DNA of 64,000 nucleotides from an uncultured Acidimicrobiaceae bacterium (GTDB lineage: Bacteria > Actinomycetota > Acidimicrobiia > Spongiisociales > UBA5794), in NCBI GenBank assembly GCA_964416425.1, contig CAYQEC010000001.1, forward strand, positions 149,696 to 213,695. Direction: 5' to 3'. A program made the position numbers and the translations under genes. The notes below the pieces were generated by a model. The model saw nothing but the letters and a program-made list of their open reading frames with translations, was not told the DNA's origin and ran no database searches. Shown here piece after piece: positions 1 through 64,000 of this stretch (positions are counted from its first letter, which is position 1; the number at the start of each line of letters is the position of its first letter).

Positions 1-322
1 GGGCGGCCTGGGCGAGCAGCACCGGATGGCGGCGGATCGACTCGGTGACGCCGACGCCGAGGTGGAGGCGCCCCACCCGGGTCGCCAGGTGGCCGACGAG
101 CGACTGGTAGTCGAAGTAGGGGTGGGGGCTCGTCCCCGATTTGGCCATCCAGGAGAAGTCCCGGTCCCACAGCGCCGTGGGGTAGAAGCTCTGGAAGTGG
201 TCGACGGTCCAGGCCGCGTCGAACCCGAGGACGCGGGCGACCCGCACCAGCAGGTGCACTCGCCGTAGCGACGGGGCGGTGCCGACGCCGAGCCCGAGAG
301 AGACACGATGGGGATCGATCAT
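1..322 (-). CDS. LLM-class (probably F420-dependent) oxidoreductase, 5' part; runs off the left end
   Basis: Manual translation from ATG 322: MIDPHRVSLGLGVGTAPSLRRVHLLVRVARVLGFDAAWTVDHFQSFYPTALWD...LHLGVGVTESIRRHPVLLAQAA, with the luciferase-like W.vDH and GvgVTe..RRHP motifs. Not in the ORF track. Confidence 0.8.
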   Translation of the reverse strand, partial: MIDPHRVSLGLGVGTAPSLRRVHLLVRVARVLGFDAAWTVDHFQSFYPTALWDRDFSWMAKSGTSPHPYFDYQSLVGHLATRVGRLHLGVGVTESIRRHPVLLAQAA

Positions 323-332
323 GGCCGCCAGG

Positions 333-1175
333 CTAGGAGATCCCGGTCTCGTCGACGTTCCGGCGCCGTGCCGCGATCTCGAGGTGAGCCCGTGCCCGCG
401 CCACTCGCATCGTCTCCTCCGGGTAGGGGCCGGGGTCGTCGAGGGTGGCGTCCGGCGGGATGCCCGCCTCGGCGGCGCCGCGGGTGATGCGAGCCACCTC
501 CTCCAGCTCCCCTACCTGGGTCTGCACCGCCGCCCGGTCCATCAGGTCCCCGTGCCCCGGCACCACCGGCCCGGTGACGAGGCCGGCGAGCAGAGCTGCA
601 GTGCCGGCCCAGGCGATCGGGTAGGCGTCGCCGAAGGAGGGTGGCGCCCCCTCTTCGAACAGGTCGCCGGCGAACAGCACCCCGGTCCCCGGCACGGTGA
701 CGACGAGGTCCCCTTCGGTGTGGCCCCGGCCCAGGTAGCGAAGCTCGACACCGCGGTCACCGAGGTCGATGGTCGCCGCCTCGGCGCAGAGGTGCTCGGG
801 CAGCACGATCGGGAAGGCGGCGAACTCGTCCCGCTGCTCCGCCGGCACCAGCTCGGCACACCGCTCCCTGGTCTGCTCGCCCCGCTCCGCCAGGACCCGG
901 CGGCATTCGGGGTGGCCCCAGATGGCGGCGCCGGGGAACTCCCCGTTCCCGAACGTGTGGTCCCAGTGCCAGTGGGTGTTGAGCAGCCAGCGCACCGGGG
1001 CCGCGGTGAGTCGGGTCAGCTCACGGCGGACCTCGCGGGCCTGGGCCGGCGACTCGCGGCTGTCGATCACAAGGGCACCGCCGGCGCCGAGCACCACCCC
1101 GACGTTGAGGTCGAACGACCGGTAGCGGCGGCGGAACACCCCGTCGCCGATCTCCTGCCACGGTCCCGCCGTCAT
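333..1175 (-). CDS. MBL-fold metallo-hydrolase
   Basis: C-terminal part of track ORF 333..2600 from MTAGPWQEIG; motifs NTHWHWDHTFGN, GHTEGD, FAGDL, PGHG. Confidence 0.85.
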   Translation of the reverse strand: MTAGPWQEIGDGVFRRRYRSFDLNVGVVLGAGGALVIDSRESPAQAREVRRELTRLTAAPVRWLLNTHWHWDHTFGNGEFPGAAIWGHPECRRVLAERGEQTRERCAELVPAEQRDEFAAFPIVLPEHLCAEAATIDLGDRGVELRYLGRGHTEGDLVVTVPGTGVLFAGDLFEEGAPPSFGDAYPIAWAGTAALLAGLVTGPVVPGHGDLMDRAAVQTQVGELEEVARITRGAAEAGIPPDATLDDPGPYPEETMRVARARAHLEIAARRRNVDETGIS

Positions 1176-1201
1176 GAGCTCCTCTCGCCGGCCGGCCGAG
1201 G

Positions 1202-3286
1202 CTATCCCACCAGAGGCGTGCGATTCGGCCCGGCGAGGTCGACGCCCTCGAGGCCGTGATCGAGGATCGGGCGCAGCCGGGACGCCGGCATCGGCCGGCT
1301 GAAGTAGAACCCCTGGAACAGCCCACAGCCCAGGTTGGCGAAGAGGTCGACCTGCTCCCGGGTCTCGACGCCTTCGGCGATGACGTCGAGCCCGAGGCTG
1401 TGACCGAGGCCGATGATGGCCTCGGAGAGGCTGGCAGTGCCGGGATTGGCCACCGACTCGTCGACGAAGGACCGGTCGATCTTGATGGTGTCGAGCGGGA
1501 AGTCCTTCAGCTCGCTGAGCGACGAGTACCCGGAGCCGAAGTTGTCGATGGCGACCCGGACGCCCCGTTCCTGGAGCCGCTCCAAGGTGCGGCGGGCGAG
1601 GGCGTAGTCCTCCAGCAGCGTCTCTTCCTTGAATTCGAGGCCGAGCCGGCGGGCCTCGATGCCGGTACGGGAGAGGGCCCGGTCGACGATCTCGACCAGG
1701 TTGCCCCGCTGCAGCTGACGGGCCGAGATGTTCACCGACACCGACAGCTCCCCCAGTCCGGCCTTGTGCCATTCGGAGAGCTGGCGGCAGCCTTCGAACA
1801 GGGCCCATTCGCCGAGCGGGAGGATGAGATCGGTCTCCTCGGCCACCGACACGAAGCGCTCGGGGAGGACGAGGCCATGCTCGGGGTGGTCCCACCGGGC
1901 CAGGGCCTCGACCCCTTGCACCGCCCCGGTGGCGATGTCGACCCACGGCTGGTACACGAGGGTGAGCCCCTCCTCGACCTCGAGGGCGCGGCGCAGGCCG
2001 TCGATGAGGCGGAGCCGCTCCGAGGTCTGCTGCCGCAGCTCGGGGGTGAAGTACTGGTAGGTGTTCATGCCGGCGGCCTTGGCGCTGTACATGGCGATGT
2101 CGGCGTCCCGCAGCAGCGCCTCGGCGTCGTCGCCGTCGATCGGGTAGAGGGCGATGCCGATGGAGGCGGTGACCCGCAGCTCCCGGTCCCGCACCCGGTA
2201 CGGCTCCTCGAGGGTGCGCAGGATCTTGGTGGCCACCTGCCCGGCATCCTCGACCCGCTGGCTCCCTTCGAGGATGACGGTGAACTCGTCGCCGCCGATG
2301 CGGGCGACGCTGTCGGTGGCGCGGACCGAGGAGACGAGGCGGCGGGCCACCTGTTGCAGCAGCTCGTCGCCGATGTTGTGGCCGTAGCGGTCGTTGATGG
2401 TCTTGAATTCGTCGAGGTCGACGAACATCAGCGCCACCAGGCGGCCGTCGCGGTGGGAACGGATGATGGCGTTGTGGAGGCGATCGCCGAACAACACGCG
2501 ATTGATGAGCCCGGTGAGAGGATCGAAGCGCGCCACGTAGTTGAGCTTGCGGCGATCGGCCTCCCGTGTCGCCTCCCACTCCCGGTCCCGGATGCGCCAC
2601 TGACGGCGGATCGCCCGGGCGGCGGGTCGGAACAGGAAGAGCCCCTCGGCGAGGAGCATCACGATCGTCAGCGCCAGCAGTCCGAACACGAAGTTGCGCA
2701 GCATGGCGACCTGCCTCTCGGCGTCGGCGCCGAGCCGGGAGACGATGGCCCCCATGCCGGCGGCGTAACGATTGGATGCGGTCTCCACCTGCACGGCGTC
2801 GCCGACCTCGATCGGGTCGCCGGCGTCGTGGGTTCCCAGCATCATCTCACCGACCTCGACGAGACGCTGGTAGTCGGGGAACGCCGCGGCGCGGAGTCCT
2901 TCCAGGTCGCCGTTGGCGGTGCCCGCCACGCCGTCCTCGGGAAGGAACGGCTCCTGGTTGACGACGAGCTGCTCCAGGGCGTGTGACAGGTCGGCGACGA
3001 CGGTGTCTGCCGCACCTCCGGAGGCGGAAGCGAGCTCCCGGGCCGTGTCGGCGACCCGGCGGCTGAGCAGGATCTGCCCGGCGGCCTCGCTCAACTCGGA
3101 GGCGTCCCGCCGTTGGTGCCCGAGGGCGTAGGAGACGAGGAACGTGCCGACGATGGCGACGAGGGCGAGCAGGCTGAGGCCGATGACGTAACGCCCGGCC
3201 GGCCGGGGCGGCAGAGTGCCGGCAGGGGAAGTGGCCCCTGAAGGGACGGCCGCTTCAGGCACACCGGGCGTGTGCTCACCATCCAT
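1202..3286 (-). CDS. Membrane-anchored GGDEF-EAL protein with PilJ/NarX-like extracytoplasmic sensor
   Basis: Two TM segments flanking a helical sensor; DPLTGLINR, RATD I-site, GGDEF, EAL, DTIKIDRSFV, AEGVE motifs. Confidence 0.9.
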   Translation of the reverse strand: MDGEHTPGVPEAAVPSGATSPAGTLPPRPAGRYVIGLSLLALVAIVGTFLVSYALGHQRRDASELSEAAGQILLSRRVADTARELASASGGAADTVVADLSHALEQLVVNQEPFLPEDGVAGTANGDLEGLRAAAFPDYQRLVEVGEMMLGTHDAGDPIEVGDAVQVETASNRYAAGMGAIVSRLGADAERQVAMLRNFVFGLLALTIVMLLAEGLFLFRPAARAIRRQWRIRDREWEATREADRRKLNYVARFDPLTGLINRVLFGDRLHNAIIRSHRDGRLVALMFVDLDEFKTINDRYGHNIGDELLQQVARRLVSSVRATDSVARIGGDEFTVILEGSQRVEDAGQVATKILRTLEEPYRVRDRELRVTASIGIALYPIDGDDAEALLRDADIAMYSAKAAGMNTYQYFTPELRQQTSERLRLIDGLRRALEVEEGLTLVYQPWVDIATGAVQGVEALARWDHPEHGLVLPERFVSVAEETDLILPLGEWALFEGCRQLSEWHKAGLGELSVSVNISARQLQRGNLVEIVDRALSRTGIEARRLGLEFKEETLLEDYALARRTLERLQERGVRVAIDNFGSGYSSLSELKDFPLDTIKIDRSFVDESVANPGTASLSEAIIGLGHSLGLDVIAEGVETREQVDLFANLGCGLFQGFYFSRPMPASRLRPILDHGLEGVDLAGPNRTPLVG

Positions 3287-3400
3287 TGACTACCTCTGGC
3301 TACTCGTCGCCGCTCGATCGGAACCCGCGTCCTTTCGTCCGTATCGGTCGCGGCCGGCCCGGAATTGAACGTTAACTGCAGATCGGGGCCCGAAATCCCC

Positions 3401-4855
3401 TCATTCCTCGGGGATATCGGGGGTCTTCTCCCAGATGCCGCTGTCGAGGTACTCGCAGATGGAGGCGGCGGCGCGGCGCCCGGCCCCCATCGCCAGAATG
3501 ACGGTGGCCCCGCCGGTGACGATGTCGCCGCCGGCGAAGACCCCGACTTTGGGGGTGCGTCCCGTTTCCGGGTCGGCGACCAGGGTCCCCCAGGCGGTCT
3601 CCTCGAGGTCGGGTGCCGTCTTCTGGATGAGCGGGTTGGGGCGGTTGCCGATCGCCACCACCGCGGCGTCGATGGGGAGGTCGAAGACATCGCCCTCGAC
3701 GGGTTGGGGGCGGCGCCGCCCGCTGTCGTCCGGCTCTCCCAGCTCCATGCGCTGCAGCTTCACCCCGGTGAGCCAGCCCGCGTCGTTGCCCTCCAGCTCC
3801 AGCGGGGCCACCAGGATCATGAACTCGATGCCCTCGGCCTTGGCGTGCTCCACTTCCTCGGCGCGGGCCGGCATCTCGGCCTCGGAGCGCCGGTAGAGAA
3901 TCATGGCCCGGGCCGCCCCGAGCCGTTTGGCGGTGCGGACCGCGTCCATGGCGGTGTTGCCGCCCCCGAACACCGCCACGTTCTTCTGGTAGAGGTCGAG
4001 CAGCGGGGTCTCGGCCGCCTCGGCGTAGGCCTTCATGAGGTTGACCCTGGTGAGGAACTCGTTAGCCGAGTACACGCCGATCAGGTTCTCCCCCGGCACG
4101 TCGAGGAACCGCGGCAAGCCGGCGCCGACCCCGATGAAGACGGCGTCGAAGCCCTCGACCTCGAACAGCTCGTCGATGGTGTCGATCATGCCGATCACCG
4201 CGTTCGTCTCGAACTGCACCCCCATCGTGGCGAGCTGGTCGATCTCGGTGCGGACGATCTCTTTAGGGAGGCGGAACTGGGGAATGCCGTAGACGAGGAC
4301 CCCGCCCAGCTCGTGGAGCGCCTCGAACACGGTGACGTCGTGGCCGGCCTTGATGAGGTCGGTGGCGCAGGCGAGCCCGGACGGGCCGCTGCCGACGACG
4401 GCGACCTTCTTGCCGGTCTTCACCTCCACCGGAGTGATGTCGGGCCCGCCGTGCTCCCGTTCGTGATCGGCGACGAAGCGCTCCAGGTAGCCGATGGCGA
4501 CCGGGCGGTACTTCTTGGCGAGCACGCAGGCGCCCTCGCACTGCTCCTCCTGGGGGCAGACCCGCCCGCAGATCGCCGGCAGCGAATTGTCGCGTTTGAT
4601 GACGCCGACGGCGTCGTCGAAGCGGCTCTCGGCGACGAGGCGGACGAATTCCCGGATGTCGACGCCGACCGGACAGCCCTCCATGCAGGTGGGATGGGCG
4701 CACAGCAGGCAGCGTTCCGCCTCGGCCACCGCGGCTTCGGCGGAGAGGCCGAGGTTGACCTCTTCGAAGTTGACGGCACGCGCCGCCGGATCCTGCTCCG
4801 GCATCTCTTGCCGGGGTAACTTCATGCGCTCGCGACGGGTGAGCTCACGGGCCAT
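3401..4855 (-). CDS. nfnB: NfnB/SudA-like (GltD-family) NADPH-dependent Fe-S flavoprotein, large subunit
   Basis: CLLCAHPTCMEGCPV and CGRVCPQEEQCEGAC Cys clusters; GSGPSGL and GGGNTAMD Rossmann motifs; TGATG overlap with nfnA. Confidence 0.85.
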   Translation of the reverse strand: MARELTRRERMKLPRQEMPEQDPAARAVNFEEVNLGLSAEAAVAEAERCLLCAHPTCMEGCPVGVDIREFVRLVAESRFDDAVGVIKRDNSLPAICGRVCPQEEQCEGACVLAKKYRPVAIGYLERFVADHEREHGGPDITPVEVKTGKKVAVVGSGPSGLACATDLIKAGHDVTVFEALHELGGVLVYGIPQFRLPKEIVRTEIDQLATMGVQFETNAVIGMIDTIDELFEVEGFDAVFIGVGAGLPRFLDVPGENLIGVYSANEFLTRVNLMKAYAEAAETPLLDLYQKNVAVFGGGNTAMDAVRTAKRLGAARAMILYRRSEAEMPARAEEVEHAKAEGIEFMILVAPLELEGNDAGWLTGVKLQRMELGEPDDSGRRRPQPVEGDVFDLPIDAAVVAIGNRPNPLIQKTAPDLEETAWGTLVADPETGRTPKVGVFAGGDIVTGGATVILAMGAGRRAAASICEYLDSGIWEKTPDIPEE

Positions 4856-5712
4856 CACGACACCTCCGTCCCGGCGAGGCGGCATTCCCGGGCCGCTTCG
4901 AACTCCTCGCGCCGGAAGTGCTCGAAGGCGGCGTAGGCGGTGTTGCGGCGTGCCAGCAGGTCGAAGTCGACCAGGTGGGCGTCGAATTCGGGCCCGTCGA
5001 CGCAAGCGAACTTGGTCTCACCGCCGACCATGACCCGGCACCCGCCGCACATGCCGGTGCCGTCCACCATGATGGGGTTGAGGCTGACCATGGTCTTGAT
5101 GCCGTGGGGGCGGGTCACCTCGGCGACTGCCCGCATCATCGGCACCGGGCCGATGGCCATCACGTAGTCGATCTTCCTTCCCTCGTCGATGAGGTCGGTG
5201 AGCTTGGAGGTCACGAACCCGTGGTAGCCGTAGCTGCCGTCGTCGGTGGTGGGGTACACCTCGGCGCAGACGGCGGCCATCTCGGATTCGAGGATGACGT
5301 ATTCCTTGCTGCGGCCGCCGATGATGGCGATCACGTCGTTGCCGCCGGCGGCGAGGGCGACCGCGGTGGGGTAGGCGATGGCGGTGCCGACGCCGCCGCC
5401 GATGACGACGGCGGTGCCGTACTGCTCGATCTCCGAGGGCATGCCGAGGGGCCCGGCGAGGTCCTGGATGGTGTCGCCGGCTTCGAGGAGGTTGAGGGTC
5501 TTGGTGGTCTTGCCGATGCCCTGGACGATGAGGGCGATCCAGCCCTGCTCGGGGTCGCCGTCGGCGATGGTGAGCGGGATCCGCTCCGACTCGGGATTGG
5601 GGCGCAGGATGACGAACTGGCCCGCCTTGCGCTTACGGGCGATCTTGGGCGCCTCGATCCGGAGGTACTTGACCTCCGGGGCGAGGAATCTTGTTTCGAT
5701 GACGCGATTCAT
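4855..5712 (-). CDS. nfnA: NfnA/SudB-like FAD/NAD-binding [2Fe-2S] subunit (PyrK family)
   Basis: GQFVIL...ERIPLTIAD, GGGVG, MVDGTGMCGGCRV...FACVDGPEFD motifs. Confidence 0.88.
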   Translation of the reverse strand: MNRVIETRFLAPEVKYLRIEAPKIARKRKAGQFVILRPNPESERIPLTIADGDPEQGWIALIVQGIGKTTKTLNLLEAGDTIQDLAGPLGMPSEIEQYGTAVVIGGGVGTAIAYPTAVALAAGGNDVIAIIGGRSKEYVILESEMAAVCAEVYPTTDDGSYGYHGFVTSKLTDLIDEGRKIDYVMAIGPVPMMRAVAEVTRPHGIKTMVSLNPIMVDGTGMCGGCRVMVGGETKFACVDGPEFDAHLVDFDLLARRNTAYAAFEHFRREEFEAARECRLAGTEVS

Positions 5713-5832
5713 GACTCTGGCCTCCGGTTCTGTCCCTCCAGTGTGGGGCCGGGCGGGGGACGCGCCTAGGGGCTGAAGGACCCGCCGTCAGCATCCGGTC
5801 GGCGGTAGCGGGTGCGGCGTTGACGCAAACGG

Positions 5833-5918
5833 TGCCCGGGGAGGGACTCGAACCCCCACGCCCCCGAAGGGACAGCGGATTTTAAGTCCGCCGCGTCTAC
5901 CAGTTACGCCACCCGGGC
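5833..5918 (-). tRNA. tRNA-Leu(TAA)
   Basis: GCCCGGG/CCCGGGC acceptor stem, anticodon arm GCGGA-CTTAAAA-TCCGC, long variable arm, GGTTCGAGTCC T-loop; CCA not encoded. Confidence 0.95.
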
Positions 5919-6025
5919 GACGCCCGCAGCGTACCTGCCTCGACCGGGGCCTCGTCTGGAGTGAGGACCCCCCTCTCGGGTAGTCTCGTGGTCCGACAAC
6001 CATCGACCCCACGGAGGATCCGGCT

Positions 6026-8092
6026 GTGAAGGTGTACCCGCCCGAGAAGATTCGCAACGTCGCGCTCGTCGGTCACAGCGGATCCGGGAAGACGACCCTC
6101 GCCGAGGCCCTCCTCTTCCGTGCCGGCGCCATCGGCCGGCTCGGCCGGGTCGAGGACGGCACCACCGTCACCGATTTCGACCCGGAGGAACACAAACGCG
6201 GCATCTCGCTGTCGCTGGCCACCGCTCCCTTCGAGTGGAAGGGCCACAAGATCAACCTGATCGACACGCCGGGCTATGCCGATTTTGTCGGTGACGTCGA
6301 CGCCGCCCTCCGGGTTGCCGACCTCGCCGTGTTCGTGATCAGCGCCGCCGACGGCGTCGAGGTGGGGGCCGAGACGGCGTGGCGGGAGGCCGAGAAGCTC
6401 GGGCTGCCCCGCATGATCTTCATCAACAAGCTCGACAAGGAACAGGCGTCGTTCGACCGCACCCTGCAGCAGCTCCGGGACCGCTTCGGCGCCGGGATCG
6501 CCCCGATCGAGCTGCCGATCGGGCAACAGGCCGACTTCCACGGCGTCGCCGACCTGTTCCGGGACAAGGCGTACGTCTACGACAGCGGCACGGCGGTGGA
6601 GGCCGAGATCCCGGCCGAGATGGAGAGCCGGGAGCACGAGGTCCGCGACAACCTGGTCGAGGGCATCGTGGTGGCGGACGACGAGCAGCTGGAGCGTTAC
6701 CTGGAGGGGGAGATCCCGTCGGTCCAGGAGTTGGAGAAGACGATGGCCCTCGGGGTCGCCGCCGGCACGGTGTTCCCGGTGGTGTGCGGCTCGGCGACCG
6801 GGCCCATCGCCGTCGACCGGCTCGCCGACTTCATCGTCGAGATCGGGCCGTCGCCGGCGTCCCGCCCCAAGGTCGAGGTCAAAGCAGGCAACGAGACCGT
6901 GGAGATCGAGGGAAGCCCGTCGGGCGATCCGCTGGCGCTGGTGTTCAAGACGATCACGGATCCCTATGTGGGCCAGATCTCCTACTTCCGGGTGTTGTCG
7001 GGGACGATCAAGGCCGAGGACGTGCTCCACAACACCCGTAGCGGGGCCGACGAGCGCTTCGCCAAGGTGGCGGTGATGATCGGCAAGGAGTCGGAGCTGG
7101 TGCCATCGCTGCCCGCCGGGGACCTGGGGGTCGTCGCCAAGCTCAACGAGACCGCCACCGGCGACACCCTCGCCCCCAAGCACAAGCCGGTCACGGTGCG
7201 CCCCATCGCCCACCCCGAGCCGGTGCTCGCCATCGCCATCCATGCCCGCACCCAGGCCGACGACGACAAGCTCGCCAACTCGCTGCGGCGCCTTCAGGAG
7301 GAGGACCCGTCAATCCGGGTCGAGCGCAACGACGAGACGAAGCAGACGCTGCTGCGGGGTATGGGGGAGACCCACCTCACCATCACCATCGAGCGCCTCG
7401 CCCGCAAGTTCGGGGTCGAGGTCGACACCGAGCCGGCCAGGGTCGCCTACCGGGAGACGATCACCGGCTCCGCCGACGCCGAGGGCAAGTACAAGAAGCA
7501 GAGCGGCGGCCGGGGCCAGTTCGGGGTGGCCTTCCTCCGGGTCGAGCCGACCCAGCGTGGCGAAGGTTTCGAGTTCGTCGACGAGATCAAGGGCGGCTCG
7601 ATCCCCCGCCAGTTCATCCCGGCGGTCGAGCACGGCATCCGGGAGACCATGGCCGACGGCGGCGTCCACGGCTTCCCGGTCGTCGACGTGCGGGTCCGCT
7701 GCTATGACGGCAAGTACCACTCGGTCGACTCCTCCGAGATGAGCTTCAAGATGGCGGGGCGGCTCGGGTTCAAGGCCGCCATGGCCAAGGCCGGGCCGAT
7801 CATCCTGGAGCCGATCTCGAAGATCTCGGTGACGGTGCCGTCGAACTACCAGGGTGACGTGATGGGTGATCTGTCGTCACGGCGGGGCCAGGTGCAGGGC
7901 ACCGAGGCCGCCGCCGGAGGCCGGCAGCGCATCACGGCGCTGGTGCCGTCCTCGGAGATCCTCAGCTACGCCATCGACCTGCGGTCCCTCACCCAGGGTT
8001 GGGGCAGCTTCACCGCCGAGCACGATCACTACCAGGAGCTGCCGTCGCACCTGGTCGATCGGGCCCTCGCCTCGCTCGAGGACGACGACTGA
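6026..8092 (+). CDS. Elongation factor G-like protein (EF-G2 paralog)
   Basis: GHSGSGKTT, DTPGYADF, NKLD G-motifs; KKQSGGRGQFG and YHSVDSSEMSF domain IV motifs; KIRNVALVGH N-terminus typical of EF-G2; not in an rpsL-rpsG-tuf context. Confidence 0.9.
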   Translation: MKVYPPEKIRNVALVGHSGSGKTTLAEALLFRAGAIGRLGRVEDGTTVTDFDPEEHKRGISLSLATAPFEWKGHKINLIDTPGYADFVGDVDAALRVADLAVFVISAADGVEVGAETAWREAEKLGLPRMIFINKLDKEQASFDRTLQQLRDRFGAGIAPIELPIGQQADFHGVADLFRDKAYVYDSGTAVEAEIPAEMESREHEVRDNLVEGIVVADDEQLERYLEGEIPSVQELEKTMALGVAAGTVFPVVCGSATGPIAVDRLADFIVEIGPSPASRPKVEVKAGNETVEIEGSPSGDPLALVFKTITDPYVGQISYFRVLSGTIKAEDVLHNTRSGADERFAKVAVMIGKESELVPSLPAGDLGVVAKLNETATGDTLAPKHKPVTVRPIAHPEPVLAIAIHARTQADDDKLANSLRRLQEEDPSIRVERNDETKQTLLRGMGETHLTITIERLARKFGVEVDTEPARVAYRETITGSADAEGKYKKQSGGRGQFGVAFLRVEPTQRGEGFEFVDEIKGGSIPRQFIPAVEHGIRETMADGGVHGFPVVDVRVRCYDGKYHSVDSSEMSFKMAGRLGFKAAMAKAGPIILEPISKISVTVPSNYQGDVMGDLSSRRGQVQGTEAAAGGRQRITALVPSSEILSYAIDLRSLTQGWGSFTAEHDHYQELPSHLVDRALASLEDDD

Positions 8093-8097
8093 GCGGC

Positions 8098-8805
8098 GTG
8101 GCGGACCTGCCCGGCCCCGACGACGATCTGCTTGCCGAGCAGCTCGCCTACTACCGGGCCCGGGCTCCCGAGTACGACGAGTGGTGGGAGCGGCGGGGCC
8201 GCTTCGACCGGGGACCGGAGCTGAACGAGGCCTGGTACCGCGAAGTCGCCGAGCTGGAGGCGGCGATCGACGCCCTCGGGCCGTTCGGCGACACCCTGGA
8301 GCTGGCGTGCGGCACCGGGATCTGGACCCGGCGCCTCCGGCCCCAGGCCGCCACCCTCACCGCGGTCGATGCCAGCGAGGAGATGATCGGCCTCAACCGG
8401 GCCCGGCTCGGGGACGACTCGATCGAGTACCTCACCGCCAACCTGTTCGGCTGGATGCCGCCGCGGCGCTTCGACACGGTGTTCTTCTCGTTCTGGCTCT
8501 CCCACGTACCCCCGGAGCGGTTCGAGGCCTTCTGGGGACTGGTGGGCCGCGCCCTGGGCCCGGGTGGCCGAGCCGTCTTCGTCGACAACCAGTGGATCGA
8601 ATCGGCGACGTCCCTCGGGGGTCGTCTCGGTGACCGGGACTCCACCTCGGTGGAGCGTCAGCTCAACGACGGGCACTGGTACCGCATCGTCAAGGTCTTC
8701 CACGAGCCGGCGGAGTTGGCGCAGCGACTCGGCGGCCTCGGTTGGGAGGCCCGGATCACCGCGACCGCCCAGTACTTCATCTACGGCGAGGCGTCCCCGG
8801 GGTAG
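8098..8805 (+). CDS. Class I SAM-dependent methyltransferase
   Basis: YYRARAPEYDEWW N-terminus; LELACGTGIWT SAM motif; FFSFWLSHVP. GTG start at 8098 chosen. Confidence 0.85.
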   Translation: MADLPGPDDDLLAEQLAYYRARAPEYDEWWERRGRFDRGPELNEAWYREVAELEAAIDALGPFGDTLELACGTGIWTRRLRPQAATLTAVDASEEMIGLNRARLGDDSIEYLTANLFGWMPPRRFDTVFFSFWLSHVPPERFEAFWGLVGRALGPGGRAVFVDNQWIESATSLGGRLGDRDSTSVERQLNDGHWYRIVKVFHEPAELAQRLGGLGWEARITATAQYFIYGEASPG

Positions 8806-9278
8806 GAGTCCTCGGTCATCGTCATCGTGGAGACGACCCGGTCACCGGCCCGGGTGACGACCTTGACCGGCATCCCGGGACGGTCGTCGGCGAACCAGAA
8901 GGTACGGACGGTCTCGCCGTCGTCGACGGTGTAGCGGAGGCATCTCATGACGCCGAGCGGCGTCTCGATCGTCTCCCGTTCGATCCTGGTGCGCTCCACC
9001 GGGAACGAGGCGTGCGCCTGGAACTCCTCCCACCGGGTCCGCTCCGCCGTCGCCGGCTGCAGGGGCTCCCCGTCGAGAGAGAATCGCTGCCCCTCCTGTT
9101 CGGCGCCCTCCTCGTCACAGGAGAGGAAACGCACCACTCGCAGGGAGGCGGGCTCGTCCGCCGGCTCGACGAGGAGCCGCATCGTCCGGCCCGGCGGGCA
9201 GCCGTGGCGGATCTCGGCGGACGAGAACGGTGTCGGCGCATGGCCGGGGGCCATCAGATGAGGATCATCTCTGGTCAT
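8781..9278 (-). CDS. Conserved hypothetical protein
   Basis: Protein-like ORF (APTPFSSAEIR.GCP.GR ... TFWFA...PGMPV) co-oriented with the eno-ftsB-DUF501 run. Confidence 0.65.
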   Translation of the reverse strand: MTRDDPHLMAPGHAPTPFSSAEIRHGCPPGRTMRLLVEPADEPASLRVVRFLSCDEEGAEQEGQRFSLDGEPLQPATAERTRWEEFQAHASFPVERTRIERETIETPLGVMRCLRYTVDDGETVRTFWFADDRPGMPVKVVTRAGDRVVSTMTMTEDSYPGDASP

Positions 9279-9311
9279 GGATGTCCATTCTGCTCCAGCG
9301 CTGACCCGCCC

Positions 9312-9827
9312 TCAGTGTCTCGGTTCGCGCCACTCCGGGTTGAGGGCCCCGTCGATCACGCACGGCACGGTGCAGTCGAGCGGCTCGATCCGGGCGGCGG
9401 CGTGCTCCCCCACCGGGTTGTCGTTGCCGGCGGCGTGGTCGGCGTAGTGGGCGTGGAGGCACTTGACCCCTCGGGTGGCGCCTCCTACTCCCCCGGTGGG
9501 GCGCGGCAGCGGCGAATCCGCCGGGATGAGGGCGTCCCGCTCCGCCGCGTAGCGGGCGACCGCGGCGGCATGGCGCTCCGCCAGGTCGGGATCGACGGCG
9601 AGCCTGGCCTCCGCCTCCTTCACCCCGCCGGCGGCCTCCAGCCGGCCGACGCGGCGCACCGCCAATGGGCAGGTGAGCCAGTAACGGGTGGGGAAGGGAG
9701 TGCCGTCGTCGAGGTGGGGCGGGACCGCGGTCACCACCGGGAGGCCGAGGTGGCAGCGGGCGACGACGTCGATCGGCGAGCGAGGTTCCCGGCCCAGTTG
9801 GGCCGTCACCGTCTCTCGATCACTCAT
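9312..9827 (-). CDS. DUF501 domain protein
   Basis: QLGREPR, DGTPFPTRYWLTCP, GVKCLHAHYAD motifs; canonical position after eno-ftsB. Confidence 0.9.
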   Translation of the reverse strand: MSDRETVTAQLGREPRSPIDVVARCHLGLPVVTAVPPHLDDGTPFPTRYWLTCPLAVRRVGRLEAAGGVKEAEARLAVDPDLAERHAAAVARYAAERDALIPADSPLPRPTGGVGGATRGVKCLHAHYADHAAGNDNPVGEHAAARIEPLDCTVPCVIDGALNPEWREPRH

Positions 9828-10248
9828 CCGGTACGAGGTCGCGGCCGGTGAGGAAGTCCCACACCTTCTCCAGCGGGGACCGCTCGTCCTCGGGTGGCTG
9901 CCCCTGCTGGGGAACAACCGCCTCCGGCTCCGGCGCAGGCGGGTCGATGGTGTAGCCGGTCTCGCCGGGACGGACCAGCCCGTATTGCTCGCGGGCGATC
10001 CGCTCCAGGTCGGAGGCGGACTCCAGCGAGGCGACCTCTCCCTCGAGGCGGTCGTTCTCGGTGAGCAGCGCCTCCAGCTTGGCCTGGGTGTTCTCCACCC
10101 GTCGCTGCTGGGCGATCATCTGCCGGAACGGGAAGATGCCGGCGAGGGTGATGGCGAGGGCAACGAGCAGCAGGACCGCGACCACCGGCCCCCGCCGGCC
10201 TCTCGGCTGGCGGGGTGTGTCGCGGTCCTGCAACATCGTCTCGTCCAA
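9820..10248 (-). CDS. ftsB: Septum formation initiator FtsB/DivIC family protein
   Basis: Single TM, coiled coil, ERIAREQYGLVRPGE motif; downstream of eno. Confidence 0.85.
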   Translation of the reverse strand: MDETMLQDRDTPRQPRGRRGPVVAVLLLVALAITLAGIFPFRQMIAQQRRVENTQAKLEALLTENDRLEGEVASLESASDLERIAREQYGLVRPGETGYTIDPPAPEPEAVVPQQGQPPEDERSPLEKVWDFLTGRDLVPDE

Positions 10249-10251
10249 TGA

Positions 10252-11589
<1,338 letters not shown>

Positions 11590-11698
11590 TCAGCGTAGGG
11601 GCGGCGGGTGGAATCGTGATCTCGCCGGGGCCCGCGGCGGCCCTCCGGGCGCCTCAACCGCCTCGGTCCCGCCCGGCCCGGAGCCGCCTCCGGGCCGG

Positions 11699-11736
11699 GC
11701 AACACGACCGAAACACCCCGGTAACCCTGCCGAAAT
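11699..11736 (+). promoter_or_regulatory. Tandem GlnR boxes upstream of amt-glnK-glnD
   Basis: GCAAC-n6-GAAAC-n6-GTAAC-n6-GAAAT matches the actinobacterial GlnR pattern gTnAc-n6-GaAAc repeated at 11-bp period. Confidence 0.8.
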
Positions 11737-11795
11737 GAACCCGTGCCACATTGTCGGCCAACCGATCAACGCGGATACCCCGAGGAGGATCCCGC

Positions 11796-13345
<1,550 letters not shown>

Positions 13346-13391
13346 GCTCTCGATCGCCACCGACTGGGCGAAACGGCGAAAGGAAGGTCCC

Positions 13392-15821
13392 GTGTCGCCC
13401 ACCAGGCCCGAGATGAGCGCCCTCCAGGGCTTCCTCGACCTATGCCGGGAGGTCGCCGCCTCCCCGATCGGGGACGGGGGCCTCGACACCTGCGCCGCCC
13501 TCACCGCCTCCCTCGACGCCGCCCTCGCCGCCCTGGCGGCTCCGATGGCCGACGAGCCCGGGGCGGCGGTGGTGGCGCTCGGCGGCTACGGGCGGGGCGA
13601 GCAGTGCCTCCACTCCGACGTCGACGTCATGCTGCTGCACGAGGTGTCCGACCCGGACCGGCTCGCCCGCCACGTGCTCTACCCGTTGTGGGACGCCAAC
13701 CTCAAGGTCGGCCACTCGGTGCGGACCGTCGCCGAGGCCGTCATAGCCGCCCGGTCCCGTTTCGACACCCTGACCTCGCTGCTGTCAGGGCGGCTCGTCG
13801 CCGGCGATGCCGCCCTCTTCGCCGCCTTCGAGAAACGCCTCGCCGGGTTGGTGAAGGGCCGGCCCCTTTCCCCCGCCCTCGCCACCGAGGAGCGGGTGCG
13901 GCGCTCCGTCGACCCCTACCAGGTGATGGCGGCCGACCTCAAGAACGGCCGGGGCGCGCTGCGGACCTTCCAGGGACTGTGGTGGGAGCGGCGGCGCGCC
14001 GCCCTCCTGGGCCGGGAGCCCGACCCGGAGCATCCGGAGGAGCGGGAAGCCCGCGGCACCCTGCTGGCGGTGCGCAACGCCCTCCACGCGGTGGCGGGTC
14101 GGGCCATCGACGAGTACAACCCCGACCTGCGGGAACCGGTGGCACGCTGGCTGGGTGAGGACGTCGCCACCGTGAGCGCCCGCCTCTGCCGGGCCCTCCG
14201 CTATGGGGACCACCTCGCCGAGCGCCACTGGCCCGACATCCACCCCGGCGACGACCCCATGGTCGGGTTCGGGCGCAGGGTGTTCGCCAGCATCCGGAGC
14301 CGGTTCCGCCCCGTCGAGATCGCCCCGTCTCGCCGGCCCCTCGAGCTGGCCGCCCGTGCTGCCGCCCGACCCGAAGGGGTGTGGTTCGACTCGGTCGAGA
14401 TCGAGCAGATCCGGGCCGGCGTCGACCAGCAATGGACCGCCGGCGACCGGGAGGCATTCCTCGCGCTGCTCACCGCCGGGGAGCGAGGACGGGCCGCCTT
14501 CGGGTGGCTGGAGGAGCTGGGTTGGGTCTCCATCGCCATCCCGGAATGGCGGGCGGTGGCGGCGGCGCCGCAGCTCGCCCCCTTCCACGAGCATCCGGTC
14601 GACGCCCACCTCTGGCGCTGCGTCGACGAGATGCAGTCCCTCCTCGACGGCGGGGATCCGCTCGTCGGGAAGGTGGTCGCCGAGTTGGGCTCGACCGAGG
14701 AGCTGATCCTGTCGGCGTTTTTCCACGACATCGGGAAGGCGCAGGGGGGCGACCATGCCGAGGTGGGAGCCGTCGCGGTGGAGCGCTTCTTCCGTCGCGC
14801 CGGCTTCGGTCCTGCCACCAGCGGCGCCGTCATCGGGGCGGTGCGCCACCATCTCATGCTGGCGCGGGCCGCCACCCGCCGCGACATCGCCGACCCGGCG
14901 GTCGTGGCCGAGGTGGTCGACACCGCCGGGGATCTGCGAGCGCTCCAGATCCTGTACCTGCTCACCATCGCCGATTCCCGCGCCACCGGGCGCACCATGT
15001 GGTCGGAGTGGAAGGCGACCCTGCTCCGCCAGCTCTTCGTGCGGGCAGCCGCCCAGTTCGGGGAGGAGCCGCCCGATCCCGCCACCGCAGCCCTCGACGC
15101 GGTGCTCGCCGCCGCCGGCGACCCGCTGACTCAGCGGGCCGTCGAGGAGCACGTCGCCGCCATGCCCGACGGGTACCTCGACGTCTTCTCGCCCGAGCAC
15201 GTGCTGTGGCACCTGGAGGCGGCGGCGCGGCGGGAGGGTGACGCTTCGATCCACGTCCGCCCGGGCTCCCCCACCGACACCGTCGTCGTCGTCGGCAGCG
15301 ACCGGGCCGGATTCCTCTTCGCCACCTCCTCGGTGTTCGCCGCCAACGGCATCGGGGTGCTCTCAGCCCGCCTCATGACCCGGGCCGACGGCACCGTCAT
15401 CGACACCTTCCAGGTGCACCGCGACCGGGGCCGGGAGCCGATCCCGGCGGAACGCTGGGCCCGGGTCGAGCACGACCTGCGGGCGGCGCTCGCCGGGCGC
15501 CTCGACGTCGCCGAGATGGTGCGCAAGCGCGCCGAGGCGTACACCGGCCGCAGTGCGACCCCGGTGCAGGTGGCGCCCCGTCCCGGGGCGGCCCCCCGCC
15601 ACACCGTCGTCGAGGTGCGGGCCACCGACCGCATCGGCTTGCTCGCCGACATCGTCGGCGCCCTCTACGCCGAGCACCTCGACATCGACCTCGCCGTGGT
15701 CGAGACCCGCGGCACCGACGTCGTCGACGTCTTCCACGTCCGCCGCGACGGCCATCCGATCCGGGACGAGGCCGAGACAACGGCGATCTGCCACCGGGTG
15801 GCGGAACGCATCGAGCGGTAG
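13392..15821 (+). CDS. glnD: [Protein-PII] uridylyl/adenylyltransferase
   Basis: ALGGYGRGE..HSDVD nucleotidyltransferase motif, DLKNGRGALR, FHDIGK HD domain, two ACT domains (DRAGFL, DRIGLL). Confidence 0.92.
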   Translation: MSPTRPEMSALQGFLDLCREVAASPIGDGGLDTCAALTASLDAALAALAAPMADEPGAAVVALGGYGRGEQCLHSDVDVMLLHEVSDPDRLARHVLYPLWDANLKVGHSVRTVAEAVIAARSRFDTLTSLLSGRLVAGDAALFAAFEKRLAGLVKGRPLSPALATEERVRRSVDPYQVMAADLKNGRGALRTFQGLWWERRRAALLGREPDPEHPEEREARGTLLAVRNALHAVAGRAIDEYNPDLREPVARWLGEDVATVSARLCRALRYGDHLAERHWPDIHPGDDPMVGFGRRVFASIRSRFRPVEIAPSRRPLELAARAAARPEGVWFDSVEIEQIRAGVDQQWTAGDREAFLALLTAGERGRAAFGWLEELGWVSIAIPEWRAVAAAPQLAPFHEHPVDAHLWRCVDEMQSLLDGGDPLVGKVVAELGSTEELILSAFFHDIGKAQGGDHAEVGAVAVERFFRRAGFGPATSGAVIGAVRHHLMLARAATRRDIADPAVVAEVVDTAGDLRALQILYLLTIADSRATGRTMWSEWKATLLRQLFVRAAAQFGEEPPDPATAALDAVLAAAGDPLTQRAVEEHVAAMPDGYLDVFSPEHVLWHLEAAARREGDASIHVRPGSPTDTVVVVGSDRAGFLFATSSVFAANGIGVLSARLMTRADGTVIDTFQVHRDRGREPIPAERWARVEHDLRAALAGRLDVAEMVRKRAEAYTGRSATPVQVAPRPGAAPRHTVVEVRATDRIGLLADIVGALYAEHLDIDLAVVETRGTDVVDVFHVRRDGHPIRDEAETTAICHRVAERIER

Positions 15822-15831
15822 CCAGCGGCCC

Positions 15832-16347
15832 TCAGGGGGTCATGCCGGCGATGCCCCGCAGAGTGCCGATCACCACGTCGTCCATCGCCACGACGGCGTC
15901 GCGGCCCTCGAGGCGCACCACGAACCCGTGCTCGGCGTCGACGGAGAGGCGGAACCGATCCTCGCTATCCCTTCTCAGCCCCACGACGTCGACGACCCAA
16001 GCCTCCCGCCCGGCGCACACCTCGCGACCGATCACCGTCCCCGATGCCTCGTCGATGGAGGCCATCAGGTGCCCCTCGAACATGGCTTTGACGTGCGTAT
16101 CGGAGGAGACGTGTTGACCTCGGAATCCCGCGAGCTCGCGGCCGTCGAACATCACCGTCGAGGCTTTGCCGGCCGACATCTCGATCCGGGCATCCTCTTC
16201 GATCAGCCAGCCGTCGAGGCCGTCGTGGATCACGTGGAGGCGGCGGGGCGGCGTCCGTGAAGTGTCGGTCACGGTTGCCCGTATCGGCGGTTTCGGGCGT
16301 CGCACCATCAGCTCCCGGACCTCGTCCCAGGTCGGAGATTCGCCCAT
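15832..16347 (-). CDS. Hypothetical protein
   Basis: 171-aa ORF with normal composition filling the gap after glnD; no motif recognised. Confidence 0.6.
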   Translation of the reverse strand: MGESPTWDEVRELMVRRPKPPIRATVTDTSRTPPRRLHVIHDGLDGWLIEEDARIEMSAGKASTVMFDGRELAGFRGQHVSSDTHVKAMFEGHLMASIDEASGTVIGREVCAGREAWVVDVVGLRRDSEDRFRLSVDAEHGFVVRLEGRDAVVAMDDVVIGTLRGIAGMTP

Positions 16348-16518
16348 TCCGTTCCACCGCCCTCTCCCATAGGTGATCCGAGGAGCGCTCAGCTCGACCT
16401 CACGGCCGCCGCCAACCGATCACGTCACGCAAGGTACACCACGCATTCCCAGGTCGAGCCGCAGCGACCCTCGGGCGCTTGCTACCATTTTCCACGTCTC
16501 AGGGTGGAGAGGTGGACG

Positions 16519-17343
16519 ATGTGGCTCGGGATCCGACAGTTCGATCTGGCCGGTGACGTGACCGCGGCGGCGTGGGTCCCACCCCGCCTGAGCAACGAGG
16601 GCGGCGCGAGGCGCCACGGGCTCACCGTCGGTTCCCTGCTCCCGACCGGGTACCAGGCTTATGCCCGCGTCCTCCACCCGGTGACGCGCGCCACGGCCGG
16701 CGGCCCCGAGCCGGTCCGCTGGAAGGAGGTCGCCGCCTGGAGCGGTCGCCCGCTGCAGCGTGACAGCGGCTTCGGCGACATCGCGGTCGCCCCGCCCGGC
16801 GCGTCCGCCGTTGCCCCCTGGGATGGGGAGGCGCCGCGTGACGGGACGCTGGATGCCGCCGGCGCCACCACCCTGGCCACGATGCTGGCCGGGGCCACCA
16901 CCACCCCAGAGCGCTGCTGGTTCGCCTTCTGGGACGGTCTCGGGTTCCTGCACGGCCCTCCCGCCATGATCGTCGTCGGTGGGCGCCGGGCGGCACGGTG
17001 GCGGGACCGCCTGCAATTGTGGCGCTCGGCTCGCCTCCTCCGTCACGATTACGCCCGCACCGCGATGGCTCCGCGGTTCCGAATCGGGGGACTCGACTAC
17101 GTCCTGCTCCACGGTCCGCTCACCGTCGTGGCGTCGCTCCGGTTCGGGCCTCTCCGCTGGTTCGAGTCACCGAACCTGTGGTGGCCCGAGGATCGGGCTT
17201 GGTTCGTCGCCACCGACATCGACGCCACCTCCACCTACGTCGCCTGCGACGCCGCCTGCTTCGATCGGCTCGCCGCATCCCCCGATCTCGAGGTGCTCGC
17301 CGCCGAACGCGAAGCCCCGCTCGACCTGCTGCGCTTCGACTGA
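16519..17343 (+). CDS. Hypothetical protein
   Basis: GGAGAGG RBS before ATG 16519; P.GY.AYARVLHP, CWFAFWDG and SPNLWWPEDRAWFVATDID segments resemble a conserved actinobacterial hypothetical family. Confidence 0.75.
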   Translation: MWLGIRQFDLAGDVTAAAWVPPRLSNEGGARRHGLTVGSLLPTGYQAYARVLHPVTRATAGGPEPVRWKEVAAWSGRPLQRDSGFGDIAVAPPGASAVAPWDGEAPRDGTLDAAGATTLATMLAGATTTPERCWFAFWDGLGFLHGPPAMIVVGGRRAARWRDRLQLWRSARLLRHDYARTAMAPRFRIGGLDYVLLHGPLTVVASLRFGPLRWFESPNLWWPEDRAWFVATDIDATSTYVACDAACFDRLAASPDLEVLAAEREAPLDLLRFD

Positions 17344-17360
17344 AGCGGGGTCGGGACGCG

Positions 17361-18833
17361 TTACCCGCGGTCCGCGCCCTCGGCCGCCTTGGCCGCCTCC
17401 CACAGCTCCTCGAGCCGCTCCGCCGGCAGGTCCCCCAGCGAAGATCCTGCCTCGGCCGCCGCCGCCTCCATCGACCGGAAACGGGCCCCAAAACGGGCGT
17501 TCGCCTGGCGCAGCGCCAGCTCCGGATCAATCCCGAGGTGGCGGCCCAGGTTGGCCACCGCGAACAGGACGTCCCCCAGCTCGGCCTGGGTCGCGGTGTG
17601 ATCCCCAACGGCCCGGCTCAGCTCGGCGATCTCCTCCTGCACCTTGTCCCGCACCGGATCCGCCTCGTCCCAGTCGAATCCGACCGTCGCCGCCCGGCGC
17701 TGCAGCTTGTCGGCCCGGGCCAGGGCCGGGAGCGCCTCCGGCACGTCGTCCATCAGCGATCCCAGCTCCTTCTCGTCGGCCTTGATGTCGTCCCAGTTAG
17801 CCTTGACGGTGGCGCTGTCGTCGGCCACCACGTCCCCGAAGACGTGGGGGTGGCGGTGCACCAGCTTGCGGCGGATGCCCTCGGCGACCTCCTCGACGTC
17901 GAAGGCGCCGGCCTGGCGGGCCAGGGTGGCGTGCAGCACCACCTGCAGCAGCAGGTCCCCCAGCTCCTCCTCCACCTCGGCGTAGGCCCCGAAGTCGACC
18001 TCGCCGTCCGGGGCGGCTTCCGGCAGGGCGAGCAGGGTGTCGACGGTCTCGTACGCCTCCTCGATGAGGTGGCGCACCAAGGTGTGGTGGGTCTGCTCCC
18101 GGTCCCAGGGACACTCCCGGCGTAGCTGGCGGGTCGTCGTCACCAGGCCGTACCAGCCCACCGGTGGTGGATCGAGGTAGAGGCTGGTACGTGGACCCGG
18201 CACGAGCCGGGCCAGCCGGCTCAACGGCACCGTGATGACCGCCTCCTCCGCCGTGCCCAGCGAGTCGAGGTAGGTGATCGGGGTGTCGTCGGGCAGCACC
18301 TTCGCCAGTTCGGTGGCGACGTCGGCGAGCACCACCGGCCGATCCACCTGGGTGATGACGGTCGCCGCCTGCAGTAGTAGCGGATCGGGGAGGTCGCGGC
18401 CGTCGAGGATCAGGGTGGCTCGCCCGATCGGGTCGAGGCCGGTGCGCTCGAAGAGCAGGTCGAGGAAGGACTCCCCGGGGATCACCACCACGGTCAGCCC
18501 CGCCTCCTCGGCGCGGGACCGCACTATGGCAACGGCGCGTTCCCCCACCACGGCGCTGCCCGGCACCACGTAGGCGGTGGGACCGGCCTGCGCCGCCGCC
18601 ACCACCCGGTCGGCGATGGCCCCGTACACCTCGTCGAGGCCGGCGGCCTGCTCGTAGAGGTCGTCGCAGTCCGTCACCTCCCGCAGCTCCGCCAGCTCGG
18701 CAGCGGAGGGATGCTGCCGGGTGCGGGAGATCACGGTGGTCCCCGGCGCCACCAGGAACCCAAGCGTCGGACCGGGGAGCCGGTCGAGGCCCGCCGGGCC
18801 CAACCCGACGATGATCAGGTCCGGCTCACTCAC
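17361..18833 (-). CDS. mazG: MazG nucleoside triphosphate pyrophosphohydrolase with N-terminal tetrapyrrole-methylase-like domain (YabN type)
   Basis: IVGLGPAG N-terminus; LRRECPWDREQTH, EELGDLLLQVVLHA, RRHPHVFG, ELGDVLF motifs. Confidence 0.93.
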   Translation of the reverse strand: MSEPDLIIVGLGPAGLDRLPGPTLGFLVAPGTTVISRTRQHPSAAELAELREVTDCDDLYEQAAGLDEVYGAIADRVVAAAQAGPTAYVVPGSAVVGERAVAIVRSRAEEAGLTVVVIPGESFLDLLFERTGLDPIGRATLILDGRDLPDPLLLQAATVITQVDRPVVLADVATELAKVLPDDTPITYLDSLGTAEEAVITVPLSRLARLVPGPRTSLYLDPPPVGWYGLVTTTRQLRRECPWDREQTHHTLVRHLIEEAYETVDTLLALPEAAPDGEVDFGAYAEVEEELGDLLLQVVLHATLARQAGAFDVEEVAEGIRRKLVHRHPHVFGDVVADDSATVKANWDDIKADEKELGSLMDDVPEALPALARADKLQRRAATVGFDWDEADPVRDKVQEEIAELSRAVGDHTATQAELGDVLFAVANLGRHLGIDPELALRQANARFGARFRSMEAAAAEAGSSLGDLPAERLEELWEAAKAAEGADRG

Positions 18834-19755
18834 CGGGCGGGATGATGCCGTTGGCGGCCGCCGACCAGGTGCCGACCGTCGGGGAGACCTCGATGTCGGC
18901 CGCCAGCACCGCCGTGTTGAACCACTCCGTGTAGAGGGAGGTGACGAACGACCCGTCGAGCCAGGCGAGCGGATCGTCGATGAAATCCTGGGCGGAGGCC
19001 GGCATCTCGCGCTGCTCGACGAGGATGACGTGCCACGCCCCGTTGGCGTTGATCGGGCCGACCGGCTCGTTGAGCGGGGCGTTGACGGCGACGGAGGCGA
19101 ACTCCTCGCCGGCGCTGGCGATCGAGATCGGGCAGGTCCCGTCGTTGCTGATCAGGCCGCCGGGGGTGACGGTGTCGATCGACAGCTCGTCGACCAGGTC
19201 GAGGAAGTCCTCCCCGTTGTCGAGCCGATCCAGCACCGCGTTGGCCTCGTCCTCGGTCTGCACTGCGATGTGACGAACGCAGAGCTTGGCGAACTCCTCC
19301 GGATTGCTCGCCATCAGTGGCTCGACCTTGGCGGGGTCGAGGTCGAGGAGGTTGGGTACGACGTTGTCGCGGAGCAGGGTGTTGAGGGCATCCGCCCGGA
19401 TGGCGAACTCCCCCATATCGGCTTGGGCGGTGGGCCCGGTGAGCAGCGTCCGGTAACGCTCCGGCGGGTGGGCGAGCCGCTCTTCGACCTCGGCGTCGCT
19501 GAACTCGAGCCCGAACTGCTCCTTGGCACTGTCCTGCACCGCCTGGAGCACGACCAGCGCCGTCAGGTCGCTGCGCATCCGCTCGCTGTCGATCGACGGG
19601 GGATCCTCGTAGCTCGGTCGCAGCCGGACCAGGTCGGCGCGGGTGATCTCGGTGCCGTTGACCGTGGCCAGCGACTCGGAGGTGGAGGAGCAGGCGGTCG
19701 CCGCCAGGGCGATCACGGCGCCGATCAGGAGCAGGCGGCGGACTCGATGCTTCAC
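18826..19755 (-). CDS. SurA/PrsA-like peptidyl-prolyl isomerase lipoprotein
   Basis: Lipobox LAATAC; LATVNGTEIT; VRHIAV..EDEAN.VL.RL..GEDF parvulin motif; between mfd and mazG. Confidence 0.82.
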   Translation of the reverse strand: MKHRVRRLLLIGAVIALAATACSSTSESLATVNGTEITRADLVRLRPSYEDPPSIDSERMRSDLTALVVLQAVQDSAKEQFGLEFSDAEVEERLAHPPERYRTLLTGPTAQADMGEFAIRADALNTLLRDNVVPNLLDLDPAKVEPLMASNPEEFAKLCVRHIAVQTEDEANAVLDRLDNGEDFLDLVDELSIDTVTPGGLISNDGTCPISIASAGEEFASVAVNAPLNEPVGPINANGAWHVILVEQREMPASAQDFIDDPLAWLDGSFVTSLYTEWFNTAVLAADIEVSPTVGTWSAAANGIIPPGE

Positions 19756-22700
19756 GTTGGCTCCTCGTCGACGGGAGGCCACATTCTACGAATGAACGAG
19801 AGTTGTGAATCCAGCAGCGCCCCGCGCGGGGCGGGCAGGAACAATCTCTCGCCCCGGATCACCGCGCCCCGTGCCAGCCGGCCGAGCCGCACCTGCTGGG
19901 ATTCCCTGAGGGCAACCGGGCTGAGGCGGATCTCGTTGCGCACCTTGACGATCTCGCCGAGCCCCACCCGCAACGCCTCCACCCGGAGCCGGGCGACGTC
20001 GAGCAGGGAACGGGCCGGCGGCGGCGGCTCACCGTAGCGGTCCCGCCATTCGGCGGCGACGTCGTCGACTCCGGCCGGGGTGGTGGCCGCCGCCAGCCGC
20101 CGGTAGGCCTCGAGCCGCTCGTTGCCGCCGCTGACGTAGTCCTCCGGCAGGTGGGCGTCCACCGGCAGGTCGATCCGCACCTCCGGCGCTTCGACGACGG
20201 GGGCCTCCTCTCCCTTCAGCTCGGCGACGGCGTCGGCGACCAGCTCGACGTAGAGGTCGAAGCCGACGGCGGCGATATGCCCCGCCTGGGTCTCGCCCAG
20301 GATGCTCCCGGCTCCCCGGATCTCCAGGTCGCGCATCGCCAGCTCGAAACCCGAGCCGAGGTCGGAGAACTCCCCGATCGCCTCCAGCCGCCGGTAGGCC
20401 TCCTCCCCCAGGGTCTGCTCCTCGGGGTGGAACAGGTAGGCGTAGGCCCGCTGACTCGATCGGCCGACCCGCCCCCGGAGCTGGTAGAGCTGACCGAGGC
20501 CGAGGCGGTCGGCCCGCTCCACCAGCAGGGTGTTGACCTGGGGAAGATCCAGTCCCGACTCGATGATGGTGGTCGCCACCAGCACGTCGTACTCGTGGTT
20601 CCAGAAGTCGTACATCACCTGCTCGAGCTGGCCCTCGCTCATGCGGCCGTGGGCGACCGCGTAGCGGGCGTCGGGGACCAGCTCCCGCAGATGGGCCACC
20701 GCCCGGTCGATCGACTGGATGCGGTTGTGGACGTAGAACACCTGTCCCTCCCGCAGCAGCTCGCGGCGGATGGCGGCCGACACCGCCGGCTCGTCGTAGG
20801 GCCCGACGTAGGTGAGGATGGGATGACGGTCCTCGGGAGGGGTGCGGATGTGACTCACCTCGCGGATGCCGGTGAGGGCCATCTCCAGGGTGCGCGGGAT
20901 CGGGGTCGCCGTCAGGGTGAGCACGTCAACCGAGGTGCGGAGCCGCTTCAGCCTGTCCTTGGAGGCCACCCCGAAGCGCTGCTCCTCGTCGACGACGAGC
21001 AGCCCCAGGTTCTTGAAGACGATGTCGTCCGACAGCAGTCGGTGGGTGCCGATGACGATGTCGACGGCTCCGGATGCGATCGCCGCCACCACCTGCCGCT
21101 GCTGGGCGGAAGTGAGGAATCTGCTCAGCATCTCGACCCGCACCGGGTAGGGGGCGAGACGTTCCTCGAAGGTGGAGGCATGCTGCTGGGCGAGCAGCGT
21201 CGTCGGGACCAGCACCGCCACCTGGCGTCCCCCTTGCACCGCCTTGAAGGCGCCCCGCAGGGCCACCTCGGTCTTCCCGAACCCGACGTCGCCGAAGATG
21301 AGCCGGTCCATCGGCTCCGGGGTTTCCATGTCCCGCTTCATGTCGCCGATCGCCGTCATCTGGTCGGGAGTCTCCTCGTAGGGAAAGGCCGCTTCGAACT
21401 CGTGCTGCCACGGGCCGTCCGGCTCGAAGGGATGGCCCGTCGCCCGGGTTCGCCTCCGATGGAGGTCGACGACCTCCTCGGCGACCACCGCCGCCGCCTT
21501 CCGCACCTTGCCGCGGGTGGCGGCCCAGTCGGCGCCGCCCATGCGGGAGAGGCGGGGCGTCTCGCCGCCGGTGTAGCGGCGCACCGCCGCCAGGGCGTCG
21601 GTCGGCACGTAGAGGCGGTCCTGGCCGTGGTAGGCGATGAGCAGGTAGTCCCGTTCCACATCGGCGATCTCGCGGTGCACCAGCCCCTCGAAGCGGCCGA
21701 TGCCGTGGTGGTAGTGGACCACGTAGTCGCCCGGCGTCAGGTCCCGATAGGCGACCTCGGCGGTCCCACCGGCGGGATGGCGGACCCGGCGGTGCGATCT
21801 CCTCCGGCCGGCGATCTCGTGCTCCCCCACCACCCCGCAGCCGAGCGTCGGTGAGACGAATCCGTGGTGGATCCCGAGGGCGATCACCGCCGGCTCGACC
21901 CGCTCCAGCGCCTGGCGCACCGGGAGGTCGTACCCGGCGTCGGAGAGGGCACGGTGCACCCGGGTGGCGGCCGCCTCGCCGTCCATCGCCACCACCATGG
22001 CGACCCCCCGTTCCTGCCAGCGCCGCAGCGCCGTCACCAGCGAGTCGGCGTCGGCGGGGACGGCGTCGAGGCCCCGCAGTTCCACCGCGGCGTCGTCGGG
22101 CCCGGCGGCCAGCGGCGGCGCCGCCACCACCTCGTCGTCCCGCAGCGGCAGGTAGAGGGACGGATGGTCGCCCGCCGGCGGGGCGCCCTGGCCCCAGGTG
22201 GGAGCGAGGGAGGCGGCGAGGTCGGCCTCCTCCCGTTGCAGCTCCCCGCTGCGGGCCCGGGACTGCGCCGGGTCGAAGAGCACGACGAGGGCCCCGGGCA
22301 CCTCGTCGAGCAAGGTGCGTTCCGGGGCCAGCCAGGGCAGCCAGGATTCCATCCCCTGGAAGTGCACCCCGGCGGCAATCCGGTCCCAGGTCGCCGCCGC
22401 CCACGGTTGAGTGGAGACCAGCTCCGCCGCCCGGGCCCGCACCGTCGGGTCGGGACGGAGCTCCCGCGCCGGGAAGGCAACCACCTCGGCCACCTCCTCG
22501 ACCGAACGCTGCGAGCCGACCGCGAACCGCCGGATGCCGTCGACCTCGTCCCCCCAGAATTCGATCCGGCACGGGACCTCCCCCTGGGCCGGGAAGAGAT
22601 CTACGATCCCGCCCCGTACCGCGAACTCGCCCCGGGCCTCCACCCGGTCGGTGTGGTGGTAGCCGGCGGCGGCGAGGCGCTCCACCAGGGCTTCGAAGGG

Positions 22701-23111
22701 CTCCTCGGTCCCGGCGGTGATGACGATCGGGGCCGGTGACGACACGCCGAGTCGCTGGGTCACCGCCCGCACCGATCCGACGACGATCGTCCCCGGCGTC
22801 CCGGCGCCGAGCCGGTGGCGGGCCTCGTTGCGGTGCGCCATCGTCGCCACGTTGGGGGAGACGTGCTCGAACGGCAGGGTGCCCCAGGCGGGGAGCAGCA
22901 GCACGTCGTCGCTGAAGAGTGCCAGGTCGTCGGCCAGCTCCTCGGCGACGCGCTCCCCGGGCACGACCGCCACCAGGGGCCGATCGAGCCGGGCGGCGAT
23001 GCCCGCGGTGGCGACGGCGCGCAGCGCCGGCGGTACGACGAGCCGGTCACCGGGTCCGGGACGGACGGCCGCCGGCCACCGCCGGACGAGCGGGAACAAG
23101 GGAGCGGTCAC
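19752..23111 (-). CDS. mfd: Transcription-repair coupling factor
   Basis: UvrB-like N-terminus, CarD/RID (GDYVVHYHHGIGRF), GDVGFGKTEVA, DEEQRFGV, QLRGRVGRS, TRCF domain. Start approximate. Confidence 0.96.
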   Translation of the reverse strand: MTAPLFPLVRRWPAAVRPGPGDRLVVPPALRAVATAGIAARLDRPLVAVVPGERVAEELADDLALFSDDVLLLPAWGTLPFEHVSPNVATMAHRNEARHRLGAGTPGTIVVGSVRAVTQRLGVSSPAPIVITAGTEEPFEALVERLAAAGYHHTDRVEARGEFAVRGGIVDLFPAQGEVPCRIEFWGDEVDGIRRFAVGSQRSVEEVAEVVAFPARELRPDPTVRARAAELVSTQPWAAATWDRIAAGVHFQGMESWLPWLAPERTLLDEVPGALVVLFDPAQSRARSGELQREEADLAASLAPTWGQGAPPAGDHPSLYLPLRDDEVVAAPPLAAGPDDAAVELRGLDAVPADADSLVTALRRWQERGVAMVVAMDGEAAATRVHRALSDAGYDLPVRQALERVEPAVIALGIHHGFVSPTLGCGVVGEHEIAGRRRSHRRVRHPAGGTAEVAYRDLTPGDYVVHYHHGIGRFEGLVHREIADVERDYLLIAYHGQDRLYVPTDALAAVRRYTGGETPRLSRMGGADWAATRGKVRKAAAVVAEEVVDLHRRRTRATGHPFEPDGPWQHEFEAAFPYEETPDQMTAIGDMKRDMETPEPMDRLIFGDVGFGKTEVALRGAFKAVQGGRQVAVLVPTTLLAQQHASTFEERLAPYPVRVEMLSRFLTSAQQRQVVAAIASGAVDIVIGTHRLLSDDIVFKNLGLLVVDEEQRFGVASKDRLKRLRTSVDVLTLTATPIPRTLEMALTGIREVSHIRTPPEDRHPILTYVGPYDEPAVSAAIRRELLREGQVFYVHNRIQSIDRAVAHLRELVPDARYAVAHGRMSEGQLEQVMYDFWNHEYDVLVATTIIESGLDLPQVNTLLVERADRLGLGQLYQLRGRVGRSSQRAYAYLFHPEEQTLGEEAYRRLEAIGEFSDLGSGFELAMRDLEIRGAGSILGETQAGHIAAVGFDLYVELVADAVAELKGEEAPVVEAPEVRIDLPVDAHLPEDYVSGGNERLEAYRRLAAATTPAGVDDVAAEWRDRYGEPPPPARSLLDVARLRVEALRVGLGEIVKVRNEIRLSPVALRESQQVRLGRLARGAVIRGERLFLPAPRGALLDSQLSFIRRMWPPVDEEPT

Positions 23112-23170
23112 GAGCACGCCATCGTACTCCCCGGGTGAGAACGGGAACCGGGGCCGGTGACCGCCCGGAA

Positions 23171-23725
23171 CTAGGCGGGGACCTCCTTGAAGGCGTGGCC
23201 GTAACGGGCAAAGTAGTCCCACGCCGACAGCAGCGTCGCCGCCACCGCCACCAGCATGGCCCACTCGTCGAGGAAGAACGGCCCCAGCTCCGAGCTGGGC
23301 CGGATCATCGCCAATCCGATGGCGGTGAACTGGAAGGCCGCCTTCCATTTGCCCCAGAAGCTCGGGGGGACCGTCGACTTGCCGAGGGCGGCCACTCCGC
23401 GCAGGCCCATCACCGCCAGCTCCCGCCCGATAATCACGAACGCGGCCCACGACCAGGCGCGCTGCACCTCGATGAGGACCAGCAGGCTTCCGGTGACGAG
23501 GACCTTGTCGGCGACCGAGTCGAGGAAGGCCCCGAGCACGGTGGTGATCTCCCAGCGCCGGGCCAGGTAGCCGTCGACGTAGTCGGTGACGGCGGCGACG
23601 ACGAACACGGTGAGGGCGATGCCGAAGGCGTGGTCGATGCGGTCCGAGAGCAGCACGAATGCCATCACGACCGGCGTGAGGCCGATCCGCACGTAGGCGA
23701 GCAGGTTGGGGAGGTTCACAGCCAT
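23171..23725 (-). CDS. pgsA: CDP-alcohol phosphatidyltransferase (PgsA family)
   Basis: NLPNLL..VRI; TDYVDGYLARR...LGAFLDSVADK motif. Confidence 0.9.
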   Translation of the reverse strand: MAVNLPNLLAYVRIGLTPVVMAFVLLSDRIDHAFGIALTVFVVAAVTDYVDGYLARRWEITTVLGAFLDSVADKVLVTGSLLVLIEVQRAWSWAAFVIIGRELAVMGLRGVAALGKSTVPPSFWGKWKAAFQFTAIGLAMIRPSSELGPFFLDEWAMLVAVAATLLSAWDYFARYGHAFKEVPA

Positions 23726-23818
23726 TCCCTCGTTGCGATCTGGTGCGATGCTAAACGGTGGCGCCGGCCGGTTTCAGGTCGAGTGCGTCTTGGCGGCGGG
23801 GCGGGCGCGGCGCGGACC

Positions 23819-25297
23819 TCAGTCGAGCCATCCGAAGCTCTTCGTGACGGCCTTGGCCCAGCGGGACCGCAGGTGGCGGCGACGCTCCTCGTCCATGGCG
23901 GGTTCGAAGCGGCGGGCCTCGACCCAGTGCTCCCGCACCTCGTCGATCCCGCTCCAGAATCCGGTGGCGAGGCCGGCGGCATAGGCCGCCCCCAGCGCCG
24001 AGGTCTCGGTGACGGCGGGGCGCACTACCGGCACCCCGAGTACGTCGGCCTGGAACTGCATCATCAGCTCGTTGCCGACCATGCCGCCGTCGACCTTCAG
24101 CTCCCGGAGCTGCACCCCGGCGTCGGCCTCCATCGCCTCCAGCACGTCGCAGCTCCGGAAGGCGGTCGCTTCCAACACGGCGCGGGCGACATGACCGGCC
24201 TCGCTGTACTGGGTGAGCCCCGCGATGATCCCTCTCGCGTCGGCGCGCCAGTAGGGGGCGAAGAGGCCGGAGAAGGCCGGCACGAAGTAGACGTCCCCGT
24301 TGTCCCGGACCCGGGAGGCGAGCTCCTCGATGTCCTCCGCCTCCGAGATGAGCCCGAGCTTGTCCCGCAGCCATTGCACTCCGGCCCCGGCGATGGCGAC
24401 CGAGCCTTCCAGGGCGTAGTGAGGCTTGCCGTCTCCCACCTGGTAGGCGACGGTGGACAGCAGGCCCTGGGAGGAGCGCACGATGCGCAGCCCGGTGTTG
24501 AGGAGCAGGAAGCACCCGGTGCCGTAGGTGTTCTTGGCGTCTCCCTGCCCGAAGCACGCCTGGCCGAACATGGCGGCCTGCTGGTCGCCAAGGATGCCCC
24601 CGACCGGGACCCCTTCCAGGATGCCGCGGGCCCGGCCCACCACCCCGACCGAGGGCACGATGCGGGGCAGCATGGCGGCGGGGACCCCGACGGCGGTGAG
24701 CAACGACTCGTCCCATGCCGTCGTGGCGAGGTCCATGAGCAGGGTGCGACTGGCGTTGGTGACGTCGGTGACGTGCTCCCCGGTCAGGTTCCAGGCGAGC
24801 CACGAGTCGACCGTGCCGAAGAGGGCCGAGCCCGCCTCGGCGCGGCGGCGCAGCCCGGGGACATGGTCGAGCAGCCAACGCAACTTGGGTCCGGAGAAGT
24901 AGGTGCTGAGCGGCAGCCCGGTGGCGGCCCGGAAACGCTCCGGGCCCTCCTCACCGCCCAGCTCCCGGCACAGCTCGGCGGTCCGGGTGTCCTGCCAGAC
25001 GATCACCGGCGCCAGCGGATCGCCGCTGTCGGGATCCCACACGACGGTGGATTCCCGCTGGTTGCTGATGCCGACCGCCGCCAGCTCGGAGGCGGAGCTG
25101 CCGAGAGCGTCGAGCGCCTCGGTGATCACGATCTCGGTGTTGGCCCAGATCTCGAGGGCGTCGTGCTCCACCCAGCCCGGCTGCGGGGTGATCTGGGAGT
25201 GTTCCCGCTGCGCCATCGCCACGATGGCGCCGGAATGGTCGACGACGGCGAAGCGGGTGCTGGTGGTGCCCTGATCGATCGCTCCGATGTAGGCCAC
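23819..25297 (-). CDS. glpK: Glycerol kinase
   Basis: [46 protein letters not shown] motifs. Confidence 0.96.
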
Positions 25298-25309
25298 GGC
25301 TCCTCCTCG

Positions 25310-25900
25310 TCATCCGCCCGGGCTCAGCTCGCCGGCGGCCTGACGGGCCGCCTCGCTGCCGTCGGTCACGAAGCGTTCCAGCACGTCGCCCCCGGCGACG
25401 ATCACGTGCTCGACCTCGGCACGTTCCGCCGTGCTGAAGCGGCGCAGCACGAACACTGCCGGGTCTATGGTGCCCGGCGGGCGGCCCACCCCGCACTTGA
25501 GGCGCCAGAACGACGACGTGCCGAGGGCGGCGATCACCGAGCGTGCCCCGTTGTTGCCCCCCGAGCCTCGGTCGTGCTGGAGGCGCAGCTTGGCGAACGG
25601 CAGGTCGATGTCGTCGTGGACGACCACGAGGTCGTCGAGGGCGGCATGGTGGTAGCGGACCAGCGGCGCCACCGCACCCCCCGACTCGTTCATGAAGGTG
25701 CGCGGAATCGCCAGCACGGCCCGAGCGCCGGCGATGCGGATCTCGGCGACGTCGGCCCGGACGAAGCGGCGGGCCCGCCGGAACCGCCCTCCGTGTCGTT
25801 CACCGAGGGCAGCGACGATCTCGGCGCCAAGGTTGTGGCGCGAGCCGTCGTAGTTGGAGCCCGGGTTGCGGAGCCCGACGATGACCGGGAGGCGATCCGT
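25310..25900 (-). CDS. pth: Peptidyl-tRNA hydrolase (no canonical start codon; ACG at 25900 is the best candidate)
   Basis: Frame open from the rplY stop: VIVGLRNPG..Y..SRHNLG, PRTFMNESG, VVHDDID, LRRFS. The track ORF from 25717 lacks the conserved N-terminus. Confidence 0.88.
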   Translation of the reverse strand, partial: TDRLPVIVGLRNPGSNYDGSRHNLGAEIVAALGERHGGRFRRARRFVRADVAEIRIAGARAVLAIPRTFMNESGGAVAPLVRYHHAALDDLVVVHDDIDLPFAKLRLQHDRGSGGNNGARSVIAALGTSSFWRLKCGVGRPPGTIDPAVFVLRRFSTAERAEVEHVIVAGGDVLERFVTDGSEAARQAAGELSPGG

Positions 25901-25906
25901 GACGGG

Positions 25907-26572
25907 TCAGCCTTCCTCGTTCTCCGCCGACTCCTCCTCGGCGGCCTCCTCGGCGGCCCCGACCTCTGCACCCTCTTCCAGCTCCTCCTCGGCCGACACC
26001 TCTTCCTCCTCGGCACGGGGCGCCAGGACGGTGACGAGGGGACGGTCGAGATCGTCGAGGTAGACGACGCCCTCGACCTCGGGGAGATCGGACACCTTCA
26101 ACGTGTCGCCGATGTGGAGCTCGTCGATCGAGATCGCGATCAACGACGGGATCGCCGTCGGCAACGCCGAGATGAGAACGGCGTTGGCGATCATCTCGAC
26201 GAAACCGCCCTCGTCGGTCACCCCTGGAGGGATGCCGACGAAGTCGAGGGCGACCTCGGCTTCGATCGCCTCGTCGAGCGAGACCTTGATGAGGTCGAGA
26301 TGGGTGATCTCGCCCCGCACCGGGTGGTACTGGAGTTCCCGGGCGACGGCGAGCACGGTGTCTCCGCCCTCCACCTCGACGTTGATGAGAGCGTTGAGGC
26401 CGGCTTCGGTGTGGAGCGCCACGTAGAGATCGTGGCTGTTCACGGCCACCGGAACGGCATCGGAGCCTCTCCCGTAGACCACGCCGGGCACCATGCCGGC
26501 GCGGCGCAGGCGCCGGGACGGGCGTGTACCGGCTTCGACGCGCTGCTGGGCGCGCAACGTCACCTGCTCCAT
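25907..26572 (-). CDS. rplY: 50S ribosomal protein L25/Ctc
   Basis: SRRLRRAGMVPGVVYG, ELQYHPVRGEITHLDL, acidic C-terminal tail. Confidence 0.95.
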   Translation of the reverse strand: MEQVTLRAQQRVEAGTRPSRRLRRAGMVPGVVYGRGSDAVPVAVNSHDLYVALHTEAGLNALINVEVEGGDTVLAVARELQYHPVRGEITHLDLIKVSLDEAIEAEVALDFVGIPPGVTDEGGFVEMIANAVLISALPTAIPSLIAISIDELHIGDTLKVSDLPEVEGVVYLDDLDRPLVTVLAPRAEEEEVSAEEELEEGAEVGAAEEAAEEESAENEEG

Positions 26573-26718
26573 TGTTGACGACTCCTCGTGTGTGCTTCGA
26601 TGCTGATCAGCCGGGATCGGCCGCGTCCATGGCGTCCAGACCGCCGGGAGTGAGCCACATTATGCGCCCTCCTGCGTTCGGGGGCAAAGGCCGGCCGTCT
26701 CTGCGGCGCCCGGTGCCG

Positions 26719-27126
26719 TCAGCCGGGGAGGAAACTGAGGCGGAGTGAGCGGCGCGGGTTGTCGCCGTTGGGGTCAACGAGCACGATCGACTGCCAGGTT
26801 CCCAGTGCCGGGCGGCCGTCGACGACGGGGATCGTCAGGGTCGGTGCCACCAGGGCGGGAATCACGTGGTCGGCTCCGTGCCCGGGTGAGCCGTGCCGGT
26901 GGCGGTAGCGACCGTCGTCCCGCGGCACCAGCTCGTCGAGCACGTCCATCAGATCGGCGTCGCTGCCGGCCCCGGTCTCGATGATCGCCAGCCCGGCGGT
27001 GGCGTGGGGAGCGAAGACCGATACCAGGCCGTCGCCCTTGCCGGCGGTGAACCCGACCACCTCGGCGGTGACGTCGAATACGCCGCGGCGACGCCCGGTG
27101 TCGAGCTGGATGACGGTGGTGTCCAT
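26719..27126 (-). CDS. yjbQ: YjbQ/UPF0047 family protein
   Basis: PHATAGL, YRHRHGSPGHGADH, ALGTWQSIVLVD motifs. Confidence 0.88.
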   Translation of the reverse strand: MDTTVIQLDTGRRRGVFDVTAEVVGFTAGKGDGLVSVFAPHATAGLAIIETGAGSDADLMDVLDELVPRDDGRYRHRHGSPGHGADHVIPALVAPTLTIPVVDGRPALGTWQSIVLVDPNGDNPRRSLRLSFLPG

Positions 27127-27160
27127 GGTCCCTCCTGCGCCCATGCCGCGGCCGGCGGTG

Positions 27161-28132
27161 TCAGATGTTCTCGCCGGCGAAGATCTCGCTCACGGAAGCG
27201 TCGGTGAAGATGGCGTTGATGGCGCCGGCGAGCAGGGAGCCGATCGAGAGCACGGTGAGCTGGTCGAGATCGGCGGCGGCGTCCGGCACCGGCAAGGTGT
27301 TGGCGATCACGACCTGGTCGATCGGGGCGTTCTTGATGCGGTCGACCGCCGGCTCGGAGAGCACACCGTGGGTGGCCACCAGCAGCACGCTGAGGGCGCC
27401 GCGGGCGTGGAGGAGGTGAGCGGCCTCGGTGGCGGTGCCGGCGGTGTCGATCATGTCGTCGACGATGATGCAGTGGCGGCCGGTGACGTCGCCCACCACC
27501 TCGAGGGCGGCGACCTGGTTGCGCTCGTCGGTGCTGCGCCGCTTATGCACGAAAGCCACGGTGGCGTCGAGGTGACGGGCGTACTTGGTGGCCAGCTTGA
27601 CCCGGCCCGAGTCGGGGGACACGATCGTGGTGGGGCCGTTGCCGCGTCGCTTCAGGTAGTCGACGAACACCGGGAGGGCGGTGAGGTGGTCGAACGGGGC
27701 GTCGATGAAGCCCTGGACCTGGCCGGTGTGGAGGTCGACCGAGACGATCCGATCGGCGCCGGCGACCCGGAACAGGTCGCCGACGAGACGGGCCGTGATC
27801 GGCTCGCGGGGCCGTCCCTTCTTGTCCTGTCGGGCGTAGGCGTAGAACGGCACCACCGCCGTGATCCGCTTCGCCGAGGCGCGCTTCAGGGCGTCGATCA
27901 TGATCAACTGCTCCATCAGGTGGAAGTTGATCGGCTGGGTGTGGCTCTGGATCACGAAGCAGTCGGCGCCGCGCACGCTCTCGGTGTAGTGGATGTAGAT
28001 CTCGCCGTTGGCGAAAACCGACCGTTCCACCTTGCCGAGATCGACGCCGAGGATGTTGGCGACTTCCCGGGCCAGTCCCTCATAGGCCGAGCCCGAGAAC
28101 ACCATGAGGCGCTTCCGCCCCGAGATCTCCAT
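27161..28132 (-). CDS. prs: Ribose-phosphate pyrophosphokinase
   Basis: FANGEIY, YAYARQDKK, VDLHTGQVQGF, VSPDSG, IVDDMIDTAGT motifs. Confidence 0.97.
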   Translation of the reverse strand: MEISGRKRLMVFSGSAYEGLAREVANILGVDLGKVERSVFANGEIYIHYTESVRGADCFVIQSHTQPINFHLMEQLIMIDALKRASAKRITAVVPFYAYARQDKKGRPREPITARLVGDLFRVAGADRIVSVDLHTGQVQGFIDAPFDHLTALPVFVDYLKRRGNGPTTIVSPDSGRVKLATKYARHLDATVAFVHKRRSTDERNQVAALEVVGDVTGRHCIIVDDMIDTAGTATEAAHLLHARGALSVLLVATHGVLSEPAVDRIKNAPIDQVVIANTLPVPDAAADLDQLTVLSIGSLLAGAINAIFTDASVSEIFAGENI

Positions 28133-28206
28133 CCTCCGCAATCCTCCCCGCTGAGGCACCGCGCAGCGTAGCTCAGGATCGCGGGCAACGACCAACCCGT
28201 GACGGG

Positions 28207-28956
28207 TCAGCCGGGGAGCCCGTCCGGTGCTCCGGTGGAGCCGCGCCGCCGCAGGGCGGCCTCGGCGGCGGCGAGCTGATCGAGCGAATTCACCCCCAGC
28301 GCCTCCTCGGCGGCGGCGCTCACTGCCGCCAGCCGTTCCCCCCTCCGGGCGAGGATCCCGATGACGTCGGTGAGATACAGCTCCCCCTGGTCGTTGTCGG
28401 GTTGGAGAGCGGCGAGGGCTTCGGCCAGCAGCGTGCCGTCGAAGACGTACACCGAGGTGTTGACCTCGCGGATGGCCGCCTCTTGGGGCGTGGCGTCGCG
28501 GGCCTCGACCACGGCGACGACCACCCCGTCCCTCCGCACGATCCGCCCGAAGTCGCGCGGCCCGTCGACGACCGAAAGCAGCGTGGCCGCCGCTCGCTCC
28601 CGGCGGTGGGTGTCGAGCAGCCTGCGGAGGGTGGAGGGACGCACGAGGGGCATGTCGCCCGGGAGCACCAGGATCTCGTCTCCGGGGGCCGGATCGAGGG
28701 CGGCGAGGCCGATCTGGGTGGCGTGCCCGGTCCCGTGCTGCTCGGCCTGGAGCGCGGTCCGGGTCCCGGGAGGCAGGATCGCCTCCACCGCGTCGGCTTG
28801 GTGCCCGACGACGACCACCAGGTCGTCGCACCCGATCTCCGCCGCGGAGTCGAGCACCCACTGCAGCAGGGGCCGTCCCGCCACCCGGTGGAGGACCTTG
28901 GCCCGGTCGGATTTCATCCGGGTGCCCTTGCCGGCGGCGAGCACGATCGCCTTCAT
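28207..28956 (-). CDS. glmU: GlmU N-terminal uridylyltransferase domain only (249 aa)
   Basis: ILAAGKGTRMKS...KVLH, QHGTGHA, GDMPL, EVNTSVY, NDQGELYLTD, GVNS..QLA.AE; stops where the LbH domain would begin; between tRNA-Gln and prs. Confidence 0.85.
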   Translation of the reverse strand: MKAIVLAAGKGTRMKSDRAKVLHRVAGRPLLQWVLDSAAEIGCDDLVVVVGHQADAVEAILPPGTRTALQAEQHGTGHATQIGLAALDPAPGDEILVLPGDMPLVRPSTLRRLLDTHRRERAAATLLSVVDGPRDFGRIVRRDGVVVAVVEARDATPQEAAIREVNTSVYVFDGTLLAEALAALQPDNDQGELYLTDVIGILARRGERLAAVSAAAEEALGVNSLDQLAAAEAALRRRGSTGAPDGLPG

Positions 28957-28985
28957 CGGATGGTGGCGGGGATCGGGGTCATTCG

Positions 28986-29057
28986 CTGGGGGGCCAGGAC
29001 TCGAACCCGGACTGAGTGGACCAAAACCACTTGTGCTGCCACTTACACCACCCCCCA
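28986..29057 (-). tRNA. tRNA-Gln(TTG)
   Basis: TGGGGGG/CCCCCCA acceptor stem, anticodon arm AGTGG-TTTTGGT-CCACT, GGTTCGAGTCC T-loop; CCA not encoded. Confidence 0.93.
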
Positions 29058-29094
29058 AAGGGTGAGCCCGGCGAGTGTACCCGGGCCGGCCGGT

Positions 29095-29964
29095 TCACTC
29101 CCCGGCGTCGTCGTCGGGGAGGGCCGCCCAGCCCCGCGGCACCGGTTCGACCGGGCGGGCGGCCCTGGCTCCTGCCGGCGCCCCCGCCACCGCCTCCCCC
29201 GCCTCGGCGCGGTCGAGGAAGAAGGCGTAGAGCGACGGCCCGCTGCCCGACATGAGCACCGGTCGGCCCCACCGCGTCGCAAGCTCGGACCGCCAGTCGT
29301 CCAGTTCCGGGCTGAGATCCGTCGCCGCCGCGAACAGGTCGTTGCCAAGCGGTCCCTCGTCCCGCAGCAGCGGCGGGAGGGCCGCCCCGCTGATCTCGCT
29401 CCCCCGCGGCTCGCCGAGCTCGTCCCACCGGGCGAACACCGCCGGGGTGGCCAACTCGACGGGGGGAACGACGACCCCGAGGGCGTACCCGCCGGCGAGC
29501 GGGCGAGGGTGGACCAGGTCGCCGCGCCCCTCGACCAGGGCAAGGCCGCCCTGGAGGCAGAACGGCACGTCGGAGCCGATGGTGGCGGCGAGCTGCTGCA
29601 CCTCGCTCGGCGCCATCGCGAACATCCGGCCGGCGAGGCCGAGCGCTGCAGCGGCGTCGGCGCTGCCGCCGCCGAGCCCGGCCGCCACCGGGATCTCCTT
29701 AGCGAGGCGGAGACGCATCGCCCGCCCCGACCCGGAGCGGTCCCGGACCGCCGCCGCCGCCCGCCAGGCGAGGTTGGCCCATCCCTCCGGCAGTTCATCA
29801 CCACCGGTGGCGGTCTCGGCCGTGTCCTCCTCGGCCACCTCGAGCTGCACCACGTCCCGCCAGTCGATCGACTGGAACAGCCCGTGGAGCGGGTGGTACC
29901 CGTCGGCGCGGCGTGTCCCCACCCGCAGACCCAGGTTGACCTTGGCGTAGGCATGGGCCCGCAT
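29095..29964 (-). CDS. ispE: 4-diphosphocytidyl-2-C-methyl-D-erythritol kinase
   Basis: AYAKVNLGL, KEIPVAAGLGGGSADAAA, GSDVPF, MSGSGPS motifs. Confidence 0.95.
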   Translation of the reverse strand: MRAHAYAKVNLGLRVGTRRADGYHPLHGLFQSIDWRDVVQLEVAEEDTAETATGGDELPEGWANLAWRAAAAVRDRSGSGRAMRLRLAKEIPVAAGLGGGSADAAAALGLAGRMFAMAPSEVQQLAATIGSDVPFCLQGGLALVEGRGDLVHPRPLAGGYALGVVVPPVELATPAVFARWDELGEPRGSEISGAALPPLLRDEGPLGNDLFAAATDLSPELDDWRSELATRWGRPVLMSGSGPSLYAFFLDRAEAGEAVAGAPAGARAARPVEPVPRGWAALPDDDAGE

Positions 29965-30788
29965 CAGAGCCCGACCTCGGCGTTGGCGAGATGGACGTAG
30001 TCCTCGGGGGCGAGGTCCTCGGCGCGGGCGGTGGGGTCGATCCCGGCCCGGGCCAGCAGCGGCCCCACGTCCTCCAGGGCCCCGGCCAGCGACCGGCGCA
30101 GCATCTTGCGCCGCTGGTTGAACGCCGCCGCCGCCAGCTGCACCGCCCGCTCCGCCGGGGCCGGCGGCTCGACCCGCACCAGCGTCACCACCGCCGAATC
30201 GACCCCGGGCTCGGGCACGAAGACCGCGGCCGGCACCGGGAACCCGAACCGGACCACGGCGTGGAGCTGCGCCACCACCGACGGCAGCCCGTAGGTTCGG
30301 CTCCCGGGACCGGCGGTGAGGCGATCGGCGACCTCGCGTTGCACCATGACCACCATGGAGGTGACCTGCGGCACGTGGCGGAGGACGTCGAGCAGCAGCG
30401 GCGTCCCGACGTGGTACGGCAGGTTGGCGACCAGGGTCCAGGGTCCACCCCGAAGGGCGGCGGCGAGGTCCACCTTGGTGGCGTCCTCGAACCGCACGTC
30501 CGCGGTGGAATCGCCCAGGGTCTCGGCCAGCACCGGTTCCAGGCCGCGGTCGATCTCGTAGGCGACGACCGCCGCCCCCGTGGCGGCGAGCGCCCGGGTG
30601 AGGGTGCCGGTCCCGGCCCCGATCTCGACGACGCGGTCTCCCGGTCCGACCCCGGCGGTGCGCACGATCCGCTCGACGAGGTTGGGGTCGGCGAGGAAGT
30701 GCTGGCCGAGCCGTTTGCGGGGCCGGTGGCGGTGCCGCTCCAGCAGGTCCCGCACCTGACGGCGCCCCTGGGGCCGCCCGCCGGTCAC
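29964..30788 (-). CDS. rsmA: 16S rRNA (A1518/A1519) dimethyltransferase
   Basis: KRLGQHFL, VEIGAGTGTLT, VANLPY, MVQREVADRL, QRRKMLR; GTGA overlap with tatD. Confidence 0.95.
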   Translation of the reverse strand: MTGGRPQGRRQVRDLLERHRHRPRKRLGQHFLADPNLVERIVRTAGVGPGDRVVEIGAGTGTLTRALAATGAAVVAYEIDRGLEPVLAETLGDSTADVRFEDATKVDLAAALRGGPWTLVANLPYHVGTPLLLDVLRHVPQVTSMVVMVQREVADRLTAGPGSRTYGLPSVVAQLHAVVRFGFPVPAAVFVPEPGVDSAVVTLVRVEPPAPAERAVQLAAAAFNQRRKMLRRSLAGALEDVGPLLARAGIDPTARAEDLAPEDYVHLANAEVGL

Positions 30789-31549
30789 GACGGGCCCCCG
30801 AAGACGCGGGCTGCGGTGGCGCTGGAGACGCGGGCGACCTCGGCCGGGTCGACCCCCCACACCTCGGCGAGCGCCGCCCCCACCAGCGGCACGAACGCCG
30901 GCTCGTTGGCCTCTCCCCGGTGAGGCGGGGGAGCGAGGTAGGGGCTGTCGGTCTCGACCATGGTGCGGTCCCGGGGAACGACCGCGGCAGCCCGGCGCAC
31001 CGTGTCGCCGTTGGGGAAGGCGACTGGCCCGGCGAAGGAGAACGTGACGCCGAGCTCGTCGAAGCGCTTGGTCCAACGGGGGCCGCCAGTCCAGCAGTGG
31101 AGCACGGCCCGCTCCCCCATCCCGGCGGCGGCGACCATCTCGTAGACGTCGGCGAAGGCGTCCCTGATGTGGATGATGGCCGGCTTGCCCAGGTCCCCCG
31201 CCAAGGAGAGCTGCGCCTGGAAGGCGCGGCGCTGGTCCTCGCGGGGGGAGAGGTCGCGGTAGTAGTCGAGACCGATCTCCCCGACCGCGTCGGCGGCGTG
31301 GATCAGCGCCTCGAGACGGCCCTGCTGCTCCGGCCAGTGCTCCGCCTCGTGAGGGTGGAGCCCGGCGGCCCACCGCACCCGTTCCGGGTGGTCGACCGCC
31401 ACCCGCCGCGCCTGGAGCGACGTTTCCAGGTCGACTCCGGGGCACACGAACCATTCGACCCCGGCGGCGGCGGCCCGGGCCAGGACCGCGTCGACCGGGT
31501 CCTCGACCATGAAGAGGTGACAGTGGCTATCGACCCAGCCGGTCGCCAT
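30785..31549 (-). CDS. tatD: TatD family hydrolase
   Basis: DSHCHL, GLHPH, GEIGLDYY, IHIRDA, LHCW, ETDSPYLAP motifs. Confidence 0.95.
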   Translation of the reverse strand: MATGWVDSHCHLFMVEDPVDAVLARAAAAGVEWFVCPGVDLETSLQARRVAVDHPERVRWAAGLHPHEAEHWPEQQGRLEALIHAADAVGEIGLDYYRDLSPREDQRRAFQAQLSLAGDLGKPAIIHIRDAFADVYEMVAAAGMGERAVLHCWTGGPRWTKRFDELGVTFSFAGPVAFPNGDTVRRAAAVVPRDRTMVETDSPYLAPPPHRGEANEPAFVPLVGAALAEVWGVDPAEVARVSSATAARVFGGPS

Positions 31550-31553
31550 GGTG

Positions 31554-33218
31554 CTACTCGCCGTCGCCGGGCGCCTCGACCTTGGCGAACAGCGGCACTG
31601 GTTCGCCGAGGGTGGTACCCGGGGTCACGGCCCGCCGCTCCCAGGCCGGCTGGCGTTCGGGAACGTCGAGCCCCAGCGTGGCAAAGACCCGGCGGGAGGT
31701 GACCGGCAGGTAGGGGGCGAACCCGGCCGCCAGGCCGGCGATCGCCTGGATCGCCACGAACAGGGTGGTGCCGGTCCGCTCCAGGTCGGTCTTGGCCGTC
31801 TTCCACGGCTCCCGCTCCGACAGGTACTGGTTGGCGGCCTGGGCCCCTCCGAGCACGGCGCCCAGCCCGGCCCGGAGCTGCACGGCTCCGATGTACTCCC
31901 CCGCCGCCGTGAGGGCGGCGTCAACCGCCTCGAGCGCGGCCCGGTCCACCTCGTCCTGCGGTCCCGCCTCGGGCACGACCCCGACGAAGTAGCGGTGGGT
32001 CATCGCCACCACCCGGTTGACGAGGTTGCCCCAGGTGGCGACCAGCTCGTCGTTGATGCGCCGCACCAGCTCGGCTTCGGTGATGTCGACGTCGGAGGTC
32101 TCGGGGAGGTTGGCGGCGAGGGCGTAGCGCAGGGCATCGGGCTCGTAGCGCTCCAGGGCGTCCCCGATGGTGAGGCCGACCCCGCGGCTGGCCGAGGCCT
32201 TGCCGCCCTTGAAGGTCACGTACTGGTTGGCGGGCACGTCGGTGGGCAGCTCGAGCCCGCCGTAGCCCATCAGCATCGCCGGCCAGATGATGGTGTGGAA
32301 GGGGATGTTGTCCTTCCCGATGAAGTAGTAGTGGGCGGAGGCGGGGTTCTCCCACCACTGGCGCCAGGCCTCGGGCCGGCCGGCGTCCTGCGCCCACTCC
32401 TTGGAGGCGGACAGGTAGCCGATCACGGCGTCGAACCAGACGTAGATCTTCTTGCCGGGACCGAGATCGTCCACCGGGATGTCGACGCCCCAGTCGATGT
32501 CGCGGGTGATCGCCCGGTCGTGCAGGCCCTCCGCGATCCAGCCGAGCGAGAAGTTGAGGACGTGCTTGCGCCACCCGGTCCGGCTCTCCAGCCACTGCTC
32601 GAGCCGGTCCGAGAAGTCGGAGAGCCGGAGGTAGAAGTGCTCGGTGGCGCGGGGCTGGGGGGTGGCCCCGCTGAGGCGGGAGCGGGGATCGACGAGGTCG
32701 ATCGGATCAAGGGTGCGGCCGCAGTTCTCGCACTGGTCGCCGCGGGCGTGTTCGTAGCCGCAGTGGGGGCACGTCCCCTCCACGTAGCGGTCGGGCAGGA
32801 AGCGCCCCGCCTCGGGATCGAAGAACTGATCGGAGGACCGCTTGTCGATGTAGCCGTTCTCGAGGAGGCGGAGGAACAGGTCCTGGGTGACGGCGTGGTG
32901 GTTGGGGGTCCCGGTGGAGGTGAAGAGATCCCAGTCGAGCGCCAGGGCGTCCCATTGTTCGAGGAACTGGTGGTGGTAGCGGTCGACGATGTCCTGCGGC
33001 TCGACCCCCTCGTCCTCCGCCCGCACCGTGATGGGGGTGCCGTGCACGTCCGAGCCGGACACCATGAGGACCCGGTTGCCGATCGCCCGGTGGTAGCGCG
33101 CGAAGATATCCGCCGGCAGGTAAGCGCCGGCGAGGTGTCCCAGGTGGCGCGGGCCGCTGGCATACGGCCAGGCCACAGCCACCAGGATGCTCCGGGAGTC
33201 AGCGCGCGAGTCGTCCAA
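31554..33218 (-). CDS. metG: Methionine--tRNA ligase
   Basis: AWPYASGPRHLGH (HIGH-like), SGSDVHG, Zn-knuckle CPHC...CENC, YVWFDA, GKDNIPFH, KASAS. TTG 33218 sits 8 nt after a TACCAT -10. Confidence 0.95.
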   Translation of the reverse strand: MDDSRADSRSILVAVAWPYASGPRHLGHLAGAYLPADIFARYHRAIGNRVLMVSGSDVHGTPITVRAEDEGVEPQDIVDRYHHQFLEQWDALALDWDLFTSTGTPNHHAVTQDLFLRLLENGYIDKRSSDQFFDPEAGRFLPDRYVEGTCPHCGYEHARGDQCENCGRTLDPIDLVDPRSRLSGATPQPRATEHFYLRLSDFSDRLEQWLESRTGWRKHVLNFSLGWIAEGLHDRAITRDIDWGVDIPVDDLGPGKKIYVWFDAVIGYLSASKEWAQDAGRPEAWRQWWENPASAHYYFIGKDNIPFHTIIWPAMLMGYGGLELPTDVPANQYVTFKGGKASASRGVGLTIGDALERYEPDALRYALAANLPETSDVDITEAELVRRINDELVATWGNLVNRVVAMTHRYFVGVVPEAGPQDEVDRAALEAVDAALTAAGEYIGAVQLRAGLGAVLGGAQAANQYLSEREPWKTAKTDLERTGTTLFVAIQAIAGLAAGFAPYLPVTSRRVFATLGLDVPERQPAWERRAVTPGTTLGEPVPLFAKVEAPGDGE

Positions 33219-33348
33219 GGACGGCGATGGTACCAGTCGGGGGAACCGACACTCCGTCGGTTCGCTGACCGGGTACACTGCCCCCTGCAGATGGACACCG
33301 GCCGGCGGGGACGAGGCCGAAATCGGTCACCAAATGGAGGTACCCGCC

Positions 33349-33582
33349 TTGGACACCGGCATGGTGCGCAAGATCGACGACCTGGGTCGGATCGTGATTC
33401 CGGCTGAGACCCGTCGACTTTTCAACATTCGTGAGGGGGATGAACTGGCGATTTCCGTGGATGATGACTCGATCATCATTCGCAAGCTCGAAGCCACGTG
33501 CGTGTTCTGTGGCTCGACCAAGGATGTCAGCCCCTTCAAGGGACGCGGCGTCTGCGCCGTGTGCCACGGCGAGCTGAGCTGA
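33349..33582 (+). CDS. abrB: Firmicutes-type AbrB transition-state regulator with C-terminal CxxC...CxxC
   Basis: GGAGG RBS then TTG: MDTGMVRKIDDLGRIVIPAETRRLFNIREGDELAISVDDDSIIIRKLEATCVFCG...CAVC. Confidence 0.88.
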   Translation: MDTGMVRKIDDLGRIVIPAETRRLFNIREGDELAISVDDDSIIIRKLEATCVFCGSTKDVSPFKGRGVCAVCHGELS

Positions 33583-33587
33583 GCCAG

Positions 33588-34436
33588 TCAGGCGCCGGGC
33601 TCGGCCCGACCCCTGGACGCCAGTACCCGCTCGTAGAGTTCGCGTCGTCGTAGCCCGGTCGTCATGGCGACCTGCCGTACCGCCTCGGTCATCGAGGCCC
33701 CTGCGGCGATGACTTCCTCGGCCGCTTCGACTGCCGCCGCCCAGTTCGGGGGGGCGGCAGTGGCTCCGCCGATGACGAGGGTGAACTCGCCGCGGGCGGC
33801 TTCGTCGGAACTCCACCGCGCCGCACCCTCGCCGAGCGTGCCTCGCCACAGCTCCTCGAACTGCTTGGTGAGTTCGCGGGCCACCACGATCTCACGGTCG
33901 GGATCGAGCGCCGCGGCGAGGTCGGAGAGGTCGCGGCCGACCCGCGCCGTCGCCGCGAAGAGCACGGTGGTGCGGCGTTCCGTCGCCAGCTCGGCAAGCC
34001 GCTCCGCCCGGGCCGATCCCCGCCGCGGCAGGAAGCCCTCGAACACGAAGCGGTCGCTCGGCAGGCCGGAGACGGCGAGGGCGGCGGTGACCGCGCTCGG
34101 CCCGGGGACGACGCTCACCTCGGCGCCGGCATCGAGCGCCGCCCGCACCGCCACCAATCCGGGGTCGGAGATTCCGGGCGTCCCGGCGTCGGTGACGAGG
34201 GCGACGGTGGCGCCACTGGCGAGCCACTCCGACAACTCGGCGGCCCGCCGCTGCTCGTTGCCGACGAAGAAGGAACGCAGCGGCCGCGACACCCCGAGGC
34301 TCTCCAGCAGTCGCCGCGAACGGCGGGTGTCCTCGGCGTAGACCACGTCGGCGGCGGCGAGCGCCTCCCGGAGCCGGGTCGAGACGTCGCCGAGGTTGCC
34401 GATCGGGGTGGCGCAGAGGATGAGGCGGCCGGTCAC
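33588..34436 (-). CDS. rsmI: 16S rRNA C1402 2'-O-methyltransferase
   Basis: ATPIGNLGDVS, AEDTRRS, DAGTPGISDPG, FEGFLPR, ARELTK, RGEFTLV motifs. Confidence 0.96.
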   Translation of the reverse strand: MTGRLILCATPIGNLGDVSTRLREALAAADVVYAEDTRRSRRLLESLGVSRPLRSFFVGNEQRRAAELSEWLASGATVALVTDAGTPGISDPGLVAVRAALDAGAEVSVVPGPSAVTAALAVSGLPSDRFVFEGFLPRRGSARAERLAELATERRTTVLFAATARVGRDLSDLAAALDPDREIVVARELTKQFEELWRGTLGEGAARWSSDEAARGEFTLVIGGATAAPPNWAAAVEAAEEVIAAGASMTEAVRQVAMTTGLRRRELYERVLASRGRAEPGA

Positions 34437-34440
34437 GGGG

Positions 34441-34767
34441 TCAGGATAGGGAGCGGCGGCCCATCAGCCGCTCCCCCACCGCCGGGACCGGATGCCCGGC
34501 CGGGAGCTCGAGCACCCAGGTCGCCGCCGGGAACACGAGGACCCGGCGCGGGTCGAGGCATCCCACTCCGGTGACGGCACCGGCCCGGTCGATCATCACG
34601 ATTTCGAGCCGGTCCCGCAGCCCGAAGCCGTGGACGCTTCGGGTCCGCAGCAGCAGGGCCGGCTCCCGGCCCCGGCTGCGCCTGCCTCGCAGGCCGCGCC
34701 AGCGGGCCGCCACCCCGGCGGCGAGTCGGAGCGGAGGTGACGTCCAGCCCGACGCCAATGACTGCAA
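34441..34767 (-). CDS. Short DUF192/UPF0127-like protein
   Basis: R.RGL, SVHGFGLR..LEIVMID, VLELPAG motifs; start uncertain. Confidence 0.65.
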   Translation of the reverse strand: MQSLASGWTSPPLRLAAGVAARWRGLRGRRSRGREPALLLRTRSVHGFGLRDRLEIVMIDRAGAVTGVGCLDPRRVLVFPAATWVLELPAGHPVPAVGERLMGRRSLS

Positions 34768-34819
34768 CGTGACGTTTTCGGCCGGCCGCGCCCGTGACCG
34801 TGGTACCCTCCCGTCCGCA

Positions 34820-34903
34820 ATGGCAACCAAGAAGAAGCGCAAGCTGCGCGCCCGCCGCTCCAAGGCCAACCACGGCCGTCGCCCCAACGCCGGCCGCGGC
34901 TGA
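34820..34903 (+). CDS. 50S ribosomal protein bL37-like small basic protein (27 aa)
   Basis: MATKKKRKLRARRSKANHGRRPNAGRG; the SKANHG(K/R)RPN motif recalls mycobacterial bL37; TG-n-TACCCT -10 just upstream. Confidence 0.82.
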   Translation: MATKKKRKLRARRSKANHGRRPNAGRG

Positions 34904-35007
34904 GCCGCGCCGAGGCTCTCTCCCCTTCCCGTTTTGTCGCCGCCGGTGGTCGTGACGCGTCCCGTCATGCCGCCGACCGTATCCGGCGGGGCCTGCGGGG
35001 AGAAGAC

Positions 35008-36339
35008 CTACGGCACGATCATCTGCGACCGGACCGCCGCCCCGAGGGTGCGATCGGTGGCGGCGACCATGACCAACCCGTCGCCGATACGGTTGATGAA
35101 GGCGTAGCCGTTGCCCTCGTCGAAGAGGAGCCCGCCGCCGAAGTCGACCCCGGCACCGGCGCCCATCACGGACCGGACGTGCTCGACGAGGGCTTGGGCG
35201 AGTTCGACGGCATCCTCCTCGGAGTCGCCCCGGTAGGCGACCGCGAAGGCCACGTCGTCGGCGTCGAAGAGGACCTGGTAGGCGTCCCCGCCCCACCCGT
35301 CGACGGCTTGGGTGAGCACGCCGGGCGAGACGGTGTCCATGAGCAGCAGCCGGAAGCCGAGCTCGCCGAAGCTGGATTCCTCGTGAGTGGTGTAGCCGTC
35401 GACGGCCAGACCGAGCGGGGGCACGGTGCGGATGGTCTCGCCGGCCTGGTAGCGCTCCGGATGGAGGATGTTCTCGGTGGAGGTCGGCGGCGCCGCGTAG
35501 GCCTGGTCCACCGCGGCGATGCCGCCGGTGGCGACGAGCTGCCCGACGAAGGATTCCCCCGCCTCGTAGGGGAAGAAGAGGCTGGAGACCACCCAGTCCG
35601 GGGCCGACGCCAGCACCGAGGAATCGACCTGCATCGCTTCGACCGCCAGCTCGAGCTGATCGGCGAGCGGCAGGTCCTGGATGTAAACGTACTGGAAGTA
35701 GGTGGCGTCTCCCTCGACGAGCGCCTGGAGGGCGTTCACCTCGTCGAACCGCTCTTCGTCGACCAGCTCGTCGAGGGTGTCGGAGAAAGCGAAGTGTTGA
35801 TCGCCGAGGGCGTGGACCAGCTCGTGGATCACGGTGGAACGATCGACCACGCTGAGGTCGTCGCGGTCGCCGCCCACCACCAGCTCGCCGCTGTCGCCGT
35901 CGTAGAAGCCGGCGACCTGCTCGGTGTAGAGATCGAGGTAGAGCTGCTCCAGATCGACCCCCGGGTCGAGGATGCCGAGGAGCCGGAACACTCTGGCGTC
36001 GACCCCCAGCCCCTCCGAGTCGAGCTCGTCCTCCAGGTCTGCTCGCACCCGGGCGGCGAAGGCGTCGCCGCCGAGGATGGTCACGTCGGGTTCGTCGATG
36101 AACGAAAGCCCGCGCAACTCCTCGGTCTGGTCGACGAGGTCGGCGATCTCGCCACGGAGCCGCGAGATGACGTCGTCGGAGACGTTGGGGTCGTCCGGCG
36201 TGGTCGTGGTGGTGGTCGTGGAGGTCGTCGCAGCCGGCGTGCTGGTGGTGACGGCGCCCCCCGAGGTGCAGGCGGGGAGCACCGTCGCCACGACGGCGAC
36301 GAGTACGAGCCAGCGGCGGGGGCGGGAGGTTCCGGCCAT
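35008..36339 (-). CDS. Lipoprotein with Thr-rich linker and gluzincin-type Zn-metallopeptidase motif
   Basis: Lipobox VLPAC, poly-Thr linker, AGFYD, HELVHALGDQHF plus downstream EGDA. Confidence 0.75.
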   Translation of the reverse strand: MAGTSRPRRWLVLVAVVATVLPACTSGGAVTTSTPAATTSTTTTTTTPDDPNVSDDVISRLRGEIADLVDQTEELRGLSFIDEPDVTILGGDAFAARVRADLEDELDSEGLGVDARVFRLLGILDPGVDLEQLYLDLYTEQVAGFYDGDSGELVVGGDRDDLSVVDRSTVIHELVHALGDQHFAFSDTLDELVDEERFDEVNALQALVEGDATYFQYVYIQDLPLADQLELAVEAMQVDSSVLASAPDWVVSSLFFPYEAGESFVGQLVATGGIAAVDQAYAAPPTSTENILHPERYQAGETIRTVPPLGLAVDGYTTHEESSFGELGFRLLLMDTVSPGVLTQAVDGWGGDAYQVLFDADDVAFAVAYRGDSEEDAVELAQALVEHVRSVMGAGAGVDFGGGLLFDEGNGYAFINRIGDGLVMVAATDRTLGAAVRSQMIVP

Positions 36340-36390
36340 TCGGGGCGTCAGGGTACCGCCGGCTCCGCCTTGTGCCGCGCCTCTCGACGG

Positions 36391-37629
36391 CTACGGCGCG
36401 ACGACCTCACCCTTGCCCACCACGACCACACCGGAGTCGGTCACCGTGAAGCGGGCCCGATCCCGCACCGGGTCGACCCCGACACTGGCGCCGTCGAGCA
36501 CCTGCACGTTCTTGTCGAGGATGGCGTGCCTGACGACGGCGTGACGGCCGACGACGACGCCGTCGAGCAGCACGGAGTCCTCGACCTGGGAGAACGAGTG
36601 GAGCCGCACCCGGGACGAGAGGATGGAGCGGAGGGCGGTGCCTCCCGACACGATCACACCCGAGCCGACGACCGATTCGATCGCCGAACCGCGGCGGGCG
36701 TCGACGTCGAAGACGAACTTGGCGGGCGGCAACGAGGGGAGGTAGGTGTAGATGGGCCAGCGGTCGTTGTAGAAGCTGAAGATCGGGTCGACCGAGATGA
36801 TGTCCATGCTCGCCTGGTAATAGCTGTCGAGGGTCCCGACGTCCCGCCAGTACCCCCGCTCCCGCTCGGCCTGGCCCGGGATGTCGTTGTCTAGGAAGTC
36901 GTAGACGTAGGCGGCTCCCTGGGCGACGAGGGCCGGGATGACGTCCCCGCCGACGTCGTGGCGGGAGCCGTCCCCGGCGTCGGCGTCGACGGTCACGATG
37001 TCGCGCAGCACGGCGGCGTCGAAGATGTAGTTCCCCATCGACACGAAGGCGCTGGCGGGGTCGTCCGGCAGCGGCTTGGGGTGGGCCGGTTTCTCGGTGA
37101 AGGAGAGGATGCGGTGGGAGCGGTCGGCTTCGATGACACCGAAGGAGCTCGCCTCGGCGACGGGCACCCGGATACCGCCGACGGTGACCCCGGCCCCGGT
37201 CTCGAAGTGCTGGGCGAGCATCTGACGCGGGTCCATTCGGTAGATGTGGTCGGCGCCGACCACCATCACGTGATCCGGCGCCTCGTCGGTGAGGATGTTG
37301 AGGTTCTGGTAGATAGCGTCGGCCGAGCCGGCGAACCAGTGGGGGCCCCGCCGCATCTGGGCCGGGACCGGGGTGACGTAGTTGCCGAGCAGCGGTGACA
37401 TCCGCCACGTGAGCGAGAGGTGGCGGTCGAGGCTGTGGCTCTTGTACTGGGTGAGCACCGCGATCCGGCGGATGCCCCCGTTCACCAGGTTGGAGAGGGC
37501 GAAGTCGATGAGCCGGTAGATGCCACCGAAGGGGACCGCCGGCTTCGACCGGTCGCGGGTGAGGGGGTAGAGGCGCTTGCCTTCACCCCCGGCGAGAACC
37601 ATGGCGGTCACCTTGGCGTCAGCGCTCAT
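36391..37629 (-). CDS. glgC: Glucose-1-phosphate adenylyltransferase
   Basis: [46 protein letters not shown] motifs. Confidence 0.96.
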
Positions 37630-37697
37630 CGTCGAGAATGTACCACCAGAAAGGCGGCCCCGGCTCCGGGGCAGGCCGGGGCGATAACATCGGTTGA

Positions 37698-38180
37698 ATG
37701 GGTATGGGCAACGAGTTCAACTTCCGCCAGAAGCCCCGCGGCCTTTTCAAGTGGCTGCTGCACGCCCCGGTGTGGATCTTCCGGGCCCGCCTCGGCTTCC
37801 TGCTCGGACGGCGGATCGTGATGCTGGAGCATCGCGGCCGCAAGAGCGGGCGCCTGCGCCGGACCCCACTCGAGACCGTGCATCGGCAAGGTGACACCTA
37901 CGTCCTGTGTTCCGGCACCGGCCGGAAGGCCGACTGGTATCGCAACCTCCAGGCCCACCCGGCCGAGGCCCTCTGGGTCGGGGCGAAGCGGTTCCCGGTC
38001 GCCCAGCGCTTCCTCGACGACACGGAGGCGGCGGCGGCATTCGCCACCTACGAGGCGGCGCATCCCAAGGCGGCCGGGCGCCTCACCGAGATGATGAGGG
38101 TGTCCTACGACGGGGCCGACGCCGGCCGCGTCGCCATGGTGGCGCAGATCCCGGTGGTGGAGCTGACGCTGCAGCGGTAG
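37698..38180 (+). CDS. F420H2-dependent (Ddn-like) nitroreductase family protein
   Basis: [16 protein letters not shown] and [10 protein letters not shown] motifs. Confidence 0.88.
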
Positions 38181-38188
38181 CGGGAGGC

Positions 38189-39061
38189 CTAGGGCGCCGC
38201 CGGATCGCGGTCGGAGGCACCCAGCCCGGCGGGCAGGGTGGGCCGCGAGGCGGATCGCCCGCCGGCCACTTCGACCACCTTGGCCGCCCCGAAGCCGAGG
38301 CCGAGCACCGCCGCTCCCCCGGCGGCGTCGAGCCAGAAGTGGTTGGCGGTCACCACGATCACCCACAGCGTCAGCCACGGGTAGACGGTGATCGCCGCCC
38401 GTGACCAGCGGTGACCGAGCCGGTGGCGCAGCGCGAAGAACGCCCACGAGGCCCAGGCGAAGTGGAGCGAGGGCATGGCGGCGTACTGGTTGGAGATGCT
38501 CTGCATCGTGCCGGAGTCGAACGACCAGAGCCCGCCGATGGAGGCCAGGCTGTCGACGTAGTGGTACTGCCCGAGACAGGCCCCATAAGCGCCGCAGTCC
38601 GGAAGGAGCCGGGGTGGCATCAGCGGGTAGAGCACGTAGACGACCAGGGCGAGCCCGGTGGTGAACGCCAGCGTGTTGCGCCACAGCGGGTAGTCGGAGC
38701 CGAAACGGCGGTAGAGCCACACCAGTACCCCGGCCGTCACGACGAAGTGCAGCGTGCCGTAGAGGATGTCCCACAGCTGCATCAGTACCCGGGCGCCGGC
38801 GAAGGCAAACGTCAGCCCGCCGCCGGAGGAGCTGACGAACCAGCCTTGGATCGTCGGCTCGTGGTAGAGCCCGAAGAAGCGCTCGATGTCGATGACCCTC
38901 CGGGCGTTGGCGAGGGCCTCGTCGGGAGAGACGGCCGCCGACCCGAAGTGGTTGCGGATGTACGAGTACACCAGGTAGAAGGCAAGGGCGTACAGCACCT
39001 CCCGCCACCACCACCTCCGGTTCGGCTCGGCGGCGGGGTACGTGTCGGGGCTGGGGATCAT
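38189..39061 (-). CDS. PAP2_3 / Aur1-Ipt1-like membrane phosphotransferase
   Basis: YPLMPPRLL, AAMPSLHFAW and ANHFWLD catalytic motifs; multiple TMs. Confidence 0.85.
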   Translation of the reverse strand: MIPSPDTYPAAEPNRRWWWREVLYALAFYLVYSYIRNHFGSAAVSPDEALANARRVIDIERFFGLYHEPTIQGWFVSSSGGGLTFAFAGARVLMQLWDILYGTLHFVVTAGVLVWLYRRFGSDYPLWRNTLAFTTGLALVVYVLYPLMPPRLLPDCGAYGACLGQYHYVDSLASIGGLWSFDSGTMQSISNQYAAMPSLHFAWASWAFFALRHRLGHRWSRAAITVYPWLTLWVIVVTANHFWLDAAGGAAVLGLGFGAAKVVEVAGGRSASRPTLPAGLGASDRDPAAP

Positions 39062-40050
39062 CCGACCGGTTCCCGGCCGAAGCGGCGGCGGGCGCCGAAG
39101 GCGTAGGACGGTGCCCCGAGCAGGCTGGTGACGGCGGTCATCGCCCACACGACGAGGCCGAGGGCGATCGCCTGGGCCTGCAGCACCCCGACGCTACGGA
39201 GCAGCCAGACGAGCATGAACTCGCGGACGCCGAGTCCCGAGATCGACACCGGGAGGACCTGGGCGATGAGCACGGCCGGGAAGAAGGCCATCATGGCGGT
39301 GAGGCCGACGTTGATGCCGAGCGCCTGGGCCGTCATGAAGGCCGCCATCACCAGCACGAGCTGGTAGACGAACCCGGCCCCGATCACCAGCAACATCGCC
39401 CGGGGACGGTGGCGGAGCCGGACGATCCCGAGGTGAATAGCGTCGATGAACCGCTGCCAGCCTGCCCGGCCCGCGAACCGGCCGCCGAACCGCTTCACCG
39501 CGGCGGCGGTCAACAGCATCATCAGCAGCACCAGGGTGGTGGCGGCGATGAGCAGGGCGATCTTGGTCTGCGCCCCCAGGCCACGAAGCACCGGGTTGAG
39601 ACCGAAGCCGAGCAGGGTGATGAGGGGAAGCACCACCCATCCGGTGAGCCGATCGAGCACGACGCTTGCGAACGACGACGGCGAGTCCCCGGTGTCGCGG
39701 GCGAGGCGGGCCACCCGCACCACGTCCCCGCCGATGGTGGTGGGAAGGGCGTTGGAGAGGAACTGACCGGCGAGGAAGTGCGAGAGCAGCCGCCCGAAGC
39801 CGTCGTGCAGATCCAAGGCGCCGACGACCTGCCGCCACCGCACGGTGGAGAGCATGAAGCTGCCGATCAGCATGAGGGCGGCGCCCGCCATCCACGCCAG
39901 GCGCACCGTGGTCAGCCGCGGGATCACCCGGGAGGGAGAGAACTCGTCCCCGAGGCGCAGGAACAAGAACCAGAGCAGGCCGGAACTGAGCGCCACCCGA
40001 AGCGGCGTCGCCCAGTGCCTCCCGAAGCCCTCTCGAATCCGTATCGTCAC
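39058..40050 (-). CDS. Lysylphosphatidylglycerol synthase TM-domain (UPF0104, flippase-like) protein
   Basis: RWRQ, FLSNALPTTIGGDVVR, VVLDR, LPVSISGLGVRE motifs; ATGA overlap with the PAP2 gene. Confidence 0.85.
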   Translation of the reverse strand: MTIRIREGFGRHWATPLRVALSSGLLWFLFLRLGDEFSPSRVIPRLTTVRLAWMAGAALMLIGSFMLSTVRWRQVVGALDLHDGFGRLLSHFLAGQFLSNALPTTIGGDVVRVARLARDTGDSPSSFASVVLDRLTGWVVLPLITLLGFGLNPVLRGLGAQTKIALLIAATTLVLLMMLLTAAAVKRFGGRFAGRAGWQRFIDAIHLGIVRLRHRPRAMLLVIGAGFVYQLVLVMAAFMTAQALGINVGLTAMMAFFPAVLIAQVLPVSISGLGVREFMLVWLLRSVGVLQAQAIALGLVVWAMTAVTSLLGAPSYAFGARRRFGREPVG

Positions 40051-40212
40051 CGCACAGCCCTCTCGTCGTCTCCACGCCACGACAACGTCGGCCATGCGCC
40101 CGCGGGCCCGTCGCCCCTCTGCCCTGGGGGACCGATGGTATCTTCCACTCTACCGGGCCTGCGACTTGTGCCACCTCGAATCACCTTCCCCGTGCGGCGC
40201 GTCGTGGCGAGA

Positions 40213-41123
40213 TCACCCTGCGGGAAGGGCGCCTTCGGCTTCGAGGATGGCCCGTGCTAGATGCTGGCGTGCCTGCGGGTCGATCTGGCTCGCCACTTCC
40301 GGGTCCGTCTCGAGATCGATGTTGAGGGCGAATACCCAGGTGTCGGCGTCACGCTCTGCGATGCCAACCAGCCAGCCGACCTGCGGACTTCCCGACATCA
40401 CCGTTCCCGTCTTGTGCGACCAGGCCCATCCGGGACCCGATTCTCGCACCAGGATGTCGCGCACCGCCCGCACCACGCTGTCGTCGAATGGGAGATCGCC
40501 GTCGACGAGGCGAGTGAGGAAGTCGATCTGCTCCAGGGCGCTGATGCGGAGATCGCCGTCCAGCCAGAAGCGCTCGATCGGTCCGTCGATGTCACCGTTG
40601 CCGTAGTCGGCGGCGGTCACCCACTGCTGCATGGCCTCCCGCCCCACCTCGCGGGCCATGGCCGAGTAGACCCATACCGCCGACACTTCGATGGCGGTGC
40701 GGAGACTGTGGTCGCGGTTCCATACCTCGAGACCCCGATCGACGCCGTCCCACTTCACCATGGTGTCGACGTCGGGGAGGATGCCCGTCTGGAGGATGAT
40801 GAGGCTGTTGAGGATCTTGAACGTCGAGGCGGGAACGAACGGGGTCTCGGCTCGGCCCCGGTCGTGCACCTCGACCACGTCGCTCCCGATGCGGTGGAGG
40901 GCGAAGGTCCCGACCAGGCCCTCGGCTGCGAAGAAGCTCGCCCGTCGGGCCGCTCCTCGATGGCGAACTCAGGGAGGGCAGCATCGGTTCCCGTCTCGTG
41001 CTGCGCCGAGGGTGCGGCGGTGGTGTCGGGATTCGAGCCGGTCGATGGGGTCGTGCAGCCGGCGAGCAGCGACGCCGCCAAGCCAAGCCCGAGCCTCCAC
41101 CCCAACATCCGTCGCGCTGTCAC
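40213..41123 (-). pseudogene. Class D (OXA-like) beta-lactamase lipoprotein with an apparent 1-nt deletion near 40944
   Basis: STFK, SAV, YGN and KTG motifs in 40213..40878; the LLAGC lipobox lies in a different frame upstream; inserting one base restores ERPD(W)ASFFAAEGLVGTF. Confidence 0.8.
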
Positions 41124-41188
41124 GGGCGCCATCCTACGGACGGATGCCCAATAGTCGTCTCGCGGCGATCCCGGCCGGGACCGGCGGC

Positions 41189-41767
41189 TCAGCGGCCGGC
41201 GGCGGCCGGTGCCGGGCGACGGACCTGGGAACGGCTGAGGGCGCGCTTGCCCACCAGGATCCGGTACAGCGTGAGGAAGGTGACCGCGACGATGCTGCCG
41301 ATCGTTGCCGTCACATACGCCGGGTTGGAGGCGTCGGTGCCGGCGGTGGCGCCATGGAGCGCCGCCATCCAGAACAGCACGTAGCTGGTGAGGTGAACGG
41401 CGTGCCAGGCCTTGCGCGGCAGGTGCTTCATCATGAGCGAGGTGACCTCGACCGCCACGAGCAGGTAGAACGCCACGACGCCCCACGCCACCGCTCCGGT
41501 GCGCCAGGTCGTGGCGAACGGCACCAGGAGGTCGGCGACGCCGAAGTGCACGTAGTTGTCGGCGACGAGGCCCGCCAGGTGCATGCCCACGAAGACCACG
41601 GTGATGCCACCCAGGTAGCGGTGCAGGTCGAGCAGCCAGCGCGGGCTGGGCTTGCGGTCGAGCAGGCGGGTCGACAGCAGCAGTCCCCAGATGACCGAGA
41701 GCGAGGCGAGCCCCCAGGCCACGATGCCGCTGGAGCGGGCGACGTACCACCAGAACTGCGAACTCAT
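41189..41767 (-). CDS. Ferric reductase-like (MsrQ-like) transmembrane heme-binding protein
   Basis: WWYVARSSG, DLHRYL, MHL, WHAVH, LHG: conserved TM histidines; no cytosolic FAD/NADPH domain. Confidence 0.85.
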   Translation of the reverse strand: MSSQFWWYVARSSGIVAWGLASLSVIWGLLLSTRLLDRKPSPRWLLDLHRYLGGITVVFVGMHLAGLVADNYVHFGVADLLVPFATTWRTGAVAWGVVAFYLLVAVEVTSLMMKHLPRKAWHAVHLTSYVLFWMAALHGATAGTDASNPAYVTATIGSIVAVTFLTLYRILVGKRALSRSQVRRPAPAAAGR

Positions 41768-42657
41768 GCCGCCACCTGCCCGAACCCGGCGCTGCAGCGG
41801 ACTCGCCCGTCGCCGGCGACGACGACCGCTTCGGCGTTGATCAGGCCCTCGAGACCGGAGGCGAACACGACTTTCGTCATGGCTTCCGCCCACCAACCTT
41901 CGGAGGCGACGGTGGTCACGGTGGCCACGTCGCCCCCGAAGGAGGCACCCGACCTCGGATCGATGAGATGGTGCACCGTCTCGCCGCCGCGCACCCAGCT
42001 GCGTCGCAGCCGGCTGCTGGTGGCCACGGCACCGTCGGTGAGGTGGACGCGCGTCAATTCGGCGGGCGGATCGAACGGATCATCGACCCCGATCGACCAC
42101 ACCGCACCGCGGGGCGGCCGGCCGGCGACCCGGACGTCGCCGCCCAGGCTCACCATGGCTCCGGCGGCGCCGACGGCGAGCAGCTCGCGGACGACGATGT
42201 CGGCGGCGAGGCCCTTGCCGATGCCCCCGGGATCGATGGTGACGCCGCCGGGGAGCAGGACCGACGAGGTGGCCGGATCGGTCTCGATCCCGCCACATCC
42301 GGGGGCGGGCATGAGGACCGGCGGGGCGGCGTCGGCGGAGGCGTCGATCAGCTCGAAGCTGCGGTCGTAGCCGCTCGCCAGCAGGGAAGACAGCACGGTG
42401 GGGTCGAATGCCCCCCCGGTCACCTGCCAGGCATACACCGCCCGGGTGATCAGGTCGTAGGTCTCCGGCGATACCGCGATCGGCCGGCCCGGCATGCCGT
42501 TCAGCAGCGACAGCTCACTGTCGGGCCGGAACCGGCTCCAACGCGCCTCGAGATCCTCGATCCGCTCCACGGCGGCGGTGGCGAGCGCCTCGGCCCCGCC
42601 GACGACCAGCAGATGGGCGTCGCAGCCCATGGCCCGGAAGCGGCGTTCAGCTTCCAC
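41764..42657 (-). CDS. apbE: FAD:protein FMN transferase (ApbE/Ftp), no signal peptide
   Basis: FRAMG, WSRFRPDSELS.LN, FDPT, IDPGGIGKG, SLGGD, ATS, HHLIDPRSG motifs. Confidence 0.92.
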   Translation of the reverse strand: MEAERRFRAMGCDAHLLVVGGAEALATAAVERIEDLEARWSRFRPDSELSLLNGMPGRPIAVSPETYDLITRAVYAWQVTGGAFDPTVLSSLLASGYDRSFELIDASADAAPPVLMPAPGCGGIETDPATSSVLLPGGVTIDPGGIGKGLAADIVVRELLAVGAAGAMVSLGGDVRVAGRPPRGAVWSIGVDDPFDPPAELTRVHLTDGAVATSSRLRRSWVRGGETVHHLIDPRSGASFGGDVATVTTVASEGWWAEAMTKVVFASGLEGLINAEAVVVAGDGRVRCSAGFGQVAA

Positions 42658-43105
42658 GGCTGCGGGTGACCGGCTTCGGCGCCGGGGCGACGGCGGTCGG
42701 TTGGGGATCGACGGGCGGCGGGGTCGTCACGTTGGTCACCGGGTTGGCCTGGCGCAGGGTGGCGGCCCCGCCGCTGGAGGGAACTCGCACGAACCTGAGG
42801 TGGACCACCCCGTCCTGCGGGGCCGGCAGCGCCGGGATGGTGACCGGGTCCGGGGCGGGCGCCGGGGCCGCCGAGCCGGCCTGCACGGCCGCCTGGGTCC
42901 ACATCGAGGAGACGAGCAGGGTGGCGCCGGCGACGCTGCCGCTCAGTGTCAGCATCCGGCTGCGGCGGGCGACATGCTGCTTCGGGACGCCGCGGGACGG
43001 CGGCTTCCGGCCCACCACGACCGGGGCGTCGGTTCCCCGGCCGGCCGCGGGCGCGGATCGGCGCTGCTGCAACTGCTCGATGCGGCGCCGCTGCTCCTCA
43101 GTCAT
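42647..43105 (-). CDS. Small exported/membrane-anchored Pro/Thr-rich protein (RR-containing signal, C-terminal TRSRGS)
   Basis: Basic N-region, ARRSRML plus hydrophobic stretch plus AVQA, low-complexity tail; overlaps apbE start. Confidence 0.65.
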   Translation of the reverse strand: MTEEQRRRIEQLQQRRSAPAAGRGTDAPVVVGRKPPSRGVPKQHVARRSRMLTLSGSVAGATLLVSSMWTQAAVQAGSAAPAPAPDPVTIPALPAPQDGVVHLRFVRVPSSGGAATLRQANPVTNVTTPPPVDPQPTAVAPAPKPVTRSRGS

Positions 43106-43463
43106 CGTCTTCGGCTCCCTCGTATTGCTCGTGCTCCCACCCGTCGTCCTCGTGACCTTCCTGCTCGTACTGGTCGTCCTCGTAGGAGACCGGGACGGCA
43201 TCGGAGACGGTGGCCGTCGGAACGGTGGTCACCGGCGCCGGGTCGGCGGGCAAGGTGGAATCCGGAACGTAGATGGTCACGTAGCGGTCGGGAGCGGGGG
43301 CGAAGGTCGTGGTCGTCTCGACCTGGTCGGGAGCGAGGGTCCCGACCCCGTCCCCGGGCGGCTGCCGGAGCAGGCCGAGGTTCACCACGAGAGCCGAGGC
43401 GGCGGCCACCACGGTCAGCGCCGCGGCACCGGCCGAAGAGACGAAGGCTTGGCGGATCCTCAT
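43098..43463 (-). CDS. Small exported protein with acidic/His-containing C-terminal tail
   Basis: Signal/TM MRIRQAFVSSAGAAALTVVAAASALVVNLG; tail EDDQYEQEGHEDDGWEHEQYEGAEDDD; overlaps the next gene. Confidence 0.7.
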   Translation of the reverse strand: MRIRQAFVSSAGAAALTVVAAASALVVNLGLLRQPPGDGVGTLAPDQVETTTTFAPAPDRYVTIYVPDSTLPADPAPVTTVPTATVSDAVPVSYEDDQYEQEGHEDDGWEHEQYEGAEDDD

Positions 43464-43540
43464 GGAACTGGCTCCTTGGGTCGGGTCTTGATCCTGCCAC
43501 TCACCGTAGAGTGGGCCGGTACAGCACTCGATCCGGCTCG

Positions 43541-43562
43541 GGCAAAGGTTCGGCAAAGATTC
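43541..43562. promoter_or_regulatory. Tandem 11-bp direct repeat, probable OmpR-family response-regulator site
   Basis: GGCAAAGGTTC GGCAAAGATTC in the divergent spacer between the apbE operon and the response regulator. Confidence 0.65.
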
Positions 43563-43594
43563 CGAACCGCCCTCGGGGCCCGTTGGGACGCCAC

Positions 43595-44260
43595 ATGGAC
43601 CTGCTGGTCGTCGAGGACGACGACGCGATCGCCGAACCTCTCGTCGACGGTCTCCGTCGCGAGGGGTTCGAGCCCCGGCGCGTCTCGACCGGCCGGGCCG
43701 CCCTCGAGACGGAGCCCGGCGACTTGGTGTTGCTCGACCTCGGGCTCCCCGACATCGACGGCAAGGACGTGTGCCGGGAGCTGCGGCAACGCTCCCAGGT
43801 GCCGATCATCGTCATCACCGCCCGGGGCGACGAGGTCGACCGGGTGGTGTTGCTCGAGCTCGGCGCCGACGACTACGTCGTCAAGCCGTTCGGATTCCGG
43901 GAGCTGGTGGCGCGCATCCGCGCCGTGCTGCGGCGCACCACCGGCAGCGCCGCCGAGGATCCTTCCGGGGCCGTCGAGCTCGCCGCCCTGGCGATCGACC
44001 GCCGGGCGCGGCGGGTCACGTTGGAGGGCCGGGAGCTGCAGCTCACCCCCAAGGAGTACGACCTGCTCGCCTTGCTCGCCTCCGAGCCGGGGGCGGTGTT
44101 CACCCGCGAGGAGATCATGAGCGAGGTGTGGGACGAGCACTGGTACGGCCCCACCAAGACCCTCGACGTCCACATGGCCTCGCTCCGCAAGAAACTGGGG
44201 GACCCCCGCTGGATCACCACGATCCGGGGCGTCGGGTTCCGCCTCGAGGAACCGGGATGA
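43595..44260 (+). CDS. OmpR-family response regulator
   Basis: LVVEDD, LLDLGLPDIDG, GADDYVVKPF, winged helix with TLDVHMASLRKKLG and TIRGVGFR. Confidence 0.95.
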   Translation: MDLLVVEDDDAIAEPLVDGLRREGFEPRRVSTGRAALETEPGDLVLLDLGLPDIDGKDVCRELRQRSQVPIIVITARGDEVDRVVLLELGADDYVVKPFGFRELVARIRAVLRRTTGSAAEDPSGAVELAALAIDRRARRVTLEGRELQLTPKEYDLLALLASEPGAVFTREEIMSEVWDEHWYGPTKTLDVHMASLRKKLGDPRWITTIRGVGFRLEEPG

Positions 44261-45642
44261 CACGGCGCCTCCTCGGCACCTACCTCACCATCACCGGGTT
44301 CGTCCTGGTCGTCCTCATCATCCCGCTCGGGCGAACCTTTGCCGCCAGGGAGGAGGACCGGCTCATCTCCGCCATCGAGCGGGACGCCACCGTGGTCGCC
44401 AGCATGTCGGAGGAGGCCCTCGAGGACGGGACGTCACTGGGCCTCGACGGGCTCCTGCAGCGCTACGCGATCGATCCGGGAGGCAGGATCGTCATTGTCG
44501 ACGCAAGGGGTATCAGCGTGGCGGACTCCGACAATCTCGGCGGACCACCCCGCGACTTCGCCACCAGACCCGAGTTCGTCCAAGCCCTCGCCGGAAGGGT
44601 CGACCGCGGCATCCGATCCTCCGAGACCCTCGGGAGGGACCTGATCTACGTGGCCGTCCCCACCGGATCGGGGGGCAGCATCGTGGGCGCGGTCCGCATC
44701 ACCTACCCGGCGACCACGCTGCAGGATTCGGTGCGCGACAACTGGCTGCGGCTGGGCGTGCTCTCGCTGGTGGTGCTGGCGGCGGTCACCCTCGTCGGGT
44801 TCGCCCTGGCGCGGAGCGTGACCCGGCCGGTGCGGGCCCTGGAGCGGACGGCGGCGAGCCTGTCGGCGGGTGACCTGTCGGCGAGGGTGACGGTCTCCGG
44901 ACCACCCGAGATCAAGGAGCTGGGCCGCACCTTCAACGAGACGGCCGACCGGCTCCAGGCCTTGATCGACTCCCAGCGTGGCTTCGTCGCCGATGCCTCC
45001 CATCAGCTCCGCACTCCGTTGACCGCGCTCCGCCTCCGCCTCGAGAACCTGCGGTACGCGGTGGACGCCGAGGATCTGTCGGCGGTGGAGGCGGCCCTCT
45101 CCGAGACCGGCCGCCTCACCCGGCTCGTCGACGGGTTGCTCGCCCTGGCCCGGGCCGAGGCTCAGCACGCCCCGGGGGAGGTGGTCGACCTCGCCACGAT
45201 CGCGGCGGGCCGCACCGAGGTGTGGGAGCCGCTCGCCTCCGACGGGGGTGTCACGATCGCCACCGAGCTGCCGGCGGCCGCCCCGGCCCGGATGGTGCCC
45301 GGCGCCACCGAGCAGATCCTCGACAACCTGATCTCCAACGCTCTCGACGCCACCCCGGAGGGGAAGCGGATCACGATTGCGGTCGTCCCCGCCGGGGACC
45401 TGTGGGAGCTCCACGTGTCGGACGAGGGCCCCGGGATGAGTGACGAGCAGCGGGCCGGCGCCTTCGACCGGTTCGCCTCGGGGAAGGCGGGAAGGGGAAC
45501 CGGGCTCGGTCTCAGCATCGTTCGCCAGCTCGCCCGTTCCGGCGGTGGGGACGCCCGCCTCCTGCCGTCCCCCAGCGGGGGCCTCGACGCCGTGGTGTCG
45601 CTCCCGGCGGCCACCGGCCCGGCACCGGCACCGGGAGACTGA
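44257..45642 (+). CDS. Sensor histidine kinase (Cache-like sensor, HAMP, HisKA, HATPase)
   Basis: Two TMs; ADASHQLRTPLT H-box, NLISNA, DEGPG, GTGLGLSI; ATGA overlap. Confidence 0.95.
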   Translation: MTRRLLGTYLTITGFVLVVLIIPLGRTFAAREEDRLISAIERDATVVASMSEEALEDGTSLGLDGLLQRYAIDPGGRIVIVDARGISVADSDNLGGPPRDFATRPEFVQALAGRVDRGIRSSETLGRDLIYVAVPTGSGGSIVGAVRITYPATTLQDSVRDNWLRLGVLSLVVLAAVTLVGFALARSVTRPVRALERTAASLSAGDLSARVTVSGPPEIKELGRTFNETADRLQALIDSQRGFVADASHQLRTPLTALRLRLENLRYAVDAEDLSAVEAALSETGRLTRLVDGLLALARAEAQHAPGEVVDLATIAAGRTEVWEPLASDGGVTIATELPAAAPARMVPGATEQILDNLISNALDATPEGKRITIAVVPAGDLWELHVSDEGPGMSDEQRAGAFDRFASGKAGRGTGLGLSIVRQLARSGGGDARLLPSPSGGLDAVVSLPAATGPAPAPGD

Positions 45643-45670
45643 GGGCGGGGCGGCACGACCCCGAACGCGG

Positions 45671-45699
45671 CGAGAACCCCTGCGGGGCAAGGGTTCTCG
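45671..45699 (-). terminator. Hairpin downstream of tRNA-Ala (convergent terminator candidate)
   Basis: CGAGAACCC...GGGTTCTCG 9-bp inverted repeat between the kinase stop and the tRNA 3' end; no clear U-tract. Confidence 0.5.
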
Positions 45700-45704
45700 T
45701 GGAG

Positions 45705-45778
45705 TGGAGGTGACGGGATTTGAACCCGTGACCCCTTCGTTGCGAACGAAGTGCTCTGCCGAACTGAGCTACACCCCC
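45705..45778 (-). tRNA. tRNA-Ala(CGC)
   Basis: GGGGGTG/CACCTCC acceptor stem with the G3:U70 Ala determinant, anticodon arm CTTCG-TTCGCAA-CGAAG, GGTTCAAATCC T-loop. Confidence 0.93.
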
Positions 45779-45800
45779 GGGAGCAGGGAAGTGTAGCCCG

Positions 45801-46430
45801 TCAGTCCTGCTGTTCGAGCCGGGCCTGCAGCCGTTCCTGCACGATGGTGGTGGTGAGATCGGCCCGGCTCCGCTCGATCAGGGCACGAGCCACGTCGGTG
45901 GTGCGGCGCAGCCCGGCGGTCATCCCATCGGGGTAGTCGAGCGAGGTGAGCAGATCATGGATCGTCTCCATCGCGTGGAACGTCTGCTCGGCCTCCGCCA
46001 GCTGCCCGGTGCGGAGCTGGTCGAGGAGGCGACGGCGCAGCTCCCCGACCGCCTCCCCGAGGCCCTTCAGGTAAGGCACGGCGTGCAGACCGAGCGCATC
46101 CGGCAGCGGCAGCGGCTCGGCGGCGAGCAAGGCGGCGGTCAGCTCCGCCTCGGCGAACTCCTTCACCGCGTCGTAGAAGAACCCGGCGTAGTAGATGTCG
46201 AGATGGCCCTGCAGCGGTTCCTCGGCCTCGGCGATCAGGGTGCGGGCCTCGACCAGCAGCTCCTCGGCGGTGGCCGGATCGTTGCGGTGCAGGGCCCGGA
46301 TGGCGTTGGCGGACTGGCGGATGATCTTGCGGCAGTTCTTCAGCGCCAGCTCGCGGGCCTCGTACTTGCCGTCGAGCTCCTCGCGCACGGCAGCTTCGAG
46401 TGCGTCGAGGTTGAGATGCGCCTCAGGCAT
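45801..46430 (-). CDS. Translin/TRAX (C3PO) family protein
   Basis: All-helical 209 aa; RELALK..R...R.S..AI...H, DAVKEFAEA, YLKGLGEAVGELRR, GLRRTTDVARALIERSRAD, matching archaeal Trax as recalled. Confidence 0.85.
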   Translation of the reverse strand: MPEAHLNLDALEAAVREELDGKYEARELALKNCRKIIRQSANAIRALHRNDPATAEELLVEARTLIAEAEEPLQGHLDIYYAGFFYDAVKEFAEAELTAALLAAEPLPLPDALGLHAVPYLKGLGEAVGELRRRLLDQLRTGQLAEAEQTFHAMETIHDLLTSLDYPDGMTAGLRRTTDVARALIERSRADLTTTIVQERLQARLEQQD

Positions 46431-46461
46431 CGTCCGGTCGCTCAGCCGGCGAACCGGCGGG

Positions 46462-46902
46462 TCAGCCGGCGACGACACGAACCGTGGGCTCCGGCTCGGG
46501 CACCGTCACCACTCGGTCGCGGTGCGCCCGCAGCGAGAGCACCCGGCCCATGCTGCTGTTCCGCTGCCCGGCGTTGAGGAGCAGGGACACGTACCCGCCG
46601 AGAGCGAGGTCGAACAGCAGCGTCGCGCCCAGCCAGACCATGCTGTCGCGCCAGATCGCCACGCCGAGGGTGGCGAGGGCGCCGAAGGCGAGGGAGTAGA
46701 GCACGCGGCGGCGCCGGTCCTGCACCTGGCGCCGCAACATCACGTCGCGGGCGCTGTTACCGGCGACGGAGGCCAGCAAGGCGGTGGAACGGGCGAAGCT
46801 CCGCGTGGAGTTGATGGGAGCCCGTTGACGGTTCTCGACAAACGAAGGCAGCAGGAATGCTGCCCAAATCCCCCCGATCAGCACAAAAGCGAGGATTTCC
46901 AT
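46462..46902 (-). CDS. SepX/GlpR-like membrane protein
   Basis: N-terminal TM with WAAFLLPS, RRRR followed by two TMs; syntenic with moeA-moaC-mog and tRNA-Ala as in other Actinobacteria. Confidence 0.6.
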   Translation of the reverse strand: MEILAFVLIGGIWAAFLLPSFVENRQRAPINSTRSFARSTALLASVAGNSARDVMLRRQVQDRRRRVLYSLAFGALATLGVAIWRDSMVWLGATLLFDLALGGYVSLLLNAGQRNSSMGRVLSLRAHRDRVVTVPEPEPTVRVVAG

Positions 46903-46975
46903 CTGTTCCCTTACTCAGTTCGCAACTGAGAGTAGGCGTCCAGGTTCCGCGGTCAAAGGACCGCCTCGCCGTCCC

Positions 46976-47464
46976 TCACGAGTGATCTGCATTGTGGTCT
47001 GATTGCGCCGCTATCACCAACTCGACGCCGTGCATGAGCGCCGGACCGATCACTGCCAGCGACTCCTCGACGCCACGGACCGAACCCGGGAGGTTGATGA
47101 TCAGCGTCCGGGACGCGATGCCGGCCACGCCGCGGGACAGCATGGCGAAGGGGTTCTCGGCGCAGGCGGCGGAGCGCATCGCCTCAGCGAGTCCCGGCGC
47201 CCGGCGCTGCACGACCAGGGTGGTGGCCTCCGGGGTGAGATCGCGGGGGGAGAATCCGGTGCCGCCGGTGGTGACGATCAGCGACACCTCGTCGATGAGC
47301 ATGCGGAGGGCGTCCCGCACCGACTCGACCCCGTCCGGCACCACGCGCTGCTCGCTCACCTGGAAGCCGATCTCCTCCAGCGCCGCGACCGCCGCCGGTC
47401 CCGACTCGTCTTCGGCCTCACCGCGCGTCACCCGGTCGCTCACCGTGATCACCGCAGCTTTCAT
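46976..47464 (-). CDS. mog: MogA/MoaB molybdopterin adenylyltransferase
   Basis: VITVSDR, TTGGTGFSPRDLTPEA, SRGVAG, INLPGS motifs. Confidence 0.92.
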   Translation of the reverse strand: MKAAVITVSDRVTRGEAEDESGPAAVAALEEIGFQVSEQRVVPDGVESVRDALRMLIDEVSLIVTTGGTGFSPRDLTPEATTLVVQRRAPGLAEAMRSAACAENPFAMLSRGVAGIASRTLIINLPGSVRGVEESLAVIGPALMHGVELVIAAQSDHNADHS

Positions 47465-47931
47465 CTCCGCCACCTCCCCGAGCGTCCACCGCTCTTCTCG
47501 AGCAATCGCACCGGCCCGATCTCGGCACCCCGATCCAGGCCTTTCACCATGTCGTAGAGCGTGACCGCTCCCAACGCCGCCGCCGTCATCGCCTCCATCT
47601 CGACACCCGTCCTCGCCTGGGTACGCGCCGTCACCTCGACCCGGGCGCCGGTGTCGATCGGTTCGATCGCCACCTCGACGGCGTCGAGGGGAATCGGATG
47701 GCACAACGGCACCAGCGACGACGTCTGCTTCGCCCCCATGATGGCCGCAACCCGGGCCACCGCCACGGCATCTCCCTTGGGGAGGTCGCCGGCGAAGAGC
47801 CGGTCCCGCACCGCCGGGGTGAGAGTGATGACCGCCTCGGCGACCGCCACCCGCACCGTCGGCTCCTTGCCGCCGACGTCGACCATCCGGGCCCGGCCCT
47901 GCTCGTCGAGGTGGGTCAGGTCGTCATCCAC
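47461..47931 (-). CDS. moaC: Cyclic pyranopterin monophosphate synthase
   Basis: LTHLDEQGRARMVDV, LVPLCHPI, TGVEMEAMT, YDMVKG motifs. Confidence 0.95.
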   Translation of the reverse strand: MDDDLTHLDEQGRARMVDVGGKEPTVRVAVAEAVITLTPAVRDRLFAGDLPKGDAVAVARVAAIMGAKQTSSLVPLCHPIPLDAVEVAIEPIDTGARVEVTARTQARTGVEMEAMTAAALGAVTLYDMVKGLDRGAEIGPVRLLEKSGGRSGRWRR

Positions 47932-49165
47932 CGAGTGCCTCCTCCCTGGTGCGGGTCTCGGGGCTTCCGAATAGCTCGAGGTCGACCGGGGCACCCGCCG
48001 CCAGCGCCGCCACGCCGACCGGGACCACCGCGAACGCGTCGGCGGCCGCCATGGCGGACTGGACGTTGGAGCCTTGGGCGCCGCTGAGCCGGGCGTGGAG
48101 GCGCCCGTCGCCGCCGTCGGCGGTGACCGCCACCCGCAGGAACACCGTCTTCTCGGGATCGGTGCGGACGTCGCCGTCGAGGATGCCGGGGACCCTGGGC
48201 CGGAAGAGGCGCGCCGCCCCCATCATCGCCAGCAGCGCCGGGCGCAGGAACTGCTCGAAGGACACCACCACCGACACCGGGTTCCCGGGAAGCCCGAAGA
48301 ACGGGGTGCCCCCCAGGTTCCCGAAGGCGAACGGCTTGGCGGGCTGCATCGCCACCCGCCAGAAGTCCACCGTCCCGAGCAGGGCGAGCTCGCTCTTGAC
48401 CAGGTCGTATTCCCCCATCGAGACCCCGCCGCTGGTGACCACGGCGTCGCTGTTGGCGGCGGCGTGGCCCAGCACCCGGTTGAGGACGGTGGCCTCGTCG
48501 GGGACGATGCCGTGGTCGATCACGACGGCCCCCAGCTCCTCGATGAGGCCCCGCAGCAGGAACCGGTTCGAGTCCCGGATCTTGCCGGGAGCGAGATCGG
48601 CCGTCTCGGCCGGCACCAGCTCATCGCCGGTGGAGAGGATGGCGACCCGGGGCCGCCGCCGCACCTGCGGCGTCGCGACGCCGAATGAGGCGCAGATGCC
48701 GAGACGGGCCGGGGTGAGCCGCACCCCGGCCGGGAAGACCTCGAACCCGGCGGTCACGTCCCCGCCGGCGGGACGCACCGCAGTCCCGGCGGGTATCGCC
48801 ACCAGGATCCGGACCTCGCCGTCGCCCGGCTCGGTGTCCTCGACCTTCACCACCGCGTCGGCTCCGTCCGGGAGCGGGGCGCCCGTCATGATCTTGATGG
48901 CGGTTCCCCCCGTGACCGGTTGCGACGGCACCCGGCCGGCGGGCACGTCCTCCAGCACCGGGAGCGTCACCGGGGCGGCCGCCACGTCGGCGGCCCGTAC
49001 CGCGTAGCCGTCCATCGCCGAGTTCGGGAACGGCGGGAGGTCGTGGGGCGCCACCAGCGGCACCGCCAGCGCCAAGCCGCGGGCTTCCCGCAGCGGCATC
49101 GCCACCACCGGCAGCGGCTTCATCGCGTCGAGCACGGCCCGCTGAGCGTCGGCCAGCGGCTTCAT
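47924..49165 (-). CDS. moeA: Molybdopterin molybdotransferase
   Basis: PPFPNSAMDGYAVR, IMTGAPLP, STGDEL, SGGVSMGEYD, GLPGNPVS motifs. Confidence 0.95.
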   Translation of the reverse strand: MKPLADAQRAVLDAMKPLPVVAMPLREARGLALAVPLVAPHDLPPFPNSAMDGYAVRAADVAAAPVTLPVLEDVPAGRVPSQPVTGGTAIKIMTGAPLPDGADAVVKVEDTEPGDGEVRILVAIPAGTAVRPAGGDVTAGFEVFPAGVRLTPARLGICASFGVATPQVRRRPRVAILSTGDELVPAETADLAPGKIRDSNRFLLRGLIEELGAVVIDHGIVPDEATVLNRVLGHAAANSDAVVTSGGVSMGEYDLVKSELALLGTVDFWRVAMQPAKPFAFGNLGGTPFFGLPGNPVSVVVSFEQFLRPALLAMMGAARLFRPRVPGILDGDVRTDPEKTVFLRVAVTADGGDGRLHARLSGAQGSNVQSAMAAADAFAVVPVGVAALAAGAPVDLELFGSPETRTREEALGG

Positions 49166-49743
49166 ATTCCCTCCACCGTCTGCTCGCTTCCCCCGAGAAG
49201 CCGCCGGATGTTGGGGGCGTGGCGCCAGATCACGAGCAGAGCCGCCACCGCGGCCCACACCAGGGACCAGCCACGATGCCCGAAGAGGGCGAAGCCGGGG
49301 ACGTAGGCGACCATCGCCACCAGCGAGGCCACTGAGGCGGTCTTGGTGACGGCGACGATCCCGACCCACACCAGCGCCGTCCCCAGCCCGAACCAGGGCT
49401 CGAGCCAGATGGCGGCGCCGATGGCGGCGGCGACGCCGCGGCCTCCCCGGAAGCGATGCCACAGCGGGAACACGTGACCGACCACCGCCGCCAACCCGCA
49501 GGCGAACCCGACCGCCTCGCCAACCCAGAAGTCGCCGACGGCGGCAGCGAGCATGCCTTTGACGACGTCGCCCACCATCACCGCCGCCCCGGCCTTCCTG
49601 CCGACCGAGCGCAGCACGTTGGAGGCGCCGGGGTTTCCGCTCCCCCGGGTGTAGATATCGATACCGGCAAGTCGGGGCACGATCACCCCGAAATCGATGC
49701 TTCCCAACAGATAGGCGGCGGCGAGAGCGACGAATGTTTCCAA
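49162..49743 (-). CDS. plsY: Glycerol-3-phosphate acyltransferase
   Basis: YLLGSI.FG, GSGNPGASNV.R, DVVKG, GHVFP, FRGGRGVA, WRH..NI.RL..G.E; TTG start 8 nt after a TAGACT -10. Confidence 0.92.
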   Translation of the reverse strand: METFVALAAAYLLGSIDFGVIVPRLAGIDIYTRGSGNPGASNVLRSVGRKAGAAVMVGDVVKGMLAAAVGDFWVGEAVGFACGLAAVVGHVFPLWHRFRGGRGVAAAIGAAIWLEPWFGLGTALVWVGIVAVTKTASVASLVAMVAYVPGFALFGHRGWSLVWAAVAALLVIWRHAPNIRRLLGGSEQTVEGI

Positions 49744-49850
49744 GGGGTCCGAGTCTAGAAGCGGGACGGCCCGGCCCGGAACAGCGGGCAACAACGAAGG
49801 GTGACCAAGAAAGCAACCACGAGTGACGGTGTCCTCACTACACTCCGGCA

Positions 49851-50113
49851 TGACGCATTGTCGGTTACCTGCTGGGGGCGGCCGGATGGGGATTCCTTAC
49901 AACTGGACGGTCCAACCGATGCCGCGACGCGGGGAGTTCGACCTCCCCGGCGCGGGCGAGGCAGGTGCGCCGCCGACGCCGTCGTACGGATCGGGACTCG
50001 ACCACGTCACCGCCCACAGTCCCCTCCCCGTGTTGCCGATCGCAAGTCCCCCACCATTCCCCCTGCTTGCGTGAAGCTCCCTCCCTCTTCGTGAGGGAGG
50101 GACACGGGGAGGG
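49851..50113 (+). ncRNA. Candidate structured small RNA or long leader
   Basis: TACACT -10 at 49839-49844; perfect stems 49931-36/49943-48, 50022-32/50103-13 (11 bp) and 50078-87/50093-102 (10 bp); no convincing ORF. Confidence 0.4.
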
Positions 50114-50158
50114 TCAAACCTCTTCTCTCGCCACCCGTGCTCCGGTACGGTCGGCGGC

Positions 50159-50671
50159 GTGTACTGGCTGCGCCGTCCCGCCGCCCTCCGCTGGGTCGCC
50201 ATCGCCGTCTTGCTGGCCGGCGCCGCCTACCTCGATCTGCGCCCCGCCCCGACGACGCCACATCCCTTCGCCGCCGCCGCCATCGACGCCGGGACCCCGA
50301 TCGAGGAAAGCGACGTGGCGTGGCGGGAGATACCCCGTGGCCTGCTGCCGATGCCGGAGCTGGCCGGCGCCGTCGCCGGCCACGACCTGCTGCCGGGTGA
50401 TCCGCTGCTCCCTTCCTCGGTGACGGCGGTCGCGCCGCTCCCGGCCGACTGGTGGGCGGTGCCGCTGGCCCTCCCGGCCCGCGCCGTGCCCGGAAGCCCG
50501 CTACGGGCGGTGATGCACGGCGGCGGCGAGGTGGTCGACGGTGTCGTCGTGGCGGCACCCTCACCCGAGGACTACGAGGCGATCGGCCTTGCCGCCTTCC
50601 CCGCCGAGGCGGCCACTCGGGTGGCGGCGGCCGTCATGACCTCCGACGTGGTGGTCCTGCTCGCACCGTGA
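50159..50671 (+). CDS. SAF-domain (CpaB/RcpC-like) protein
   Basis: N-terminal TM; AAAAIDAGTPIEESDV and A..DLLPGDPLL SAF motif; position divergent from moeA as in other Actinobacteria. Confidence 0.7.
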   Translation: MYWLRRPAALRWVAIAVLLAGAAYLDLRPAPTTPHPFAAAAIDAGTPIEESDVAWREIPRGLLPMPELAGAVAGHDLLPGDPLLPSSVTAVAPLPADWWAVPLALPARAVPGSPLRAVMHGGGEVVDGVVVAAPSPEDYEAIGLAAFPAEAATRVAAAVMTSDVVVLLAP

Positions 50672-50707
50672 CGCGGTGACTCCCCGGCGTGGGTAACCTT
50701 CCCCGCC

Positions 50708-51466
50708 ATGCTCGAAGCCTCCTTCTGGGGTCTCATCCAAGGCCTCACCGAATTCCTCCCCATCTCCTCCAGCGGCCACCTGGTACTGGTCCCGGCGCTG
50801 CTGGGCACCGAACCCCCCGACCTGGCGACCTCGGCGATGCTGCACCTCGGCACCCTGCTGGCGGTGCTGGTCTACTTCCGGCGTGACCTGCTCGAGATGC
50901 TGCGCTTCAGTGAGCACGGCAAGCTGCTGATCCGGCTGCTGGTGATCGGCACGATCCCGGCCGCGGTCCTGGGCCTGGCGTTCCAGAGCTTCTTCGACCG
51001 CATCTCCGAGACGCCCCGCTACGTTGCGGTCGCCCTCATGGTGACCGGGGTGATGCTGCTCGCCACCCGGGTCATCGCCCTCCGGGCCCGCCGGGTCGAG
51101 GACTCGGGCAACGGGGACGCCGCCTTCATTGGGCTGGGCCAGGCGGTGGCGCTGGTGCCCGGCATCTCCCGCTCCGGCATCACCATCAGCGCCGGGCTGT
51201 TGCGGGGATTCGAGCGCGCCGAGGCCGCCCGCTACTCGTTCCTACTGGGCATCCCGGCCATCGCCGGAGCCGGCCTCTTCAAGGGGATCGAGCTGGCCGG
51301 CGAGCCCGGTGGCATCCCCGGGGCGGTGTACGTCGGGCTGCTCGTCGCCGCCGTCTCCGGGTACGCCGCCATCGCCCTCCTGCTCCGGCTCATCCGGCGG
51401 ATCGGGCTGGTCCCGTTCGGCGTCTACTGCCTCGTCGTCGGCGCCATCGCCCTGGTGGTGTTGTAG
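50708..51466 (+). CDS. uppP: Undecaprenyl-diphosphate phosphatase
   Basis: GLIQGLTEFLPISSSGHL, LHLGT, PGISRSGITI, AARYSFLL motifs. Confidence 0.96.
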   Translation: MLEASFWGLIQGLTEFLPISSSGHLVLVPALLGTEPPDLATSAMLHLGTLLAVLVYFRRDLLEMLRFSEHGKLLIRLLVIGTIPAAVLGLAFQSFFDRISETPRYVAVALMVTGVMLLATRVIALRARRVEDSGNGDAAFIGLGQAVALVPGISRSGITISAGLLRGFERAEAARYSFLLGIPAIAGAGLFKGIELAGEPGGIPGAVYVGLLVAAVSGYAAIALLLRLIRRIGLVPFGVYCLVVGAIALVVL

Positions 51467-51508
51467 GAGGAGCTTGCCTGGGGTGGCGGCGCAGGTACGC
51501 TGACGGCC

Positions 51509-52651
51509 ATGCCCTCCCGAGCCCTGACCGCCCTCCGCCTCGGCCTCGCTGCCGCCGTCCTGTTGGCGATCGGAGCCTGCTCCGGCGCATCGTCCTCCGG
51601 TCCGGAGACCGCACCCCCGCCAACGTCGACCACCGCGCCGGCGACGACCACCACGAGCAGCACCACGACGACGACCACCACCACGACGACGACGACGACG
51701 ACGCTGCCGCCGATCGTGCTGGGATTCGCCGGTGACACCTCTTTCACGAACGGCCTCGACGAGCGCGACCCGCTCGGCGACGCCCAGGCGCTGCTGTCGG
51801 CGCCCGACCTAATGCTGGTCAACCTGGAGACCACCGTGGCGGAATCGGGCGTGGGGAAGGCCGCCCCGAAACGGTTCACGTTCAAGTCCCCACCCCATTC
51901 GGTGGAGTTGCTCACCGACGCCGGCATCGACGGGGTCCAGCTCGCCAACAACCACACCCTCGACTTCGGGACGCCGGCGATCCTGCGGACGCTGGAGCTG
52001 CTCGACGAGGACGCCATGCCCCATGCCGGGGCCGGCACCGACCCCGAGGCCGCCTACGCTCCCCACTTCTTCGACGTCGACGGGTGGCGGATCGGCGTGG
52101 TGGCCTTCTCCCGGGTGCCGTGCGACTGGGCGGGCTCGGGCACCAACACCCGGCCCGAGGTGGCGTGGACCTGCGAGCCGTTCGTGCCCGACACCATGGC
52201 GGCGGTGGCGGAGGCGGCGGCCGACTCCGATCTGACGGTCGTCATGGTCCACTGGGGCATCGAGGGCGACCACTGCCCCCAGCCGTACCAGCGGGCACTG
52301 GCACAGGCCTGGGCCCGGTCCGGAGCCGACCTCATCATCGGCGGGCACCCCCATGTGCTCCAGGGCGTCGAACAGGTGGACGGGGCGTGGCTGGTGAACT
52401 CCACCGGAAACTTCGCCTTCCCGTCGGCGCGCTCGGGGAGCGCCATCACCGCCCTCTTCGAGTTCACGGTGACCACGGACGGGATCTCGCTTCGAGCCCA
52501 CCCGATCCGGATCGAGTCGGGGCGGCCCCGCCCCGCCACCGGCGGCGAGGCCGCCGACATCCTGGCCGACCTGGGCTCGTGGTCGTTCGGCTGGACCTTC
52601 GACGAGGACGGCAACGCGGTGCCCTCCGACGAGGCCGGAGTGTGCCGCTAG
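51509..52651 (+). CDS. CapA/PGA_cap family metallophosphoesterase lipoprotein
   Basis: Lipobox AIGAC; FAGD, VNLET, LANNHTLDFG, VHWG.E, IGGHPHV, STGNF motifs. Confidence 0.88.
   Translation: MPSRALTALRLGLAAAVLLAIGACSGASSSGPETAPPPTSTTAPATTTTSSTTTTTTTTTTTTTTLPPIVLGFAGDTSFTNGLDERDPLGDAQALLSAPDLMLVNLETTVAESGVGKAAPKRFTFKSPPHSVELLTDAGIDGVQLANNHTLDFGTPAILRTLELLDEDAMPHAGAGTDPEAAYAPHFFDVDGWRIGVVAFSRVPCDWAGSGTNTRPEVAWTCEPFVPDTMAAVAEAAADSDLTVVMVHWGIEGDHCPQPYQRALAQAWARSGADLIIGGHPHVLQGVEQVDGAWLVNSTGNFAFPSARSGSAITALFEFTVTTDGISLRAHPIRIESGRPRPATGGEAADILADLGSWSFGWTFDEDGNAVPSDEAGVCR
51644..51703 (+). repeat. (ACG/ACC)n Thr-rich linker repeat within capA
   Basis: Near-pure run of ACG/ACC codons encoding TTTTSSTTTTTTTTTTTTTT. 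Confidence 0.85.
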
Positions 52652-52699
52652 GGCAGGTGGGTTCCGGCGCAGGCCCCACGATGGTATCCTTTACTCGCG

Positions 52700-52945
52700 A
52701 TGGCGAAAGTAAAGCGACGGCGCTTCGGGCACAGCACGATCAGCAGCAAGCATCAGGTGACGATCCCGATGGCGGCTATCCGCGACGCCGGGTTGCGGAC
52801 GGGTGACCGGTTGGCGATCCGGTCGACGGGACCGGGGCGGATCGAGTTCGAGCGTGTTGAGGACCCCGTCGGCGAACTCGCCGGCGTCCTCACCGGACGT
52901 CTCGATCGCAAGGAGATCGAGGGACTGCGGGACGAATGGGATTGA
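52700..52945 (+). CDS. vapB: AbrB/MazE-fold antitoxin (VapB)
   Basis: TISSKHQVTIP...AGLRTGD.L; overlaps the PIN gene. Confidence 0.85.
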   Translation: MAKVKRRRFGHSTISSKHQVTIPMAAIRDAGLRTGDRLAIRSTGPGRIEFERVEDPVGELAGVLTGRLDRKEIEGLRDEWD

Positions 52946-53370
52946 CCCTCCTCGACACCGGGGTGATGGTCGGATTCCTCGACGGCTCGGATCCGTTCCA
53001 CGGTCCCTCGGTGACGGCCATCGGAGAGGGGAGACGGGCCGGAACCCTCGCCATGTCGGCGATCTCCTACGCGGAGACCCAGGTCGGCGTGATTCGTGCC
53101 GGCGCCGACCCCGGCATCCTCGACACGCTCCTGGAGCGTTTCCCCATCGCGCTCCTCCCGATCGACCGGGCGGTGGCGAGGCGCGCGGCCGAGATGCGGG
53201 CGATCGCCATGGCTGACCGCAGGCGCCGCCAATGGCGAATGCCGGACGCGCTCGTCGTCGCCACCGGGATCGTTGCCGACGCCACCACCATCGTGACCAC
53301 CGACGCCCGCTGGCCCGAGCTGAGCGGCGCTGCCGCCCCCATCGTCGAGGTGCTGGAGGCCGCGACCTGA
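52936..53370 (+). CDS. vapC: PIN-domain toxin (VapC)
   Basis: LLDTGV, SAISYAE, DALVVATG, TTD: PIN acidic tetrad. Confidence 0.88.
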   Translation: MGLTLLDTGVMVGFLDGSDPFHGPSVTAIGEGRRAGTLAMSAISYAETQVGVIRAGADPGILDTLLERFPIALLPIDRAVARRAAEMRAIAMADRRRRQWRMPDALVVATGIVADATTIVTTDARWPELSGAAAPIVEVLEAAT

Positions 53371-53459
53371 GCCGTAGGTTGTGAATGCGGGGACCCGCCC
53401 GGCATACTCACGGGGCCGGCCGGGTTGACGGCCGTGACGGAACAACCCCGAGGAGCCCG

Positions 53460-53882
53460 ATGGCCCTGTTCAGCAAGAAGCCGCGAGCGGTCAAGCTCCA
53501 GCAGCTCGACGAGCTCGAGCCGCTGCTGAAGTCGGGGCGGCCGGTGCTGCTCGATCTCTACCAGGTCGGGTGCAGCGCCTGCCAGGTGATGGACGGGATC
53601 GTGAACGAGCTCGCCCGGGAATACGGAGAGTCCGCCCACATCGTCAAGGTGGACCTGGGGCGAGTGCCGGGGGCGATCCAAGTCTTCAGGGTCCAGTCCA
53701 CCCCCACGTTCGTCCTGCTCGGGCCGGCACCGGTGAAGAAGCCCAAGAAGCGGTCCGGCGGGCAGGTCCCCGAGGCGACCGGGCGGCGGATCACCTCCCG
53801 CTGGCGCACCTCCGGCCTGGTCCGCAAGAACCAGTTGCAGCGCGTGCTCGAATCCAACGGCGCCGTCCGCGCCGAATCCTGA
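53460..53882 (+). CDS. Thioredoxin-family protein (CSAC)
   Basis: LDLYQVGCSACQVM, IVKVD, VQSTPTFV cis-Pro loop; AGGAG RBS. Confidence 0.8.
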   Translation: MALFSKKPRAVKLQQLDELEPLLKSGRPVLLDLYQVGCSACQVMDGIVNELAREYGESAHIVKVDLGRVPGAIQVFRVQSTPTFVLLGPAPVKKPKKRSGGQVPEATGRRITSRWRTSGLVRKNQLQRVLESNGAVRAES

Positions 53883-53898
53883 GGATCGGCCGCCGCGG

Positions 53899-54759
53899 TC
53901 AGTAGTCGTAGAAGCCGCGGCCGGTCTTGCGGCCGAGCAGGCCGGCCTCGACCATGCGGCGCAGCAGCGGCGGCGGGGCGTAGCGGGGCTCCCGGTACTC
54001 CTCGAACAGCGACTCGGCCACCGCCAGCAGCGTGTCGTTGCCGATGAGGTCGCACAGCGCCAGCGGGCCCATCGGGTGGCTCGCCCCGTTCACCATGGCG
54101 GCGTCGATGTCGTCCCGCCCGGCGAAGCCCGCCTCGTACATGCGGATCGCCTCGAACAGATACGGGCACAGCAACAGGTTGACGATGAACCCGGCCCGAT
54201 CCCGGGCGTGCACCACCACCTTGCCAAGCGTCTCGACGGCGAACGCCGCGGCCCGGTCCACCGTCTCCTCGGCGGTGACGATGCTGCGCACGATCTCGAC
54301 CAGCGGCATCACCGGGGCCGGATTGAAGAAGTGCATCCCGACCACCGACCCGGGACGTGACGTCGCCCCGGCGAGGCGCACGATCGGGATCGACGACGTG
54401 TTGGAGGCGAGGACGGCTGCGGGGTCGGCCACGACCGCATCGAGGCGCCTGAACACCTCCCGCTTCTGCGCCTCGTCCTCCACCACCGCCTCGACGACGA
54501 GCTGCCGGTCGGCCATCGCCGCCAGGTCCGTCCCGAACCGGATCCGACCCAAGCCGACGTCGCGCTCCTCCGCCGTCAGCTTGCCCCGCTCCACCGCCCG
54601 CCCCAGCGACGCCTCCACCCGGGCCCGGGCCGCGGTCGCCAACGCCTCGTCGATCTCGTGGACGACGACGTCGACGCCGCCGCGAGCGCACACCTCGGCG
54701 ATCCCGGCGCCCATCTGCCCGCCGCCGACGACCCCCACCCGGTCGATCGCCTCGCTCAC
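53899..54759 (-). CDS. 3-hydroxybutyryl-CoA dehydrogenase
   Basis: VGVVGGGQMGAGIA, VEAVVE, ASNTSS, GMHFFNPAP, GFIVN, HPMGPL, GRKTGRGFY motifs. Confidence 0.93.
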   Translation of the reverse strand: MSEAIDRVGVVGGGQMGAGIAEVCARGGVDVVVHEIDEALATAARARVEASLGRAVERGKLTAEERDVGLGRIRFGTDLAAMADRQLVVEAVVEDEAQKREVFRRLDAVVADPAAVLASNTSSIPIVRLAGATSRPGSVVGMHFFNPAPVMPLVEIVRSIVTAEETVDRAAAFAVETLGKVVVHARDRAGFIVNLLLCPYLFEAIRMYEAGFAGRDDIDAAMVNGASHPMGPLALCDLIGNDTLLAVAESLFEEYREPRYAPPPLLRRMVEAGLLGRKTGRGFYDY

Positions 54760-55706
54760 ACGTGCCCCGGCGGGTTCTTTATCTGGGCGAAGGCCTGACG
54801 CCGGTTCTCGACGATCTCGTAGGCGATCTGCTCCAGGCTGTCCATCAGCCACAGGTAGGCGGCCTCTCCCGGCCGGTAGTCGGCCTCGGCCATGCTCTGG
54901 ATCCGGCCCTGCTCCTGCAGCTCTTTGACCTGCTTGTGGTTGCTGCGCGGCTCGAGGGTGTACACGCCGAGGGTCTTGCCCCCGTGCTGGTTCAGGATCG
55001 AGAAGACGGGCACGTCGCTGGGCCCGTCGGCGATGTAGATCATGTTGCGCAGCGGCACCCGGCGCTGCGCTTCCGACATCTGGGCGTTGACGTCGACCGA
55101 CGGGTTCTTGTTGACGCCCTTGTTGATCTCGAAGATCGCCCTGGTCTTGGAGGTGTGGCCGATCGCCTCGGCGAGGTACTTGATCGGGGCATCGCCTTCC
55201 GGCACCGGGAGCCGGTCGAGGTAGCCGGGCGGCGCCGGATGCGAGATGTAGCTGTTGGCCCAGATCCCGTCGACGTGGGGAGCCACCGGGGAGCCCTCGA
55301 CCATGGGCCGGATCCCGGTGGAGACGACGTAGTGCTCCACCGTGATGCCCTCGTGGGCGAATTCGGAGACCTCCCGCACGTGCTCCCGGGTCGCTTCGAA
55401 GAGCTCGGGGATACCGGGGCACGGCTTGAGGCGGGCGCCCAGCTCCCGCAGCTTGGCGTTGGTGAGGTCGGCGAAGATCCCCGCCTCGACGTAGGTGAGG
55501 ATGTGGATGAGGTAGGCCATGTCACGGCCCATCACCTCACCCTGGCTCCGGTGGTAATCGACGAGGCCCTCGACCTCCTGCCAGAACCCCGCCTCGTCGA
55601 CCCCGTACTCGTCGAAGATCGGCCCCTGCATGTTGTCGGGGATCAGGGTGCGGTCGAAATCCCACAGGAAGGCGATGACCGTCTGGGTATGCAAGGGAAC
55701 GGGCAT
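54756..55706 (-). CDS. HAD-superfamily hydrolase
   Basis: WDFDRTL (DxDxT), YVVSTG, KTRAIFEINKG, YIADGPSDVP motifs. Confidence 0.85.
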   Translation of the reverse strand: MPVPLHTQTVIAFLWDFDRTLIPDNMQGPIFDEYGVDEAGFWQEVEGLVDYHRSQGEVMGRDMAYLIHILTYVEAGIFADLTNAKLRELGARLKPCPGIPELFEATREHVREVSEFAHEGITVEHYVVSTGIRPMVEGSPVAPHVDGIWANSYISHPAPPGYLDRLPVPEGDAPIKYLAEAIGHTSKTRAIFEINKGVNKNPSVDVNAQMSEAQRRVPLRNMIYIADGPSDVPVFSILNQHGGKTLGVYTLEPRSNHKQVKELQEQGRIQSMAEADYRPGEAAYLWLMDSLEQIAYEIVENRRQAFAQIKNPPGHV

Positions 55707-55743
55707 ACCGGAAAGCCTAGGACCTCGCGCCGCGGCACACCGC

Positions 55744-56133
55744 CTAGGGAGTCTCGCTGCGCCCGAACCGGACCGTATCGGCGTCGAGCCACCACGGTTG
55801 CAGCAGGCATGGGGATCCCCGCAGCGCCCCGTGGGCCTCGCCGAGCCGCTCCAGCGGCACCAGGGCGACGACCTGCCATCCCCGCTCCGCCAGCGCCCAC
55901 ACCGCCGGCGCCAGCAGGTCGCAGTCGGGCTCGGCGTCGACAACGATCTCGACGATTCGTTGCGCCCCGGCAACGGTGCACGGGATCTCGGAGACCTCGG
56001 CGGAGAGACGCCGATCGCACACCTCGCCGAGGAGCGTCGTGATCGCCCGATCCTGACGGCCGGCGTAGGCCGCCATCACTCCCTCGACGACGCGGTCCAC
56101 GGTGTGCAACACGGTCTGGATGGCCATGGCCAT
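55744..56133 (-). CDS. Hypothetical protein
   Basis: 129-aa ORF with globular-protein composition; no motif recognised. Confidence 0.6.
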   Translation of the reverse strand: MAMAIQTVLHTVDRVVEGVMAAYAGRQDRAITTLLGEVCDRRLSAEVSEIPCTVAGAQRIVEIVVDAEPDCDLLAPAVWALAERGWQVVALVPLERLGEAHGALRGSPCLLQPWWLDADTVRFGRSETP

Positions 56134-56252
56134 GGCGGTACCCCTTACTCCACGAGTTACAGCCGTGTAGTTTACCAGCCGAACGTCACCGTCTGCGGGA
56201 GAAGCCGCCCGGCGTCCCGGGGATCGGGTGCCGTCTGAGTAGGCTCGCTGCC

Positions 56253-58850
<2,598 letters not shown>

Positions 58851-58857
58851 CGGCCGC

Positions 58858-59901
58858 TCAGGCCTCGGACACGCTCAGACGGTAGTCATCGAGGTCGTCG
58901 TCCCATTCCAGCTCGACGAAGCCGCGGGCCGCGGCGGCTCGGGCGAACTGGAGGAAGCCACTGAACCCGTGGCGGCGTTCGCTGAAGTTGCGCTGGCGCT
59001 TCTGCATCCGGTTCTTGAGGCCCGACAGCACCGGCACGGTGCCGGCGCGCTGCAGCTCGGCGACGACGTCGTGCAACAGGGCGAACCCGGCTGCCTCGTT
59101 GCCCGCCTCGGGGAAGTCCACCGTGGGATCCCCTTGGGCGTCGGAGTCCTCCAGGGCGAAGACGTTGCGCTCCGCCAGGTGCCGCAACAGCTCACCGAAG
59201 GCCCGGAAGCCGTGGTCGGCCTCGTTGAAGGTGGGGTCCTTGCGCAACAGCGCCCGCTTCAGCGACGAGGAACGCACCCCGCCGCCCGTGCTGCGTTGCA
59301 GCCCGGCCAGCGTCTGGGCGAGCGACACCGCGAGCTGGTCGAGATCCTGCGGCGCCGGAGCCGGCGGGGTGTCCTCCGCCTCGGGTTCCTTCCGCCGTTT
59401 GGCGGTGGCGCGGTTCGGCAGCTCGACCCCGTCGAGTCGCTCGTAGAACAGGAACTCGTCGCAGGCGGGAGGGAGCAGCGCCGAGGTGGAGGCCTTGAGC
59501 CCGACGCCGATGACCCGCTTGTTGAGCTCGCGCAGCTTGTGCACCAGCGGTGTGAAATCGGAGTCGCCGGTGCAGATGACGAACGTGGTCACGTAGTCGC
59601 GTTCGAGAGCGAGCTCGATGGCGTCGACGGCCATCTTGATGTCGGCGGCGTTCTTGCGAACGGCGCCCATCCGCTGCGGGATCTCGATCATCTCGACGTG
59701 GTTGCGGGCGAGCATGCGGCGATCCGGCTCGAACGAGTTCCAGTCGGCGTACGCCCGCCGGAACACGACCCGGCCCCGTTCGGCCAGGGCGTCGGCGACC
59801 GGTTTGAAGTCGAATTGCATTCCGCCGAGATCTTCCCGGGCGCCGATGGCCAGGTTCTCGTAGTCGATGAAAAGGCCGATACGTTCTTCTTCGATTGCCA
59901 T
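58858..59901 (-). CDS. NYN (LabA/DUF88) domain protein with two OST-HTH/LOTUS domains
   Basis: FIDYEN, RAYADW, KNAADIKMAVD, GDSDFTPL; FNEADHGFRAF and FSERRHGFSGF LOTUS motifs. Confidence 0.9.
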   Translation of the reverse strand: MAIEEERIGLFIDYENLAIGAREDLGGMQFDFKPVADALAERGRVVFRRAYADWNSFEPDRRMLARNHVEMIEIPQRMGAVRKNAADIKMAVDAIELALERDYVTTFVICTGDSDFTPLVHKLRELNKRVIGVGLKASTSALLPPACDEFLFYERLDGVELPNRATAKRRKEPEAEDTPPAPAPQDLDQLAVSLAQTLAGLQRSTGGGVRSSSLKRALLRKDPTFNEADHGFRAFGELLRHLAERNVFALEDSDAQGDPTVDFPEAGNEAAGFALLHDVVAELQRAGTVPVLSGLKNRMQKRQRNFSERRHGFSGFLQFARAAAARGFVELEWDDDLDDYRLSVSEA

Positions 59902-60063
59902 GGGACCAGGCTAGCGGTCGAGGCGCCACGCCCGGATTACCCGGCCACCGTCTCCGGCGCATAGGGTTGGCGACAGCACCACATCGGGCAGGAGCGACCC
60001 GGGCCTGCTTGACTCTCCGGCCCGGGCTCCGGCTCCCCCCACCCGCGACCGAGGAGCAGCATC

Positions 60064-60432
60064 GTGAAATACTCCGACCCCACCACCCAGCTCGTCGTCG
60101 AGGTGTCGGTGCGCGATATGCAGGTGTCGCTCGACTTCTACCGCGGCCTCGGCTTCGAGGTGCTGCGCGACAGCGACGAGTTCTCCGTGCTCGCCTGGGA
60201 GGGCCACCAGCTCTTTCTGGTGCACCGCCCCGACTTCGAGCCGCCCGAGGCCGAGCACGCCAACCTGCGGGTGCTCGTGCCCGACGTCGACCACCACTGG
60301 GAGGCGGCCCAGGAGCGGAAACTGCGGATCGTCACCCCCATCGGCGACCACGACTACGGGCTGCGCGACTTCACCGTCGCCGACCCCGACGGGTTCGGGG
60401 TGCGATTCGGCACCTGGCTCCACGACCTCTGA
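60064..60432 (+). CDS. VOC/glyoxalase family protein
   Basis: VRDMQVSLDFYRGLGF, VPDVD, DYGLRDF.VADPDG; GAGGAG RBS. Confidence 0.9.
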   Translation: MKYSDPTTQLVVEVSVRDMQVSLDFYRGLGFEVLRDSDEFSVLAWEGHQLFLVHRPDFEPPEAEHANLRVLVPDVDHHWEAAQERKLRIVTPIGDHDYGLRDFTVADPDGFGVRFGTWLHDL

Positions 60433-60453
60433 GCCTCCAAAGCGACGCCCGAA

Positions 60454-60543
60454 TCAACCCATGGCGCGGTGCAGGAACGCCGCCATCTGACCCCGGCTCA
60501 CGTAGGCGTCGGGACAGAACATGGTGTTGTCGGGCGGGTTGCC
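60454..60543 (-). pseudogene. Relic C-terminal S-layer homology (SLH) repeat
   Basis: Reads GNPPDNTMFCPDAYVSRGQMAAFLHRAMG*; upstream frames do not continue SLH-like sequence. Confidence 0.7.
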
Positions 60544-61008
60544 CACCGAAGAGCGCATAGCTGGCGGCGTCGGAGGCAGTGACCTTACCGTCGAACACCC
60601 AACCGCTCCCCAGAGGCCAAGGTCACAGAAGATCCCGAGAACGCCGTGGTTCGCACATCTCGGCGCCGCGGCATGCCCGGTGATCCCGAGGAAGCCGCCA
60701 CCCCACTACCCTCCGGTCAGACGGCAGGATCCATCTTGCGCGGCTCCGACCCGCCCCCGTAGCTGAGAACGCGCTCCACCAAGCGTCGTCCGGAGGCCGC
60801 CCAGCCGAAGCCTACGAACGCGCCTGGATCGCCGATCGCCTCGCTGAACCGCCGGGGTTCGCGTGTGCCCCGAAGCGCGAAGGGCGTGGGCGGTCGCTGA
60901 CCTCCTCACGATCGATTCGGGCTTTGTCGGTGGGCTCAACGACTCTCACCACGACTCCAGGTCTAGAGTTATCGCTTTCAGGTTGGATGCTCGTGGTTCG
61001 GGGGTTCG

Positions 61009-62358
61009 GTGGATACCGATTCGGAAATGGCGTTGCGTGGAGAGATACTCTCTCTGACCCGCCGGTTCGCCGAACTTGCCACGGCAACACGCCCATTCCG
61101 GGCCGGGTTTGATCCGGTACCCGTTTCCGGGAAGGTCCTCGGTCCGTCCGACTTCGAGGCGCTGGTCGACGCAAGCCTCGACGGCTGGTTCACCGCGGGC
61201 AGATTCACCGAGGTCTTCGAGCGTGATCTGGCCACATTTGTGGGATCTCGATTCGCACTGATGGTGAATTCGGGATCGTCGGCAAATCTCCTCGCTCTGA
61301 CAGCGCTGATGAGTCCCAAACTCGGAGATCGCCGACTGAAGCCCGGAGATGAAGTCATCACGGTCGCCGCCGGATTCCCGACGACGGTCAACCCTATTGT
61401 CCAGAACGATCTCGTTCCCGTATTCGTCGACATCGAACTAGGCACCTATGGCCCATTACCCGACGCCCTTGAAGCTGCGATCGGACCCCTCACGAAGGCC
61501 GTCATGATCGCCCACACTCTCGGCAACCCTTTTGATGCTTCTGCCGTACGCGAACTGTGTGACCGACATGGATTGTGGATGGTTGAGGACACCTGCGATG
61601 CGTTGGGGGCAACCTTCGATGGCCGGAACGTGGGAACTTTCGGCGACACTGCGACGCTCAGCTTCTACCCGGCACACCACATCACAACCGGCGAGGGCGG
61701 CGCTGTAATGACGAATCGGCCCGCTCTGCGGAGAATCCTCGAGTCGTACCGTGACTGGGGTCGCGATTGCTACTGCCCTCCCGGTCATGACAATACCTGC
61801 AAGAAGCGGTTCGAGTGGCAGTTGGGTGATCTGCCTTTCGGCTACGACCACAAGTACATCTACAGCCATATCGGCTACAACCTCAAAGCAACGGATATGC
61901 AGGCTGCCATCGGCTCCAGCCAGTTGAAACGCATCGACGAATTCGTCGCAAAGCGTCGTGAGAATTTTTCGATACTCGACGGGTTCCTCTCCGGAACCGA
62001 CGAACTGATTCTTCCAACAGCAACACCGGGGTCGGAGCCCAGTTGGTTCGGCTATCCGATCACGCTTCACCCAGAGTTTCCGATTCAGAGGGTTGACCTT
62101 CTTCGATTCCTCGATCACCGAAAGATCGGAACGCGCCTGCTCTTCGGCGGCAACCTCTTGCGCCAGCCTGCTTACCAGGGCCTGCCATCTCGGGTCGTGG
62201 GCGATCTCAGCAACTCCGATGTTGTCACAGCAAGAACCTTCTGGATTGGCGTATATCCGGGCCTGTCGCATGAGATGCTTGAGTTCGCGGCGTCATCGAT
62301 CAAGGAGTTTCTGACCGATCCCGGAGCGGCCTCGGAACGGCCTGTTCTCGGATTGTGA
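61009..62358 (+). CDS. rfbH: CDP-4-keto-6-deoxy-D-glucose 3-dehydrase (E1)
   Basis: [35 protein letters not shown] (His replaces the PLP Lys), RDCYC..G.DNTC Fe-S motif, LFGGNL. Confidence 0.93.
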
Positions 62359-62444
62359 ACTCGATACACAGAACGCTGCGTCAGGCGTGAGCAGTTCATG
62401 ATGACTGACGGTTCGAAAGTGGATAGCTGGGGAGAAAGGGGCAT

Positions 62445-63215
62445 ATGAGAACGATCATTCTTGCGGGTGGGCTTGGTACCAGACTCAGCGAAGAGACGGG
62501 CACTCGGCCGAAGCCGATGGTCACCATCGGTGGGAAGCCGATGCTGTGGCATATCATGAGCATCTACGCGGCACACGGACACCGAGACTTCGTTCTGGCT
62601 CTTGGGTACAGGGCCGAGATCGTCAAGGAGTACCTCCTGAATCTGAGGTACTTCGATTCCGATTTCACGGTAAGCACGTCATCACACGATGTGACGTTGA
62701 TCGGAGATCGGCGAACCAACGATTGGAACGTCACTGCGGCGAACACGGGGGGTGAGACTCAGACCGGTGGCCGGATCCTCCGAGCCGCCGCCACGTTCGA
62801 TGACGACGTCTTCATGGTCACCTATGGCGATGGTGTCGCGAATGTCGACATCGGTGCTCTCGTCGAGTTCCACAGAGCGCACGGTCGTCTGGCAACGGTC
62901 ACCGCAGTCCACCCGCCTGCACGATTCGGACGTCTCGAACTCGACGGCGACTCTGTCGTGCGCTTTGGGGAAAAGCCACAAGCCGAAGGGGGCTGGATCA
63001 ATGGCGGATTCTTTGTTCTGAACCGATCGGCACTCGACTACATCGATGGTGACGAGTCCGTATGGGAACGAGGCCCTCTCGAACGTCTCGCCGCCGATGG
63101 CGAACTGCACGCATTCTTTCACTCGGGATTCTGGCAGCCAATGGACACCCTCCGCGAACGAATGATCCTCGAAGATCTCTGGCGCACCGGCGCAGCGCCA
63201 TGGAAGGTCTGGTAG
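62445..63215 (+). CDS. rfbF: Glucose-1-phosphate cytidylyltransferase
   Basis: LAGGLGTRLSEET..RPKPMV, TGGETQTGGRI, TYGDG, WINGGFF, GFWQPMDTLRE motifs. Confidence 0.95.
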   Translation: MRTIILAGGLGTRLSEETGTRPKPMVTIGGKPMLWHIMSIYAAHGHRDFVLALGYRAEIVKEYLLNLRYFDSDFTVSTSSHDVTLIGDRRTNDWNVTAANTGGETQTGGRILRAAATFDDDVFMVTYGDGVANVDIGALVEFHRAHGRLATVTAVHPPARFGRLELDGDSVVRFGEKPQAEGGWINGGFFVLNRSALDYIDGDESVWERGPLERLAADGELHAFFHSGFWQPMDTLRERMILEDLWRTGAAPWKVW

Positions 63216-63217
63216 CA

Positions 63218-64000
63218 GTGACCGCTATCGCAGTTGTTGGTGCGACTGGATACATCGGGCGTTCCGTTTGCTCGACTGCGAGAGACAGCGGCTGGAGTGT
63301 GGTCACCTGCAATCGATCCGGAGTAGTGAATGCGTGGCCCGAACTCTCTCGAGGATCGATCGACGCGGTTGTGAACTGTGCCGGCGCCGGAATGAACTCC
63401 CAAGAGAAGTTGTCGAGCGTTGACTTGCTGGATGCGAATCTCGTCGTACCGCTCGCCGCTGCGAACTTGGCCCTGCGGATGGGCAGTCGGCTCGTACAGA
63501 TCGGAACCGCCGCCCAGCAGTCCGAGCGGCTTATCGCCGACTCGCCGTACGTTCGATCAAAGCACCTCGCTTCCGGTGCTCTTCGTCTCATCGCTGAGGC
63601 CGACGGGCTTGGCGTGTACGAGTTGAAGCCTCATATCGTCTACGGAGGAGTGGATTCTCCCGGTGTCGTGAATGCAATGGTCAGATCGATCGTTGCGGGG
63701 ATTCCCTTCCCTCTACGAACTCCGAACGTGACGCGAGATTTCATTCACCGAGACGATGTCGCCAGAGCTGTGGTCGCGGCCATCGAGGCCCGAGCGCCGG
63801 CGTGGGCGTCGCTTGAGATCGGTACCGGCGTGGGCTACAAGTTGAGCGACGTGGCGACCATGATCGGGAAACTCGCCGGTGCGTCCGAAGCATGGAGCTT
63901 GGACCCTGGGCCCGGCCGACCGTGGGTCGAGGACCTGGTAGCAGACCCGCGCCCCGCAATGACAAGTCTGGGATTCTCTGCCGAGATTCCGCTCCGACAA
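63218..64000 (+). CDS. Extended-SDR NAD-dependent epimerase/reductase (candidate CDP-dideoxyhexose 4-reductase); runs off the right end
   Basis: Manual translation from GTG 63218 is open to the end: VVGATGYIG, VVNCAG, YVRSK (YxxxK), VYG, RDFIH.DDVA, IGTG. Absent from the ORF track (no stop codon in window). Confidence 0.85.
   Translation, partial: MTAIAVVGATGYIGRSVCSTARDSGWSVVTCNRSGVVNAWPELSRGSIDAVVNCAGAGMNSQEKLSSVDLLDANLVVPLAAANLALRMGSRLVQIGTAAQQSERLIADSPYVRSKHLASGALRLIAEADGLGVYELKPHIVYGGVDSPGVVNAMVRSIVAGIPFPLRTPNVTRDFIHRDDVARAVVAAIEARAPAWASLEIGTGVGYKLSDVATMIGKLAGASEAWSLDPGPGRPWVEDLVADPRPAMTSLGFSAEIPLRQ

Follow-up and report, generated by a model that had tools for sequence, protein, structure and literature searches.

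The described systems closest to the locus analysed here are the 'MsrQ-like' flavinylation clusters of Actinobacteria (Meheust et al. 2021, PMC8238504; Huang et al. 2024, PMC11334425), in which a PF01794 two-heme cytochrome gene lies beside apbE, VIT1 is an occasional neighbour, and outward electron transfer or iron reduction has been proposed. Our module shares all of these features and, like those clusters, is common in Actinobacteria. However, the criterion for 'MsrQ-like' clusters was an ApbE or FMN-bind protein bearing a signal peptide, and they typically include an FMN-bind gene, whereas the ApbE of our module is always signal-less and FMN-bind, DUF2271 and DUF3570 domains are lacking. 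Our module instead encodes A and B, both small and single-pass, along with its own two-component system. The module's fused relatives also have an additional 2Fe-2S domain. Signal-less ApbEs were left out of the flavinylation survey, and genomes with an orphan apbE imply undiscovered substrates (both PMC8238504).

Cytoplasmic ApbEs are known (PMC12052999). For example, the Klebsiella pneumoniae ApbE for soluble NADH:fumarate reductase, like ours, lacks a signal peptide and draws on cytoplasmic FAD. Such systems modify cytoplasmic enzymes carrying a folded FMN_bind domain, whereas the candidate substrate here is an exported disordered tail and its partner is a membrane cytochrome. Listeria FmnB/PplA resembles what is proposed for the module: in a Gram-positive envelope, an extracytoplasmic carrier, flavinylated and tethered to the membrane, takes electrons from a membrane component. 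In Listeria, however, FmnB is an extracytoplasmic lipoprotein dependent on exported FAD, the FMN-bind domains of PplA are folded, and Ndh2 plus quinone, rather than a ferric-reductase-domain (FRD) cytochrome, acts as the membrane donor. Finally, the engineered 'flavin-tag' (Tong et al. 2021, reviewed in PMC12052999) is, like the end of protein B, a short unstructured terminal peptide ending in Ser/Thr. This 7-residue ApbE motif, D-x-x-[S/T]-G-A-[S/T], is sufficient for modification, performs best at a protein terminus, is modified in the cytoplasm by an ApbE without signal peptide, and tolerates change: G-to-A or A-to-V substitutions merely halve flavinylation (PMC12052999).

The window (the whole 64-kb stretch of DNA that was analysed) contains a six-gene module (Table 1). 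As an earlier note on this DNA had described, four overlapping minus-strand genes (A, B, ApbE and the FRD cytochrome) are divergent from a response regulator/histidine kinase pair, and all are present where that note placed them. GC3 is 0.86-0.95 across the six genes. Genes A and B overlap by ATGACTGA, the ApbE start overlaps the end of B by 11 nt, and ATGA is the overlap both of ApbE with the cytochrome gene and of the response regulator stop with the kinase start. The order (RR-HK)-A-B-ApbE-FRD recurs in more than 60 independent loci, which belong to Acidimicrobiia, other Actinomycetota (Actinomycetes, Solirubrobacterales) and Chloroflexota, including the cultured genera Amycolatopsis, Saccharomonospora, Blastococcus and Geodermatophilus. 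The ApbE gene is directly 5' of the cytochrome gene in every locus with a sufficiently long contig, and B is missing from a single ApbE operon (L006).

Table 1. Features of the module, in window coordinates.
Feature	Position	Strand	Basis or description
FRD cytochrome b (NOX/STEAP/MsrQ-like), short and stand-alone, 192 aa	41189..41767	-	Pfam, AF2
ApbE-family FAD:protein FMN transferase, 297 aa, GTG start	41764..42657	-	Pfam
Gene B, 152 aa	42647..43105	-	basic N-terminus, membrane helix, Pro/Ala-rich tether, C-terminal PVTRSRGS
B tail codons P-V-T-R-S-R-G-S, candidate flavinylation site	42650..42673	-	motif conservation
Single membrane helix of B, aa 51-69	about 42899-42955		
Gene A, 121 aa	43098..43463	-	AAGGAG ribosome-binding site, GC3 0.86
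TACGGT, -10-like hexamer (TANNNT)	43503..43508	-	~32 nt downstream of direct repeat
Direct repeat CTTTGCC-N4-CTTTGCC, putative response-regulator box	43541..43558	-	divergent RR/gene-A promoter region
OmpR/PhoB-type response regulator, 221 aa	43595..44260	+	Pfam Response_reg + Trans_reg_C
Sensor histidine kinase	44257..45642	+	Pfam HAMP, HisKA, HATPase_c

The cytochrome scores 29.2 bits against PF01794, narrowly over the 28-bit cut-off. The heme-type histidines that had been noticed in it are four invariant residues in two pairs, H49/H63 and H125/H138, which have the bis-His pattern (H-x13-H and H-x12-H) of NOX/STEAP/MsrQ FRD proteins. It also shares their fold: the AF2 model (pLDDT 88, pTM 0.82) has DUOX1, SpNOX, STEAP1, NOX2 and NOX5 as its top Foldseek matches, with TM-scores of 0.56-0.61. 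Unlike those proteins, it has only five predicted membrane helices, not six, no MsrP partner in its operon, no dehydrogenase domain, and a subfamily-characteristic xGxD motif (here AGTD) after the last histidine, H138. Its cytoplasmic C-terminus is basic. In cultured relatives, however, the cytochrome is fused to C-terminal FAD_binding_6, NAD_binding_1 and Fer2 domains, i.e., an FAD/NAD(P)H/2Fe-2S reductase, so that FAD and NAD(P)H domains come after a membrane domain, as in NOX. These fusions and the NOX/STEAP-like fold fix the orientation, and the fused reductase implies that electrons flow outward. A two-heme FRD cytochrome b with a cytoplasmic C-terminus is strongly supported. No cytoplasmic electron donor for it was identified in the window; the donor would come from elsewhere, either menaquinol or a separately encoded reductase. 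With its relatives' fused reductase fitting the proposal, the module looks like the stripped-down outward electron-transfer system with a tethered carrier that the earlier note had envisaged.

The ApbE matches PF02424 with 176 bits, the match beginning at residue 10, and among PDB entries it is closest to TM1553 (1vrm) and Listeria FmnB (7esa), each at about 1e-25. Its Ser214, His230 and Arg219 align with Ser257, His273 and Arg262 of FmnB, and its Glu258 aligns with Asp301. The catalytic Ser, His and acidic residues are thus kept, and this alignment strongly supports an intact active site. The protein had been said to begin at its catalytic domain with no signal or lipobox, a claim that an upstream extension encoding a signal peptide could have overturned. 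No such extension is possible: in the window, an in-frame stop lies 27 codons 5' of the start with no earlier start codon between, and in all 55 related loci no possible N-terminal extension contains a hydrophobic 12-mer. A cytoplasmic location is strongly supported.

What this ApbE modifies is less obvious from domain content. Pfam and NCBIfam find no FMN-bind, DUF2271 or DUF3570 domain in the window operon, and there is no FMN_bind match among genes called around Pfam-annotated relatives, which bears out the earlier view that the operon has no FMN-binding domain substrate. Proteins A and B have no sequence match in Pfam, NCBIfam or PDB. The C-terminus of B, which had been singled out as worth comparing among proteins encoded upstream of apbE, is conserved. 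Its motif is P(-7) V/A(-6) T/A(-5) x S/T(-3) x G/A(-1) S(0), then 0-2 residues and the stop, and it is the sole universally conserved Ser/Thr motif in B. The terminus [S/T]-x-[G/A]-S is found in 43/47 distinct B sequences; of the ORF ends in all six frames of these loci, 4.3% have it. Some tails are canonical-like (TSGAS, SGGS, TGGS), and the tails of four ApbE-linked B proteins depart from the pattern (VTSPSG, IRTRTS, HTGSSKP). In most loci the end of B is coupled to the start of ApbE, and the tail is also kept where the two do not overlap. It is present in ~50/55 ApbE-containing operons and missing in three of the four ApbE-less ones (Fisher p = 0.006, the ApbE-less operons being few and phylogenetically clustered). 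These three, from two Streptomyces and Pilimelia, encode B-like proteins which keep the N-terminus, membrane helix and beta-strand and have lost the tether and tail. This pattern suggests that the last four residues of B could serve as a minimal flavin-attachment site, making B a new minimal flavin carrier for electron export. If functional, B would be a natural, previously undescribed counterpart of the engineered 'flavin-tag'.

The tail of B is nevertheless a relaxed form of the canonical [S/T]GA[S/T]: compared to the engineered tag, P-V-T-x-[S/T]-x-[G/A]-S has no Asp, and Gly at -2 is rare (4/43 tails). This deviation favours a different reading, possible but rather doubtful, in which B is not the substrate. 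The ApbE would then modify a protein encoded elsewhere or the cytochrome (e.g., the AGTD-loop Thr), or act as an Ftp-like FAD pyrophosphatase/FMN supplier for a non-covalent flavin site, with A and B as structural or docking subunits and the tail serving docking, O-glycosylation or proteolytic recognition. In its favour, the loop motif AG[T/S][D/E] hardly varies and is located at the outer heme, one locus (L036) retains the tail without an adjacent ApbE, and FAD pyrophosphatase activity is known in the ApbE family (PMC4767422). However, the loop hydroxyl is replaced by Ala or His in ~12/137 representatives, the motif persists in the ApbE-less Streptomyces operons, and the loop, being on the outer side of a polytopic protein whose insertion is co-translational, is beyond a cytoplasmic enzyme's reach. 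The co-variation of the tail with ApbE and the coupling of the two genes also count against this reading, as does the operon's lack of another conserved candidate.

Protein B appears to be little more than a membrane-anchored tether. Its AF2 model (pLDDT 55, from a shallow alignment) has no folded domain, only the N-terminal helix and a hairpin at 104-120, and the Pro/Ala-rich tether is variable with one beta-hairpin. Net charge is +3 to +9 in the 25 residues before the helix (0 in two B sequences clipped by contig ends) and -7 to +3 in the 25 residues after it. Judged by charge bias, both A and B are predicted to be single-pass proteins with N-in, C-out topology.

How a flavinylated B would cross the membrane is a separate matter. 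The earlier note had proposed cytoplasmic flavinylation followed by Tat export, reading ARRSRML as a twin-arginine-like signal. Cofactor-carrying proteins do usually travel by Tat, 29/44 B proteins have RR within 12 residues of the hydrophobic segment, and this segment is rich in Gly, Ser, Thr and Ala and moderately hydrophobic, as is typical of Tat signals. We nonetheless consider this route highly improbable, as there is no conservation of ARRSRML: its place is taken by ERSR, QRSR or KSR in the closest relatives, and the cultured Saccharomonospora and Geodermatophilus have a single Arg in an N-region of 7-12 residues. What is conserved is the element [RK][RK]xH[PA]A..[SA]R, whose RR, where present, is mostly 8-10 residues from the hydrophobic core with another charged residue between, and the S/T-R-R-x-F-L-K consensus is absent from B proteins. 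In our reading, export would be by Sec or YidC. We know of no precedent for cytoplasmic flavinylation followed by Sec export; SecYEG reportedly tolerates bulky conjugates (Bonardi 2011, cited in PMC8082313). Small membrane proteins are known to be inserted post-translationally (PMC7549839). The earlier reading as a whole is partly supported: its C-terminus, signal-less ApbE and outward transfer stand, while its Tat signal does not.

Protein A begins with a helix that is either a signal or an anchor; a linker containing a single beta-strand motif (YVTIYVPD) comes next, and the C-terminus, polyanionic and rich in D, E, H and Y, ends in YEGAEDDD. This architecture and the tail end [YHF]EGx[DE]DDD recur in most loci. 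Our guess is that this polyanionic tail, with its His, Tyr, Asp and Glu residues, probably serves to concentrate a metal cation, Fe(III) being the likeliest. In two genomes, VIT1 or Nramp genes are close to the module, in keeping with the metal reduction suggested earlier, and we count these neighbours and the source of the DNA (salt-marsh sediment) toward a link with iron.

Our best explanation, to which we give about an even chance as a whole, is that this six-gene, two-component-controlled module moves electrons from inside the cell to the outer face of the membrane via an FMN-tailed B. B is short and unstructured, so its tail would be free in the cytoplasm once translation ends. ApbE would then move FMN from cytoplasmic FAD to the last serine of [S/T]-x-[G/A]-S, which would thereby act as a minimal, naturally occurring flavin tag. 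After export, the FMN would sit on a Pro/Ala-rich tether of ~40 to >200 residues and shuttle electrons from the outer heme to an acceptor, with the kinase sensing substrate, product or redox state.

The kinase has two membrane helices and a weakly dCache-like extracytoplasmic domain, followed by HAMP, HisKA and HATPase_c. Its NCBIfam scores are under every equivalog cut-off, and the response regulator likewise reaches no NCBIfam equivalog. Response regulator orthologs (60-92% identity) adjoin the module, as do kinase orthologs in ~20 loci. This tight co-conservation with A-B-ApbE-FRD, seen in both orientations and also in single-operon arrangements, would also fit a mainly sensory module, as would the Cache-like domain: A and B would be accessory ligands or modulators of the kinase, and the cytochrome and flavin would set a redox signal rather than carry bulk electron flow. 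We regard such a role as improbable, since the complete reductase fused to the cytochrome in many relatives points to sustained electron throughput and metal-transporter genes neighbour the module. It is also compatible with electron export via B because the kinase may simply regulate that system.

The direct repeat CTTTGCC-N4-CTTTGCC in the divergent promoter has a single match in the 64-kb window (0.1 expected by chance) and is kept as (C/G)YTT(G/A)CC-N4-(C/G)YTT(G/A)CC in at least 10 orthologous intergenic regions, which supports the two-component control proposed earlier. We infer from this conservation that the response regulator may bind the repeat and act on the module there. In the intergenic alignment, a T-A-x-G-x-T block at the -10-like hexamer is invariant, and in three loci (L064, L070 and L079) the gene-A ATG follows the hexamer by 7 nt, suggesting leaderless transcripts.

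The most distinctive trait of the module is a conserved, ApbE-linked [S/T]-x-[G/A]-S motif at the extreme C-terminus of protein B, a disordered mini-protein that appears to be exported. We found no earlier description of this trait, and no literature on the B tail or on the module. To our knowledge, every known ApbE substrate carries [S/T]GA[S/T] inside a folded domain. The module consists of four tightly coupled minus-strand genes (43463 to 41189), i.e., A, B, ApbE and a ferric-reductase-domain cytochrome, and a divergent response regulator (RR) and histidine kinase (HK), which is the layout that an earlier note, made from the sequence alone, had correctly given. GC3 is 0.86-0.95 in all six genes, matching the expectation for real genes of this genome, and the G+C content of the window is approximately 70%. 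The stretch is found in many salt-marsh metagenome runs, and its nearest genomic relatives are Acidimicrobiaceae MAGs, with an ApbE identity of 86%. The window has no FMN or other riboswitch, and no RNA-seq runs containing the operon are listed.

Features of the module and its surroundings in the window
Feature	Position	Strand	Length	Remarks
A	43463-43098	-	121 aa	upstream AAGGAG ribosome-binding site
B	43105-42647	-	152 aa	overlaps A via ATGACTGA
ApbE	42657-41764	-	297 aa	GTG start within last codons of B
Membrane protein (cytochrome)	41767-41189	-	192 aa	ATGA overlap
OmpR/PhoB-type response regulator	43595-44260	divergent from operon		Pfam
HAMP/HisKA/HATPase_c kinase	44257-45642	divergent from operon		Pfam
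Direct repeat CTTTGCC-N4-CTTTGCC	43541-43558			divergent intergenic region
Juxtamembrane element of B	~42956-42990
Split lipoprotein gene	40219-41132	-		directly downstream of operon; break near 40942
PAP2_3 phosphatase-like, LPG_synthase_TM and F420H2-dependent quinone reductase-like genes	38189-40095; 37698-38180	-; +		beyond the beta-lactamase-like gene
tRNA-Ser(CGA) call	43610-43707	-	98 nt	ARAGORN; inside RR coding sequence
tRNA-Ala(CGC)	45704-45778	-		ARAGORN and Rfam (69.6 bits)
Molybdenum-cofactor cluster	46976-49816	-		MoCF_biosynth/MoaB-like, MoaC, MoeA-like ORF
Region of lower G+C	60001-64000			last 4 kb of window

Enzymes of the ApbE/Ftp family move FMN from FAD to a Ser or Thr of their target protein in an Mg-dependent reaction. 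ApbE matches PF02424 with 176 bits (cut-off 25.6) over residues 10-271, and its relatives in the PDB are 1vrm (9e-26), 7esa (1e-25), 4xdt and 6nxi. The catalytic centre of the family is Ser-His-Asp (Ser241, His257 and Asp285 in Vc; Ser257, His273 and Asp301 in FmnB). When aligned to Listeria FmnB (7esa), the window enzyme has Ser214, His230 and Arg219 in the places of Ser257, His273 and Arg262, while the acidic residue of its triad is Glu258, not Asp. Judged from its sequence the enzyme looks active, and it may be an Ftp-like FAD pyrophosphatase or act on a distant substrate instead of B.

A signal peptide or lipobox is typical of the ApbE family without defining it. The window ApbE had been read as beginning directly at its catalytic domain, and a search for an upstream extension with a signal, in the window and in 55 related loci, bears this out. 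Its frame has a stop 27 codons upstream, the first start codon is the GTG at MEAERRF, and inspection of the upstream frame shows no room for a signal peptide or lipobox. All 55 related loci have a stop upstream in frame, and no possible N-terminal extension in any of them contains a hydrophobic 12-mer; the longest such extension is at most 30 residues in 43 of them. The upstream stop in the window and the 55 loci free of a hydrophobic extension led us to reject both a hidden signal peptide and a frameshifted B-ApbE fusion. ApbE of Amycolatopsis and Saccharomonospora starts at MGS(T/D)AH.

The membrane protein is a marginal match to PF01794 (Ferric_reduct; 29.2 bits, cut-off 28), and its homologs carry a precomputed PF01794 match. 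H49/H63 and H125/H138 are invariant in alignments of 7 and 33 sequences and have the classic 14- and 13-residue spacing; as putative ligands, the two pairs fit the bis-heme ligation of PF01794 cytochromes. An AlphaFold (AF2) model (pLDDT 88, pTM 0.82) has DUOX1, SpNOX, STEAP1, NOX2 and NOX5 as its top structural matches, with a probability of approximately 1.0 and TM-scores of 0.56-0.61, but with E-values of only 0.05-0.4. Five helices are predicted in the window protein, versus six in the NOX/STEAP type, and Chloroflexota homologs have a sixth, N-terminal helix.

In cultured Actinomycetes, the related cytochrome is fused at its C-terminus to FAD_binding_6, NAD_binding_1 and Fer2, so the C-terminus of the cytochrome should be cytoplasmic. 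The fusions also make NAD(P)H the likely donor in the fused species, and electrons would therefore flow outward. The window cytochrome stands alone, with no FNR-like reductase gene within the 64-kb window. MsrP (YedY), the partner molybdoenzyme, is absent from the operon, which in the window and in more than 60 loci comprises only A, B, ApbE and the cytochrome, and the database names "YedZ" and "MsrQ" on cytochrome homologs are annotation transfers. An AGTD motif, which is nearly invariant after the last heme ligand, was considered as an ApbE target and judged unlikely: about 12 of 137 representatives have Ala or His in place of its hydroxyl residue (AGAD, SGAD, AGHD), and the motif persists in ApbE-less operons too. 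A role in heme or flavin docking is more likely for AGTD than one as a site of flavinylation.

On every contig that extends far enough, ApbE directly precedes the cytochrome, both in a genome scan with ApbE and in a metagenome scan with the cytochrome, the latter giving at least 556 relatives, from which 80 loci were retrieved. The cytochrome family has 4,947 word-index matches and, by profile search, 5,615 clusters at 50% identity. By Pfam, the RR and HK belong to the OmpR/PhoB family (receiver plus winged-helix regulator, HisKA/HATPase_c kinase); no named equivalog was reached, with CreB, MtrA and CseB all below their cut-offs. Orthologs of the RR (60-92% identity) and HK adjoin the module in about 20 long loci, usually divergent from it and sometimes in one co-directional unit RR-HK-A-B-ApbE-FRD, where FRD is the cytochrome. 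The direct repeat is the sole match in the window (0.1 expected by chance) and is conserved in at least ten orthologous regions, with a TACGGT -10-like box approximately 32 nt downstream. The co-conservation of RR and HK and the conserved repeat make two-component control of the module, via a putative RR-binding box, well supported by comparative sequence evidence. In several loci, 7 nt separate the -10-like box from the ATG of gene A, a spacing that points to leaderless gene-A transcripts.

The module is very probably a regulated outward electron-transfer system. As for its acceptor, we lean towards Fe(III) reduction because of the polyanionic His/Tyr/Asp/Glu tail of A, the VIT1 and Nramp neighbours, the salt-marsh origin and the published link between MsrQ-like clusters and iron uptake (PMC8238504). 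The VIT1 gene, which has its own RR-HK pair, is directly upstream of the module in Blastococcus (locus L096, 2597-3292), and the Nramp gene is 1.7 kb downstream of it in Saccharomonospora (locus L101, 7260-8495). Alternatively, the module may perform NOX-like oxygen reduction. It is also possible that A and B are purely sensory, but this is a poor fit with the full reductase fusions of the cytochrome.

A and B have no sequence relatives in Pfam, NCBIfam or the PDB. None of the known ApbE substrate domains (FMN_bind, DUF2271, DUF3570, NqrB/RnfD, flavinylated flavodoxin/FMN reductase) is recognisable in either, so the earlier statement that the operon has no recognisable FMN-binding-domain substrate stands. 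A begins with a short signal-like segment, and its tail is extremely acidic. It is a variable gene, as seen in L064, L070, L079, L037, L101 (2211-2877) and L046 (3323-4578): some lineages have a beta-rich insert, about 90 residues long and with no Pfam match, ahead of the acidic tail, and others have two tandem paralogs. A PepSY domain in gene A of the Chloroflexota locus L011 was rejected, having no Pfam match even at E = 0.1.

B, which can hardly be aligned beyond close relatives, is 77-152 aa long in most genomes. Its N-terminal region is basic and is followed by a single membrane helix rich in Gly, Ser and Ala and by a linker rich in Pro, Ala and Thr; the part past the helix contains pure (AP)n runs and varies in length between about 36 residues and over 200. 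A beta-strand motif of the VVVIRRHxV type occurs in 35/44 B proteins. The AF2 model, made from a shallow alignment, has a pLDDT of 55 and no folded domain. The stretch ahead of the helix has a net charge of +3 to +9, or 0 in two sequences cut by a contig end, and the stretch behind it one of -7 to +3; the predicted topology is N-in, C-out. About 10 residues before the helix is a cytoplasmic juxtamembrane element, [RK][RK]xH[PA]A..[SA]R, with a nearly invariant His; it is kept in most lineages, including ApbE-less Streptomyces forms, and may contact the inner face of the cytochrome. In L095, a 1.1-Mb long-read ENA contig, A, B and the end of the kinase gene are called as a one-frame 392-aa product (6928-8106). 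An indel in this single contig is the most likely cause, because a real fusion would invert the topology of B, and the call was set aside.

The earlier note had pointed to the end of B (TRSRGS in the window) as a candidate flavinylation site, and the C-terminus does prove to be conserved upstream of apbE: in 43 of 47 distinct tails, the motif lies at most three residues from the end, versus a background of 4.3% of six-frame ORF ends in the same loci. Counted over the 43 tails matching [S/T]-x-[G/A]-[S/T], the positions are P (33) at -7; V (18) or A (7) at -6; T (25) or A (12) at -5; S (24) or T (19) at -3; R (13), S (12), H (6), G (4), N (3) or K (2) at -2; G (34) or A (9) at -1; and S (42) or T (1) at 0, followed by 0-2 residues and the stop. 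The idea that the tail is conserved only because the start of ApbE overlaps it was rejected, since the motif is also present where 11-65 nt separate the stop of B from ApbE downstream, with a different sequence in the ApbE frame. Selection therefore acts at the level of protein B.

Compared with the canonical flavinylation motif D-x-x-[S/T]-G-A-[S/T] (PMC12052999), the B tail agrees at -3, -1 and 0, while -2 is variable, with Gly in 4/43 tails. A few members have canonical or near-canonical tails (TSGAS in L068, which is canonical; SGGS; TGGS). A seven-residue ApbE motif suffices and works best at a protein terminus, and G-to-A or A-to-V changes in it only halve flavinylation (PMC12052999), which makes the B tail plausible as a site. 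We put the chance that the tail is an ApbE substrate at about even or a shade better. An internal SGAT-like site of B (SSGGAAT in the window, which AF2 puts in a beta-hairpin turn; ASGAT/SSSGAT in L003 and L016) was rejected, since a canonical motif follows the beta-strand in only 6/44 proteins.

Gene order and the end of B in operons of named genera (L numbers denote related loci)
Organism	Locus	Gene order	End of B
Blastococcus sp.	L096	RR-HK-A-B-ApbE-fused cytochrome	...TTTSRAS
Amycolatopsis benzoatilytica	L098	RR-HK-A-B-ApbE-fused cytochrome	...ATTSRAS
Saccharomonospora amisosensis	L101	RR-HK-A-A'-B-ApbE-fused cytochrome	...VSTSHAS
Geodermatophilus sp.	L102	A-B-ApbE-fused cytochrome; HK upstream, RR not seen in locus	...TTSSHAS
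Nocardioides MAG	L100	A-B-ApbE-fused cytochrome-RR-HK	...AESGGSE
Streptomyces erythrochromogenes	L097 (6063-8659)	without ApbE	...DTVPSR, no tether
Streptomyces sp.	L103 (3088-5641)	without ApbE	...ELRTSS, no tether
Pilimelia terevasa	L099 (4549-6590)	without ApbE	stops just past helix

The three ApbE-less variants have A-like and B-like genes before a reductase-fused cytochrome, with no adjacent two-component system seen, and the A-like C-terminus of S. erythrochromogenes is Lys/Gly-rich instead of acidic. Their B-like proteins keep the basic N-terminus, helix and beta-strand but have lost the Pro-rich tether and the tail. Counted by locus, the tail is present/absent in about 50/5 loci with ApbE and 1/3 without it (Fisher p = 0.006, from a small and phylogenetically clustered sample); a metagenomic ApbE-less locus (L036) keeps the tail, and one ApbE operon (L006) is without B. 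The comparison points to B being built of two modules: an ApbE-independent core, and a tether and tail linked to ApbE.

With B C-out and ApbE inside, the candidate acceptor residue ends outside while the enzyme is inside, and the simplest resolution is that modification precedes export. B is short and disordered, its last residues would leave the ribosome only at termination, and ApbE would be made from the overlapping start; cytoplasmic ApbE would then add FMN to the last serine of B before B is exported via Sec. Bonardi and colleagues reportedly found in 2011 that SecYEG tolerates bulky conjugates. Post-translational insertion is documented for small membrane proteins (PMC7549839). Modification of B before Sec export is a proposal that we hold tentatively.

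The earlier note had B leaving via Tat, with ARRSRML as its twin-arginine signal, and this route is not supported. The RR of ARRSRML is ERSR, QRSR or KSR in the nearest relatives, and cultured-strain B proteins have a single Arg. Where present, the RR is usually 8-10 residues from the hydrophobic core and inside the juxtamembrane element, and the Tat motif S/T-R-R-x-F-L-K directly before a mildly hydrophobic region is not conserved in B. What was observed earlier (the gene layout, a signal-less ApbE) stands, while its interpretation stands only in part.

The closest described systems are the "MsrQ-like" ones of Meheust et al. 2021, whose definition asks for a PF01794 gene that shares a cluster with a signal-bearing ApbE or an FMN-bind/DUF protein as the anchor. 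A PF01794 gene adjoins ApbE in both, and the working is similar, but the window module falls outside the definition because its ApbE is signal-less and it has no FMN-bind or DUF gene. That survey removed ApbE and FMN-bind genes without signal peptides and left orphan apbE genomes unexplained (PMC8238504), so the present variant would have been missed; its supplement gave nothing useful on Acidimicrobiia clusters.

ApbE flavinylation is a major route of extracytoplasmic electron transfer. In its fullest form, our proposal makes B the first natural "flavin-tag" protein: cytoplasmic ApbE would place FMN on the last serine, Sec would export B, and the Pro/Ala tether would swing between the outer heme and extracellular acceptors across the Gram-positive wall, with a polyanionic partner gathering metal. 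We consider this whole chain rather unlikely. If true, it would add a new, relaxed-motif class of ApbE substrates, reveal a "modify inside, export afterwards" route in which FAD need not be exported, and supply at least some "orphan" apbE genomes with the substrate they lack. If confirmed, it would show flavin cofactor attachment before Sec export, widen the recognised range of ApbE substrates, and give protein labelling and bio-electrochemical engineering a compact natural part (a tail of approximately eight residues plus the cognate enzyme). The module is abundant in soil and sediment Actinomycetota and present in culturable genera, so the hypothesis is directly testable. Should B turn out not to be flavinylated, what remains is a six-gene redox module that is conserved and regulated and has a defined promoter box.

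Several features around the module deserve a brief description. The lipoprotein gene directly downstream of the operon has an LAGC lipobox and a PBP-transpeptidase / class-D beta-lactamase-like domain, and it is split over two reading frames: the intact L001 ortholog matches frame -3 with its residues 1-63 and frame -2 with its residues 65-305. Either the gene is a frameshifted pseudogene or the assembly is wrong at this point. Further on, LPG_synthase_TM is a lysyl-phosphatidylglycerol synthase membrane region, and in L002 an LPG_synthase gene directly follows the cytochrome. The tRNA-Ser(CGA) call within the RR gene is absent from Rfam at gathering score and is probably a false positive, whereas the tRNA-Ala(CGC) is genuine, being 62 nt past the kinase stop and convergent with the kinase. 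The molybdenum-cofactor cluster lies approximately 1.3 kb beyond the kinase. At the end of the window, G+C drops from approximately 0.70 to 0.63 and then 0.60, and this region may be foreign or otherwise atypical DNA.

Follow-up and report, generated by a model that had tools for sequence, protein, structure and literature searches.

Gene organization around the Trax-like ORF

The 64-kb window (the whole stretch of DNA analysed, from an uncultured Acidimicrobiia bacterium of a salt marsh, with a GC content of 70%) contains a gene for a 209-residue Trax-like protein that ends exactly 22 nt before a tRNA-Ala(CGC) gene on the same strand. This confirms the spacing and the helical ORF given in a preliminary description of this DNA, which left the strand unstated; the whole arrangement lies on the minus strand. 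Its features, in the direction of transcription, are as follows.

47924..49165, minus strand: moeA-family gene (Pfam MoeA_N, MoCF_biosynth and MoeA_C)
47461..47994, minus strand: moaC (Pfam MoaC, E 8e-48)
46976..47464, minus strand: mog (MoCF_biosynth domain; Pfam, E 4e-31)
46462..46902, minus strand: gene for a SepX/GlpR-like small membrane protein (synteny; NCBIfam SepX_GlpR, E 4e-5, far under the cutoff)
45801..46430, minus strand: Trax-like gene (prokaryotic C3PO-type, translin superfamily), 209 aa (ORF, homology, fold and residue conservation)
45812..45817, minus strand: TCGAAC, candidate -35 element, 16-nt spacer to the -10 (recurring motif, weakly conserved)
45790..45795, minus strand: TACACT, likely the -10 element of the tRNA's own promoter (conserved as TAnnnT in relatives)
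45704..45778, minus strand: tRNA-Ala(CGC) gene (ARAGORN; Rfam RF00005, 69.6 bits; sequence)
45671..45699, minus strand: 13-bp GC-rich hairpin (sequence; RNA fold -32.9 kcal/mol, z = -3.5)

The Trax-like ORF runs from an ATG at 46430 to a stop codon at 45803–45801. An alternative GTG start at 46478 would yield a protein of 225 residues; close homologues of 209 residues cover the ATG version over 100% of its length. The GC3 of the ORF as listed (the GTG-start version, 45801–46478) is 0.90. The best homologue was matched with an E value of 1e-111, indicating that this is no chance ORF. Searches of sequencing runs found the gene in DNA runs from salt-marsh metagenomes only and in none of the RNA runs searched, and the PADLOC defence-system and PHROGs phage-protein libraries gave no match, so that no connection with defence or phages was seen.

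The placement of the gene at the end of a moeA-moaC-mog-sepX/glpR-like run was likewise confirmed, with strong Pfam matches for the first three genes and a weak match for the sepX-like gene. The moeA-family gene is possibly a Glp-type paralogue, and glp and glpR form a conserved divisome cluster of actinobacteria (PMC10522489). Only 31 nt separate the sepX-like gene from the ATG of the Trax-like gene, and no terminator was found between them, so that the two genes are probably co-transcribed.

The 22-nt spacer between the Trax-like stop codon and the tRNA, CGGGCTACACTTCCCTGCTCCC, includes the hexamer TACACT, which is located 11 nt before the 5' end of the mature tRNA. Of 34 related sequences, 33 have a TAnnnT motif 9–14 nt ahead of the tRNA, whatever the distance between gene and tRNA, compared with 5% of shuffled sequences. 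A scan of positions 45550–47100 for E. coli-type sigma-70 consensus promoters returned none, TACACT included, so that the tRNA promoter is proposed solely on the basis of conservation among the related sequences. The TCGAAC hexamer falls within the final codons (L-E-Q) of the Trax-like gene; CTCGAA- or TCGAA-like motifs recur at several loci, among them L015 with its 392-nt gap, making TCGAAC a weakly conserved candidate for the -35 element. The tRNA would thus be transcribed from its own promoter, with its -10 in the spacer and its -35 in the last codons of the ORF. This comparison strongly supports the caveat of the preliminary description, a separate promoter for the tRNA, and points to the tRNA as an autonomous syntenic neighbour of the Trax-like gene. 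The tRNA gene carries the G3:U70 alanine identity pair, as read from the sequence, and does not encode the CCA end. Directly 3' of the tRNA, before a convergent histidine-kinase gene, the 13-bp hairpin is likely a (bidirectional) terminator that has no U-tract.

Fold and predicted active site of the Trax-like protein

Pairwise phmmer searches matched the protein to A. fulgidus Trax (AfTrax; E 4.4e-16) and N. equitans Trax (NeTrax; E 3.8e-6). A family profile search extended these matches to AfTrax at 2.5e-35, NeTrax at 1.2e-14, Drosophila TRAX at 1e-6 and human TRAX at 1.6e-4, while translin proper was not matched by this search. The Pfam Translin model (PF01997) scored 20.7 bits on the protein itself (E 4.5e-4), below its gathering score of 25.9. 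At E ≤ 0.01 it matched 48 of the 65 relatives in the alignment (best 3.8e-7), and it appears among the precomputed hits of several relatives. The AF2 single-chain model consists of helices only (pLDDT 94.6, pTM 0.87), and Foldseek ranked AfC3PO first (TM 0.80/0.88, rmsd 2.2 Å), followed by NeC3PO, eukaryotic TRAX and translin; every one of the top 50 PDB matches was a C3PO, TRAX or translin chain. By sequence, profile and predicted fold, the protein is a Trax-type member of the translin superfamily, as the preliminary description had held.

Two segments pointed out there, KEFAEA (residues 90–95) and YLKGLGEAVGELRR (residues 120–133), contain the predicted metal-binding tetrad Glu91, Glu94, Glu126 and Glu130. 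The tetrad aligns with the four metal ligands of characterised TRAX enzymes, which are E82, E85, D117 and E121 in NeTrax and E123 (in that paper's numbering), E126, D193 and E197 in human TRAX (PMC5100593). Glu91 and Glu94 are each kept in 104 of 106 aligned sequences and Glu130 in 105, position 126 is acidic in all 106 (79 Glu, 27 Asp), and in alignment A2 all four residues are invariant. The acidic catalytic residues expected from the earlier reading are therefore both retained and conserved. The third ligand is Glu126, whereas the archaeal enzymes have Asp at this position (AfTrax D114, NeTrax D117), a change that may affect metal site M2; Glu is nevertheless the majority state, found in about 75% of the relatives. 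Other conserved residues include R132/R133, R175/R176 and D179. Among these, R133, R175/R176 and D179 are invariant or nearly so and align with Arg124, Arg163/164 and Asp167 of NeC3PO, which form the inter-subunit salt bridges of the gate and contact the substrate (PMC5100593).

The closest characterised system is AfC3PO (PDB 3ZC0, 3ZC1), with which the protein shares about 30% identity over residues 16–195 (30–31% in Foldseek), the all-helical fold and the catalytic layout E-x-x-E ... acidic-x-x-x-E-L-R-R. Both are single-gene systems, as is general among prokaryotes, which carry a single translin-superfamily gene (PMC5100593). In contrast to AfC3PO, the present gene has a bacterial host and sits in a glp/glpR-like cluster next to tRNA-Ala, and its activity and octameric state are predicted from homology. 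NeC3PO (PDB 5JR9, 5JRC, 5JRE; PMC5100593) has the same fold (TM about 0.77/0.86) despite an identity of about 21% and a shorter α5–α6 linker. NeC3PO cleaves ssRNA, ssDNA, dsRNA and dsDNA in measured reactions (PMC5100593), and by homology a nuclease activity would be expected of the Acidimicrobiia protein. With eukaryotic C3PO, a hetero-octamer of translin and TRAX, it shares the fold of the TRAX subunit, its catalytic residues and, presumably, two-metal hydrolysis within a closed barrel. It differs in having a host that lacks an RNAi pathway and in being much shorter than eukaryotic TRAX (209 against about 290 residues; identity about 18%). A separate translin subunit is not evident; no second translin-superfamily gene turned up among the annotated genes of the 64-kb window.

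The family falls into 3,338 clusters at a threshold of 90% identity, has 1,513 representatives at 50%, and is abundant in metagenomes of Acidimicrobiia and Chloroflexota. The view that bacterial members are sparse is not borne out by these numbers; the family is already catalogued, as 'translin' by JGI and, mistakenly, as 'haloacid dehalogenase' by NCBI, and the Acidimicrobiia protein is another member of it. In the accessible literature, Chloroflexi is the sole bacterial phylum listed as having such proteins, there single translin-superfamily members (Gupta, Kale & Kumar 2012, J Mol Evol, cited in PMC5100593 and PMC5424206), and our literature search for bacterial or actinobacterial translin biochemistry yielded just PMC5100593 and the paper by Gupta et al. 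that it cites. The Chloroflexi proteins are the nearest relatives outside the Acidimicrobiia clade (42–55% identity). They share its length and conserved residues, with Glu again at the third acidic position (alignment A3), carry the same two labels and are likewise known from sequence.

Gene order and tRNA adjacency among relatives

Eukaryotic C3PO, both fungal and mammalian, has been linked to the removal of pre-tRNA 5' leader fragments. The Trax-like nuclease might similarly act on tRNA precursors, for example by clearing 5' leaders, so that its position 22 nt from the tRNA would reflect function or co-transcription. Several observations are in keeping with this idea, although we consider it unlikely. 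Of about 40 Acidimicrobiia loci that could be evaluated, 33 have tRNA-Ala(CGC) downstream on the strand of the Trax-like gene, 26 of them within 120 nt, and the tRNA is also present in a relative of 54% identity (L138). No terminator was found between the Trax-like gene and the tRNA, so that read-through transcripts would take in the tRNA. In addition, a distant homologue (L056) overlaps the gene for the CCA-adding enzyme, and archaeal TRAX genes have been reported in an ancestral SepRS operon (PMC5424206). Given the persistent tRNA-Ala adjacency and the CCA-adding-enzyme neighbour, a tRNA-related role of some kind is possible.

The distribution of the adjacency argues against an action on tRNA precursors. 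The tRNA-adjacent loci form one monophyletic Acidimicrobiia clade (by a few named MAGs and a rough NJ tree without bootstraps) and share a single synteny block, and they therefore count as one evolutionary event. Even within this clade, gene and tRNA are anywhere between 22 and 1958 nt apart, with intervening unrelated genes, and at least four to six loci have no tRNA downstream, a TetR gene, a hybrid histidine kinase or an S9 peptidase being found instead. Of 78 Chloroflexi-type sister loci whose downstream sequence extends for 300 nt or more, a single one has a tRNA (tRNA-Pro) next to the gene, and any tRNA within about 4–6 kb was found at only 2 of 88; no tRNA lies near the gene in a separate Actinomycetota lineage (L137). 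Across the family, recurrence of tRNA adjacency was confined to the Acidimicrobiia block and did not extend to independent lineages, and the conserved -10 element of the tRNA also speaks against a shared function. The link to tRNA precursors suggested in the preliminary description is thus unsupported, and the adjacency looks like inherited gene order and not like a sign of tRNA processing.

The upstream order is more constant. A sepX/glpR-like gene lies immediately upstream of the Trax-like gene in 48 of 48 related loci and in L138, separated by ~10–35 nt as estimated from the ends of tblastn alignments, and moeA, moaC and mog were detected at 43–46 of the 48 loci, most of the gaps being contig ends. 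L138 keeps the string except for mog, and its sepX-like homologue matches Pfam GlpR, weakly. Median identities are 74% for the Trax-like protein, as opposed to 65–66% for MoeA, MoaC and Mog and 46% for the SepX-like protein. By this measure, the Trax-like gene is the best-conserved of its cluster and is more strongly constrained than its neighbours.

This fixed order, together with the role of glp and glpR in the actinobacterial divisome, would fit recruitment of the protein to the Glp/GlpR (MoeA-like/SepX) division module, for instance to clear septal nucleic acid. We regard such recruitment as improbable: relatives in the Chloroflexota and in another Actinomycetota lineage have no such neighbour, the sepX-like assignment is itself weak, the sequence suggests no membrane- or FtsZ-interaction module, and gene order within one clade is a weak sign of functional coupling. 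In the Chloroflexi-type loci, nearly all of which have no adjacent tRNA, the neighbourhood is instead rnhB-yraN-(PD-(D/E)XK)-2x Zn_ribbon_8-(thiE/thiD2)-translin-(uvrA or H+-PPase). This is a housekeeping nucleic-acid context, and we count it in favour of a housekeeping role.

Proposed function and its alternatives

Taken together, these results suggest that the Trax-like protein is probably a homo-oligomeric C3PO-type nuclease with a general housekeeping role and not a dedicated tRNA enzyme. It would be the prokaryotic single-subunit counterpart of C3PO, in which dimers assemble into a hollow homo-oligomer, probably an octamer, as judged from the homologous A. fulgidus and N. equitans enzymes and from the conservation of interface residues. 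Two-metal active sites formed by Glu91, Glu94, Glu126 and Glu130, and presumably dependent on Mg2+ or Mn2+, would face the cavity, where short single-stranded or duplex RNA fragments, and possibly DNA, may be cleaved. The enzyme would thereby scavenge or process nucleic-acid fragments as a housekeeping function. In this Acidimicrobiia lineage it is encoded by the last protein-coding gene of the strictly conserved moeA-moaC-mog-sepX/glpR-like string. We see little prospect that it is functionally tied to its neighbours, whether through processing of the tRNA-Ala(CGC) precursor or leader or through the Glp/GlpR (SepX) division module.

It is also quite improbable, slightly more so than recruitment to the division module, that the protein is a catalytically inactive, translin-like scaffold that binds nucleic acid. 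The replacement of Asp by Glu at the third metal ligand might be read in this way, and the bacterial members are known from sequence, with no assay found in the literature. However, four acidic positions kept across 106 sequences are hard to explain without catalysis, Glu at the third site is the common state among the relatives (79 of 106), and the profile searches match TRAX and not translin, which itself lacks these acidic residues (PMC5100593). The identity given by the NCBI product names and by the NCBIfam PRK14562 sub-models (E 9e-67, all under their equivalog cutoffs), a haloacid dehalogenase (HAD)-superfamily hydrolase with a Rossmann-like α/β core and a DxD nucleophile motif, has almost no chance of being correct and was rejected, given the all-α bundle of the model, its exclusively C3PO, TRAX and translin structural neighbours and a Pfam search that returned no HAD match for the query or its relatives; the name is a propagated misannotation.

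Structures of prokaryotic C3PO-like nucleases have been solved from two archaea (PDB 3ZC0/3ZC1 and 5JR9/5JRC/5JRE). The present analysis of the Acidimicrobiia protein reveals no new mechanism; it corrects the propagated 'haloacid dehalogenase' label and shows that the link to tRNA processing, attractive as it is from gene neighbourhood, lacks support. We know of no cellular role for the prokaryotic enzymes. If true, a clean-up of tRNA-Ala leaders would be a bacterial counterpart of the pre-tRNA role proposed for eukaryotic C3PO, and either of the neighbour-tied roles would give a bacterial C3PO a physiological role for the first time. What the analysis does show is a large and well-conserved clade within the Acidimicrobiia (Actinomycetota), with an intact predicted active site and a fixed genomic address, which offers biochemists a defined set of bacterial proteins.

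Organisation of the Trax-like gene region

The Trax-like gene encodes a 209-aa protein of the translin superfamily and ends exactly 22 nt before tRNA-Ala(CGC), with the spacer CGGGCTACACTTCCCTGCTCCC. The region contains the following features.

46430→45801, minus: Trax-like ORF, ATG at 46430 to TGA at 45803–45801, 209 aa
46478, minus: alternative GTG start, adding 16 residues, which would overlap the preceding gene
45778→45704, minus: tRNA-Ala(CGC) (ARAGORN; Rfam 69.6 bits)
Upstream of the Trax-like gene, minus: SepX/GlpR-like 146-aa membrane ORF (NCBIfam E 4e-5, far under cutoff)
Beyond the SepX/GlpR-like ORF, minus: mog, moaC and a moeA-family gene, in that order (46462–49165 together with the SepX/GlpR-like ORF)
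Beyond the moeA-family gene: plsY
Starting at 43595, plus: response regulator of a two-component system converging on the tRNA
44257–45642: histidine kinase of the same system, convergent with tRNA-Ala(CGC)
45671–45699: 13-bp GC hairpin between the tRNA and the histidine kinase (-32.9 kcal/mol, z = -3.5)

The ATG version of the ORF is covered over 100% of its length by close homologues of 209 aa. KEFAEA occupies residues 90–95 of the protein, and YLKGLGEAVGELRR occupies residues 120–133. The ORF, motifs, 22-nt spacing, tRNA and gene run claimed in the preliminary description were confirmed in every particular, all on the minus strand. The segment 45650–46950, comprising the gene and the tRNA, is present in salt-marsh metagenome runs; no RNA run containing the gene turned up.

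Two further observations were made in the window, which has a GC content of 70%. The 9-mer GCCGGCTGA occurs in two copies 20 nt apart at 46431–46470 (minus), in a region that takes in the stop codon of sepX and the 31 nt separating it from the Trax-like gene, and may be a chance occurrence in a 70% GC genome. ARAGORN also called a 98-nt tRNA-Ser(CGA) at 43610–43707 (minus) within the response-regulator coding region; this call, which had no Rfam support at the gathering score, is probably a false positive.

Fold, active site and family

A phmmer search of PDB sequences matched residues 16–195 to A. fulgidus Trax (AfTrax, 3ZC1; E 4e-16) and also found N. equitans NEQ131 (NeC3PO; E 4e-6). A profile built from 65 relatives matched AfTrax (2.5e-35), NeC3PO (1.2e-14), Drosophila TRAX (1e-6) and human TRAX (1.6e-4), with no match to translin proper. 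The query scored 20.7 bits against Pfam Translin, below the gathering score of 25.9, and 48 of the 65 relatives matched that model (E ≤ 0.01). The AlphaFold2 model is all helical (pLDDT 94.6, pTM 0.87), and its best 50 Foldseek matches in the PDB were exclusively C3PO, TRAX or translin chains, ordered from AfC3PO (TM 0.80/0.88, r.m.s.d. 2.2 Å) through NeC3PO and eukaryotic TRAX to translin. Sequence, profile and predicted fold therefore agree with the Trax-like identity first proposed. The top NCBIfam matches were PRK14562 sub-models named 'haloacid dehalogenase superfamily protein' (E 9e-67, under cutoffs), a misnomer given the entirely helical model and the nature of all its structural matches.

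The cation ligands of NeC3PO, Glu82, Glu85, Asp117 and Glu121, which correspond to E123, E126, D193 and E197 of human TRAX (PMC5100593), align with E91, E94, E126 and E130 of the Trax-like protein. Among 106 aligned sequences (full-length representatives of 103 clusters at 50% identity, together with AfTrax, the N. equitans protein and the window protein), E91 and E94 are each conserved in 104 and E130 in 105, while position 126 is acidic in all 106 (79 Glu, 27 Asp). All four acidic positions are invariant when 65 proteins from Acidimicrobiia and the Chloroflexi-type group are aligned, and the acidic catalytic residues are thus retained, as anticipated. The third ligand is Asp in both crystallised archaeal enzymes, whereas it is Glu in the window protein; since Glu is the majority state among the aligned relatives (79/106), this difference does not point to decay. 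R133, R175/R176 and D179, which are invariant or nearly so, align with NeC3PO Arg124, Arg163/Arg164 and Asp167. In NeC3PO, Glu121–Arg163 and Arg124–Asp167 form inter-subunit salt bridges, these residues also touch the substrate, and mutants of Arg163 or Arg164 show reduced cleavage (PMC5100593). Conservation of these positions lends indirect support to a putative active site that would depend on the oligomer.

A protein-database search gave 3,338 clusters (90% identity level), and identity is at least 73% throughout the top 120; for metagenomes, the description of bacterial members as sparse is therefore wrong. When 50%-identity representatives were searched exhaustively, 1,513 passed a threshold of E ≤ 1e-3 and 853 passed E ≤ 1e-10. 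In a profile search, the next-nearest group (42–55% identity) included a few members with organism names, which were Chloroflexi, Dehalococcoidia and Dehalococcoidales MAGs, and farther representatives came from archaea (Methanomethylicota) and another Actinomycetota lineage. The Acidimicrobiia sequences formed one clade beside the Chloroflexi group in a rough neighbour-joining tree without bootstraps. The reported phyletic range is five archaeal phyla and, among bacteria, Chloroflexi only (PMC5100593); the Acidimicrobiia clade appears undiscussed in the literature we reached. These proteins are labelled 'translin' by JGI and 'haloacid dehalogenase [Acidimicrobiia bacterium]' by NCBI, and we found no biochemistry on any bacterial member in that literature, which bears out their characterisation as mis-annotated and uncharacterised.

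Gene order and tRNA adjacency

Species-representative genomes yielded 48 loci when scanned, nearly all of them labelled as Acidimicrobiia, Acidimicrobiaceae or Actinomycetota MAGs. The sepX-like gene lies immediately 5' of the Trax-like gene in 48/48, and moeA, moaC and mog lie upstream in 43–46, the misses being mostly contig ends. The moeA-moaC-mog-sepX/glpR-like order forms a rigid string in the window (46462–49165) and in these loci. Median identity is highest for the Trax-like protein (74%), compared with 65–66% for MoeA/MoaC/Mog and 46% for SepX-like; conservation above every other cluster gene is unusual for a Trax-like protein, which has no known bacterial role. A 54%-identity relative on a 2.96-Mb contig (L138) holds a related string, plsY-NTP transferase-moeA-moaC-GlpR-gene-tRNA-Ala(CGC), indicating that the block is old within the lineage. 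At 6699–12639 of L138, the tRNA is followed directly by a phage-type integrase (Arm-DNA-bind_3, Phage_integrase) and then by two IS110-family transposases, a position that fits the tRNA as an integration site.

tRNA-Ala(CGC) lies downstream on the same strand in 33 of the 48 loci; in about 40 of the 48 the downstream sequence is long enough for an assessment. Eleven loci have a gap of 22–29 nt, and 26 have one of ≤120 nt; larger gaps (165, 306, 392, 748, 841, 1063 and 1958 nt) contain other ORFs. The tRNA is absent within about 6 kb in four loci (L009, L010, L011 and L013), the last three of which have unrelated genes downstream (TetR regulator, hybrid histidine kinase, S9 peptidase); L009 shares the ORF layout of L010. 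None of the first eight Chloroflexi-type loci has a tRNA within 3.6 kb, the only tRNAs among them being unrelated ones in L056. With 80 more from a metagenome scan there are 88 such loci; 78 have at least 300 nt downstream, and just one of these (L114) has an adjacent tRNA, a tRNA-Pro. In the second Actinomycetota lineage (L137, 44% identity) the order is cyclase-gene-polysaccharide deacetylase, and no tRNA was found. Because adjacency is limited to the Acidimicrobiia clade and gone outside it, it represents one inherited arrangement rather than a recurring association, and the functional tie to the tRNA that had been suggested is not supported.

Two candidate promoter elements precede the tRNA.

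45795→45790, minus: TACACT, likely -10 element (comparative conservation)
45817→45812, minus: TCGAAC, candidate -35 at 16-nt spacing, in codons for the C-terminal L-E-Q

A TAnnnT hexamer (TACACT in 19, TACAAT in 7, TATCAT in 3, and others) lies 9–14 nt before the mature tRNA 5' end in 33/34 sequences, versus 5% of shuffled sequences, and holds this position at gaps of both 22 and 1958 nt. This pattern upholds the earlier caveat that TACACT marks a separate tRNA promoter, and on comparative sequence evidence tRNA-Ala(CGC) is predicted to have its own promoter; a scan with the E. coli consensus did not call it, so the argument is purely comparative. The -35 candidate is not well conserved, with TCGAA-like motifs in some loci, one with a 392-nt gap; in the closest relatives TCGAAC falls within the last codons of the ORF. 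If the promoter overlaps the ORF end, the tRNA leader would be only about 5 nt. With no terminator detected in the spacer between ORF and tRNA, read-through from the sepX-gene transcript is possible, in which case RNase P cleavage at the tRNA would define the mRNA 3' end.

The Chloroflexi-type neighbourhoods recurrently combine, in varying sets, rnhB (RNase HII), yraN (UPF0102), two Zn_ribbon_8 genes, thiE/thiD2 and the Trax-like gene, followed by an H+-PPase gene or uvrA (for example L050, L051, L054, L058, L064, L067, L072 and many others of L057–L136). ThiE/ThiD2 occur in some loci and a PD-(D/E)XK nuclease gene only sometimes. A tandem Zn_ribbon_8 (FmdB-like) pair lies upstream in 43/88 loci, directly adjoining in many. 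In L049, a 918-aa gene called directly upstream (3221–5977) contains an in-frame stop at these coordinates, which could reflect recoding, an error in sequencing or a problem with the coordinates; the gene has no Pfam hit on record, and homologous sequence occurs in L057 and L060. In L056 (6001–8083), a 240-aa homologue overlaps by 14 nt a downstream CCA-adding/poly(A) polymerase-family gene (PolyA_pol, PolyA_pol_RNAbd, HD).

Proposed function

The best-supported reading is that the Trax-like protein is a predicted homo-oligomeric, two-metal, C3PO-type endonuclease, which would degrade short RNA, possibly DNA, fragments within a closed barrel in a housekeeping role. Strong purifying selection, a location where strings of housekeeping genes end and, in the sister clade, the RNase HII, YraN, PD-(D/E)XK and UvrA neighbours fit such a role. 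Defence-system and phage libraries gave no link to the gene.

Action on tRNA precursors, an unlikely alternative, has a precedent in eukaryotic C3PO. The L056 CCA-adding gene, the only tRNA-maturation enzyme found beside any family member, and an archaeal association with the SepRS operon (PMC5424206) also favour it; however, this proposal loses its main support with an adjacency that is a single inherited arrangement and a tRNA that appears to have its own promoter. Involvement in the Glp/GlpR division module (PMC10522489) is suggested solely by clade-specific synteny. The glp clade is mostly confined to class Actinomycetes (PMC10522489), and the moeA of the window may be either a Glp-type (FtsZ-binding) paralogue or the ancestral enzyme beside a GlpR-like gene. 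An inactive binding protein is unlikely, as the conserved acidic tetrad speaks against it.

The Trax-like gene is a real feature and was correctly recognised. The window protein is an actinomycetotal addition to a known family, part of which is already publicly labelled 'translin', whose structures are solved and whose physiology is obscure.
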